From Eledone cirrhosa (Eukaryota), in assembly GCA_964016885.1 (NCBI GenBank), contig OZ024742.1, positions 214,830,001 through 214,894,000 of the forward strand: a stretch of 64,000 nt of DNA, written 5' to 3'. The notes under the pieces are model-generated. The model worked only from the letters and a program-made list of their open reading frames with translations, did not search any database and was not told where the DNA came from. Positions 1 through 64,000 of this stretch are shown piece after piece; within the stretch, counting starts at the first letter, position 1, and every line of letters starts with the position of its first letter. A program made the position numbers and the translations under genes.

Positions 1-1100
1 TGTGTGCATATGTGTGTATGTGTGTGAGTGTGTGTGAGTGTGTGAGTGTGTGTTTGCGCTTATGTTTAATATATATAGAGAGAAAGTGTGAAATAGACAG
101 ACAGAAATAAACAGATAGAAAGATTGAGAAAAAATCTGAACGTAGGATAAAGTGACGAGGATGAACAAAATGTAAGGAGAAGAGGAAAAGAAGTTATTCT
201 TACAGGGATTTGACTCTAACAATACAGCAATACATACATTTATTTTGATTCGAAAAATCAGAAAATTCTGAAGATTAGATATTGATATATCTTGAAGATC
301 CAACCATGAATACAAGGAAATAATCCACTCAGTGTCCTTATGCGTCTGTTTATTATTAACAAATCTTGTTTTTTTCTTCTTGCAAATAACATTTACCGAC
401 GAAACAAGATGATTTCTAAAGAGCCTTTTATAATCCTTTTTATGATTAAAAAAATATATATATATTTTTCTAAATAACTTTGAAATTTGCCTAGATGTAT
501 TTTTAATAACCCCTCTTCTAATGGTAACGTTCACTTCAATCGTAATTTCAATATCGTATTGATATCATTAGTTACATTGAGTTTGAAAGGGAAATAAAAT
601 AGAGGAACATTTTATCTGAGATGCTGATTCCCTTTTAGTTACTAAATTTTAATACACTCTTCATTTCTCTATTTTGTTTGGTTTTAAAATGTTCCTATTT
701 ATTTATTGCTATGTATATATTTATTTATTTCGTTGCAAGTGGATATGTTGTTATTTTCTTGAATAGACATTTTTTGGCTTTAAATGTTTCATTATTTGAA
801 AAGAGAAGGAAACATCTTAAAGTTTGTCCGATAATATAAATATATAAAAAAATAAAACGTGACATTTACAATACAAAAATATGTGCTAAATCAGAATATC
901 AAAACAAGTTACTAAATCACACAGTAAACAAGTTTAGAACTTTTACACGACAATCTATTAAAATTTAAACTTCCAGAAAAGTTATTTACGTTTCAAAAAC
1001 ATTTTCCGCATAAATATTCAGTTGATCAAAAATAAAATAAATGTGAGAGAGAGAGTGAGAGAGAAAGGGTGAGATAGATAGATAGTTAGATAGATAGATA

Positions 1101-4100
1101 ACTTTCTATTTATTTGCCACCAGGGCATCAAAGATTGGGACAAATACAAGGGAGGGGGGGGGTTACATACATTTCAAAGGACGTGTAACAACATATAACA
1201 AATAAAATTCAACAATCGAAGTCCTCAATAGGGAGGCGGCGTTGACGTGTGTCGCACACACCCCCGAAAAATATGTGCAACCCTCCTCCTCAGGAGCACA
1301 AAGAGCGGGTGCCCCCTTCCTCTCCTCTTTATTCTCCTCTCTCACCCACAGGCTGATATAGAGAGAAGGCCCATTCACTCGGGCCATTCTCACCACTTTC
1401 ACAAACCTTTCATAAAACTTGCTGGGGTAGAGCACCTCTCTCTCCATTCTGATCCTTCTTCTAAAATGGTACTTGAAAAAAAGGACCAGTTGTTGGCCGG
1501 AGAGAAAAGTGTCCAACCTCGACCACCAAACAACCTCTTTCGCCATAGCTATCACACAGAGGAAAACCGCCACTCCTTCGTTTTTGAAGGGGGGAGGCGG
1601 TTTGATTGTGACAATGTACTCGGTGGTCAACCTGATAGGTCTCACCAGCGACAGTAGCCGTTCCACATAGCCCCACAGGTCAGCAACGCCCGGGCAGTGT
1701 ACGAATGCGTGCGCGACGGTTTCCTCGTCACGCACGCATCTCGGACAGATCTTCTTCGATGGGTCACTAACCGGGCGCCCGTGTCTGTAGAGCTTGTCCC
1801 AAACGGGTAGAGCTCCTCGGTAGCACTGCCAAGCCAGGGACTTTTGGAAGTTGTCCATCGGTGGCGGGCTAATCGTGCTACCGAACAAACTGGCTAGCTC
1901 GTCTTCCTCTATGCCCAGAGACTCTCCGAGAGCGTTGTCGCAGTGGCTGCGCACCAACCCTCTATATGATGTTGAGGTTGAGTCTCCACTGATTGCCGGA
2001 TCCGTTTGCCAGAGGGCTGTGAGCGCCTAGGCACATTCAATGTGCCAGTCGCCGATTTTTCTCGATCTTTGCTTGAACCAGGATTGCAGCTCGGTGAGTG
2101 AGACGAGTCTCGGTAGGGTTCGCCTCACAAAAGGGGCCCACACCGGCTGACCGGTGAGGGATACTTGGCCATCCGTTTGAAGGGTGTTGACATTTTGGCG
2201 AGCGTTTTCGCTGGGGAAGGCACGACGGCCAATCGGTAGTAGGTGACGGACGCTATATAAGTGTTCGCCACGTCCGCTCGACCTTTCAGGGATAGTTTGC
2301 ACTCGTCCTACTTCTGGGCGAGTGCAAACACCCTTCCCGTTACCTCGTCACAGTTTTTCTCCACCTAGAGGTCCGGTCCGGACCAGACTCCGAGCAGCTT
2401 CACCGGTCCCTCCTTCCAGCGTCGGATGACGCCGTCGGAGGGCATCGGTTTGCCTCTCCACGTTCCGAGTTGCAAACCGACGGACTTGTCCCGCTTCAGC
2501 TTAGCTCCTGTAGACCTTTCGCATTCCTCCAGTAAGGTGCCGATCTGCTTGATTTCCGAGGCGCATGACGCCATTACTGTCTAGTCATCGGCGTAGGCCG
2601 ACACCGCTTTCTGCAATCCCAGTTCCAAGGGGATTCCTTGCAACAGCTCCAACTTCCGCAGTAGTGGCTCGAGAGCCAGCACATACAGAAGGGGGGAGAG
2701 AGGGCATCCCTGTCGGATGGATCGCGCGATTTCGAACGGCTCCGAGAGGTAGCCGTTCACCTTGACCCTCGAGCAAGAGTTGCTCCTGTGCATTGCAGCA
2801 ATCCACCCCCTGAAAACGAGTCTGAAACCTGCCGCCGCGAGCACTGCATCCAGGTACCGATGGTCAACCCTATCGAACGCCTCAGATTGATCCAAGTTGA
2901 TCAGGGACCCACCAAAGCCGGTTTCGTTCCCTACCCTCTTTACGGTGTATCACATGAGGTGGAGATTGTTGTGAATTGACCTGGACGGGATTGCGCATGT
3001 CTGGGCTTCTCCCACCAGGTTCCCGACGACAAGCTCCAACCGCTTCGCTAACACCTTAGCCAAAATCTTTAACTCTGTGTTTAGCAGAGTTATGGGCCTG
3101 AAGTTGTCTATGTCATCCCCCTTGTTCTCGTCCTTCCTCACCAGCGTGACTACGCCCTTGGTCACAGAACTGGGAATTCTGCCGTTCTGTTGCCAGTTTC
3201 AGCAGACCGCCTGGAGGAGTATGGAGAACAATCCCGAATCGCTACATAAAGTTCGTATGGTAGACCATCGAGACCTGGAGATTTGCGTTTGCCGCATTGG
3301 CTCAGCGCATCCCCTATCTCAGCGACTGAAATCGGCCTTTCGCAGGACTTCACCTCCCCGTCCGTGAGCCGGGGCAGACCGTCGAGGTATGGACCGAAAT
3401 CCATGGCCTCACCCGGCCCGCCGCCCCTCCCGAACAGTCGCTCAAAGCGCCGTTGAAAGGCCGCGCACATCCGTTCAGGTTCAAGGATCACGCGTCCATG
3501 CTGGTCCTTCAAAGACAAAATCATGGACTTGTTTTCACTTTTTGCCCCTGTTACTCGGGCCCAGCTAACAGCTTTGGCTCCCATGTTACCCATAGCACGT
3601 ATTTTACTCATGACAACGCAGCCCTCGTGCTTCGCCTCAAAGAACTGGTCTAAGGCCGTTCTTGACGCCAGCACGCCGGCCACGTTGCCACTCCTCATCG
3701 CCTCTTCTACTTTATCTATCAATTCCCTTTCAGTTCTATTCTTATCTGATGCTAAATCCTGAATAAAAATTATCGATTCTATTCTAATTTGTCTCTTGAG
3801 AGAGCCCCACCACCTGCTGTTGACTATTGCCCCCGTCAACCGCTGCTTAAATAGGGTGCTAATCCGCTTACTGTAAGCTTTGTTTGTCGGTAAGGACAAG
3901 TTTAGCTTCCAGTAACCGGGTCATTGTCTATGGGTGCTATCAAGGTGGACCACTCCGGTCACCAACTTGTGATCCGAATAGTCAACCATGAACATTCGTG
4001 GACAGCTTAATATGTCCCTATCCTTATTTCTAACTAGCAACCTATCTAGGTACGACCTAGATATTCCGCTGAAATTAGTCCACGTCCAGGGTAGCACAGT

Positions 4101-4660
4101 CGGAAAATCTAGTTGATATCTATCGGCCAGATCAAATCGGCCGATTAACCGTGTGAAGCTGTTACACCCCCCTCTATCGGGACATGCCCCTACATAGTCC
4201 CAACGTTTATCCAGGATACCATTCAAGTCCCCCACTAAAAGCAAGGAGCGAGACGTATCCAGAAAAGTCGCTAGGCGCTGCAAGAAGTCCGGTCGCGGTG
4301 TCCCAGATGGGGCATACGCTGTCACCAGCCTGAAGGCTCCACCTTCACTACTGCCGACGTCTAGAACCACCAGTTGGCCCCCGAGTCCAGGTGTACTTCC
4401 CGTGTTGCGAGGCCCAGATGTTTCCGCAGCAGAACGACCACCCCACCCTCACCCCCGGGTGACAGAAAGATGCATAGATCTCAAAGTCGTCGAAGATGGG
4501 GGCCAGTTGGTGCTCGTTGCTTATCCTGGACTCGCAAATAGCTATCACATTCATTCTGTGCGACCTGAGGTCAATTAAGAGTTTGCCCTGCTTCCAGGAC
4601 TTCCCCAGGCCGCGCACATTTAAACATCCAACTCTTATAACAGCCATGCTGGTTGTGAAG
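1101..4660 (-). mobile_element. Tx1-type (L1 clade) non-LTR retrotransposon copy A, 5'-truncated 13 nt upstream of the ORF2 ATG
   Basis: APE start MAVIRVGCLNVRGL, YSDHKLV, GYWKLN, RT motifs DQSEAFDRVDH, RQGCPLSP and YADD, and C-terminal CPRC..ET..H...C. The 3' end AATAAA abuts (TATC)n. Near-identical 21-nt flanks at 1080-1100 and 4661-4681. Confidence 0.93.
1347..4647 (-). pseudogene. Copy A ORF2 (APE endonuclease - reverse transcriptase - CCHC), frameshifted
   Basis: Split over track ORFs 4348-4647, 3921-4370, 3162-3899, 2950-3165, 2581-2895, 2365-2574 and 1163-1957. There is a stop directly after YADD, and the native stop TAG is changed to TGG. Confidence 0.9.
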
Positions 4661-4915
4661 AGATAGTTAGATATATAGATAGATAGATAAGTGTATATTT
4701 ATTTCCCACGAGGGCACAAAAGAAGGGGGAAAATACAAGGGGGGGGGGTTACATAAAGGGACGAATAAAAAACAAATAACAAACATAAAATTAACAATAC
4801 AGTCCTTAATAGGGAGGAGAAGTTTTGGGGGTTACACACACCCCCGAAAATGTGTGCAACCCTTTTCCTTAGGGGCACAGAGAGGGGGTTCTCCTTTGAA
4901 CTTCCACCTTTCCAT

Positions 4916-7900
4916 CTACAGGCTGATAAAGAGAGAAGGCCAACTCACCCGGGCCATACTCGCAACTTTCACCTACCTTTCATAAAACGTGCTGGAGTTG
5001 AGTACCTCTCTCTCCATCCTGATCCTTCTCTTAAATTGGTATTTAGAGAAAAGGACCAGTTGTTGGCCGGAGAGAAAGGTGTCCGACCTCAACCCTTTCA
5101 AACGTGTCCACCATACCACCTCTTTCACTATGGCTATTACACAGAGGAAGATTGCCTCTCCTTCATTTTTGAAGGGGGGAGGCTGCTCGATCGTTACAAT
5201 GTACTCGGTGGCCAACCGGATTGGTCCTACCCGTGACAGCAGTCGTTCGACATAGCCCCACAGATCGGCAACGCCCAAGCACTGTACCAATGCGTGCGCA
5301 ACGGTTTCCTCGTCGCGCACGCATCTGGGACAGATCTTTTTCGAGGGGTCTCTACGGGGGCCCGTGTCTGTAGAGCTTTTCTCGAACGGGAAGCACCCCT
5401 CGGTAGCACTGCCAGGCCAGGGACATCTGGAAGTTGTCCGTGGGTCCTGGGCCAAATGTACTCCCGAATAGGCTGGCCACTACGTCTTCTTCCATGCCTA
5501 GGTCTTCTCCGAGGGCGTCGTCGCATCTACTAACCACCAGCCCTCTATAGAATGACGAAGTGGAGTCTCCACCGATATCCGGGTCCGCTTGACAGAGAGC
5601 CGTGAGCGCCTGGGCACACTCGATGTGCCAGGCCCCCAGTTTTCTCAGTCTTTGCTTGACCCAGGACTGCAGCTCGGTGAGCGAGACGAGTCTCGGAAAG
5701 TCTCTCCTCACATACGGGCCCACACCGGTTGACCGGTGAGGAATACCTGAAGGTGTCGTGGCCTTAATACGTATTTACGCTTCAGCAGCCATGGCACACC
5801 CAGCCCTCCTTTCGAAGGGTGTTGACAGCAGATGGATACCCTCACCAAAGGAGCCCGCTTCTTCCAAAGGAATTGGAGGAGTGCACGCTCCATTTTGGTG
5901 AGCGTTTCCCTTGGGCAAGGCACGACGGTCAGGCGGTAATAGATGACGGACGCTATATAAGCGTTCGCCACCTCCGCCCGACCTTTCAGGGATAGTTTGC
6001 ACTCGGCCCACTTCTGCGTCAACGCAAACACCCTGTTCGATACCTCACCCCAGTTCTTCTCCACCTGGAGGTGTACCCGAACCAGACCTCGAGCAACTTC
6101 ACCGTGCCCTCCGTACAACGTCCGCCGACGCCGTTGCAGGCCATCGGTTTGCCCCTTCACTCGCCGAGTTGCAAACCGACTGACTTGTCCCGGTTCAGCT
6201 TAGCCCCTGTAAACTGTTCGTATTCCTCCAGTAAGGTGCCGATCACCGCGATTTCCGAGGCGGTTGACACCATTACTGTCACGTCATCGCCGTAGGCCGA
6301 CACCGCTTTCCGCAATCCCGGTTCCAAAGGGATGCTCTGTAACAACTCCAACTTCCGCAGCACTGGCTCTAGGGCCAATACATACAGAAGGGAGGAGAGA
6401 GGGCATCCCTGTTGGATGGACCGCGTGATTTCGAACGGCTCCGAGAGGTAGCCGTTCACCTTGACCCTAGAGCAGATGCGGCTGCTGTGCATAGCAGTGA
6501 TCCAGCCCCTGAAAACGGGTCCGAAACCTGCCGCCACTAGCACCGAATCCAGGTAACGATGGTCGACCCTATCGAACGCCTTAGATTGATCCAAGTTGAT
6601 CAGGGCCCAACCAACGCCGGGTTCGTTCCCAACCCTCTCTATGATGTATCGCATAAGGTTGAGGTTGTCGAGAATGGACTTGGACGGGATGGCGCAGGTC
6701 TGCGCATCTCCCACCAGGTTGCCCACGACAAGCGCCATCCTCTTTGCTAACACCTTGGCCAAAATCTTTAACTCTGAATTTTAACAGAGTTATGGGCCTG
6801 AAATTACTTATTTCATCCCCCTTGTTCTCGTCCTTCCTCACTAGCGAGACTACGCCCTTGGTCACAGAACAGGGGATTCTCCCGTTCTGTTGCCAGTTGC
6901 AATAGACCGCCTCGAGGGGATCGAAGAACAAGTCCGGCATACTTAAATACTTTTATTATTTAGACCATCGAGGCCCGGAGATTTGCGTCTGCCGCATTGT
7001 TTCTGCACGTCCCCTATTTCAGCAGCGGCGATCGGCCTCTCGCAGGACTTCGCCTCCTTGTCCGAAAGACGCGGCAGGCCGTCGAGTTATGGACCGAAGT
7101 CAACATCCCCATCCGGCCTCTCGCCCCTTCCGAACAATCGGGCAAAGTGCCTTTGAAAGGACTCGCACATCTGCTTACGTTCAAGGATCACCCATCCATC
7201 CTGGTCTCGCAAACACCGGATAGTGGATCTAATCCCACTTTTGGCTCCTGTCACATGGGCCCAGCTAACAGCTTTGGTCCCCTCGTTTCCCAGAACCCGT
7301 ATTTTGCTTCGGACAACGCAGCATTCGTGTTTCGCGTCGAAGATGTGGCCCAAGGGCGTTCTCGACGCTAGCACTCTGGCTACATCGACGCTTCTAATTG
7401 CCTCTTCTACACTATCTACCAACTCCCTGTCCTTCCTATTTCTATCTGTGGCTGACTCCTTACTAACTCCTATTGTAGGTACTCTAATCTCTCTTTTGAG
7501 AGAGCCTCACCGCCTGTTGTTGACGAGGCGCCCGTCAACCGCTCCTTAACTAAGGTACTAATCCGGTCCCTGTAAGCTTTACTTGCCGGTAAGGACAGGT
7601 TGAGCTTCCAGTAACCGGGTCCCTTTCTATGCGTTCTATCAAGGTTGACCATGGAGGTCACTAACTTCTGGTCTGAATAGCCAACCCTGAGCATTTCTGG
7701 ACAACGTAAACAGTCCCTATCCTTATTTCTAACTAAGAACCTATCTAGGTACGATCTAGATTAACCGTAGCGGTTTGTCCAAGTCCAGGATGGCACGGTC
7801 GGAAAATCTAGTCGATATCTATGGGCCAGGTCGAATCTGCCGATTATCCCCTTGAAAAGTCTCCAGACGATGGAAGAAGTCCGGCCGCGTTGACCCAAAA

Positions 7901-8203
7901 GGGCCGTAGACGGCGACCAGCCTAAAAGCTCCGCCTTCACCACTGCCAAGTTCCAGAACCACTAGTCGACCCTCCGGGTCGAAGTGTACCGTCTGTGTAC
8001 CGGCCCAGATGTTTTTGCAGCAGAACGACAAACACACCCCCACCTACGGGCTGACAGAGAGATGCGTGCATCTAAAAGTCATCAAAGGTGGGGGCCAGCT
8101 GTCGCACGCTGCATCGTGACCTGAGGTCATTTAGAAACAATTCTTGCTTCCAAGGTGAGCCCAGGCCACGCGCATTTAGACAACCTACTCTCAACACATC
8201 CAT
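4916..8203 (-). pseudogene. Copy B ORF2 (APE-RT-CCHC), frameshifted
   Basis: Fragments contain LINLDQSKAFDRVDH, QQGCPLS, YGDD and CPRCVRDEETVAH. Confidence 0.9.
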
Positions 8204-8227
8204 GTTAGTGGTAAAGAGAAAAGGCAC

Positions 8228-10090
8228 CTACCCCCTGCGTCCATTTTCATGGGGGTGGGGGATGGGTTGTTGTGTGGTGTGGTGGTTTGTGGAAGTGTAG
8301 GGTTGGAGTGTTTGGAGTTGTGTAGGTGCCTGGGGGGGGGGGGGATTTTTTAGGAGGACAGGCTTAATGGGTCTGACGCAGGGGGTCGCCACGTCCTCTT
8401 TAAAAGTGTCTTTTAACGTTCTGCAAATGTCCATTGGTGCTTTTATCATTTTAAGATGGGGAAGCCACGTTGCTTGTGCGAAATTCGAATATTCGTTTTT
8501 TTTTATTAAGTTGTTATTATAAATAACGTTTAACAGTTTTTTGTTTATAGTGTTTATGTAAGTGTATGCATATTTTTGTTTTTGTGTGATGTTTTTTGTT
8601 TGCTGTTGTTGTGTTTTTTTTTGTATTGATGTCTGTGTTATGTATTGTGGAGGGGTTATTTGTATTTGTGTTCCTGTGGTGTGTTTTCTTTTTTTCTTTT
8701 AACTTTATGAAAGTGTGCCCCGCCCCTCGTCTGACGACGAAAGGGGGTCGTCTTCCGTATTCGAGGGTACATTTACGGCTCGTGTTTGTGGTGTGAGTGT
8801 TATTGAATTTGTTTTCTGTGTGTGTGGGGTGGGGGATGGGATGAGGGGATTGTTTTCAGTTGTGTTTTAACTTGTGGTGTTAGTTGTTTTTGTGGTGGTG
8901 GTGGTGGTGGTGGTGGAGGTTGTGTTGGTAGTGTTATAGTTGTTGGTGTGGGCAAAATCGGTGTTTTTTGTTTGCTTGGGAACAGGCATCCTTCAGGTGA
9001 CCTCTGTCACCACAGAGGTAACAAGCGTGTTGTCTACCCTCCACTGTGATGTCTAAGTAGGCAACCCCATCCAGCAATATGCGGTCGGAGATCCTAGCAA
9101 TTCGTTCTGGCTGCATTTGCACCAGAACTTGCAGGTTAGTTCCACCGAACACGTTGCTGGAAGACTTACCTACCAAAATTACTGCATCCTCTTTCAAGTC
9201 GAAGAGGCCAAACAGTACCGCCCAGAAATCAATATCTGGATCGATACTATGTATGGTCAATCTTTGCGTTTTTCTTCCCAAATAAGTGAGAAAGAAGGTA
9301 AATAAGGGGGACACAATTGGGGCCAGGGAATGTTTTTCGGCCGTCAATTTATCTACCGTAGAGTCTATCCTTCCGAATGAATACAATGTTTTTCAGATGA
9401 TCTTTTAAAGCCAGTTCAATCTCTGTCTGTGTGAGTTGTACTGGCTTACGGGTTTTGTTGGATATTGTCTATAAATAATAGTTTTTAAGCTATTTTCCTT
9501 TTTTTTTAGCTCTGGGGGAGAATTTAAAGAAAATAGACCATTCTCCTCCAAAGTTATATACTTCCGTGCATTTTCCATTTGCTGGGCCATGTTCAAAATG
9601 TTAATAGATTCATACACAAAGGTTTTTTTGGTAGCGAACGTCACTCTGTTCGCCCCCTCTTTGTTTACATTTGTCGAAATGTGGTTGTTTTCTTGCTTTT
9701 GTTGTTACAATTTTCATTTTTTGTTGTGTTTGTGTTATTTATGTTGGTGTATGCGTTCACATTTTTTTCCCCATTGGGGTTAGACTCCATTTTTTCAAAA
9801 TGTTCACTTATATTTTCAGTATCCGAGAGACTTGTAGTCACAGTTACTACTTCTCTATCACCTTTGCTGGTGGGCGTGGCACCGTGAAAAGTCGAAACCG
9901 CATCCATTAATGTTGGCAATTTCTCCGAGTCAATTTGTTTCACATTTTCTTCATTAGGGTTAGGCTCCATTATTTCAATGTTTCTAATAATCATTATTCT
10001 TTCAGTAGAGAGGCTTGTTAACTCCGGTACCCGATCTCCTTCAGTTTGTTTAGTGGGCGTGTCATCGTTACCTGTGGTAATGGCTTCCAT
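8228..10090 (-). pseudogene. Copy B ORF1 (gag-like, zinc knuckle), frameshifted
   Basis: CYLCGDRGHLKDAC (CX2CX4HX4C) in ORF 8934-9386, followed by a Thr/Pro/Gln-rich region. Collinear with ORF1 of copies C and D. Confidence 0.85.
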
Positions 10091-10320
10091 TAATACTAGC
10101 GTAGAGACAATCACAAGATTTTTAGGATGAAAAATTTCACCCCAAAAGTGGTGAAATAAATTAAACCTGATGTCCGAAGTCCCAGGCAAGGGGGTTACTT
10201 AACACAATAACGCAAGAATACAGACAAACACTTACTGTTAACACGTAATATATCCAATACTCGCGGAGCCGATGTGAAGAACGTCTATACCATCCGGAGA
10301 TAGATAGATAGATAGATAGA

Positions 10321-13300
10321 TTTCTTTATTTCCCATAAGGGCGCACAGGAAAAGGGGACAATACAAAGACACATGCCGGGGATTTTACATACAGTCGTGT
10401 AATAATATAAAACAAACAATTATAACAATCGAAATCACCAATAGGGGGGAGGCGCCACAAATGGGTTGTTTAATACCCTGTCGATAGGATAAAACCCTCA
10501 ACTTCAGGAGCGTGTTGTGCAAGTGCTCCCTTCTTCCGTTTGCTCTCTTCTTTAACCTACAGGCTTATAAACAGAGAAGGCCCAATCACTCGGGCCTTTT
10601 TCGCTTAATTCACCCACCTTTTAGTAAATTTACTGAAGTGCAGTGCCTCTCTCTCCACTCTGTTTCTCCTTCTAAAGTGATACTTAAAGAAGGGAATCAA
10701 TTGTTGATTGGAGAGAAAGGCATCTATCCTCAGTCATCTCAATCTAGTCCACCATATAACTTATTTCACTGTAGTCACTGTACAGAGGAAAACCGCCTCT
10801 CTTTCGTTTTTGAAAGAGGCTGGCGGTTTGATCCTTACTATGGACTCGGCAGTCCACTTGATTTGTCCCATACGAGACAGCAGTTGTTCTGCATAGTTAC
10901 ACAGGTCAGTTACGCCCGGGAAGTGTACGATTGAGTGCAGGACGGTTTCAATGTCCTGCGCGCATCTTGGACACGTCCTCTTGGAAGGATCCCTGTCGGG
11001 GTGTCCGTGCCTGTAGATCTTGTCATGAACTAGTAGAGCTCCTCGGAGGCACTGCCGGGCCAGGGACCTCTGGAAGTTGTCCATAGGTCACGGGCGGAAA
11101 GTCCTACAAAACTGACTGGTGAGCTCATCTTCTTCCATGCCCAGAGTCACTCCGAGCACGTCGTCGCCCTTGAAACGTACATTCCCTCTATAGAATGCCG
11201 AATTGGAGTCTCCACTGATTGCTGTGCCCGCTTGCCAGAGGACTGTGAGCGCCTGAGCGCATTCAATGTGCCAGGCACCCATCGTTTTCGGTCTTTTCTT
11301 CACCCAGGACTGCAGCTCCGTCAACGAGACGAGCTGCGGGAAAGCCTGTCTCACAAACGGTGCCCACGCCGGTTGGGGGCCGGTGAGGAATACCAGGAGA
11401 TGCCGCAGCCTCAGCGCATGTTTGCGCATCTTCAGCTACGGCATTCCTAGCCCTCCGTTGGAAGGGTGCTGACAGCAGACGGATCTCCTCACCAGCAGAG
11501 CCTGCTTCTTCCACAGAAACAGGAAGAGCATGCGTTCCATCTTGGCGAGGTGTTGAGGGGGACAAGGCACGACAGTCAAGCGGTAGTAGATGTCGGACGC
11601 TATGAAAATGTTCGCCACCTCCGCTCGACCTTTCAAGGACAGTTTGCACTCTGCCCACTACTGGGTGAGCGCAAACACCTTGGCCGTGACCCCGTTCCAG
11701 TTTTTCTCCCCCTGGTGGTCTGGTCTGAACCCGACCCCGAGCAATTTCACCTTTCCAGCGTCCTACAACGCTGTCGGACGTCATCGGTTTGCCTCTCCTC
11801 GTACCGAGTTGCAAACCGACAGACTTGTTCGGATTTAGTTTTGTTCCCGTCAGTGTTTCGTATTCTTTTAGTAAGTGGCCGATCACCCCGATTTCTGTTT
11901 GCTCGACACCATTACCGCTGCCGCCGCTTTGCGCAGTCCCGGTTCTAGAGGGATGCCATGTAACAGCTCCAATTTCCGCAGTAGTGGCTCTAGAGTCAAT
12001 ACATACAGCACGGAACGCGAGCAGATTCTGGTGTGCATCGCCTCGATCCAGCCTCTGAAAACGGGACCGAAACTGGCCGCCTTGGGAACCGCTTCCAAGT
12101 ATCGATGGTCGACCATATCGAATGCCTTAGGCTGATCCAAATTGATCAGAGGCCCACCGAAGCCGGGTTTACTACGCAACCTCTATATGACGTATCTCAT
12201 GAGGTGGAGGTTGTCGTGTATGGACCTGGTTGGGATTGCGCTTTCCCTACCAGGTTATAGACGACAACCGCCAACCTCGTTGATAGCACCTTGGCCAAAA
12301 TCTTTAACTCTGTGTTGAGAAAAGTTATGGGTCTGAAGTTGATCAGCGTTACTACGCCATTGCTTGCACGACTGGGAATTGTCCCGTTCTGCTGTCAATT
12401 GCAGTAGACGGCTTCGAGGACGCCAGAGAACAAGTGCGGTATGCCTATGTAAAACTCATAGGGTAGACCATCTAGGCCGGGTGACTTGCGTTTCCCGCAG
12501 CGGCCCAGAGCGTCCCGTTCGGCTCACCGTCGTTCTGCTCAAAAAGTCGCGCAAAGTGCTGCTGGAAGGCCGCGCACATTTGCTTGGGGTCAAGTAGCAC
12601 GCACCCGTTTTGGTGTTTCAAAGACCCAGTCGTGGACTTGTTGTCACTTCTTGCCTCCGCCACTCGCGCCCAGCTGACAGCTTTCGCTCCTTCGTTTCCT
12701 AGAGCACGTGTTTCGCTTCTGACCACACAGCCTCCTCTACCTTGGCTATTTGTTCTCTTTCTATTTTGTTTTTTTCTCTAAGGCTAACTCTCTGCTAAAC
12801 CCTATCGATTCTACTCTAATTGCTTCTTGAAAGAGTGCCACAATCTATTGTTGACGATGGCTCCCATTAACTGGTGCTTTACTAGTCCACTTCTCCGTTC
12901 ACTGTAAGCTTTACGTGCCGGCAACGACACGTTCAGCTTCCAGTATCCGGGTCCTTTACTATGTGTTCTATCACGGTTGACTATGCAGACGACTAATTTG
13001 TGATCTAAATAGGCAACCATGTGCATTCGTGAACAGCTTAACATCTCCTTGTCCCTCTCTCTAATGAAGAACATATCTAAATACGATCTAGATGTCCCGC
13101 TGCAGTTTGCCCACGTCCACTGCGGTGCAGTCGGGAAATCCAGTCGATACCTATCGGCCAGTTGGAAATGGCCGATTAAAATGTTGAGGCTGTTGCACCC
13201 CCTTCTACTGGGACATGCTCCCACATAGTCCCATCGTGCATCTAGTATTCATTCCAGTCCCCCACTAAAAGTAAGGAGCGAGACGTTCCCAGAAAAGTCT

Positions 13301-15252
13301 CTAGACGCTGAAAGAAGTCTGGCCGTGATTGGGATTGCCCGGTCGGGGCATAAACGGCAACCAGTCTGAAGGCTACACCTCAAATACTGTTCACGTTTAG
13401 GACTACCAGTCTACCCTCCCGAAGTGTACTTGCTGTAATTCGACGTCCAGGTTCTTCCGAAACATGACAGCCACTCGCCCTCCACCTCCTGGCTGACAGA
13501 GAGATGCATATATCTCAAAAGTCTTCGAAGATAGGGGTTAGTTGCTGCCTGTTGTGGATCCTGGACTCAATGATGGCTATCACATCCATACCATGTGACC
13601 TAACGTGGTTTAATAGTTGGCCCTGTTTCCAGGGCATCCCTAGGCCACGCACATTCACGCTTCCAACTCCTAAAATAGCCGTGTTGGTGAAGAAGAATTG
13701 GGGAAACAGGACGAAAAGGTGCATTTACCTTTTCGTTTCCTGGAGATCGGGTTGTTCAATCTCCATTTGGGTGCTGGAGAGGGAAAATATTTTAACAGGA
13801 CGCAGTTGATTTGGTTCAGGCCGGGGTTGTCCACGTCCTGCAAACATTTATTTTCCAGGTCACTATAGGTCTCCATAGAAACCCTTATATTTTTAAGGTG
13901 TGGAGACGATTCTGCTTTGACGAAAGTTTTGCCCTCCGTCTCCACCTTGGGGTTTTGGGAGATGGCCTCCATCAAACTCTTGTTGTTTGTGTTGATATAT
14001 GTGTATTGCTGTTTGTGTTTTTGTTGTGTTGTGTTAGGTTGTTGTTCGTCCGGGTGTTTTCTTTTTATGGTGGGTGCTTGTGTTTGGGGTGGTGTTGTTC
14101 TTGTTGGTAGGGGGAGGTTTGACTGTGGTGTTTTTTGTGTTGTTGTTTGTGTTGTTGTGTGTGTGTGTGGTTGTGTGTTGGTGTTGGTGATTGGAGTTTT
14201 GGGGGTTGTGTGGTGTCTCTTTTTGTCTTTTAGATTTCCGAGGCTCTCCTTCTTCTTCACTTGAAGAAGGAGAATCAGCCTCATCTGTTAATGAATAATC
14301 ATCGTCAAGAGTTCGGGGTAGGGGTATGTTGTGTGGTCGTGGTGTTTCGGTGTGTGCGTTTGTGGTAGTGTTTGAAGGAGTGGGATGGGGTGGGGCTGTG
14401 TTCGTCAGGGGTGTTGTCTGTGTTGGTTGAGTGGCTGTTTGTTTTAGTGTGTTTGTTCCATTCGTTTGTTGTTTTACTTGTGGCGGTGGTTCTTTTGGGT
14501 TTGGTGTTGGTAGTGTTTTTTAAATGACGTTGCTGTGGTGTGTTTGTGAAGGACAGGAGGCCTTTACGTGTGTTGTTCTACCACAGTGAAAACAATGAGG
14601 TCTACGCCCCTCCACCGAAATGTTTCATTTGTTGTTGTCGTCGACGATGACTTTTTCGGGTATTTTGGAGATTTTCTCCGGCCTCATCTGCATAAGAATC
14701 TCCAAATCAGTACCCGCCCACCTTTGTCTAATAGACTTCCGTATCGGAAGAATAGCATCAGTCTCTGGATCCACGAAGCCAGCCAAGATCGACCAGATAT
14801 TAATCTTTGGTGGTATATTTTTATTTTTTATGTTTTGTGTCCTTTTTCCCATGTACGCAGGGAAAAAGGTGAATGCTTTTGACACCATTGATGTCACAGG
14901 ATGGTTTTGGGCCAGTGTCCCATTTTTAAACAGTACGGAAATACTTCCGTAATGTCTTCCTCGTTGAAGAAAGTCAATATTTTCTAGACTCCTTCAAAGT
15001 GGCTTCTATGTCTCCTTGACTCACAATTACTGGCTTTTTCGTTGTGTTTGAGACAGTGCTGAAGGTCACTGTTCTTCAAACCGTCTCTTCTTTTATTTCG
15101 AGGAGTGAGTTGATTCTAAACTCACCCTTGTCTTCGAAAGTTACAAATGTTCTCCCTTGCTGGAGCATATCCCATGCATAGGAGATGTCAAGATTTATAA
15201 AATCTTGTTTTTTGTTCTATGTTTCAGCGAAAGACATGTTTTGTGGTGTTGC

Positions 15253-15286
<34 letters not shown>

Positions 15287-15484
15287 ATCGTCAGCCTCGG
15301 TGTTAGACATCGCAATTTCTTGACGAGGTGTAATTTTATCTGTAGATGTATCTATGGAGTTGTTGTTGTTGGCTTTTTCATATGTATGTATATCAATAGG
15401 TATAATTCCTCTGTTTTCCGGTGTATGTTGTGTGTTATTTTTCTCCGATTCGACGGTAGAAATTTTAAAATGTTCAATTGGCAA
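10321..15484 (-). mobile_element. Tx1-type retrotransposon copy C, 5'-truncated within ORF1, several internal deletions
   Basis: 3' end AATAAAGAAA followed by (TCTA)n at 10299-10320. ORF2 remnant 10557-13682 with ATG changed to ACG. ORF1 remnant 13725-15484. Closely similar to copy D. Confidence 0.92.
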
Positions 15485-15485
15485 T

Positions 15486-16810
15486 CAGTCAGATATAGAA
15501 GATTCTTTCAAGGAGATTCTAGAAAATGTCGATTTTCTCCAGCGAGTAAAACAGTACGGAAGTGTTTCCGTACTGTTTAAAAGCGAGGCACTGGCCCAAA
15601 AAAACTCTGTGACACCAATAGTGTCAAAAGCATACACCTTTTTCCCTACATACATGGGGAAAAGGACACAAAAAGTAAAAATAAAAAACATACCTCCAAG
15701 CATTAACATCTGGTGGATCTTGGCTGGCTTCGTAGAGCCAGAAACAGACATAATACTTTCGATACGAAAATTCATTCGACAAAGGTGGGCGGGCACCGAT
15801 TTGGAGATTCTGTTGCAAATGAAACCGGAGAGAATCTCCAAAATACCCGAAAGAGTCGTTATTGATAATAACAACAAAATAAACATTTCGGTAGAAGGAA
15901 GAAAATTTCATTGCTTTCGCTGTGGTAGCACATCTCACCTAAAAGCCTCTTGTCCACAAACACACAACAGCAACATCATAAAAAAACGCTATTACCAACA
16001 CCAACACCAAAACAACCACCACCACCACCACAAGTACAACGACAGACGAAACGAGCAACCACACCAAAACAAACAGACACTCAACCAACAACAACAGAAA
16101 AAACAGAAACAACACCCCTGAAGAACACATCCCCACTCCATCCCACTCCATCAAACACTACCACAAACACACATACCGAAACACCACCACCACCACACAA
16201 CATACCCTTACCCCACACACCTGACGATGATTATTCATCGACGGATGAATCTGCTTCTCCTTCTTTAAGTGAAGAAGAGGGAGAACCGCGGAAATTCAAA
16301 AAACAAAAAAAGAGACACCACAAAACCCCCAAAACTTCAATCACCAACACACAACAACAGACACAAACAACAACACAAACAACACCACAGTCAAACATCC
16401 CCTTATCAGCAAAACCAGCACCAACACCACCCCAAACACAAGCACCCACCATAAAAAGAAAACTCCCGGATGAACAACAAACTAAAACAATACAACAAAA
16501 ACACAAACAACAATACGCATACATCAACACAAACAACAAGAGTTTGATGGAGGTCATCTCCGAAAACCCCAAGGTGGAGACGGAGGGCAAAACTTTCGTC
16601 AAGGCAGAATCGTCTCCACACCTTAAACTTATAAGGGTTTCTATGGAAACCTATAAAGACATGAACATTAAATTTTCACAGGACATGGGCAACCCCTGCC
16701 ACAAACCCATCAACCGCGTCCTGTTGAAAGGTTTCCCCACCCCACCCAACACCCCATCCAGCACCCAAATGGAGATTGAACAACCCGATCTCCAGGAAAC
16801 GAAAAGGTAA
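15486..16810 (+). pseudogene. Copy D ORF1, N-terminally truncated, one frameshift
   Basis: Zinc knuckle CFRCGSTSHLKASC at 15912-15953. Continues in ORF 15950-16810 (Pro/Thr/Gln-rich). Confidence 0.85.
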
Positions 16811-16851
16811 GTGCACCTTTCGTCCTTTTTCTTCAACTTTTCTTCACCAAC

Positions 16852-19800
16852 ATGGCTGGTTTACGAGTTGGAACCTTGAATGTGCGTGGCCTAGGGATGT
16901 CCTGGAAACAGGGCCAACTTTTAAACGACCTTAGGTCACACAGTATGGATGTGATAGCCATCACCGAGTCCAGAATCCACAACAGGCAGCAACTAACCCC
17001 CATCTTCGACGACTTTGAGATCTACGCATCTCTCTGTCAGCCAGGAGGTGGAGGTGGAGTGGCTGTTATGTTTCGGAAGAACCTGGACGTCGGAGTACAG
17101 CAAGTACACTTGGACCCGGAGGGTAGACTGGTAGTCCTAGACGTGAACAGTATCGGAGGTGGCCGTCTATGCCCCGACCGGGCAATCGCAATCACGGCCA
17201 GACTTCTTTAAGCGTCTAGAGTCTTTTCTGGGAACGTCTCGCTCCTTACTTTTAGTGGGGGACTGGAATGGTATCCTTGATGCACGATGGGACTATGTGG
17301 GAGCATGTCCCAGTAGAGCGGGGTGCAACAGCCTCAAAACTTTAATCGGCCAATTCCAACTGGCCGATAGGTATAGACTGGATTTCCCGACTGCACCACA
17401 GTGGACGTGGGTAAACCGCAGTGGGACATCTAGATCGTATTTAGATAGGTTCTTCATTAGAGAAAGGGACAAGGATATGTTAAGCTGTCCACGAATGCAC
17501 ATGGTTGCCTATTCAGATCACAAGTTAGTCGTCTGCTTAGTCAACCGTGATAGAACACATAGGCAGGGTCCCGGATACTGGAAGCTGAACGTGTCGTTGC
17601 CGGCACGTAAAGCTTACAGTGAACGGATAAGTAGACTAGTCAAGCAACAGTTAACGGGAGCCATCGTCAACAATAGATGGTGGTACTCTCTCAAGAAAGC
17701 AATTAGAATAGAATTGATAGGGTATAGCAGAGAGTTAGCCTTAGAGAAAAACAGAATAGAAAGAGAACTAGTAGCCAAGGTAGAGGAGGCACTTAGAAGT
17801 GATAACGCGGCTAGAGTGTTAGCGTCGAGAACGGCACTGGACCAGTTCTTCGATGCGAAACACGAAGGCTGCGTGGTCAGAAGCAAAACACGTGCTCTAA
17901 GAAACGAAGGAGCGAAAGCTGTCAGCTGGGCCCGAGTGGCGGAGGCAAAAAGTGGCAACAAGTCCACGATTCGGTCTTTGAAAGACCAAAACGGACGCGT
18001 GCTACTTGACCCCAAGCAAATGTGCGCGGCCTTTCAGCGGCACTTTGCGCGACTGTTTGAGCAGAACGACGGTGAGCCGAACGGGGCAATGGACTTTAGT
18101 TCATACCTCGACGGCCTGCCGCGTCTCTCGAACACGGACGCCGAGTTCTGCGAAAGACCGATCACGGACACTGAGATACGGGATGCTCTGGGCCGCTGCG
18201 GGAAACGCAAGTCACCCGGTCTAGATGGTCTACCCTACGAATTTTACATAGGCATGCCGGACTTGTTCTCTAGCGTCCTCGAAGCCGTCTACTGCAATTG
18301 GCAGCAGAACGGGAGAATTCACAGTTCTGCAGGCAAGGGCGTAGTAACCCTGATCACAAAAGACGAGAACAAGTGGGACGAAATTAACAACTTCAGGCCC
18401 ATAACTCTGCTCAACACAGAGTTAAAGATTTTGGCCAAGGTGCTAGCGACGAGGTTGGCGCTTGTCGTCGAGAACCTGGTAGGGAAAGCGCAAACGTGTG
18501 CAATCCCGACCAAGTCCATACACGACAACCTCCACCTCATGCGATACATCATAGAGAGGGTGGGTAGTAAACCCGGCTTCGGTGGGGCTCTGATCAACTT
18601 GAATCAGTCTAAGGCATTCGATAGGGTCGACCATCGATACTTGGAAGCGGTTCTCAAGGCGGCCGGTTTCGGCCCCGTGTTCAGAGGATGGATCGAGGCG
18701 ATGCACACCAGCATCTGCTCGAGGGTCAAGGTGAACGGCTACCTATCGGAGCCGTTCGCAATCACTCGTTCCATTCGACAGGGATGCCCTCTCTCCTCCA
18801 TTCTGTCTGTATTGACTCTAGAGCCACTACTCCGGAAATTGGAGCTGTTGCAGGGCATCCCCCTAGAACCGGGACTGCGCAAAGCGGCGTCGGCTTATGC
18901 CCACGACGTGACAGTAATGGTGTCGAGCACATCGGAAATCGAGGTGATCGGCAACATACTGAAAGAATACGAAACGCTGACGGGAGCAAAACTAAACCCA
19001 GACAAGTCTGTCGGTTTGCAACTCGGTACGTGGAGAGGCAAACCGATGACATCCGACAGCGTCGTTGGAAACTGGACGGACGGACCGGTGAAATTGCTCG
19101 GGGTCTGGTTCGGTCCAGACCTTCAGGTGGAGATAAACTGGAACGAGGTCACGGCCAAGGTGTTTGCACTGACTCAGAAGTGGGCAGAGTGCAAACTGTC
19201 CTTGAAAGGTCGTGCGGAGGTGGCGAACACTTTCATAGCGTCCGTCATCTACTACCGCTTGACTGTCGTGCCTTGTCCCCGTGAACACCTCGCCAAGATG
19301 GAACGCATGCTCTTCCAGTTTCTGTGGAAGAAGCAGGCTCCGCTGGTGAGGAGATCCGTCTGCTGTCAGCACCCATCCAACGGAGGGCTGGGAATGCCGT
19401 GGCTGATTATGCGCAAACATGCGCTAAGGCTGCGGCATCTCCAGGTATTCCTCACCGACCCGCAACCGGTGTGGGCACCGTTTGTGAGACAGGCTTTCCC
19501 ACAGCTCGTCTCGCTAACGGAGCTGCAGTCCTGGGTGAAGAAAAGACCGAAAACGATGGGCGCCTGGCACATTGAATGCGCTCAGGCGCTCACAGTCCTC
19601 TGGCAAGCGGGCGCAGCAATCAGTGGAGACTCCACTTCGACATTCTATAGAGGGATTGTACGTTACAAGGGTGACGACGTGCTCGGAGAGACTCTGGGCG
19701 TCGAAGACGATGAGCTCACCAGTATGTTTGGTAGGACTTTCCGCCCGGGACCTATGGACAACTTCCAGAGGTCCCTGGCCTGGCAGTGCTACCGAGGAGC

Positions 19801-20281
19801 TCTACCGGTTCGTGACAAGATCTACAGGCACGGACGCCCTGGCAGGGATCCTTCCAAGAGGACGTGTCCAAGATGTGCGCAGGACATTGAAACAGTTCTG
19901 CACGCAATTGTACACTGCCCGGGCGTAAGCGACCTGTGGAACTATGCAGAACAACTGCTGTCGCGTATGGGACAAATACAGTTGACTTCCGAGTCCATAG
20001 TAGGGATCAAACCGCCAGACTCTTTCAAAAACGAAAGAGAGGCGGTTTTCCTCTGTACGGTGGCTATGGTGAAAGAAGTTATATGGTGGACGAGGTTGAG
20101 AGGACTGAGGACAGATGCCTTTCTCTCCGGACAACAATTGATTCCCTTCTTTAAGTATCACTTTAGAAGGAGAATCAGGGTGGAGAGAGAGGCACTGCAC
20201 CCCAGTAAATTTACTGAAAGGTGGGTGAATGAAGCGAAAATGGCCCGAGTGATTGGGCCTTCTCTGTTTATAAGCCTGTAG
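16852..20281 (+). pseudogene. Copy D ORF2 (APE-RT-CCHC): one frameshift at 17160, then 1040 open codons
   Basis: MAGLRVGTLNVRGL, GDWN, SYLDRFF, YSDHK, KSPGLDGLP, FRPITLLN, RQGCPLS and CPRC..ET..H...C. The catalytic motifs read LNQSKAFD and YAHD. Confidence 0.95.
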
Positions 20282-20544
20282 GTTGAGGAAGAGAGCAAAA
20301 GGAAGAAAGGAGCACTTGCACAACACGCTCCTCGAGTAGAGGGTTGTTCTATCGACGGGGTATTAAACAACCCATTTGTGGCGCCTCCCCCCTATTGGGG
20401 ATTTCGATTGTTGAAATTGTTTGTTTGTTTTTATATTTTTTTTACACGACTGTATGTAAAATCCCCGGCATGTCTTTGTATTGTCCTCTTTCTTGTTGCG
20501 CCCTTGTGGCTAATAAAGAAATCAATATTTTTTTTTCTTTGTTG

Positions 20545-22662
20545 ACAGTAGTGGCTCGAGAGTCAATACATAGAGAAGGGAGGAGAGACGGCACCCTTGT
20601 CGAATGGACCGCGCGCTTTCGAACGGCTCCGAGAGGAAGACGTTCCCTGACGCTAGAGCAGATGCGGCTGCTGTGCAGAGCAGTGATCCAGCCCATGAAA
20701 ACGGGTCCGAAGCCTGCCGCCGCTAGCACTGCATCCAGGGATCCATGGTCGACCCTATCGAACGCCTTAGATTGATACAAGTTGATCAGGGCCCAACCAA
20801 CGCCGGGTTCGTTTCCAACCCTCTCTATGATGTATCGCATGAGGTGGATGTTGTCGTGGATGAACCAGGACGGGATAGCACATGTCTGCGCATCTCCCAC
20901 CAGGTTGCCCACGACAAGCGCCAACCTCTTTGTTAACACGTTGGCCAAAATCTGTAACTCTGTATTTAGCAGAGTTATGGGCCTGAAGTTACTTATGTCG
21001 TCCCCCTTCTTCTCGTCCTTCCTCACTATCGTGACTACGCCCTTTGTCACAGAACAGGGAATTCTCCCGTTCTGTTGCCAGTTGCAGTAGACCGCCTCGA
21101 GGAGATCGGGAAACAAGTCCGGCATAGCTAGATATAGTTCGTATGGAAGACCATCGTGACCCGGGGATTTGCGTTTGCCGCATGGACTCAGCACGTCCTC
21201 TATTTCAGCGGCTGAAATCGGCTCCTCGCGGGACTTCGCCTCCTCGTCCGAAAGACGCGACAGGCCGTCGAGGTATGGACCGAAGTCCACTTCCCCAACC
21301 GGCTCCCCGCCTTTTCCGAACAATCGGGCAAAGTGCCTTTGAAAGGCCTCACGCATCTGCTTAGATTCAAGGATTGCCCGTCCATCCTGGTCTCGCAAAG
21401 ACCGGATGGTGGATTTAATTCAACTCTAGGCTTCCGTCACGTGGGCCCAGCACACAGCTTTGGTCCCCTTATTCCCTAGAGCACGTATTTTACTTCGGAC
21501 AACGCAGCATTCGTGCTTCGCGTCGAAAAACTGGCTCAAAGCCGTTTTCGACGCTAGCACTCTAATTGGCCACGTCGCCGCTTCTAATTGACTCTCTTCT
21601 ATCTACTCTATCTATCAGCTCCCTTTCCTTCCTATTCCTATCCGCAGCTAAAACCTTACTAAATTCTATCGAGACTAATCTAATTTCTCTCTTTAGCGAT
21701 ACCCACCACCTGCTGTTGACGATCGCTCCAGTCAACCGCTCCTTAACTAACGTACTAATCCGGTCCCTGTAAGCTTTACTTGCCGGTAAGGTCATGTTCA
21801 GCTTCCAGTAACCGGGATCCTCTCTATGCGTTCTATCAATGTTGACCATACAGGTCACTAACTTGTGGTCTGAATAGCCAACCATGAGCATTTCTGGACA
21901 ACTTAAAATGTCCCTGTCCTTATTTCGAACTAAGAACCTATCTAGGTACGATCTAGATTGACCGCTGCGGTTTTTCCAAGACCAGGTTGGCACAGTCGGA
22001 AAATCTAGTCGAAATCCATCGACCAGGTCAAATCGGCCGAGTAACCCCTTGAGGCTGTTATACCCCTCTCTATCGGGACATGCCCCTGCATAGTCCCATC
22101 GTGCATCCAAGATACCATTCCAGTTCCCCACTAAAAGCAGGGAACGGGACGTCCCAAGAAAAGACTCCAGACGTTGGAAGAAGTTGGCCCCTCTGTCTCA
22201 AAAGGGGCATATGCGGCTACCAGCCTAAAGGCTCCACCTTCACCACTGCCAAGGTCCAGCACCACCAGTCGACCACATGGGTCCAAGTGAACTATCTGAG
22301 TGGCGAGACCCAGATGTTTTTGCAGCAGAACGACAGCCCCACCCCCACCTCCGGGATGACAGAGAGATGCGTGCATCTCACATTCATCAAAGGAGGGGGC
22401 CTGCTGTCACAAGCTGCTGATCCTAGCCTGGCAGATAACCATCACATTTATGGATCGTGACCTGAGGTCATTTAGAAGCATTGCTTTCTACCAATGTGAG
22501 CCCATGCCACGCGCATTTAGACACCCTACTCTCAACACAGCCAGGTTGGTGGTAAGGAGAAAAGGCACTTAGCTCTCTGCGTCCCGGGGAGTGGCCGCTC
22601 AATTTCCATGGTCGTAGGGGATGGGTTGTTGTGTGGGGTGGTGGTTTGTTCAATAGGTGGTT
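20545..22662 (-). mobile_element. Tx1-type retrotransposon copy E, truncated at both ends (end of ORF1, APE, first half of RT)
   Basis: ORFs 21562-22131 (YSDHKLV, GYWKLN) and 20442-21398 (KSPGHDGLP, FRPITLLN, SKAFDRVDH). It breaks off mid-RT against the 3' end of copy D. Confidence 0.9.
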
Positions 22663-23164
22663 ACATACATCCACACAAAAACACGTTTCCGTCGACGATT
22701 AATATTTAAATAAAGCATGGCTTTTGTTATTTGATGCGCATTCTGCCTTATAACAGATAAATTATAAACATACACAGCAGGATTTAAATTGCTCTAGTGA
22801 TTTATCTGCTTTGTTATTTTAATTTAACATAAAATAGCTTCGTTCTAACATACCTACACAGCACATTAACTTCGACATATTCTGATGATGGAATAAATCT
22901 ATCGGTTAGATATTCAATGAATGTTCGGTGTCTTGATCACGCTGGGAAAGAATAACCTAGAATGGCTACGAAAATATAACATCTAAGATCAATAATTCAC
23001 ATAAATATTTAATGCCATAGGAACTTTACCATCTTAGTGTTTATACTATCAATTACTAAACAGGTATTAAGTCAAAAACCTAAAGTCTGTCCGAAAAGCT
23101 CGATTGTGAGTTTCTAAAGTTGAAACATTTCAAAACAAAACGTTTCCTGATGATGCAGCTGGCA

Positions 23165-23290
23165 TGCATTCGTCTTACAGCTGAGTGCACTGGAGCAACG
23201 AATGAAAAGAGGCTCAAGAAGACAACACAGTGTAACGGGAATCGAATCCATGTACCTATGATCATGAACCCTAGCCACCAATCATTACAA
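23165..23290 (-). mobile_element. Degenerate tRNA-derived SINE with CORE-like domain
   Basis: The minus strand reads GGATTCGATTCCC (B-box-like), then TGTTGTCTTCTTGAGC...GTTGCTCCAGTGCACTCAGCTGT. Confidence 0.55.
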
Positions 23291-24102
23291 GAAATAATTA
23301 AATACGTTGAATTTAAAACCGATATATACAATGTATATGGTTTAATCTTTTATTAGCACATAAATAAATGTTTCCAAACATCAGTGATAAGTAGTGTTTT
23401 TTGGATTGCAATTCACTGAAATATATTCCCGATGAGAGAAGTAAGATTATAGATTTATATTAGCATTTGTTCATTACATTGTGTCATGATTCTTGCCTTT
23501 AACTGACAATAAATCATTCAATGTGATAAAAAATAGAATAATGATTTGTTCGGAGTTATATATACTCACTTTGGACAATTGCCCAATTTTATATATGTCA
23601 TTTTTGTATTTATCAAATTTTATCAATATCAAATTATATCTATATCAAATTTCATCTCTAACTATACATATAGTACGATAATAGATTCACGTCTAAATGC
23701 AGCAGTTATTTATCCAACATATTATGAAATGACATGCGAATATATTATTAAAGTCATAACATAAAATAAAAACAAAACACATGCATCAGATTTATGGATA
23801 TTATAATGATGTAGTCTATTTATAAGAATTGTTCAATGAAGATGTTCTATGTGTATCACCTGTAAGTGAAATTAGCCGTATCAGTAATACCTGATGAGTC
23901 TCTTCGTTCTAAACAGGCGTGTGAGATAGGAGATATATGTACAGTGCTTCAAGAAGAGGTGGCATGCCATATCATATTTTGGCGGCTTTTAATCTTATGT
24001 CAAGAAGTGAATAGTAAACTTGCTTATTAACACAAAGCAGAAGAACCTACGTAATGCTTCATTATGGATTCAAAGGAGAGTGTTCGACACTAGTGAACGT
24101 CG

Positions 24103-24168
24103 CTTCTTCTTCTTCTTCTTCTTCTTCTTCTTCTTCTTCTTCTTCTTCTTCTTCTTCTTCTTCTTCTT

Positions 24169-24197
<29 letters not shown>
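24103..24197. repeat. (CTT)n microsatellite
   Basis: Perfect trinucleotide run. Confidence 0.98.
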
Positions 24198-24199
<2 letters not shown>

Positions 24200-24810
24200 T
24201 ATGTGTAGTTGGAAGTTGAATGGGAAAATGGCTGCGAAGATAAAGACTTTTTATGCTAGAGTAATTTCCACAGAATATTTGTGATTGAGATTTTCAGCAA
24301 AAGGCGATTCCCACACATTGGATATTGTATTGGCTACATACCAGCAAAATACAATGGAGTTGAATCGACTGGGGAGCTTGGTAGTTATGCGACGCATGTT
24401 GAAAATAATTGATTGGTCGGATAGTGGTTTTACAGGACTTGAGATGCGGGATAAACCTTTCGAGTTCTATGATTGTTGTTATTGCTTCTGTAGTACTTTC
24501 TACCACCTATGCGGTGTATCTAATTATCATGGGGATCTTAAGGTGTTGAGTTTTGTTGTGTGTCAGATGTAAAGAGATACATCTGATGTTGCAAAGCCCT
24601 CCCGGAGAAACACGCTGAAACTTAATTGCATGTGTGTTTTGGGTATTCGTAGAAAAGCAGTAGGATGACGAAACGGCAGGGTTTGAGAGTCATTGTCTGC
24701 TGGAACCTCGTTTTGAAATGTGAATGAGATTGTGGTAAGGCTGGCTAGAACTGAAATCACAGGAATTTCCAGCCGAAAGTTCATTAATTTCATAACCACC
24801 AGCGCATGCG
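24200..24810 (-). mobile_element. Highly degenerate PLE fragment (RT and GIY-YIG pieces)
   Basis: [10 protein letters not shown] resembles RT motif A. CILLVCSQYNIQCVG resembles the YxxxCxxCxxQYVG GIY-YIG motif. Confidence 0.45.
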
Positions 24811-24943
24811 AAATAATAAGTATTATACATACATACGCGTATTTATATATATATAAAACTATACATATGAAAATACGAATATAGATTTCATTGACTTTAT
24901 ATATATATGTGCATATATATATATAGAGAGAGAGGAGAGAGAG

Positions 24944-24999
<56 letters not shown>

Positions 25000-25488
25000 T
25001 ATATTTATGTATGTATGTATATATATATGCATATGTATATGCATAAATATTATGCCGATATATAATTTGGTGTGTGCACGTACGGCGTTTCAGTGAGAGA
25101 TTGCAATAGAATATCGGAATGATAAATGCAATGAGACGTTTGCATACATAGCTCAGTTATGTATACATTTGATTAATAATATTCATCATTATACACACGG
25201 GACAGCTGTGTATGAAAAATGTATTATATATACTTTTAAATTTATATTTGTTAATTTCTAAGAATGATGGATGATCACCACATGCTGCAATATTTATTGT
25301 TGTCTATAAATATGGTTTATTCCTTGATGATATTTAGACTTCTACAGTGTTTCCAGAATTTATTATATCTGTCTCACACTTAATGAGCTAGGCAGCTGTT
25401 TCTTCATATAATGTATGTACATACACACACGCGTACGTACACACATATACACACGTATATATATATATATATATATAAACAATATATA

Positions 25489-25528
<40 letters not shown>

Positions 25529-25541
25529 TATGTGTGAGTGT

Positions 25542-25577
<36 letters not shown>

Positions 25578-25699
25578 TAATACCAAATTTAGAGTATACT
25601 TCACCATTTAAGTAGCACTTTGAGTTAGATACTCGTGGAAAGAGAATTTAACCCGGTTTCATGGCTATTTATCTCAGTAAATTAAATCGTTCCTGTTAA

Positions 25700-26640
25700 C
25701 TGATTGAGAGAGAAATTTGTAGTAAGTCCCCTAGATATCATGGGAACATTGATATAAATAGAATATGATAATACCCAACCCTTTATAGAACACAAGAGAT
25801 TTCATATATGATAAGGACAAGTGTATTCGGATTAGGTGGTCATGTTAGCACTTTGCAGAATGTGTGGAGGGGGAAGGAGACAATGTCTTCGAATGCTCAC
25901 TACGTGCTCAGAACTGATATACAAAATACAGACATGATAATGTGATAGCAACAGTACAATAGTGGTTATGTAAAGAGTTTGGTTTTAAATATATTGAAAA
26001 ATGGTATGACCAATTGGTTACAAAAGAGATATAAGTGCAAAATGATAATCAAATGTTGTTTTAATAATTAGGTACGTTGCATTTATAGTAGAATGGTTGA
26101 TATTAGAATTCAAGCAAATAGATCAGAAAATTAAAACATTGCGCTCTATCTATCGAATATACACCATAAGGTAATGCAAAAAAGGCATTGGAAAACAGAG
26201 AAGGGAGGTAGGCGATTGCCGTGTGTACAGGATGCTATCAAAATAGAAGAAAAGCTCCTATTGGAGTTTGTCAGGGAATACATATTTGAGAAACATGGAG
26301 ATCTAAAAACCACAAAAAACGGATTGCTGAAGAGCAAAAAGAAGCATTTGATGTAAATCTCCTGCTTTCAGCTTTCCTTAAGGACAGAAGATGTATGTGA
26401 TATCAAGGATATTAGGCTGTTTTTACAGACACGCTACTATATAAAAGAAACAGAAGGATTTATATTAGCAACGCAAGGCCAAGCCACAATTAAAAGTTTG
26501 CGAATGAAAAACATTGATTGGAATGATATGCAAGTGGAATGCAGAGTTTTTATGGATAAAGCTCAGGCAGTTGCTAGCATCATTTCAGACTATAAGCAGT
26601 TAGACGAGACGGGTTGTAAAAAAGGCCGCTTGCATTCGTG
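25700..26640 (+). mobile_element. Old R4/Dong-clade RLE retrotransposon relic
   Basis: KGGRRL..VQDAIKIEE and IKETEGFILATQGQA match the post-RT region seen at 60440-60500 (KATEGMLMAAQEQAL). Confidence 0.6.
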
Positions 26641-26904
26641 ATCGTATTTTTCTGTCATTACTCAAGATTAATGGCCATAGGTAAGGGTTGGCATAAAGTA
26701 CCGAATTAAAGATAGTGAGTTTGGATTTTACACCTACCCGCCTTCTTCCGATTACCGAATGTTGAAACTGGTGTATTACTGCCGCAGCTCCTGCAATTCT
26801 TGCACTTAATTTAACCTACTGCCTTCCGTTAGAGTTGCTAGTGATAAACAGTCAAATAATCTATCTATCGATTTATTTCCCCTTTCTATCTCTCTCTCTC
26901 TCTT

Positions 26905-27060
<156 letters not shown>

Positions 27061-27082
27061 TGTATCTTTATATATATATATA

Positions 27083-27272
27083 TAATTGTTTCTACTTTAA
27101 GCACAAGGCCAGCAATTACCCAGTGCATTACTGGTACTTTATTTTATCGACCCCGTAAGGATGAAAGGCAAAGTCAACCTCGGTGTGATTTGAACTCAGA
27201 TCGTAAAGGGACGTAACTATGCTGGAAAGCATGGCGTCCGACCCTCTACCGATACTGCCAATCCACCGCCCT
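27083..27272 (-). mobile_element. tRNA-derived SINE with an internal deletion
   Basis: A-box TGGCAGTATCGG, B-box GAGTTCAAATC, body GGGGTCGATAAAATAAAGTACCAGT. Same family as 54867-55297. Confidence 0.88.
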
Positions 27273-27299
27273 ATACATATATAATGCACCCCATTCTGA

Positions 27300-27610
27300 A
27301 CTTGTTTATACAATTCTTTCTGCCTTTGTTACTCTAATTATAAATTATAGCTTTAAAGAATTAGCTTTTAATGAATTCCCTTTTCTATCAACCAATAACT
27401 TCTACCCACCCACACACCACCCTCTCCTACCACCTGAAGAGACCTATAAATACCATATTTATTTGTTGATACCCAGATTCCTGTTGATTTCTAAAGAATG
27501 AAACAGTTCTAGGCCTGTAGAATCTCATCTATATTAAAACTTTTATTCTCTACTATGTATTGAGTACCTTACTTACTGTGGTTACTTCCGATTCAACCCG
27601 TAATAACGTG
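27300..27610 (+). mobile_element. PLE pLTR/tail fragment
   Basis: 27480-27610 is near-identical to 48350-48480. It has a degenerate hammerhead core, the ATTGAGTAC tail motif, and ends in (TA)n. Confidence 0.65.
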
Positions 27611-27634
<24 letters not shown>

Positions 27635-27642
<8 letters not shown>

Positions 27643-27790
27643 TAACACATTAAAGTTTAAGCAAACAATCTCTGCTTTCACCCTTAATCTTTGCTTAAAC
27701 TTTAATCTTTTATTTTAATAAATATTTGCTCTAGGGTTCTTATATATTTGATATATATTTATCCTTATTTGTATTTTAGGCTTCACATTT
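27635..27790 (+). mobile_element. Small foldback-plus-tail element in (TA)n
   Basis: Arms 27635-27665 and 27690-27720. The right arm and tail match 56750-56870. Confidence 0.7.
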
Positions 27791-27824
27791 ATTATTATTG
27801 TTATTATTATTACTATATATATAT

Positions 27825-27980
27825 AGGAAAAAGTATGACCCCGACGGCAGAGCTCAAGCCGTTTCGACGGCTATTTCTGCCGTCGGGGTCATACTTTTTC
27901 CTATTTCCCACTCTACTACCCTATGTATTGAGTACTCTGGTGCGTTATGGTCCATCTGGTTCCTTACCACAATTCCTTTG
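27825..27980 (+). mobile_element. Mini foldback-plus-tail element, family H
   Basis: GGAAAAAGTATGACCCCGACGGCAGA and its reverse complement, then a ~77-nt tail, with (TA)n on both sides. Confidence 0.85.
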
Positions 27981-28612
27981 ATATATATATATATATATAT
28001 ATGCATAAGTATGTGGGGTTGGCCTCACCTCCCTATCACCCTACATTTGTTCTGCTGAATCACGTGTAATAATTGTAAAGTGTGTTTGTGCCTGACCGCG
28101 AATAATTGGATAAAGAAAATGGAGAAATATAATGAAGAAGAAAGAAGGAGTCAGTATGATTTACAATATTTACAATTTCATACGTCAGATTGTCACGATT
28201 GAGACTCGTGTGAAGAGAGATACGAAGATTAAACCACTCCCAACTCCGTGGCTTTTAAAGCAGTCGTCCATATCCTCCCTCGTCCGAATCAGTAGGACGG
28301 TGGATCCGGCCTACGTCTGGTGTTTCCAACTCTAATCCTATTGACGATGCTTAATAGGCTTGCATTTTTGGAAAATTCAGGCAGATGAACTCAGTGTAAT
28401 TTCGAAATCCTGAGTATACTAATGGATGAATCAACTACCAGTTGCATGCTAGACGATGTGCTTTTCTTTTCGATTCATTGGAACGTTTTGCATCCCTCGG
28501 AATAACCCGGTTTGTTCCAGATATGATGAAAAACCAACTACATTTGAGGTGACCATCAAGGAAAGCGGATCTCTAGTATATGTAAATACCAAATCATGAT
28601 AGAAATCTGCCT

Positions 28613-28691
<79 letters not shown>

Positions 28692-28799
28692 AAAGTAGAG
28701 ATTTGACTGCGAGCTCCTGCGAATTTGGCTAATAACCTCTTTAAATCTCTTCAGTCTTAAACAGATTATTATCTAAAGGCGCCCATTACTATATCCATT

Positions 28800-29430
28800 C
28801 TGCATATATATATATGTGTGTTTAGTAATATACGCCTCACTGTAGTTTTTTTTATAAAAAGAACACCCTTATCCTTCCCCAACAGCGGCAACACTAAATA
28901 TAAACAATATTAAACACTATGACAACATGACATCTAGGTTTTATGTATACGTTTACACTTTGTTGTAAACGTTTGTGTTTTTTTCTAAATATCATTTGCA
29001 TGTCTACTAAAAGTGACAGTTCATCGGAAGTCCATAAAACCAGATTGAAATATGATTCCGCCGACATTCTGCAAAATAGTGAATGTGTCAATTTATAGAA
29101 GGTAGATTTATTAATGTACAGATGTATGTAAGGAATGATAAACGCTTCCGCCATATTGTTTTGTTAGGATGTGCTTAGGCAGCATTATCTATCTGTTTGG
29201 TTGGTTTTTGAGTATTGTACGCTATCTTCTAGCTTCATTATATGATTCGTTATTTTCTTTTTTCTATGGCATGTTAATGTTTTCATATTATGCTTATTCT
29301 GAATACCATTGCCCCGATAATCTATGAGGATATTAAAATGATGTTATTATTATTTGACATGTATCTTTGCGCTTGGTGCTTGCTGCCAATTTCGTTTAGG
29401 CTGCTTTATTTAGTTCTTTCTAATACCTAC
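28800..29430 (-). mobile_element. Highly degenerate PLE fragment (thumb and GIY-YIG)
   Basis: Broken NIVYI..CCRC-like and IIGAMVFRI-like translations. Confidence 0.35.
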
Positions 29431-29574
29431 ACTCGCCATAAACATATTAAATATCGATAAACACTTCTAAAACAAACGATTAACAAATGACGAGATAAAC
29501 ATAATAGAAGTAAACATAGATATAGAAATTCATTACTTGCAGTGTATTTATATATATATACAATATATATATAA

Positions 29575-29593
<19 letters not shown>

Positions 29594-29660
<67 letters not shown>
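29594..29660. repeat. (TG)n microsatellite
   Basis: Perfect dinucleotide run. Confidence 0.97.
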
Positions 29661-29664
<4 letters not shown>

Positions 29665-31660
29665 CCTAAACAGAAATGACAACACAATCGGTACAATATG
29701 TGATATATGGAAGATATATATTAGGTTAACGCTTGAAATAGCAGGAAGAGAATATATAAGAATAAAAAGGGACAAGTTGATGTGTGGTTTCTAATAAAGT
29801 GTTTAGAAATGTAAGGGAACACAAATGTAAGACAATTCCTCTCTTCAGTTGTCTGCTGTGGGTCTCCGATGTTTCGACGCATTAAAGACAAAACATCTAA
29901 GCACAGTACGTTAATAACTTCAGATAGTGATTAGGGAAGGAAAAGACAAAAAAGAGATGATAGCGAAGAGAAAGAAAATAAAAAAGACCCCTCACCCCCT
30001 CACCGAAAACATACTGACAGAGAGGGGCAAACTAAGTTAAATTAAGTATCCCCTACATGTAGTATACACAAGTGAGATATGTTTGTAATCTATCAGCTCA
30101 AACTATGTTTCCTCGTGATCAGGCTCGACTCTGGTTTCGATAATGAATCAGACAAGTGATATTCGAACGTCTGAAATTTCCCCTCCCATACCAATATATA
30201 TACACGTAAATTGCTCCAGATCTTCTCCATCAGCACCTCGTATCTGGCCTCAGGGTAAGCGGCACAGAGTTCGTCCTTGAAAGCTCCCCAGTCGTAAATA
30301 TCTCTCTGGGGATTTGTCTGATGCTTTCTTAAACTCACGCAGACTTCATTCATAACAAGCCGATGGTGACAGCCCTGTTTAGTGAAATGAATGCAGGGTT
30401 CACTGTTCAGAACTCAGTTTCTCCTCACCAGAATGAAATCAATCTGGGATTTGGTCAGGAGAATATTAGAAATGTAATTCCACATCTTCCACGGCTTCTT
30501 CCTAAACCTTATGCTGGTTGCCACCAGGTTCGCCTCAAGCAGTTTGTGCCTCGGTATTCTTCCCGTTTATGGATTATATATATACTAAACCACCCGTGAC
30601 CCGTTCGGTCACGTTCGTTTAAAAGTATTTTATGAAATCATGTTCACTTAAAAATAATTTTTAAATAATTAAGATATACAGAGACATGTATATAATGTAA
30701 AATGACATTGGAAGACCCATATATACATATGTGTGTGTATGTGTGTGTGTGTATACAAACATATATACACACATATATGGGTGTCTGTGATCTATATACA
30801 CTCGTCGCGGGAATACACACACACACGCAGGCACACACACACAAACACACACACACACACACACATATACAAACACGTTCACATATATACACAAACTTAG
30901 AAACCCTTCCTATTTAGCAGGAAATATTCGCTACACTTATCCTGTCCCAAAACAAGTTATACTATACATATGACTTAATAATTATTCACAAAATGTTAGC
31001 TGGATATAGGTAGGCTGTATTGGTTTATTTGAAGTCACATGTTATAATTTCATTCAACAACACCATCATCTCTCTCTCTCTCTCTCCTCCATTTTCGTTT
31101 TCTGTCTCCTCTCTCTATGTCTCTCATTGCAATCTACACTTTCTCTCTATGTTATCCCCTCTCTCTATATATATATATGTTTATGAAGTTACCTGGAAAC
31201 ACCCTGCATCTCTGATGCCGGTGCCCCCATTGAGGCGAAAACCTTTTAATTCCATTTGTATTCACATTTTAGGGTAAAATTCATTTCAAAGTATATCTCA
31301 TCCCGCGCCGTGTAGGCTGTATTAAATTGCAGACAAGCATGCAAAATACAACCACAGGGTTTTGTATATATGTATATATATATATATATACATTTCGCTC
31401 TACATGGTTGAATACAATAAAGGTAATCATTAGAACATTAGTGTCTGCAATTCTGTTCGCATGCCAACACAAGAGCAAGAATGAAGTGTTCATTCTACTG
31501 ACATGGCTATAAAATTGAGGCTTGTTTGTGTAATTGCAAACGAATCGAATGTTAATATTAATCTTCGAAAAATTCAGATTACATTTATTATGTATATATA
31601 TATATATATATATATACGATATTAAACAAATGGAAACTATATTTATAAAAAAACATATTC

Positions 31661-31724
31661 ATTTCGTTATATATATTTCTGGGATATCATATTAAAAATA
31701 TGGTATGCCTTCCTCAGACAAAAT
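31661..31724 (-). ncRNA. Type I minimal hammerhead ribozyme (inverted arm copy)
   Basis: Reverse complement of 34856-34919. Confidence 0.8.
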
Positions 31725-31758
31725 ACAATATATAAGCTGTTTTATAAATAAATTTGAC

Positions 31759-32340
31759 TGGCAAGTCATTTTCAAAATTTCTCTTGTGATCTTTCATATT
31801 GATCTTGGGTTTCCTGGGCACGAAAGGTTGTGTTTTGTTCTCAATTTCCAACTCATGCATTATACAAGATGCCTCAACATTCATTTTCTCAAGTTCAGCC
31901 TTATCTGCTACCTTGTACTTTTTCCTTAGTTCTTTCAGTATGAGGCCATTATACATGTCTTTTTCCACTCCATAGAGGTTGTTGGTTTTGTCCGATTTCA
32001 CCAAGATCTTCTCTGTTCTCTCTAAGCTCACAATATTATCCTTAATGCTTTTCAGATATTCCTGGCCATTGAAGTTTCCTTTGAATTTGACTCCTTGTAT
32101 GATAGAAATCATATCGTTTTCAAAATCAGTTAAAAGTTTGTTGGGGGGGGGGGGGTTAGATTTGAAGACTTTGTCTAGGTCTGAGACATTTTCATTTATA
32201 TTAGATTTATCAAAGTGGAATGCACGCCACCTGATTCTCCTTATAAAAGAGTCTGATTTATCTATTAGTTGTTTAATAAAGTCCTTGTTTCTAGGTAGAG
32301 GTATGTCTTTTAGAGAAGAAGAGATCTTAAAGAATTCCAT
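31759..32340 (-). pseudogene. PLE ORF N-terminal segment, inverted
   Basis: SLKDIPLP..FIKQLIDKSDSFIRRIRWRAFHF, VKSDKTNNLY and MKDHKRNF are typical of the Penelope N-terminal and early RT region. Confidence 0.85.
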
Positions 32341-32362
32341 TTTTTTCAGTTATAATAAAACG

Positions 32363-33603
32363 GACCTTGTGGGCCTATTTATAATTAATTCGCTGCATAG
32401 GAAAATACCCGGTGTTACCGGAGGTTTATATAGAGATGACATGCTTTTACTTATTGAAAATAATAACTCTGAACTAAATAGAAAAAGAAAACAAATTATA
32501 CAATTTTTTAATTACCTTAATCTAAAAATAGAAATTGAGAATAACCATAGAATAGTCAATTTCCTAGACGTAACATTAAATCTCAACATATGTCTTCACT
32601 ATCCATTTCACAAGTTAAATGAAAACTTGAATTATGTCAATTTTAGCTCCAATCACCCCAGATCTGTCAAAAATACTATAGTGAACTCTGTTCAAAAACG
32701 TATCTCTAGAATCTCATCCAATAAAAATATTTTTGACGAAAAAGCCCAGTATTATAATGAAGCGTTAGCTAGAGCAGGATATAGTGATAAAATTATGTAC
32801 ATCGATAATAGACAAACTAACCAAAATAACAACAATTTTGTTTACAGTAACAACTTTAACAACTATAATAGAAAGCATTACAATAATTCCAAAAACCAGA
32901 AAAGAAATAGAACTAGAAATATAATATGGTTTGCCCCCCCCCCCCCCCTTTCTCACTAAACATTAAAACCCACATCGCTAAACTATTTTTTAATGCTCTT
33001 GACAAACGCTTCCCTAGAACACATAAGTATCACTCAATTTTCAATAGACATACTATAAAATTAACATACTCGTCCACCAAAAATTTAGCACAAAATATTA
33101 ATAGAATAAATAATAGGAATCTAAAACCTAGCCAAAATACCGAAAATAGCCTAAACAATATTCAAATAAACAACTGTAACTGTAGAGATAGATCTAAATG
33201 TCCGCTAAATAACAATTGCTTAGTTAAAAATATAATATACAACTGTAATGTTAAAACTGACTTAAATTCTTTTAATTATGTTGGTTCCACCTCGACAGAA
33301 TTTAAACTTCGCTATAATAATCACAAGAATTCTTTCACGGATCCAAATAAAAAATCTTCAACATCACTATCAGGCTTACTCTGGCAACTTAAACATGATA
33401 AAGTTGGATATTCGATGGTTTGGAATATAGTCTCAAAAGGGATTCCTTTTAATTCCTCTTCGGAGACATGTGACCTCTGCGCGGAGGAGATATTCTTTAT
33501 ACTAAAATCTAAAAATTCCCTTAATTTACGGACCAATTTATTCAGCTGCTGCAGACATAGATTGAACTCAACTTTTAAATATAAATATAAATTTAAAATG
33601 TAG
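32363..33603 (+). pseudogene. PLE RT C-terminal half plus GIY-YIG endonuclease
   Basis: DLVGLF, GLYRDD, VNFLDVTLNL, SNHP, CNC..CPL..CL, YVGST..FKLRYNNHK, CDLCAEE and CRH. The single frameshift lies in the poly-C run near 32940. Confidence 0.92.
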
Positions 33604-34855
33604 TATAAAATGTAGTATATTTACTTAAGATATATAACTATTTATGAAACTTGGCGATAAATCTTTCGATTCCTTCAATTTTTTAAAACCTTTCTGCATG
33701 AATATATAATTAATGAGATTAATTAAACTACCCTAAAATTGGCGGTGTTCCCAATATTTTGAATACATTTTTAAGCTAGATAAACTTCTATAATAAATAT
33801 AAGAGCATTTGTAGAATAAGTTTTTGAATGATTTCTGCTAAATAAGTTTTGTTGAACAATTTTGGTTTTTGTTTGCTTTTGATTCTGATTGCTTCTAATG
33901 AACTTGACAACATATTGTCAAATAAATTGGAAGGGTGGTTTTATGTGGTTGATATGCGTGGCATACTATGTTTTCTTACGTCCCTAGATACTCTGAGGAG
34001 TGACGAAGATATTCTTGGCGTTTTTAATTTTTAATATATTGATATCTGTTGTCTACTCTATGCTTGAACGATAATCATGTAAGTGAGGGCAGGAATATTA
34101 CTATTAACATTAATGTATATTTTATGTCTATATATATATGTACATATATGTATGGTGGAATCTTTTGTAACGCAATGAAGATTTTCATGAAAAATAAGAA
34201 TTTGCGGAGCATATCACGTAAGTTCACATGTGTGTCTATAATTGTCAACTTGAATTTGAGATAACCTTCTCTTTTCTCTTTTTTCTTTTTTCATGAGAAT
34301 GCATATATACTTATGTATTTTTGAAGTTTTGTCTCAGATTTTGCTTATAGACCTAAGAATTTTAAAACTAAGCATGGGGTCAATTTTTTCACACATTATG
34401 GATATGTGTCTCATTCATGAATATTGATATTTACATTATAATACCTAATTCATAAAAATTGATAATTCAAATGGATGAGACATAATATATTTTAAATATA
34501 TCATCTTTCTTTCTTTTTCTCCTCTACACTTGACGGGATTTATGTGTCGGCTGTTTTAACTGTATCCCTTCCCTCCTTAACCTCTCACTTGTACGCTGAT
34601 CATCTGTCCCCAAGCTGCCTACCATTTTTTTCACTTCCTCAATATATTTCTCTCTCCCATATCTCCTTTTCTCTCTCTATCTCGCTCTGTTGTTTTTATT
34701 TACATACATCTCTTCATCTTCTTCTTTTTATCTTTCTCCGTCTTTCTTTCTCTATAACTGTCCTTAACAGTTTCACTACCAAATCAACTTTTTAAATGGA
34801 AGTTGCATTATTCTAAGGTATGTCAAATTTATTTATAAAACAGCTTATATATTGT

Positions 34856-34919
34856 ATTTTGTCTGAGGAAGGCATACCATATTTTTAATATGATATCCCA
34901 GAAATATATATAACGAAAT
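34856..34919 (+). ncRNA. Type I minimal hammerhead ribozyme
   Basis: ATTTTGT-CTGAGGA-stem II-GAAA-TATATA-TA-ACGAAAT. Confidence 0.8.
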
Positions 34920-35048
34920 AAATATGGTTTTATAAATATAGTTTCCATTTGTTTAATATCGTAAACCTACTCCAAAAACTGTTGAGTGCTTTTATATCAG
35001 TTATAAAATATTTACTCGTTGTAACCCAACAATTTTAAATAAAACTTT

Positions 35049-35105
<57 letters not shown>

Positions 35106-35114
35106 ATATATATA

Positions 35115-35164
<50 letters not shown>

Positions 35165-35168
<4 letters not shown>

Positions 35169-35325
35169 AACCAGTAAGACCCCGACAGCTGAGCTCAAGC
35201 CGTTTCGACGGCTTGAGCTCAGCTGTCGGGGTCTTACTGGTTCCTATTACCCACTCTACTACCTCAAGTATTGAGTACTTTGGTGCGTTATGGTCCACCT
35301 GGTTCCTTACCACATTTCCTTCGTT
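35165..35325 (+). mobile_element. Mini foldback-plus-tail element, family H (perfect hairpin)
   Basis: GGAACCAGTAAGACCCCGACAGCTGAGCTCAAGCCGT-TTCG-exact reverse complement, then the tail. (TA)n flanks. Confidence 0.9.
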
Positions 35326-35534
35326 ATATATATATATATATATATATACTTTCCTGTATATATATATATATAAATATATAAGGATTAAAATACTTGAGCG
35401 TGTTGGAGTTAAACACCCTCTTCGTATCTTCGTATTATAGAAATGACAGTAAAAGGTATAGCTCAATGTAATTAAACAGAGCCGAAGAATTATGAAAATA
35501 AAACAAAGAAGCCTTCAATACATCAAAAGTCTTT

Positions 35535-35579
35535 ATTAGCCAACAATGTTTCGTCCTATTAAGGACTCATCAGGGCAAT
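35535..35579 (-). ncRNA. Type I minimal hammerhead ribozyme within a pLTR-like relic (~35380-35800)
   Basis: TTGCC-CTGATGA-GTCCttaataGGAC-GAAA-CATTG-TT-GGC. Confidence 0.88.
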
Positions 35580-35971
35580 CAAAACCACATGAAGCACTAT
35601 CGGCCAATACAAGCCGAAAACTCCGAAGAATATGGAGTGTACATACACTAAAGTATTGGAAGATTATTGGTAAAAATATATAATAAAAATCACTAAGGAG
35701 GTGGATAACATTTTGAACCATATTACAAATATAGTCCAAAGCAAAAAACTAGAGCTAAACAAAGGTGGTTATGTAGAGCAGGAATTATAGTACTATATGC
35801 AATACAATATAATATAATATAATATACTTGTAACAATATTAAAATAAAAATAAAAATTAAAAGGCACAATATACATATGTATATATATACGCACACGTAC
35901 GCACATATACATATACATCAATACACATTTCCATCATTTCCATTTCCATCACACATTTCCATATTTTCATA

Positions 35972-36045
<74 letters not shown>

Positions 36046-36077
36046 AGATCAAAAGATGGTTAAAGGAGTTACATGTA

Positions 36078-36144
36078 TTTTATTATGCGCATTTCAAAAA
36101 CAAACATCATCATGCAATAATATTTGTGTTTTCATCAGATAAAA
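36078..36144 (-). ncRNA. Type I minimal hammerhead ribozyme within a pLTR-like relic (~36045-37160)
   Basis: TTTTAT-CTGATGA-long stem II-GAAA-TGCGCA-TA-ATAAAA. Confidence 0.82.
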
Positions 36145-36240
36145 CAGGAGAACATGATATGAAGGCTAAAAAACACTTGTGGATAGTGCAGTTTTAAATC
36201 AACATATGAAAAGTGATTTTAGATTGATGTGTGATATTGG

Positions 36241-36627
36241 GAAAAATATTTTATTTAGAGAGGGGGGGGTGGAAAGGATGAAAAGGGGGAGGAGATGAGA
36301 GGGAGAGATGGGTGATAGAGAGAAAGAGATAGTTTTTATAACTGAGAGGAGATATATTGTTTTACATAGAGAGGTTGAAAACCGTTGGAAGATAATGTAT
36401 AAATTAAAAGAATTTGAAAATTAACGAGGAAAAAATATTTTATTTAGGGAGGGGGGGGATGAAAAAAGGGGGAGGAGATGAGAGTGAAGGTGAAGAGGGA
36501 CAGATGGGTGATAGAGAGAAAGAGATAGTTTTTATAACTGAGAAAAAGATATATTGTTTTACATAGAGGGGTTGAGAACCGTTGGAAGATAATGTATAAA
36601 TTAAAGGAATTTGAAAATTAACGAAGG
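36241..36627. repeat. Tandem duplication of a ~190-bp purine-rich unit
   Basis: 36241-36429 and 36430-36627 share long identical blocks, such as GGGTGATAGAGAGAAAGAGATAGTTTTTATAACTGAGA. Confidence 0.9.
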
Positions 36628-37160
36628 GAATTTATGTATGAAGATAGAGAGAAAAAATAATAATTGTGGATAAATATTCTAACGTCAAAAAAAGTGTATG
36701 TTGATAAGTATTGTGGCAATTTCAAAATTAACGAAGAGAAAAATTATTAAGGTTTGTGTGTAGAAGGATTTGAGAAAAATAATGTGAAGTTAAAGTTTGT
36801 ATATTGAAGGAATTGATAATATATGCGAATAAAGAGTTAATATGTATTAAGAATGAGTTCGTTGATGGGGAGAAAAAAATAATAAATTAAGGATGAAATT
36901 GAGATTAAAAAGATTTATGATAGAGAGAAAAAATAATAATGATTGCGGATGAATATTCTAACGTCAAAAAAACAAATGTATATGTTATGAAGGATTTTAC
37001 AAGGTGAAGATAGAATGAAGGTAATGAGTAAACAAGTATTATAGAGTGTATAATGCCCTTTAAAGTAAGGTGGGAAGATGGGAATATTTTAAAGAGGTGT
37101 ATGTATTTGAGAAAAGATTCTAAATTGATAAAGAATTGAATATTAACTGTATACTTTGTG

Positions 37161-37206
<46 letters not shown>

Positions 37207-37463
37207 TCAAAATAAACGAACACCAACAAGAACGCCACATTACCACCACCATATATATATATATATGCTAAAAAGATCGTGAAAGAGATGTAAAATCGCA
37301 ACTGTGGCAGCAATTTGTTTCAGATTCAGTGTTAAGCAAGTATTTTGTCAGCTTAGCGCCGCGGTTGTTATTATACATATCTCTATACCCACTCTGCATT
37401 TCCCCATGCATTGAGTAGTGCCATGATTATTGGTCGCTTGGGTGTCAATACCAACATCCCCCC

Positions 37464-37530
<67 letters not shown>

Positions 37531-37531
37531 A

Positions 37532-37572
<41 letters not shown>

Positions 37573-37603
37573 ACTCTCTCTCTCTCTCTCTATCTATCTC
37601 TCT

Positions 37604-37676
<73 letters not shown>
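37464..37676. repeat. Compound (CT)n/(CA)n/(TA)n microsatellite
   Basis: Three alternations of CT and CA blocks. Confidence 0.95.
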
Positions 37677-38774
37677 CGCACAATGATATTAAATAAATGG
37701 AAACTATATTTATAAAACCATATTTATTCTATAATATATATTTTAAGGATATCAAACATTTGGTACGCTTTCATCAGATAAAATGCAAAGTGTGTTTTAT
37801 AAATTTTTACATAGCCAAGGAAACATACCTTATCAGTTGAATTTTCCTTGGGTAGTGCGATTAAACAACGGATTTTTCATACTTTTAGGATGAGTATGCA
37901 AATGAATATATAAATAAGGTTGAGTTATATGATTGAAAAACCGTTATTTTAAACGCTATGGGAAGTTTAGATATATTAGTAAGAGGAAAAGAAAGAAAGA
38001 AGAATAAGGAAAAGGAAAAAGAAAAAAGAAGAAGGAAAAGGAAAAAGAAGACCACTTATATCCGTTAATTCGGGGGAAATAAATTTGAATATATTATGCA
38101 TATATTTATATGGAGAATTATGTTTGTAAGTATTAGTCTTATTATTGTAGTGGGTTAAATATATAAATATCTATATATATTTTAATAATAACATATGTAT
38201 TATTATTAAAGAGATAATTTGCAATTATTAGTTGTTTTTAATATGAGTTACGAGGGAGTTGATTTTGTGGTTTATGTAGATAAATAACTAAATACATAAA
38301 TAGGTAGTTCAAATTTTAGGTGGTTGTTTATAATATGAGTTATATGTTATATGAGGAATGTTGATTTTGTATTTTATGTAAATAAATAGGTAGTTAAAAT
38401 TATGGATTTATATATTTGGATAACTTGTTCGGCTTTGAGAATGTTTTTAATTAACGGAGTTAGGTATAATAAGTTTATATGATTGGGAAAGGAAAGATAA
38501 CACCAATTTTGTTTGTTAATCGATAATTTTTTTAAGAGTTAGTGTGAGATTAATTAATTATTTAGTCGAAAGAAATGTGAATATTTAAACATCGTCTTGA
38601 ATAGGATACATTTTTCTAAAGTCAGTTCATGGTTATTAAACTACGTTTAAAAAATAGCTTTGGAGGCTGTCATTGGAAAAATATAATGTAAGAATTAAAG
38701 AATTAAAAACTTAAAATTATATAGATATACATAAATATATATAAATATCTATACACATATATATATGTAAATTA

Positions 38775-38811
<37 letters not shown>

Positions 38812-38952
38812 TAAAAGTTAAACAATATTCAATGAATATATCAAAGAATGAGTTTTACAATAGATTGGAAGCACTCAACAGAAAAAGGTTTTCCAGGGTT
38901 ATTAATATTATTTCAAAATATTAACAAAATAGATATTCTTATGATCAATTAT

Positions 38953-39017
38953 ATTTTATTATATAGATTTCAGAGGTACTGAGTTAAATTCAACAGTACG
39001 TCGTCATCAGATAAAAT
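38953..39017 (-). ncRNA. Type I minimal hammerhead ribozyme in a nested pLTR-plus-tail (~38810-39400)
   Basis: ATTTTAT-CTGATGA-stem II (GTACTG/CAGTAC)-GAAA-TCTATA-TA-ATAAAAT. Confidence 0.82.
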
Positions 39018-40231
39018 AAGATGAGGCATGACATACCCTGACATAGTAGATGGTTAAGATTCAGTCATGGTTGTGATTAACTTATGACAAAACTCAATAT
39101 TTATACCCTAATATTGAGAACATGAGATAACATAATACAAACAATAGAGAGGGTGCGTGTAATAGAGCTTAATAATACATGGCATCAATATAACAGTTAT
39201 ATATTTTTTTATTTTTAAAAACTACTTGAGAAAGAGTAGAGAAAGGAATTAATAATATATATATATATTAAAAAATATGTTTGCTGAATGGTGAAAGTAC
39301 TACAAATGTTAGAGATATTACCATTTAGAGATATTAATACATTAAAATATAAAAATTTTAAATTGTTGAAGAAAATAGGATCATTTTGATGATTTATAGG
39401 AATATTATATATTACACAAAGTTGAATTTTGGCGATGTCTGCAAGAATTTAAAAAAAACTTTCCAGAGATTAATAGAGTTTTAGCAGTTAATTATATAAA
39501 AAATGTCTTCAATACACAATTTACAGAATTTTGATAAAGCTATATTTCGCTATGCAGGTGCTTTCTAAATCGTTTTCCAAGATATTGAAAAGCCAAACAT
39601 GTTATCCAAATATATAAATTCATAATTTTAACTACCTATTTATTTATATAAAATACAAAATCTACATTCCTCGTAACTCATATTATAAACAACCACCTAA
39701 AACTTGAACTACCTATTTATTTATTTATTTCTTTATTTATCTACATAAACCACAAAATCAACTCCCTCGTAACTCATATTATAAATAACTAACAATTACA
39801 AATTATCTCTTTAATAATAATACATATGCTATTATTAAAATATATATAGATATTTATATATTTAACCCACTACAATATAATAAGATAACAAACTTACAAA
39901 CATAATTCTCCATATAAATATATGCATAATATAGGTATATATTCAAATTTACTTCCGCCAAATTAACGGATTTAAGTGGTCTTCTGTTTCCCTTTTCCTT
40001 CTTCTTCTTCTTTTTCCTTTTCCTTTTTCTTCTTTCTTTCTTTTTCTCTTACTAACATAGCGTATAAAATAACGGTTTTTCAATCATATAACTCAACCTT
40101 ATTTACATATTCATTTGCATACTCATCCTAAAAGTTTTAAAAATCCGTTGTTTAATCTCACTACCCAAGGAAAATTCAACTGATAAGGTATGTTTCCTTG
40201 GCTATGTCAACATTTATAAAACATACTTTGT

Positions 40232-40290
40232 ATTTTACCTGATGAAAGCGTACCAAATTTTTGGTACTCTTGAAATATATATAATAGAAT
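40232..40290 (+). ncRNA. Type I minimal hammerhead ribozyme
   Basis: ATTTTAC-CTGATGA-stem II (GTACCAA/TTGGTAC)-GAAA-TATATA-TA-ATAGAAT. The mirror copy near 37722-37785 has GAAA changed to AAAA. Confidence 0.8.
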
Positions 40291-40452
40291 AAATATGGTT
40301 TTACAAATAGAGTTTCCATTTATTTAATACTATTGAATATTTACTCCAGAAAACTTGTCGAGTGCTCTAAATCAGTTATAAACATTTATATTTGTTGAAT
40401 TTCATAAAAATTAAATATCTCTTCTACTTATATATATATATATACACACATA

Positions 40453-40555
<103 letters not shown>

Positions 40556-40563
40556 ATAGATAG

Positions 40564-40609
<46 letters not shown>

Positions 40610-40893
40610 ATATATATATAGAATAGAATGAAACGCAATTTCCTTTCTCACTCTTAGTACGGCAGTTACTTAAATGTAAGAATGTATGTATGTATACGTA
40701 CATACATATATGTATACAGACGTACAGTAGTATGTATATATATACATACATGCACATATATATATATGCACCTATCTGTTTACCAAACATTTATTAGAAT
40801 GCTCGGTTTGTTTCTAAACAAACAATCAGCCCGAATTACGCCGTACAGTGTTTAGGCAACCACGTTACCTTTTTGTTCAACACTGACACAGGA

Positions 40894-40936
40894 ACGATGT
40901 ACTAGTTTCAAGCTTATTAGCTATCGTCAGCATCGT
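40894..40936 (-). ncRNA. Type I minimal hammerhead ribozyme
   Basis: ACGATG-CTGACGA-TAGCTaataAGCTT-GAAA-CTAG-TA-CATCGT. Confidence 0.87.
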
Positions 40937-41164
40937 ATACCTTCCTGCCAGATGGTTGAACGTCTGAAAGTATATAATTTCCTTATGCATATTAACGGCT
41001 GAGCAGCCTAATTTGTATATCGAATGAGTTTAGTCGGCCGGGCGCATCGAAAACGATAAATGGAATAGAATGAAACGAAATTTCATGTCTCACTCTGCTC
41101 AGCCGTTAATATCGATAAGGAAAGTATATACTTTCAGACGTTTAACCATCTGGCAAGAAGGTAT

Positions 41165-41207
41165 ACGATGCTGACGATAGTTAATAAGCTTGAAACTAGT
41201 ACATCGT
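41165..41207 (+). ncRNA. Type I minimal hammerhead ribozyme
   Basis: ACGATG-CTGACGA-TAGTTaataAGCTT-GAAA-CTAG-TA-CATCGT. Confidence 0.87.
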
Positions 41208-41422
41208 TCCTGTGTCAGTGTTGAACAAAAAGGTGAAGTGTTTGCCTAAACACTGTACGGCGTAATTCGGGATGTTTGTTTGTTTACAAACAAACAAACC
41301 GAGCATTATAATAAATGTTCGGTAAACCGATACGTGCATGTATATATGTGTGCATGTATGTATATATATACATACTACTGTACGTCTGTATACATATATG
41401 TATGTACGTATACATACATACT

Positions 41423-41473
<51 letters not shown>

Positions 41474-41474
41474 G

Positions 41475-41511
<37 letters not shown>

Positions 41512-43479
41512 AAAGAGAATTTGGGAGAGTGGGAGAGACAGAGCTATATACACAGAGAGACAGAGAGTGCGAGACATAAAACTTAATATGGATGTATGTA
41601 TATTTATGTATACTATAGAATAATGTAATATAATACAACAATAGAATAAAGGAAAAAATCATGCGAATCTCTCAGAAGGATGCTGAACGTTTGAGAGGGA
41701 AGGCGAAATTAGAATGATGAAAAGGTTTTGAGTATTTCAATGCTAAATGAAAATGGTAATAAATAAATAATGACTGCGAAATAAATGACGGTAGATGATA
41801 CGAAAATATCAATATGCAGAGAGTATATGATTTAAAGTTATATTAAACTGCGTCAGTATGCTGCATGAAATGGGCCAAGTTTTTACCGGGGAAATGTCAT
41901 TATTGATCGCATTTCATACCAATCATCATGTTCAGGATTATGAAGAAACTTTTTAATGAGTTTGGAAAATGATATACTCTAGAACTTAACAAGTTTGCGA
42001 GTAATAATGCACAATGTGAAATAAGAATATGAAAGTGTTTCTATTGCAGGAGTGAAGTATTTCAATATTTGCAAGACTTGTTTCTACAGGACACGGGGAA
42101 AATTGTATTATTGTCTATAGCAAATAACTGTGTTCAGTATTTACAAATGTGATGTTAATATGTCTTTGACGCTGAACCTAAAAAAACTTGAAATATGCGA
42201 ATAAATGAACAGTAAGCTCGACAGAGAGGAGCTGTATATTTTTGTAGTTTTAATTAGAGTAAATCTTTTTCTTTTACTACGTGTATTTTAGATCGATGCA
42301 AATCTAAAATTTCTTGTGCACGTATAATATTAAAGTGGGAATATAATTATTTTCTGTTTTATTGAATTAATGGGTATATTATGTATGCATTGAGTTTGGG
42401 GTAGTACTAGGTCTGGGTGTGTGGAGTTGAAATAAGATATTGAGAACGTGGGATAGAGCTGTAGATTTGGAACATTGTTATACATTTCTATACTGTAAGA
42501 ATCTACAATGACACTATTTAATGATACGAACTGCTACGTGAGAATTTTGTGTACACATGGTGTACTTTGTTATATTTCCATGCGGGTGTATATGAGGCCC
42601 TCATCATGTTCAGGAATGAATTTTGTAGGCATTATTTAAAAGCTTTTGCGAGGTAACAATTTACAGAATCTCAGGCCCCCTTTACTAATGTCTTCTATTT
42701 CTAATGGCAAGGAATATTTTTCTCCTTCAATTCACAGAAATGTCAGGAGATGGTGTGGTCTTCCGTTTTGATCCATATTCTAAAAGAGTAATTGGTTTGT
42801 GTGGAGCGGGTCTTGAACAATTATGAGTAAGTCTGATGTTTGTATTTTACGATCTGCTGGTGTGAATTGTCATCTATGTAGTACCTTTATACCTACTTCA
42901 ATTAAGAGTCTGAAAGTAGATTTAAGCAGCTGCATTAGCCATTGTTGGTTTTAGTCAGCTTAATTTATCTTGATATTAGGTGTTATAGAAGAACATATTT
43001 TCACCATATTCCTGTTGAATATGTTATGCTTCATTTGCTTTCGATTTCGAAGTCTACACAATGAACCTGGTGGTAATATATATTTCAAACAACTAGGCCC
43101 TAGAAGAAATAAAAAGATAGAGGGGAAACAGCAGAAGTAGGCATATTTTATGCAACTACAACAATTCGTCATTTCCATCAAATGTTAACTTACTTTCTAG
43201 TGGAGATGTATGCCATGTTACTCTCTCATGGGTAAAACAGAATTTTAGAACCATGATAGATTTATAACTACATATAACTACATAGCTAAATTATTTCAAC
43301 GGTGAGGATATATAAATAAATGAATTAATAAAATTCTGTTGACATACCGATTAAATTTTAGATTAATTTCGAATAAAGATTAAATAATGCTGTAGTAATT
43401 TCATTCTATGATGGCAAATGAATGGTATAAAAGACACACACACACTCATATATATTACGTTTTGAAATTTGTTTTGCAA

Positions 43480-43760
43480 GATTTCTTATCTGATAACGTG
43501 TGTTGAAACAGAGACTTTGTTATACTTTGGGAGGGTAATGCTGCCAATAAGAACATAAAATACAGAGGTGAAACAACCCGTAGTATAGGAGAAAGGATAA
43601 ATGAAGACTGGCGAGAACACCAGGGTGGTAAAAACTCATCAGTACTCCACCAACATGCCAAAGTAGAACATATGCACACATTAGAGAACACATAGATATA
43701 TATATATTATATATACACTCAGAAAGATGCAATGCTCAGACAAATCACACAAGCGACAGG
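43480..43760 (+). mobile_element. PLE GIY-YIG endonuclease relic
   Basis: 43558-43670 translates KYRGETTRSIGERINEDWREHQGGKNSSVLHQH. Confidence 0.65.
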
Positions 43761-46575
43761 CATAAGGAACTCCAATCAAAATTAAACATAAAATCAGTCG
43801 CACACAGATAGAACAAACAACAAGCTAGTGACAAGTAAATAAACACAAAAAAACACGCGCGCACACCCGGATGTAACGCATGCGAAAGCCAAGCACATAA
43901 CACACAGCTCACAAACACAAGATGGTGTAGGACAGAACAAAGGAGGGACACAAAATAAAAAGCTAGTCACTGAGGAGATCACAGGATGTGAGACGAAAGA
44001 GATTTGACAATATCTAAACAACCATCCGGTTATCGAACCAACCAACCAACCAACCAACCAGCCAACCGGAAACGTATGATATATTGAAGTAAAAATTAAG
44101 AGGTGTGTGCGTTTTTATTGGCAGCATAACCCTCCTAATGTATAACTATATATATATACCCTCTTATTTTAATGTACTACATATAGAAGTATAAATGTGT
44201 TCATCGTTAAAGTCCAATGCATTATAATTTGGGCATACAGTAGAAGGGAGGGTTGATGGAATACGGTCTATGTTGCTTTTTTTTACTAAGCCTCATAAGC
44301 CTTTGTAACTTAGGATGTTACGTGGCATTCTAACCGATGTATATTTCTCTTGGAGCATTGCTCAGACTCAGACGAAAGCAACATCAGAGCTATAATTGCA
44401 TCCAGCAATGAATGAACATACCATCCATATTTACGTCATCAATATCGAATACACATGGAGGAATGAGATGAGGCGTAATAATATTTCTCAATTGGCGTTC
44501 CGTTGATATTCCATGAGCCTACGAGAGAACATCTATTCAAATCTAAACAACTTCCACCTGTCTGAATCTAAAGCATCCTATTACACCTTATATGTTAATA
44601 TTATCATATGTTTTTTTCTTTGTGGTATCTGTATATGGAACAAAATAATGTTCTGCACTCATAAATCACTTCGTGTAATAAACAAATGCTACAGCGAAAA
44701 CGCAAAGCCGAAAGTGTTCTTGGTACATGTGACCTCTATGTAAAAGCTGCTGGTAACTAATTCCGTTGGAAAACAGATGGATGCGTGTTCTTACGTAGTT
44801 CAAATATCAAGGTTTAAGATGAAAATCTATGACGCATACAACTTCCCCAGATAGCTGTGTGGTTTAGAATCATGAGTTATCTAAACGATATTAAGAAGAA
44901 TCTTGCTCATTTCCATTTAAAATTCCTCAATAAGATACTAAGCAAATCATCGCAAGAATAAATCCCTATAATTGAAGGGTTGCAGATGGTGCAACTATCA
45001 AGCTTGATTTCAGTCCAATGTTAATGACAGCCACAATAGGTAGGCTGTGCTAAATGTATAGAAGCTAAAATAATTCCAAATCAGTTTCTTATTTGCTGTT
45101 TTTTTAAGCAGGTAACAGTAGAGGAAAATCCAAATTGAGTCTCAAATGCACCATTAGGTGTATCTTGGTGTGGTGCAATTTGGTTTGATCACAGAAATAG
45201 GATAATTTAGAAATGGCAACACGGCTGGGAGACAAAACAATCGGCATAGATGTTTCTATCGACTAACCGAAGACAAATGCAACTTTCCTGCTGAAACGGT
45301 ACACTATTCCAAAGAGGAAGGATTTGACTGACAAGCGGAATCTTTGGAAGGGCTCCCAATAACAACATTGGAATTATCAACGTAGCTTGTGAAATGTATA
45401 CGGTTGTAGATCATAGCAGCTTTAATTAACAAACAGATACACTGACACGCATATATATGTACGTATCTAAGAATGTGTAGATGGATACATTGATGGAGGG
45501 ATGGAGTGCCGGATGGATATATGGATAATCTGCATTATTCAATATTTAAATATTGGCAATCACTACTCATTGAGAAAGGCTATTTTAACATTTACACATA
45601 ACCACACAAATGCTGGTCAACGCGTTTAGTATTCGTGCGGTTAAACAAAATAAGCTTTTTTATGTAAGAAATCACATTTTATTAAAGAAAATCAATATTC
45701 AATATAAATATATAAAGGCTTAAATGAGTGAAACTTAAAAGAAATATTCAGTTATATGGAAAACAAACGCATCCACATTAATCAGATTCAATATCATAAA
45801 ATAAATTTTAATAAAAACAATTGCAACAAACCTACATTCTATCATTTAAATGGAGACAGTGACATAAAGGTACTAGTGTATTAAAATAAAATAATGTGGA
45901 TAAAGGAAATTGAAAACAAATAAATGTTGAATACACAGCAGAACATGCTGAAAAGCAGAAATTGGAATTACTCTTAACTCTTAACTCATCATAACCATAG
46001 ACTCTATTCTAGTATACTGCGAAAATAAATAGAACGTATAGGATAACGTATCCATAAAAGCCTCTATACAAATATGTTTGATAAATAGACATTTTGCCTA
46101 GTTGAGAACTACATCGTTTAAATAAAACCTATCAAATTGAAGAGAGAACAAGGAATACTGTCTAAATGCAGATTTCAGAATGAATATCTCTTAAAATAAA
46201 CACACTACCAAATGTACAGAATACTGGCAGCAGTTAAGTAACGCCCAAAACAAATAAAGAATGCATTGTGCCAGTAATCTGTCAGAAAGCATTCTTTATT
46301 TACGTCTACGTCTACAAGAGACTATTCGTTTCAAATTCCCTAGGGATATATCTGGAGAAACCTCCGGCTGTTTTAAAATGGGCTGGTTGCGTGTCATCTT
46401 CAGTATTTGTATGTTTTCACCGCATCGAAGAACACAGCTCCATTTCTAAATTCTGTGATGACCTTCTATACACATATACACATTTACACGCACACTCACA
46501 CATGGTCGTACTCATATATATATATATATATATATATCTTTATACACACATATATATATACACACACACACACAC

Positions 46576-46713
<138 letters not shown>

Positions 46714-46729
46714 GGCAATGAATTTCTTT

Positions 46730-46888
46730 TGCAAGGTTTTTGATATGAAATCGTTTGTCGAAACAAATATTGTTATACTTGGGGAGGGTCATATTATTGT
46801 AATAATATTGCCAGAAATAATAACAGTGAGTGTGTTCTGCTATTATTGCTGGCAATATTATTACAACAATATGATCCTCCCCAAGTGT

Positions 46889-46919
<31 letters not shown>

Positions 46920-48320
46920 CATTTATATATATATATATATATATACACAGATTGTCGAAGTGACTTCCAATTAATGAAGAATTTCTGTTCATATACTTGA
47001 GTTGCCATATTGTGTATGCAAAAATTAAAGGTATTCTTTATTTTTTGGTATCTAATGACGGTTGATGATTTAGGGAACTGTTTTGAAACGTCTTTCCCGC
47101 ATGCCCACTTATATCCAGGGCTCATTTTCCCCGAAGTTGATTCGGTGATGAAATGCAGCTATATATATTATTACTTGGGTGTTGCATTGTTGATCCAATG
47201 GGATTGACTCCGGATTTTTACATGAACATCTATATATTTGGGGGCTCAGGGATGCGTGATTACCTCTTTCAGGAACATGAATAACCAATGTTAACGGTAC
47301 GGGGTTAAAAGTATGGTGGTATCTATGTCCTAAGGAAATCTCCATATCTATGAGGGCTAAAAATGTCTTACATACATTGGTTTTTACATTCAATGATAAG
47401 GGAGGGCAGAACCATATGTTTGTTCTATGCCTTTGTTTTTCCTGTTAATTTTAGGACAAAATCTGGAGAGTGGGAAATATTCTCTAATTAAAATTGTGTT
47501 ATAGTATGTGCTGCTGTGTCAAAGAGAGCTTTGTTTGATGAGAGGTTAGAGAGCTGTTTGTTTAGATTGTTAACTAGAATTTTAACGACAATGGCGAGAT
47601 AGCATACGCTTTTACGTTTTCACAAGGCTTATGGCGCGATTAATATGTCTGTGTACGTGGGTCTAGATTAAAGTTTACAAACTAACACTAGTTAGATTGG
47701 TGGGTAATTTGATTTCTATTCCTAGGTCTCTAAACGTGGTTTATTAGTTTTTTCCTAAATGTGACAAGGTCATGGCCGTTTTAATGGCTCCATAGGGCAT
47801 ATACCAATCTAAAAATCAGAAAATTTGGTGCTTCAGATATCCGGAATAAAGCGTGTCACCAAATCACACATATCAGCGTTATCAAAGGAAATTAAATTGA
47901 TACAAAAATCGGTATTTTTCTGCAAAGTGTTATGACCCGATGATCCAAATCACGAGTATCAGCGAGGTCTAGTGATTTATCGAGCGTTTTTCTAGATATA
48001 GGTGGGTCCACGGTATGAAATTAAGCTTATCTTTCCCTATACGTGCGCTTAAGAGGTAATCCTATTTATACACACTGACTATTTTTCCATTGGTTTAGCT
48101 TAGAGTATTTCTTAATATTCGTATTTATATTTCTGGGTATTTTTAAGCGGGGTTAATGAGTCTGCATGTGGCGTTAGTGATAAAATCATCTTTGTTATCT
48201 TATAATATTATATTATTCTCCTTCTTTGCTAAGCATTCTAATTTATTTTCTGCTCTCATGGTAGTGGTGGTGTATTTCACCTCATTATCTCTGGCGTTAT
48301 ATGTGGTCAGGTGTCTTATA
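46730..48320 (-). mobile_element. Degenerate PLE ORF (RT to GIY-YIG)
   Basis: Broken translations TCRLINPA, LNQWKNS, DMCDLV, FRDLGIEI and GHRYHHTFN parallel the PLE at 31617-35052. Confidence 0.7.
46767..46896. repeat. 130-bp imperfect palindrome abutting (TA)n
   Basis: Arms 46767-46826 and 46837-46896. Confidence 0.85.
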
Positions 48321-48321
48321 T

Positions 48322-48480
48322 TTCATTCTTTAGAAATCATCAGGAATTTCTGATGATTTCTAAAGAATGAAACAGTTCTAGTCCTGTAGAACCTCATCTA
48401 TATTAAAACTTTAATACTTTACTATGTATTGAGTACCTCACTTACTGTGGTTACCTCCGATTCAACCCGGAATAACGTAC
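48322..48480 (+). mobile_element. PLE pLTR/tail fragment with a 22-bp snap-back
   Basis: TTCATTCTTTAGAAATCATCAG-gaattt-CTGATGATTTCTAAAGAATGAA. The tail matches 27480-27610. Confidence 0.7.
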
Positions 48481-48577
<97 letters not shown>

Positions 48578-49402
48578 TACGAGGTGAGTCTGAAATAAAA
48601 CAAAATTGTCGTCAAAAAAAAAAAAAAATTCAAATGAAAATTTCAAACAACCAAGTTTTTCCATTTTGAAATGGTCCCCCTCGAACCTAACGGACATTCC
48701 CACCCTTCTTTTCCACGCCTCAATGCACTCCCGGATTGATTGACCCGGGATTTCTACGCAGCTCCGTCGACACGACAATTTCGATGGCTTCCATCTCCGG
48801 AAATGTGTCCTTCCCACGATCCTCTTAAGCTTTGGTAAAAGGAAAACGTCTGGTTTGGTTTCAAGACCTTCGAAGATAGTTTAACACACCTGCATGCTCG
48901 AATCCTCCTTGTAATCGTTCAGCAGCTTCGATCCCTAATTTTCCCCATTCCCACATCTTCGGTGATAATCTTCCAAACGCTCTCGTGGTTCTTGCCCGGC
49001 TCACTTGCAATTACTCGAGAAGTCAGCCGCAATCCTCACGCACATCCCACTTTAGGCGCTCAACAGTGGCCTCTGTCCTTTCCATTGAATGCTTTCCACT
49101 TCTGGGTTGGTTTTCCACGTTCTCGCGTCCATCTTTGAACCTTTTGTGTCACTTGAAAACCCATGAAGGCGATGTCTTCTCATCTCCGTATATTTCTGGC
49201 CAGAAACGATACTCTTTGAACATCACTCGACAGCATAAAATTGAGAAATTGTTTATAAAAGCACGTGAAAAAAATCACAATGTCTTTGGTGAGCTACTTT
49301 CGCAATTATATACTCGCCAGATGTTACGTTGCTCGGTGCCGCAACCCGCTAATCCATAACCTACTCATAGCTCACATAAGACCTGGCACTAGACACCGTG
49401 TA
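48578..49402 (-). mobile_element. Internally deleted mariner (Tc1/mariner) DNA transposon relic
   Basis: TA-CGAGGTG terminus. Minus-strand translations FKDGRENVENQPRSG (HTH region) and WKRR...EGDHF (C-terminus). Confidence 0.8.
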
Positions 49403-49648
49403 TATACATACATTCGCACACACACGTTTATATATATATACACACGATATTTATATTTGGCAAGGGAGTTGATGTAAGATGTTATGTTGAAATTGAAACG
49501 AATAAACTGTTATGCTCGTTCCTTGTTTATTACTTCATTCTAATTTCTATAACAAAGGGTTCGTCGAACTCCATAATAGACAGTAAGCTTATGAAATAAA
49601 ACCACGTTCAGTTAATAATATTTGTGTTCTTAAAGGACTGGCTTAAAT

Positions 49649-49724
<76 letters not shown>

Positions 49725-49725
<1 letters not shown>

Positions 49726-49870
49726 CGAAGGAAATGTGGTAAGGAACCAGGTGGACCATAACGCACAAAAGTACTCAATACTTAGAGTAGTAGAGTGGGT
49801 AATAGAAACGAGTAGGACCCCGACGGCTGAGCTCAAGCCGTTTCGACGGCTAATTCTGGACTAAATAGCA
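49725..49870 (-). mobile_element. Mini element, family H, single arm plus tail
   Basis: Reverse complement of the 35205-35325 arm and tail, extended by GCTATTTAGTCCAGAATTAGCCGTC-GAAA. Confidence 0.85.
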
Positions 49871-50534
49871 TATATATGCGCACATGAATGTGTATACCCG
49901 TAAATGTTTGTTTCAGCTTGTGTGCATATCCGCTATTATATATGAACCTGTGTGTGTGAGCGAGTGTGTGTGTATATAAGTATCAGTTTGTGTGTGTGTA
50001 TGTATGTGCTTGTCTCTGTGTGTGTATTCGTGCGTGCATGTTTGTGTGTGTGTGTGTGGTTTATCAACATTGTTTGTATACACGTATGTAGCAATATTTA
50101 AAGTTATCTGGTATTTGGGCACACGCATATTGGAAGAGAATGTTTGAAATCAATAAACTGAGATTTGTCATTTGAAGACAATAATATTTCTGTAACACCG
50201 TGAACATTATTGTTATAACGGCAATATATTTGCACTTTGTATAATAGTAAGAGAGAAAATGGAAATAGAAAAATATTTCTTAGTAAATTTCTCTTTCGGA
50301 ATTAAGTCATATTACACATGTACACAACACAGAAATATAGAGAAAGTGAGAAATAGAAAGAGAGAAGAGAGAGAGAGTGAGAGAGAGAGAGAAAGAGAGG
50401 GGAGAGAGAGAGCAAGAGAGGGGGGGGGGAGATAGAGAGATAAAGAAATAACTCAATATTATATAAATATATATGAGTATGTGTGCGCATATGTGTGCAT
50501 ACATATATATATATACACACATACATATACATGC

Positions 50535-50567
<33 letters not shown>

Positions 50568-50606
50568 TGTATGCATGTATATGTATGTGTGTATATATAT
50601 ATATAT

Positions 50607-50796
50607 AGGAAAAAGTATGACCCCGACGGCAGAGCTCAAGCTGTTACGACGGCTATTTCTAGTCCAGAAATAGCCGTCGAAACGGCTTGAGCTCTGCTGT
50701 CGGGTCATACTTTTTCTTATTTCCCACTCTACTACCCTACGTATTGAGTACTCTGATGCGTTATGGTCCATCTGCTTCCTTGCCACAATTCCTTTG

Positions 50797-50798
<2 letters not shown>
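50607..50798 (+). mobile_element. Mini foldback-plus-tail element, family H
   Basis: ~53-bp arms around an AGTCC loop, then the tail. (TA)n flanks. Confidence 0.88.
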
Positions 50799-50854
<56 letters not shown>

Positions 50855-53238
50855 CATATATATATATATATAAAGAATGAGAGAGAGCGAGAGATATTTA
50901 TATGCATTTATATGTGTATAGGTATGCGTGTATATGAGTGTGTGTAGGAACGAATGTTTGTGTAAGTGTATGTGTGAGATTATGTGTGCACCGGAATCAA
51001 TATTATATATGTAATAGAAATAAGCTTTTATATTGCAAATATTGGCATTATTTGTAGTTACCATTGTATAATAAGGCATATAGTGAATGAAAGCAATAAA
51101 AGCAGGAGTTATTAGAGGATAAAGAAAATTACCATACGTAATAGCAGGTCCATAGTGTAAAGATATGAGTCCGTTACTAATATATTACATTATAGGAAAA
51201 TGTATTATAATACATGTAACACCGCTGAAAACAGAGATGATAGATTCATTTTGTCTCAAATCTCTGTGTATTCTAATTAATAAATTACTTGATGTCTATC
51301 TTTGGAGGTAATTATAGTGGGGAAACGTTGTCAGAAACTCTCAAGAGAATTGGACAGCAAACGATCTAAAGAGGAAACATACACCCCATGCTAGTGTTTT
51401 GGCCTTTAATCGCTTAGAGTAGTTTTGAAGAATATTTCTGAAAGCTGTTAACAATTTACACAAAAGTTCCCAGTTATTTGTTATACGATGTATTGTACAT
51501 GAGTACATAATTTTAAACATCGGTGGACATTTCATTGAAATAGACTTTAAATATATAAATGAATTTAGAAATCGAAATAGCTTGACAGCTGGGTTCATTG
51601 AATTTCGGTAACCTTGATATAAACGTGGCCGTCATTAATAAGAATGTAGTCGCTTACATTAATCTCAGAAGCTGTATGGTAATTTATTTTATTAACCAAG
51701 TGTTGATAAGCGAAAATTGGTTTGAAACCAGAACCAAAAGAAAATATGATACATCCCATAAATTACTACATATGGCTGTTACTGCTTGAGATAACAGGGT
51801 GTTCGACGATAATGAATAGATAATTTTGCGGGGAAAAATACTAATCTTGAAAAAGGATATTCAATTTCTTACACTCAAACTATTGTATGGACAGTTTTCT
51901 TTTATCGTGCCTAAATTCATGACACTTATGCCAAACAACGGCCGCAAATTAGTTACAGATAATTACACTCGTGATACACAGATTAATCACGTTTCTGGCA
52001 ATTAGATGCTATATAGAGGGAGCTACACATTTGATTTCTTGATTATTTAAAACAGTCTACAACATTGTTACACTACCCAACCCCCAGCCCATCCGAAGAA
52101 TAATAAGGTACAACGGAAGAATGGTATGATAACACTGAATAATTTATTATATAATTTAAATGAACTTAATTGACAGTGACAATATACAACACACAAGCAA
52201 CTTTGTAAGCGAGAACTAAAAAAGAATATTGATTATCAATAGTGCGAAACATTCTACGTATTCTCCCCTTTTATAATGAAAACTAAAAGCTCCGCTATAT
52301 AATATAAAAACATATCACAAATTGTATATTTTAATAATGAAATCAGAATTCTTTAACATAGTTAATGATTTCAAACATCGGTAAAAATTCGAAACAATTA
52401 TAATTGATTTTGGTAATAAAATGTGATTCCACACAAATATGTTGTTACATGTCCGTAAATCATTGATAATTGAAATATAACACCATTGACCTAACTGAGA
52501 TACATTTATTGTAGGCTTGCAGAAGCATACTTCATTACTCTGAGCATAAAAGTATTAATGAAAACACATCATTTCATTATATTTCAGATGAATTGCATTA
52601 GAAAGATGCTACCAATTTTTATATGCTCCGGAATCATAGAGTAATCCTTATAGCGTATCAAGCTGAACATCAGCAAAACGAACAAGGAATATAGACAAAA
52701 CCCCAAAGAAAATATTGAATCAGTAGCTTTCTCGAAAAACTATCTCTGTTCAACATATAGGTACTATGAGCCCGGACATCCAACAAAGATAATATTCATG
52801 CTATGTTTATGGGTAGGGCAAGCAACCCCATTCTGAAACGGTGAACAATCAAACGTCATTGCATTGAGCTGTGGAATATTCAATTACCTAGCGATGCCAA
52901 TTAGAGTAGAGGAGCTGCCAATCTCAATGACGTCACCAGGACACGCGTGCACATACATCTGATGTGTCTGTATTCTATCAAACTTAATATTGGCACCGAA
53001 GGATCTATGCCCTTGTCATCGCTTATTCAGCTTTTTGTCATCGACTGAACAACAACGCAACATGATCTGAATCAAACAATGGAGGAGCATATCATTTCAG
53101 AAACAACCTCCATATTTATTTTTCAATTATCTAATGTATGTGAGGAGACAGGCTTGTTGACGTCTTGAAACCACTGATAATACGTAGTTAACATTTAATA
53201 TATATACTATATATATATATATACTATATATATATATA

Positions 53239-53350
53239 TATGAAAATATTCAGGACTCCGACGGCTGGGCTCCGGCTGGAGCTCGGCGGTTGGGGTCCCG
53301 AATCTTTTCATATTACCCACTTTACTACCCCATTTTTCATCTGTTGTGAT
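53239..53350 (+). mobile_element. Diverged family-H-like hairpin with a shortened tail
   Basis: TGAAAATATTCAGGACTCCGACGGCTGGGCTCC and an imperfect complement, then TATTACCCACTTTTACTACC. Confidence 0.7.
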
Positions 53351-53409
53351 ATATATATATATATATATATGTAAGGAACTACTTATATATATATATATAT
53401 ATATATATA

Positions 53410-53809
53410 GCTTAGAGTTTACACTCAATGGGGTCGTTTACAATCATTTCAGCTCTAAGAATCGCTTCTGAGCAGAATAAATTAATATTTGATGAACATT
53501 TACATGTTTTAGTTGCCATTGACTAATAAAATCGCCAGAATGAAATATCTTAATTCAACAACATAAAGTTTCCCATCCTTTGTGAAACATGTTTGAAGTT
53601 TGAAGTTCTGACCGATCTGCGGAAAAAGTTTGTATTTTGAATTTTAAACGTGTCTAGGTACCAAGGCTTTTTGCCCATATGAGTCTGTGAGTATTGATTT
53701 ATTATTTTTTAGATCGTACAGGCAAACTTTATGTTGTTGAATTAAGATATTTCATTCTAGCGATTTTATTAGTCAATTGCAACTAAAACATGTAAATGTT
53801 CATCAAATA

Positions 53810-53815
<6 letters not shown>
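53410..53815 (-). mobile_element. Foldback element with ~91-bp arms and a left tail, in (TA)n
   Basis: Arms 53481-53571 and 53724-53814. The tail 53410-53480 has ATTGAGTGT on the minus strand. Confidence 0.8.
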
Positions 53816-53872
<57 letters not shown>

Positions 53873-54866
53873 GTGCCTTAGAAAGAAAACGATGTTCCTG
53901 TCTACTAGCTGGAAAGAAATAGTTGCATCGATATTGGTGCTAAGCTGTAATGGCCTATAACTTTCCTTTAGCAAACATCTGTAGTGCGGAGAGGGGTGAC
54001 TGGCAATGAAAGAACTAAAGTTGAACTTTAAAAACGCGGTGCATAATGGACTTGTGCTTTAGCGAACAACTTTCCAGTTCAGTCATCATTTTATTATTTT
54101 ACTTGTTTCAGTATTTGGACTCTAGTCTTGCTATATTACAATATAAGGTATTGCCGATTATCTTTGATGATTCATCACAGATTATAATTACTGTGATATT
54201 ACTTGGTTCCCGAAAAGACATGACTATGCCTATGTAGCACCAAATAGGTAATAGCGTATCGAGGTTTTCAATCGCCCCCGATATCGAAGATTGCCAAACG
54301 AATAAAATTATAAAAGAAAGGAAAAGCTATTTTAACCCTGCTGGTGTACGACAAAGATTGTTAGATGACGAGAATCCCTTATTTGAAGTAGCGTAACAAA
54401 AGAGAATAATTTATAAATGCTTTCACTTTAAAGCCTTTTTAAAATAGAGACAAATCGAAAATTGCATGGTACTTAAATGAATCTTTTATCAATACATTTC
54501 GTAACAACATTGATTATCTGATTAAGAGAATAGGAGCCCCATAATTCACCTAAGTGGTGTTATCATTCAAAAGGAAAGCAATGTTTAATTACGTAAAATA
54601 ATATATTTACAACGTAACTGATAGAACTTTATTAGTATTCATGAATTTTCACTAAACTCTCGCCACGAGCCAGATTCTGTACAATCTTACTTTTCTGTTC
54701 GATCTTTCAATAATGCTAGCGTTTTCTTTTCCATCATGTTATCAGTAACATACATAATCTTTATGTAGTAAATAACTGCACGGAACAAAATCGTAGCGCG
54801 AAATAAGATACTCCTCATTATGCCTATGAATAATTTTCATGGTTTAATTATTATCTCTCTGTGTAA

Positions 54867-55297
54867 TTGGCAGTATCGGTAGAGGGTCGGACGCCATGCT
54901 TTGCTGCATAGATTTACGGCCATTTATGATCTGAGTTCAAATCCCGCCGAGGTTAACTTTGCCTTTCTTCCTTAGGGGATCGATGAAATAAAGTACCAGT
55001 CATGCACTGGAGTTGATTTAATCGACTTGCCTCTCCCCCCAAATTGCTGGCCTTGTGCCTGTATAAGAAACTATTATTTAGGGCAGTAGATTGGCCGTAT
55101 CGGTAGAGAGTCGGACACCATGCTTTTCAGCATAGAGTCTTTTACAGTCTGATTTCAAATACCACTGAGGTTAACATTGCCTTTTATTTTTACGGGGTCG
55201 ATAAAATAAAGCACCAGTCATATCCTGGGGTCGATTTAATCGACCTTGCCCTCCCCCAACTTACAGGCCTTGTGCCTATACTAGAAACCATAATTTT
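54867..55297 (+). mobile_element. Tandem dimer of tRNA-derived SINEs
   Basis: Two monomers (54867-55079 and 55080-55297) with A/B boxes, flanked by TCTCTCTGTGTAA at 54854-54866 and 55298-55310. Confidence 0.9.
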
Positions 55298-56178
55298 TCT
55301 CTCTGTGTAAATTGAATTGAGATCGAATTATCGTGGTAGTCGAAGGATACATACAAATCAGAATTGTTATTCAAGTGTGGACAATACATCATGTTTGAAA
55401 ACCTTTTACAATGTCTTCAATAATTTGAAATCCTACCTAACCTATTCGAAAAGAAACCCACAAAATCGTAGGAGCAGTGTCATACTACAGTTTAAGGACA
55501 AATATGTCTGTTAAAAATGTATTAAATATTTCATAAAAATGTACACTGGAAAAATGAAATCTGGTCCGAATAATTAAATATCCGGATGTTTTATTGCGGA
55601 ATTGGGAGTCGATAGGATTCTTATCTTTCCTACATATGACATTGTAATTTATATGCTGTCAATTGCTCTGATCATTTCGTTTATATAACTAATGATAAGA
55701 TAATTATCGTCATATATGGAATTAGGACTTTTTTGCTTCAAAATTTCAATACGGCAAAATTTATTTACTTTGTGATGAAAAGTTAACCATTCAAGTTTAC
55801 ATCCTATATTAACATAATTAATTGCCCCACAAGGTAATAGTATGTTCCAGCTTTTAATTGGTATCAGCCTGTTCGTTGACAGGTTTAATGAAATATTCCG
55901 AGAAAAAGTATGCTCTCACCCATATTATTTTCTTCCAGGCGTAAGTCATGAGTCAGAATTCGTGTTTATATAATTTAAAATACATTATATACATATATAT
56001 GATAAACACATACATAGACTTGCCTATATATATGAATATATATTAAAATAATTACAAGTGACATACAGACATATATACACCTATACGTATTTATGTGTGT
56101 TTATTTACAAGCGTTTATATAATTATATGTATACACACAGACACACACCCACACACAGACACACACACCCACCCACAG

Positions 56179-56235
<57 letters not shown>

Positions 56236-56890
56236 TTATGTGTATTTAGTGTATACGTTCGTATTTGTGCGGGTACATATCACTCGGGTTTATGTGTGCG
56301 CGTGTTTATATGTACGTGCATGTATATGCATGCATGGCGGGTTTTTTCGCGTATTCTTGTGTATGTACGTATATAGAGACGTGTATGTATATATTTAATT
56401 ATTAGTGATTTTAATAACCTCTGTCATTTCCGTTCTACTAATTTATTTACATTATTTTTAACTCTGAAGCTGAGTATCATTCGGTTTCCTAAATAGAATA
56501 TTTGTCTAACGACTCCATTCATACCATAAACGTTGTTTTGTCTTCGCGTGTAATTGTTTTTACTCGCTCCACATAACGGCGTATTATCTTCGCTTTTTTT
56601 CGGTCATTGCCAGGGAACGTCTTCACGAACCAAAGTATCGTCTTCCTGTTTTCCTGCGGTTGCAAGGTTTTTCGAAATATTTACTTCTGCGTTCACAGAT
56701 TGATTTTTTTAGTTCCAGAAGTTCCCGTTAAGGATGAAAGCAGCGATCCTTTGCTTAAACTTTAATCTGCTATTCTAATAAATATTTGCTATAGAGTTTT
56801 TATATATTTGATATATATTTATCATTATCGAACCCTCTTTGGATTTTAGTCTTCACATTTATTATTATTACTATACATATATATATATAC

Positions 56891-56964
<74 letters not shown>

Positions 56965-56984
56965 TTACAACATTGACATAAACG

Positions 56985-57981
56985 GCCATAAGTACCGGAA
57001 GATATTTAATCGCCATACAGTAAAAATAGTATACTCTTGCACCAACAATGTAAAAATCTATATCACCGGTAAACACAAAAGCCCTCCACTGTACGGATGC
57101 TCATGTAGAAGACATGATACATGTCCACTAGACAAACAGTGCAACACTCCGGCAGTTTTATACAAAGCAGAGTTTACCTCCACCAACCAGAACCACCAAA
57201 CTGACGCTTGGACCTACGTTAGGATGTCAGAGACCCGGTTTAAAAACCGGTTCCGGAATCACGAAACAACATTCAGATATGCTTAAAAAAACATACCACC
57301 CACGTCGCAAATCACGTGTGGGGCCTTACGAACAATGGTAAGCCTTTTTCCATCAAATGGCCTATTTTTGGAAAGATCTACCGCCTACATCAATGGGTCA
57401 AAATTTGTCGGCTTTGTAATTCCGAAAAATGGTGTATACCCCTCACAATTTGCTTCGGATAAGCACTGCCTCAATACACGACTCGATCGCTTTCGTGGCT
57501 GTCCCCATGTGAAGAAATATATTTTAGACAAATGGCTTAGGCCTGACTAACAGGTCCAGAAGTACCCTTCGATTTACTGACAATATTGTAATTCAGTGTA
57601 TTTGGATATTTGGAGTCAACTAGAAGAAATTATTGGACTTTTATTTTCATTCTAAATTGACTCTGGTCTCTCAAGAGATATCTCCCTTATAATCTTACCT
57701 TATTTTTTTTTAAATAACCACTTTTTATATACCTTTTTTTCCTAAACTACCTCCCCTTTGGTAAACTCTTTTGTTATGTCACGATAGGGAAAGCACAATC
57801 AACCATAGGAGCTCATCTTTGTTTTTATTTTTCTCATGACAGGCCGAATGAATTGGGGCCCAGAACCCAACGAAAGTTGAGTAATTGTTTATGTCAGTGT
57901 TGTAATCCTTATCCATACAAAATTCGTCCTATGGACTGTGTGCTTTTATTCTTGGATATTTCCATTTAACTTTTACTTCAG
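56985..57981 (+). mobile_element. PLE 3' relic: GIY-YIG endonuclease and 3' non-coding region, (TA)n-flanked
   Basis: CNTPAVLYKA, TYVRMSETRFKNRFRNHETTF, CRLCNSEK and LNTR..CPH. Confidence 0.8.
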
Positions 57982-58037
57982 TATATGTATATGCTGTATG
58001 TATATATATATATATATATATACAGTATATATATATG

Positions 58038-58095
<58 letters not shown>

Positions 58096-58099
<4 letters not shown>

Positions 58100-58561
58100 A
58101 AGAAAGACGCTTTTATTTGTACATACCTATTTATTTTGTTAATCGTACTTCAAAGATGTAAGGCAGTAGTATAACAATTGCCCTTCGTGTTCTCTTCTGA
58201 CAAAAATCCAAGCATGATGTATATATCCATTGATATGTTACCGGCCATATGTGTTATTACCTTCACCGACCAGTAAGGCATAAGCTTACTGTTCGGCCAA
58301 GGGTATAACACGAATGACCGGTAACATATCAATAGATAGATATTTACATCGTGTTTGGATTTTTGTCTGAAGAGAACACGTAGGGCAGTTGTTATACCCC
58401 TGCCTCACGGCTTTGAAATACGTATAATAAATATGTATGTACAAATGAATGTGTCTTTCTTGTGTATTATTATAATAAACCTCCGCATGAACTTGAAAAG
58501 TGAAGTGCTTTATATCTGTTAAGTAAAAGCCGGCCGATTTTCAATCAACCAACTTTCTTCA

Positions 58562-58566
<5 letters not shown>
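58096..58566 (+). mobile_element. Foldback PLE derivative with ~180-bp diverged arms and a right tail
   Basis: Palindrome centred near 58281. The tail 58466-58566 has GTGAAGTGCTTTATATCTGTTA. Confidence 0.85.
58361..58432 (+). ncRNA. Type I hammerhead ribozyme with extended stem II
   Basis: TTTGT-CTGAAGA-stem II (GGCAG/CTGCC)-GAAA-TACGTA-TA-ATAAA. The mirror copy has a mutated core. Confidence 0.72.
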
Positions 58567-58609
<43 letters not shown>

Positions 58610-58801
58610 TCAGAGCAAACAGCACGGACACTCTATCTCAAAATTATTTTTGAAAAGCATTTAGAAATGCGCAACCGGTAAAAACTTAAAAACTTAAAAC
58701 CACAACTGAATACTAACCCATACAATCACTAATACTCTTTTATTCCTAATTAAACCATTTTTCAACTGTGAACAATTTGTCAGCATTTTCTATTCCGTTT
58801 A

Positions 58802-58900
<99 letters not shown>

Positions 58901-59397
58901 GTATAGTATAGTTGATAATATATGTTTATTTAAAAACATTTTCAAGTAGTGACTACGTCTTATACTTAGTCTAGGCAAAAGAAAAGGGAAGTAATCGACG
59001 GTAGTACCGTTTCTCACATCTAAGTGGTTGTCAAGACTACATACCATTTCGCTTCTGCCGAGAATTATAGAAGCTGGATTCATATAGCATACCATAATTA
59101 GAAATTAGTATAGGTGCTCTGAAATAGCGATGTTTAAATGAATGTACGTATTATATATTTCATAATATACTGTATGTTCATATTAAAACATTTTGAAAAT
59201 GTCTAGTAAATTATTATTATTACTGTTATTATATATATATATATATATAGATTTTGAGTTTATGTTGGTTGTATACCAACACCTCAGTATGCAGGCTGGA
59301 GCACTCGACGAAGTGCGCAGGTTGGTTTGGTTACTCCGGAGTAGTGTAAAATAAAGTTAAATAAAAGTCAAATGATTAAAATTTAGCTTCGTTTATT

Positions 59398-59452
59398 ACT
59401 GCTATATATATTTCAGTGACAGCCATCTTTGGCTGTGACCTCTTCAGGCAGT
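59398..59452 (-). ncRNA. Type I minimal hammerhead ribozyme
   Basis: Reverse complement of 59660-59714. Confidence 0.9.
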
Positions 59453-59659
59453 TTGAATTAGTATGGTATAGACAAGTACATATGTTGTTTAGGTGTATGA
59501 TATTGTCAATACTCTGATATGCCCAGTTCCTTGTTGGGTTGTTAATTCACTGGGGAACTGGAGTCATTAACAACCCAACAAGGAACTGGGCATATCAGAG
59601 TATTGACAATATCATACACCTAAACAACATATGTACTTGTCTATACCATACTAATTCAA

Positions 59660-59714
59660 ACTGCCTGAAGAGGTCACAGCCAAAGATGGCTGTCACTGAA
59701 ATATATATAGCAGT
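59660..59714 (+). ncRNA. Type I minimal hammerhead ribozyme
   Basis: ACTGC-CTGAAGA-GGTCACAGCCAaagaTGGCTGTCACT-GAAA-TATATA-TA-GCAGT. Confidence 0.9.
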
Positions 59715-59754
59715 AATAAACGAAGCTAAATTTTAATCATTTGACTTTTATTTA

Positions 59755-59807
<53 letters not shown>

Positions 59808-60167
59808 GGGCGGGGGTATAATGACAGTAATAATAATAATTTATTAGGTAAATAAGAAAAAAAGGTAGAAAAATGTTAATAGGATTTTCTCATAGAATAA
59901 CATCAAAATATTTTTTTAAATGATTTATCGTACCTCTTGGTTCGGCCACTTCACGATACAGGAAATATAATAACATGTATGTAATAAAATGAAGGTGCAT
60001 ATTAATTAGAAGAGGGTATTAGAGAACATAGTTTAAATATATATAAAAGTTCAAATTTTCGTTTCTCTCCTCTCTCTCCTCCCTGGTGGTATGGTGGTAA
60101 TAGCAGCAGCTACATAACAGTTGGCTTGTTTCCTGTTACTGTCTGACTGGCTGTTGACTACAATTGC

Positions 60168-60191
60168 AGTAGTAGTAGTAGCAGTAGAGTG

Positions 60192-60289
<98 letters not shown>

Positions 60290-60308
60290 AAGAAGAAGAA
60301 GAAGAAGA
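60168..60308. repeat. Compound (GTA)n-(TAA)n-(GAA)n microsatellite
   Basis: Adjacent trinucleotide runs. Confidence 0.96.
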
Positions 60309-60309
60309 T

Positions 60310-60392
60310 GGCGGACCGTGTTGTCTCTTGAGGTCACTGGTTGTGACTTGGTGATAACTCGTATGAACATAAAGCAAGATAAATGCAACTGT
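60310..60392 (+). mobile_element. Extreme 3' stub of an R4/Dong-clade element
   Basis: TGAGGTCACTGGTTGTGACTTG resembles TGAGGCTGCAGGTAGTGGCTTG at the stop and 3' UTR of the next copy. Followed by (TAA)n. Confidence 0.55.
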
Positions 60393-60411
60393 AATAATAA
60401 TAATAATAATC

Positions 60412-61191
60412 AACAGACATGGAACTGGTTGAGAAGAGGAGACCTCAAAAAGGCTACAGAAGGAATGTTAATGGCTGCGCAGGAGCAGGCCCTCAAAACG
60501 AAGTGGTTGAAACACCATATTTACAAGGAGGAGGCTAGCCCTCTGTGCAGGATCTGTGGAGAGAGTGGGGATACTGTGGCTCACATTGTATCCGAGTGTA
60601 AACACCTAGCCCAGACCCACTATAAGGGCTGGAGACATGATGTGATGGGCAGGGTGATCCACTGGCACCTGTGCAAAGTAAACAATTTACCACATTCTGA
60701 GAAATGGTATGAGCATAGGCCGGAGGCGGTGATGGAGAACAATCAGGTGAAGGTGCTGTGGGATTTTAGGATACAGACGGACAAGAAACTGGAACACAAT
60801 AGACCTGACCTGGTAGTTGTGGACAAAGAAAAAAGATCGTGTCTGATTGTGGATGTGGCCTGCTCATTCGACACGAGAGTGCAAGAGAAGGAGAGGGAGA
60901 AAATTAACCGATAACAGGACTTAAAGTAGGAGGTAAAAAGGATTTGGAAATACCCATGAAGTCAAAGTGATCCCGATTGTCATAGGCGCACTGGGGACTA
61001 TCTCCAAAAGTTTCCAGGGATGGTTAAAAAAATCGGCCCCTTCACGCTTTTTGGAACGCTTCTAAAGGCATGCTTGCTGGGAACAGCAAGAACCCTCCGA
61101 TACGTCCTGAATATCTGAGGCTGCAGGTAGTGGCTTGATATTCATTTCAACGGACTTTCCAGTTAACCAACATCAATGACTGAGATTCAAG

Positions 61192-61192
<1 letters not shown>
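60412..61192 (+). mobile_element. 5'-truncated R4/Dong-clade retrotransposon (zinc finger plus restriction-like endonuclease)
   Basis: CRIC..TVAHIVSEC, RHD, VLWDF, RPDLVVVD..IVDVA and EKI. (TAA)n on both sides. Confidence 0.92.
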
Positions 61193-61265
<73 letters not shown>

Positions 61266-61294
61266 CCTCGTGACCATAATAATAATAATAATAA

Positions 61295-64000
61295 AACCCC
61301 GTGACCAAGAAATACCGGGATGGCGGCCGGCGGGGAATAGCCGTGTCTCTAGGGGAGAACGACCCCTCTAGTCTTGGTTGACACTCGTCCTAGAAGTGGT
61401 AACACGAAATGATTACCCCTTGGCGGATAAGGATAAAACGCGACAAAATAAAGTAAATGTCTAATGATAAAATCTCATACCGGATCGGCCGTCACCCGGG
61501 TCAAAAAGGGCCGCGTCCCTCAGAGAGGAACCAGACTGGGGTCGAAAAATCAGCTACTGGTTCAAACCTTCCCATCACTTCGGAGCTGGAGACCTCCCAT
61601 AACCGGAATACTCCTACTGTTGGCCCTCCATGCTCACCACCAAGAAATCCAAAGTAAAAGAGAGAAAAATGGTCAAGGGAAGATAATAAAGAAGTCCTTG
61701 AGGCTTTCTACACTGTCATGTACTACCCATCAAATACATCTAATACAGAACAGACATATATCAACTGGAAAAAGAAACATCCCGAAAACAGAGGCTATAT
61801 TGACAGTAACAAACTAGCCAATATACGAAGAAATATTGTAAAAAAAAAGTTACTAACTAATATAGAAATTGATCAGATCAAGCTATTAGCACAAAGTCAG
61901 CTAAGGGAACATGAAACATGTGTCAGTGAAAACGAGGTAAATTGTAACACTTCGAATCCCAGGGTTGGGGCGGAATCACTGACAACAGAACAAATTAAAG
62001 AAAGGATCGAAAAAGTGGAGGGAGTGCATGCTCAGGATGAAACTCAAAATGAAAACAATGAGATCGTAAATGATAAAGAAATGAATGAGAATGAACTTGC
62101 CAACTTGAAGGATGAAATTATGATCGAATGGATGAAAATGAAAGAATCTGACATGGGGGAACGAGACACCCTCCTAAGATCCAGAACTCCAAACAGAACC
62201 AAAAGATAATACACAAGACTAACATAATTCTCAAAAACATTATCATCACAAACAAAGTAAACATTACTGATCTAAATTATTATGCATCGGCTAAAGTCAC
62301 CACTCACTTATGTAGAGTGAAGATGAAAAAACAAAGGAATTCCCACAAAAAATCTACTTGGCAAGAGAACATCAATCGCCAAATAAACCTTCTCCGATCT
62401 GGCATAGAAATTTTAACAAACTATAAAGTAGGTGAACATGTTAAACAAACTAAACTTAGAAAATTGAAAAGAAAGTACAGTATAAAATCAACAAGTGACA
62501 TAGACATGCTGATAGAAATAATCAAACAAAAGTGTCGGCCAAAGCTGCTCGTATAAGGCGCTTTGAAAAACGATCTAGATTCTATAAGGACAATAATATG
62601 TTCAAAAACAACCAAAGAAACTTCTACAGAAAAATTGGTAAGTCAACAATAACTGCTAAATCAATACCACCCAAGGAGGAAGTGCAAGAATTCTGGGAAA
62701 AGATCTGGGCCGAAGAAAAAGCTCATAATGTAACATGCCCCATGGATAGACAGACAAATGAAAGATACTGTAGAGCTCACCTTGAGGAACAAATATGGGA
62801 AAATATAACAGCTGAACAGTTGCGTTTGGCTCTAAGAAAAACCAGCAAATGGAAATCCCCAGCAAAAGACAAAATACAAAATTTTTGGATAAATGCCTTC
62901 ACAGAGTCTCATGAGTTGTTAGCCCAACTTTACAATGAAATAGTTAAGGTGCCAGAAAAGATACCATCATGGCTAGTTAACGGCATTACATTCCTGCTTC
63001 CGAAGAATGATGAGACAAACAATCCCAAAAATTACAGACCGATAACTTGCTTGACCACAATGTATAAAATGTTAACATCAGTCCTAACTGAATATACATA
63101 TGACCACCTGATAACAAATGACCTATTTCCCATTGAGCAGAAAGGGTGTAAACGAGGCTCATACGGCTGTAAGGATCAGCTTTTGGTTAACAAAATAATA
63201 CTGGATGATTGTCATAATAGCCACAAAAATCTATCAATTGCTTGGATAGATTATAAAAAAGCATTCGATAGTCTGCCACACAGTTGGATTGAAAAATGTT
63301 TAGAGATATTCAAAATATCTCCCGTTGTCAGGAGGTTTTTGTCATTCAGTATGAAGACATGGAAAACGACACTCCTTTTGAATAGTGAAACAAAATCATT
63401 GGAAGCTGGAGAAGTTAATATTAATTGTGGAATTTTTCAGGGTGACTCTTTATCACCGCTTTTATTCTGCATCGCACTTATACCATTAAGTAAAATGCTC
63501 AATGAAACAAAACATGGATATAAAGTCTATGACAAAACCATTAATCACTTGTTCTACATGGATGACTTGAAACTATTTGCAAAAAATAATGAACAATTGC
63601 AAGGGCTATTATCCACTGTGGAGCAGTTCAGTGATGACATTAAAATGGAGTTTGAACTAGATAAATGCGCCAAGGCAACGTTCACCAGAGAAAAGCTGCT
63701 GAACAGTTCAGACATTAATCTTGATCGGGGGAATGTGATAAGTGAACTTGATCAAGAGGAATCTTACAAATATCTAGGTGTTTGTGAAGGAGATGGAATC
63801 AAGCACTCGACAATGAGAGAAAGGATAAGGAAGGAATGTTACCGCTGAGTAAGAGCAATCTTAAGAACGGAATTGAATGCAAGGAATAGGATCGATGCCA
63901 TAAACACGCTTGCCATACCAGTAGTAACCTACAGTTACAATGTCATCAACTGGTCAATCACAGAGATCCGTAGGCTCGATACAAAAATTCGAAAATTCTT
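61295..64000 (+). mobile_element. R4/Dong-clade retrotransposon with intact 5' end, running off the window; ORF frameshifted
   Basis: Starts after (TAA)n. RT motifs YRPITCL, EQKGC, WIDYKKAFDS, GIFQGDSLSPL, YMDDLKL and YKYLG in 62532-63848, with a premature TGA at 63846. Confidence 0.93.

Follow-up and report, generated by a model that had tools for sequence, protein, structure and literature searches.

The window analysed here, a stretch of 64,000 nucleotides of the Eledone cirrhosa genome (contig OZ024742.1), contains an array of three LINE copies (A, B and C), two further copies (D and E) and a solitary microsatellite (Table 1). Sequence comparison confirmed that A, B and C, all on the minus strand, are diverged members of a single L1/Tx1-like LINE family.

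Table 1. Copies of the LINE family, their tails and the solitary microsatellite in the window
Feature	Position	Strand	Description
3' tail of copy A	1072..1100	-	(TATC)7 including one TAAC unit, element strand; then CT-rich flank
Copy A	1101..4660	-	A-type subfamily, 5'-truncated, ~3.6 of ~5.7 kb; end AATAAATAGAAAGT
3' tail of copy B, landing site of A	4661..4689	-	Imperfect (TATC)7
Copy B	4690..10297	-	B-type subfamily, full length ~5.6 kb, canonical 5' end; end AATAAATATACACT
3' tail of copy C, landing site of B	10298..10321	-	Perfect (ATCT)6
Copy C	10322..15480	-	D-like subfamily, ~370 bp missing at 5'; end AATAAAGAA
Copy D	15483..20523	+	Young ATCAAT-tailed sublineage, ~0.8 kb missing at 5', head to head with C
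Copy E	20543..22650	-	Fragment without 3' part; 5' flank has no GATA repeat
(ATCT)50 microsatellite	26859..27059	+	No recognisable family copy adjoining

On the element strand, copy A ends in ...GGCAAATAAATAGAAAGT(TATC)n, copy B in ...GGGAAATAAATATACACT(TATC)n and copy C in ...GGGAAATAAAGAA(ATCT)6. As the original prediction had described, AATAAA is followed in all three by a few nucleotides (here 3-8 nt) and then the repeat, and none of the three 3' ends has a poly(A). Tandem Repeats Finder placed (AGAT)n on the plus strand of the window at 1072-1100, 4661-4689 and 10298-10321. The 5' ends of A and B had been suggested to sit on such a GATA tract, and both do: the last homologous base of A (approximately 4660) touches the tail of B, and B starts directly on the tail of C with the canonical B-type 5' bases that, at L002 and L077 too, come immediately after the tail of another copy. 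The ORFs of copy B are broken; tblastx aligns its 5' part (8290-10297) collinearly with the ORF1 region of copy D. Self-BLAST gave pairwise identities of 79-81% (A-B), 71-73% (A-C) and 73% (B-C), so the copies are diverged and do not stem from a recent duplication; that they belong to three subfamilies and differ in truncation points and pre-tail sequences agrees with the independent insertions proposed earlier. The closest genomic relatives over the last 300 bp are 95% (A), 91% (B) and 93-94% (C) identical, values that do not fix the order of insertion. The extent first given to the array (1080..15484) was right as to three copies but ended slightly too late, as copy C stops at about 15480, where copy D begins head to head with it.

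Copy D ends in AATAAAGAAATC followed by AATATTTTT and has no TATC tail. Its ORF2 is open only from residue ~105 (17147-20281), and its target-site duplication (TSD) is at best 5 bp (TCAAT), too short to rely on. A filler of ~20 bp lies between the 3' end of D and copy E.

An open ORF2 of 1148 aa has the Pfam domains Exo_endo_phos (8-229), RVT_1 (514-757) and zf-RVT (980-1035), and no further Pfam domain was found in it, RNase H included. Among proteins of solved structure, human L1 ORF2p is the best match (1.8e-45, compared with 2.7e-19 for R2). ORF2 thus has the features of the L1 group (L1 and Tx1 clades): APE at the N-terminus, RT, a Cys-rich zinc-binding region at the C-terminus and no RNase H. 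The family does not fall in the mammalian-type L1 clade, since its ORF1 (596 aa with one CCHC knuckle) is not of the Transposase_22 type and its tails are (TATC)n instead of poly(A); no Pfam match for ORF1 was obtained at E<=0.01, Transposase_22 included. Protein searches gave no family name, the only named match being a hypothetical protein of Argonauta hians. Circumstantially, RepeatMasker-type annotations of octopus genomes include 'L1-Tx1' elements in high abundance and with recent activity (PMC13282606 Table 1, PMC8967140). Of 29 copies, 7 have an open ORF2 and 2 have both ORFs open, and the youngest copies are 98.5-99.5% identical to their nearest copy, which suggests that the activity of the family is recent or ongoing.

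Repeat tails are common to the family across the E. cirrhosa genome. Of 90 sampled 3' ends among the matches listed, 68 have two or more perfect TATC units after the body (A-type 26/30, B-type 25/30, D-type 17/30), and the remaining 13 of the 30 D-type ends are ATCAAT; the samples behind our counts are best-scoring or first-listed matches and no census. As exact 3' ends, ...GAAATCAAT occurs 155 times genome-wide, compared with 1,899 times for ...GAAATCTAT. Copies lying off target still keep 1-3 TATC units (L156, L008). In L008 the tail consists of 2.5 TATC units and then A12, which hints at where the RNA ends and is the sole direct pointer to its 3' end.

The 5' junctions were read by eye; L009/L095 (indeterminate) and L204 (internal deletion) were excluded, and L255-L258 were scored as one event. 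In 5'-truncated copies, a repeat at the 5' junction cannot be element-borne. Among the matches listed, 20 of 34 such copies (12 A-type, 14 D-type and 8 B-type) adjoin a sense-strand TATC tract by strict reading, 4 adjoin a degenerate or decayed one and 10 none, and most of these 10 have no clear TSD. Chance does not explain the flanks: when 200 kb of arbitrary genome were scored by strand, (TATC)2 lay in the 40 nt upstream of no more than 0.29% of positions. Full-length copies begin directly after (TATC)n in 16 of 17 A-type and 24 of 25 TATC-tailed D-type cases among the matches listed (the tract being another copy's tail in 14 of the 25), although these figures are inflated by the 2-3 TATC units with which full-length copies such as L082 and L163 themselves begin. 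All three proportions exceed the published threshold for target-specificity, the same sequence in >20% of flanks, as worded in the available text of PMC4494074, and the repeat is not confined to the 3' end with unrelated 5' flanks, as most 5' flanks have TATC. Individual loci also speak for a TATC target that was there before the insertion, judging from their junctions: the TSD of L157 covers the tract and runs into the start of an A-type copy, identical variant repeat units occur on both flanks in L151, L142/L165 and L145, and in L108 a copy of ~20 bp lies between two tracts. Furthermore, 9 of 11 sampled (TATC)6 tracts adjoin a family copy. These flank and tract counts therefore indicate that (TATC)n is the target of the family, in most cases as the tail of a copy already in place, and because 10 of the 34 truncated copies lack TATC at the 5' junction the targeting is a preference and not absolute. 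The predicted preference for (TATC)n/(GATA)n, with the tract regenerated by each insertion, thus gained support from 20-24 of 34 truncated copies set against a control of 0.29%, and genome-wide most 5' flanks did not turn out to be non-GATA (20/34 on TATC by the strict count). The original prediction had posed target and element-encoded tail as alternatives; TATC stands as the target, but the either/or does not, since off-target copies keep a few units and the repeat is thus element-borne as well.

The stacking that had been proposed for the array recurs, always in one orientation. Neighbouring matches of at least 150 bp are on the same strand in 26 of 26 cases among the matches listed, TATC tracts in 167 kb number ~45 sense versus 1 antisense, and the orientation of the family to its target repeat is fixed. 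Dozens of unrelated loci show the head-to-tail pattern of A-B-C again. Copies standing alone, with unique DNA past both TATC tracts, are common as well (~12/25 D-type and 9/17 A-type among the matches listed). In L164, a copy 99% identical to its subfamily lies behind one of 81%. Some family copies are found in duplicated blocks, with four identical junctions at C1:430.29 Mb and six, at ~34-kb spacing, on C4.

The sublineage to which copy D belongs ends in ...GAAATC|AATAT without a repeat tail, the tail change between the sublineages being ATCTAT to ATCAAT. Among the matches listed, AATAT follows in 24 of 29 copies with the ATCAAT end, and in an identity-ranked sample in 12 of 13 plus one variant. 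TSDs of 6-19 bp beginning with AATAT were seen at 9 of 11 and 7 of 11 visible junctions, and also in L082 and L087. None of the ATCAAT copies examined lies inside a TATC tract, and only 1 of ~38 has a same-orientation copy just downstream, i.e. they do not stack. The two sublineages are 98-99% identical; the fixed differences of the ATCAAT from the TATC-tailed copies are the tail base (16/16 vs 0/42) and one 5'-UTR base (4/4 vs 1/28), and no position in the APE region differs by at least 0.4 in base frequency (5 ATCAAT copies vs 29). Off-target TSDs start with bases that match the copy's own tail (ATCT... in L156, AATAT... in the others), as expected from priming by complementarity.

It is rather probable that the one-orientation accumulation of copies in (TATC)n, mostly in earlier tails, results from a target set by base-pairing of the RNA, at its 3' end, with the nicked DNA strand, and not by the endonuclease alone; we favour the pairing because no APE position separates sublineages that have different targets. 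The RNA would be cleaved and polyadenylated 10-30 nt past AAUAAA and so end in a few UAUC units, and the RNA of the sister lineage would end in AUCAAUAU in their place. A permissive APE would nick the bottom strand at a T/A step, and reverse transcription would be primed only from a 3'-OH end that can pair with the RNA tail over at least ~5 nt. On the (GATA)n strand such priming could take place in any register, giving variable tail lengths and a tract rebuilt on both sides. A stronger claim is about as likely as not, namely that the insertion site is programmed by a few 3' nucleotides of the RNA instead of by the protein, and that one T-to-A change in the tail retargeted a lineage with the same ORF2 from (TATC)n microsatellites to AATAT(T) sites. 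If the RNA guides insertion in this way, the new specificity would be inherited, as transcription would carry the new 3' flank over into the following RNA.

The main alternative is that the APE endonuclease of the family recognises and nicks (GATA)n, in the way reported for some site-specific LINEs, and that the tail is only the regenerated target. The TATC on both flanks, the strict orientation and the >100-fold enrichment over background would all be expected from such an enzyme, and PMC4494074 and PMC3812793 name the endonuclease as the presumed main determinant of the target in APE-type site-specific LINEs. However, ATCAAT copies are at AATAT and never in TATC tracts, yet no APE-region position separates them from the TATC-tailed copies, and off-target TSDs of either sublineage open with bases that match the tail of the copy itself. 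We therefore regard recognition of (GATA)n by the endonuclease, as originally predicted, as unlikely, though it is the strongest of the competing explanations. The data would also agree with one endonuclease that accepts GAT/A as well as ATT/A contexts, in which case the enzyme would be a co-determinant of the target.

LINE reverse transcriptases are known to jump between templates. If insertion were near-random and TATC no more than a tail encoded by the element, of the kind found in CR1/L2/RTE-type LINEs, the stacks could be products of such jumps, made within one event from the 5' end of an RNA to the tail of a second one. The units kept by the off-target L156 and L008 and those at the 5' end of L082 and L163 are in line with such a tail. 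Against it, solo copies between two TATC tracts are common, truncated copies lie on TATC in 20-24 of 34 cases among the matches listed, the TSD of L157 takes in bases of the neighbouring copy, stacked partners are unequal in identity (as in L164 and among A, B and C), and stacking is absent from the ATCAAT copies although their proteins are the same; this explanation is already largely refuted and we consider it very improbable. That the A-B-C array arose by local tandem or segmental duplication or unequal crossing-over is hardly credible, for although some family copies are in duplicated blocks (C1:430.29 Mb; C4), the three belong to different subfamilies of 71-81% identity with unlike truncation points and pre-tail sequences, no common flanking duplications or identical breakpoints were seen among them, and the pattern recurs at dozens of unrelated loci.

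Microsatellite-targeting LINEs are known as a kind; what is new here is the TATC/GATA target unit and the sister lineage retargeted to AATAT. APE LINEs of this kind include Kibi and Koshi (Tx1 clade, teleost fishes) and a crocodilian Tx1 group in (TTCC)n/(TTTC)n, and the target repeats named in the available text of the two sources are TC, TTC, TTCC/TTTC, ACAY, AC, TAA and TG (PMC4494074, PMC3812793). Like them, the Eledone family is an APE-type LINE inserted in a microsatellite with the repeat on both flanks; unlike them, it uses TATC/GATA in a cephalopod, and it is placed by L1-group features only. Its heavy stacking and its AATAT sister lineage are not described for the Kibi/Koshi group in the available text of the same papers. 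Dong (R4, (TAA)n), Waldo (R1, (ACAY)n), Mino (R1, (AC)n) and Togen (NeSL-related, (TG)n) are further microsatellite-specific non-LTR elements (PMC3812793, PMC4640811), differing in clade and in repeat, and some of them have a restriction-like endonuclease instead of APE. The short tandem repeat at the 3' end in place of poly(A) is shared with RTE, CR1 and L2 types, and for RTE a link of the tail repeat to the first TSD bases has been proposed (PMC6007223). In contrast to those elements, for which a 5'-flank repeat is not reported, the Eledone family has the repeat also on the 5' flank, and its zf-RVT and L1 ORF2p match point to the L1 group. No GATA/TATC-specific LINE was found in the open-access literature searched.

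In the 'snap-velcro' model of human L1, priming occurs where the nicked DNA end pairs with the RNA 3' tail (PMC3649969, PMC4014453). The Eledone family resembles human L1 in having an APE-RT protein of the L1 group and TSDs of ~10-19 bp. It differs in that the tail would be (UAUC)n or AUCAAUAU instead of poly(A), and in that the matching sites are a rare microsatellite or a word of 5-7 nt, as opposed to ubiquitous T-tracts; a weak L1-like preference would therefore become near site-specificity.

How microsatellite-targeting LINEs pick their repeat is 'not well understood' in the words of PMC3812793. The present family adds TATC/GATA to the target units and cephalopods to the host groups, and it provides a natural experiment in which sublineages of 98-99% identity have different targets, each apparently matching the 3' end of its own RNA. 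Because near-identical sublineages differ in target, whether enzyme or RNA decides becomes directly testable by tail swaps. If true, guidance by the RNA would mean that an L1-like retrotransposon has been retargeted in nature, through its RNA and in a heritable way. In addition, nested head-to-tail arrays confuse repeat annotation, and GATA-type microsatellite markers in such genomes would have flanks common to many loci. Since most of the (TATC)6 tracts sampled adjoin family copies, the family shapes the microsatellite landscape. The solitary (ATCT)50 of the window may be either an orphan tail or a virgin target.

Three copies of one LINE family (A, B and C) lie head to tail in the window with (TATC)n tracts on the element strand. 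At its 3' end A terminates in AATAAATAGAAAGT(TATC)n, B in AATAAATATACACT(TATC)n and C in AATAAAGAA(ATCT)6, poly(A) being absent from all three. The tract positions and end sequences bear out the original observation of such an array, and the copies are also diverged from one another as it claimed, with a mutual identity of 71-81% in self-BLAST. B is regarded as full length because tblastx aligns its 5'-most 2 kb collinearly with the D copy's ORF1 region and its first bases are the B-type 5' end that is found elsewhere directly after tails.

Copies of the LINE family, their tracts and other repeats in the window
Feature	Position	Strand	Remarks
Copy A	1101-4660	minus	5'-truncated; head to tail with B and C
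Copy B	4690-10297	minus	full length
Copy C	10322-15480	minus	5'-truncated
(TATC)n after A	1072-1100		read on element strand
(TATC)n after B	4661-4689		read on element strand
(TATC)n after C	10298-10321		read on element strand
Copy D	15483-20523	plus	head to head with C
Copy E	20543-22650		family fragment without 3' part; adjoins D
(CTT)32	24103-24198		perfect array; unrelated to the LINE finding
(ATCT)50	26859-27059		no recognisable family copy adjoining
197-bp unit, repeated twice	36242-36624		88% identity; unrelated to the LINE finding

The truncated 5' ends of C and D meet at 15480-15483 with almost no spacer, and about 20 bp of filler, AATATTTTTTTTTCTTTGTTGA, separates the 3' end of D from E (20523-20546). 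Truncation at the 3' end is unusual among LINE copies, which indicates that one of the C, D or E insertions was accompanied by a deletion or rearrangement. The (ATCT)50 array may be an orphan tail, as judged from sequence: CAAATAATCTATC, directly upstream of it, is similar to the terminal bases of the element.

The final 300 bp of each of A, B and D served as queries against the 3.0-Gb genome and gave 2,495, 2,956 and 1,104 first-look candidates, of which 40 were scored and 30 fetched per query. The samples are the best or first of longer sets of matches and no census, and junctions were judged by eye (locus L009 indeterminate, L204 left out, L255-L258 counted once). At least two perfect TATC units followed the body in 26/30 A-type, 25/30 B-type and 17/30 D-type ends of the fetched samples. 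Tails comprised between 2 and >20 units and were followed by unique DNA, by a related compound repeat or, in very many cases, by a further copy of the family.

Truncated copies provide the cleanest test of the target, since a repeat at their 5' junction cannot be derived from the element. Their flanks were mostly of the GATA type, as originally predicted: of 34 copies, 20 had strict sense-strand TATC, 4 a degenerate tract or decayed tail and 10 neither (5, 2 and 5 of 12 A-type; 12, 0 and 2 of 14 TATC-tailed D-type; 3, 2 and 3 of 8 B-type). Full-length copies began directly after (TATC)n in 16/17 A-type cases and in 24/25 TATC-tailed D-type cases of a 5'-anchored sample; in 14 of these 25 D-type copies the tract was the tail of another copy, with unique DNA past the tract in the rest. 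Twenty arbitrary 10-kb genome stretches, used as control, held 7 tracts with at least three TATC units (0.1% of bases), and (TATC)2 occurred within 40 nt upstream at 0.29% of strand-specific positions. In 167 kb, tracts were sense in about 45 cases vs 1 antisense, and neighbouring family matches shared a strand in 26/26. By the criterion of >20% of flanks (PMC4494074), the family is target-specific. At the 5' junction of L215, the 22 nt between a (TATC)7 tract and a truncated B-type copy repeat the start of that copy in reverse complement, a small inverted duplication reminiscent of twin priming.

Direct signs that the tract preceded insertion were seen at several loci. A 344-bp copy at L157 is flanked by a duplicated segment in which the end of a TATC tract is joined to CTCGGA, the start of a downstream A-type copy; identical variant repeat units lie on either side of the copies at L151, L142/L165 and L145, and the copy that sits between two TATC tracts at L108 is only ~20 bp long. 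Of 11 distinct (TATC)6 tracts sampled consecutively on contig 1, 9 touched a family copy, serving as its tail, its 5' flank or both; most such tracts are thus both used and produced by the family. Off target, one extra ATCT unit precedes the target-site duplication (TSD) ATCTTAAGAACC of the D-type copy at L156, L008 ends in 2.5 TATC units and then A12, and full-length copies at non-repeat sites (L082, L163) retain 2-3 TATC units ahead of the canonical 5' end. Thus the repeat is an insertion target as predicted, and it is a tail carried by the element as well.

Window copy D ends in ...AATAAAGAAATC and then AATAT..., with no TATC tail, and so do 12 of the 29 genomic sequences that match its 3' end best, one of the 12 reading GATATC. 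Exact genome-wide counts were 155 for ...GAAATCAAT vs 1,899 for ...GAAATCTAT. Of 29 ATCAAT-type ends in a position-ordered sample, 24 ran on into AATAT, 3 into AATAA and 2 into an ordinary TATC tail. TSDs starting AATAT straight after ATC were found at 9/11 visible junctions (6-16 bp) of an identity-ranked sample and at 7/11 independent junctions (9-16 bp) of the position-ordered one, with further cases at L082 (19 bp) and L087 (16 bp); in several, the match to the element end also takes in C, TC or ATC further upstream. No ATCAAT-type copy in the samples examined lay inside a TATC tract, and a same-orientation copy stood just downstream in 1 of about 38 vs 2/2 ATCAAT copies with TATC tails. 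Shared markers show that this is a genuine lineage rather than a collection of chance events, because one 5'-UTR base is common to 4/4 ATCAAT-type copies vs 1/28 others and three more markers occur in 7/12 vs 0-1 of 34-39. Besides the 5'-UTR base, the sole fixed difference is the tail base (16/16 vs 0/42), and the predicted proteins of the two sublineages proved indistinguishable. Several ATCAAT-type copies also occur within tandem satellites whose unit contains CAATATTA (L139, L148/L163, L230-L233; contig 1, ~35.25 and 36.18 Mb), and thus the sister lineage has a repeated target of its own at these loci. Later duplication of single insertions accounts for four identical junctions at C1:430.29 Mb and for six on C4, spaced ~34 kb apart.

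Each sublineage targets the very sequence that its own copies carry after GAA(ATC). We propose that the RNA extends a short distance beyond AAUAAA into tail or flank, that the ORF2 endonuclease domain (APE) would nick at T/A steps, and that reverse transcription would require the freed 3' end to pair with ~5-8 nt of the RNA end; a top-strand T precedes every unambiguous TSD. Pairing with a (GATA)n strand would work in any register, so that tail lengths would vary, TATC would lie on either side and each new copy would provide a fresh target, and hence stacks. The same logic has been proposed for human L1 at T-tracts (PMC3649969, PMC4014453), whereas here the tail matches a rare repeat. The originally predicted recognition of (GATA)n by APE itself is possible as a co-determinant but unlikely, as a comparison of 5 ATCAAT-type with 29 TATC-type copies showed no APE-region position with a frequency difference of at least 0.4. 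Purely random insertion with template jumping, and local duplication as the source of the arrays, are both contradicted by the solo copies, the TSDs and a sister lineage without stacking, and unequally diverged stacked partners (e.g. 99% behind 81% in L164) speak against template jumping and local duplication alike.

Microsatellite-specific LINEs are already known, and TATC/GATA is not among the targets named in the portions consulted of PMC4494074, PMC3812793 and PMC4640811, which differ from the present one: TC for Kibi, TTC for Koshi and TTCC/TTTC for crocodilian Tx1 (Tx1 clade), ACAY for Waldo and AC for Mino (R1 clade), TAA for Dong and TG for Togen. No TATC/GATA-specific LINE family was found in searches of the open-access literature. 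The natural retargeting is the part of most use to specialists.

Genomic D-type copies are ~5.9 kb, with ORF1 of 596 aa and ORF2 of 1148 aa, and open ORF2 carries APE endonuclease (8-229), RT (514-757) and zf-RVT (980-1035) domains. The ORF2 of window D aligns with human L1 ORF2p from residue 114 (E = 1.8e-45) and with R2 proteins at 2.7e-19 or weaker; ORF1 has one CCHC knuckle and no Pfam match. These domains, the L1 match and the ORF1 features place the family in the L1 group. Its sole named protein relative is from Argonauta hians, which points to an apparently cephalopod host, and 'L1-Tx1' is abundant and recently active according to octopus repeat annotations (PMC13282606, PMC8967140). 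ORF2 is open in 7/29 sampled D-type copies and both ORFs in 2/29, and nearest-neighbour identity is 98.5-99.5%, which indicates recent activity. Further subfamily 5' ends (CAGACGTGTGTAACTTCGCGG..., CTGCCTGACGCGTGGAACATCG...) follow TATC tails directly in the 3' flanks of L071, L086, L204 and L209; the family includes others besides the three subfamilies of the window, and every one begins with a GACGTG-like motif just past the repeat. At L095 (L009 extended; positions 1-2000), the ACC/AAC-rich low-complexity stretch of ORF1 in an A-type copy has grown to a tandem array of >2 kb with a period of ~33/66 bp, which hides the 5' end of that copy.
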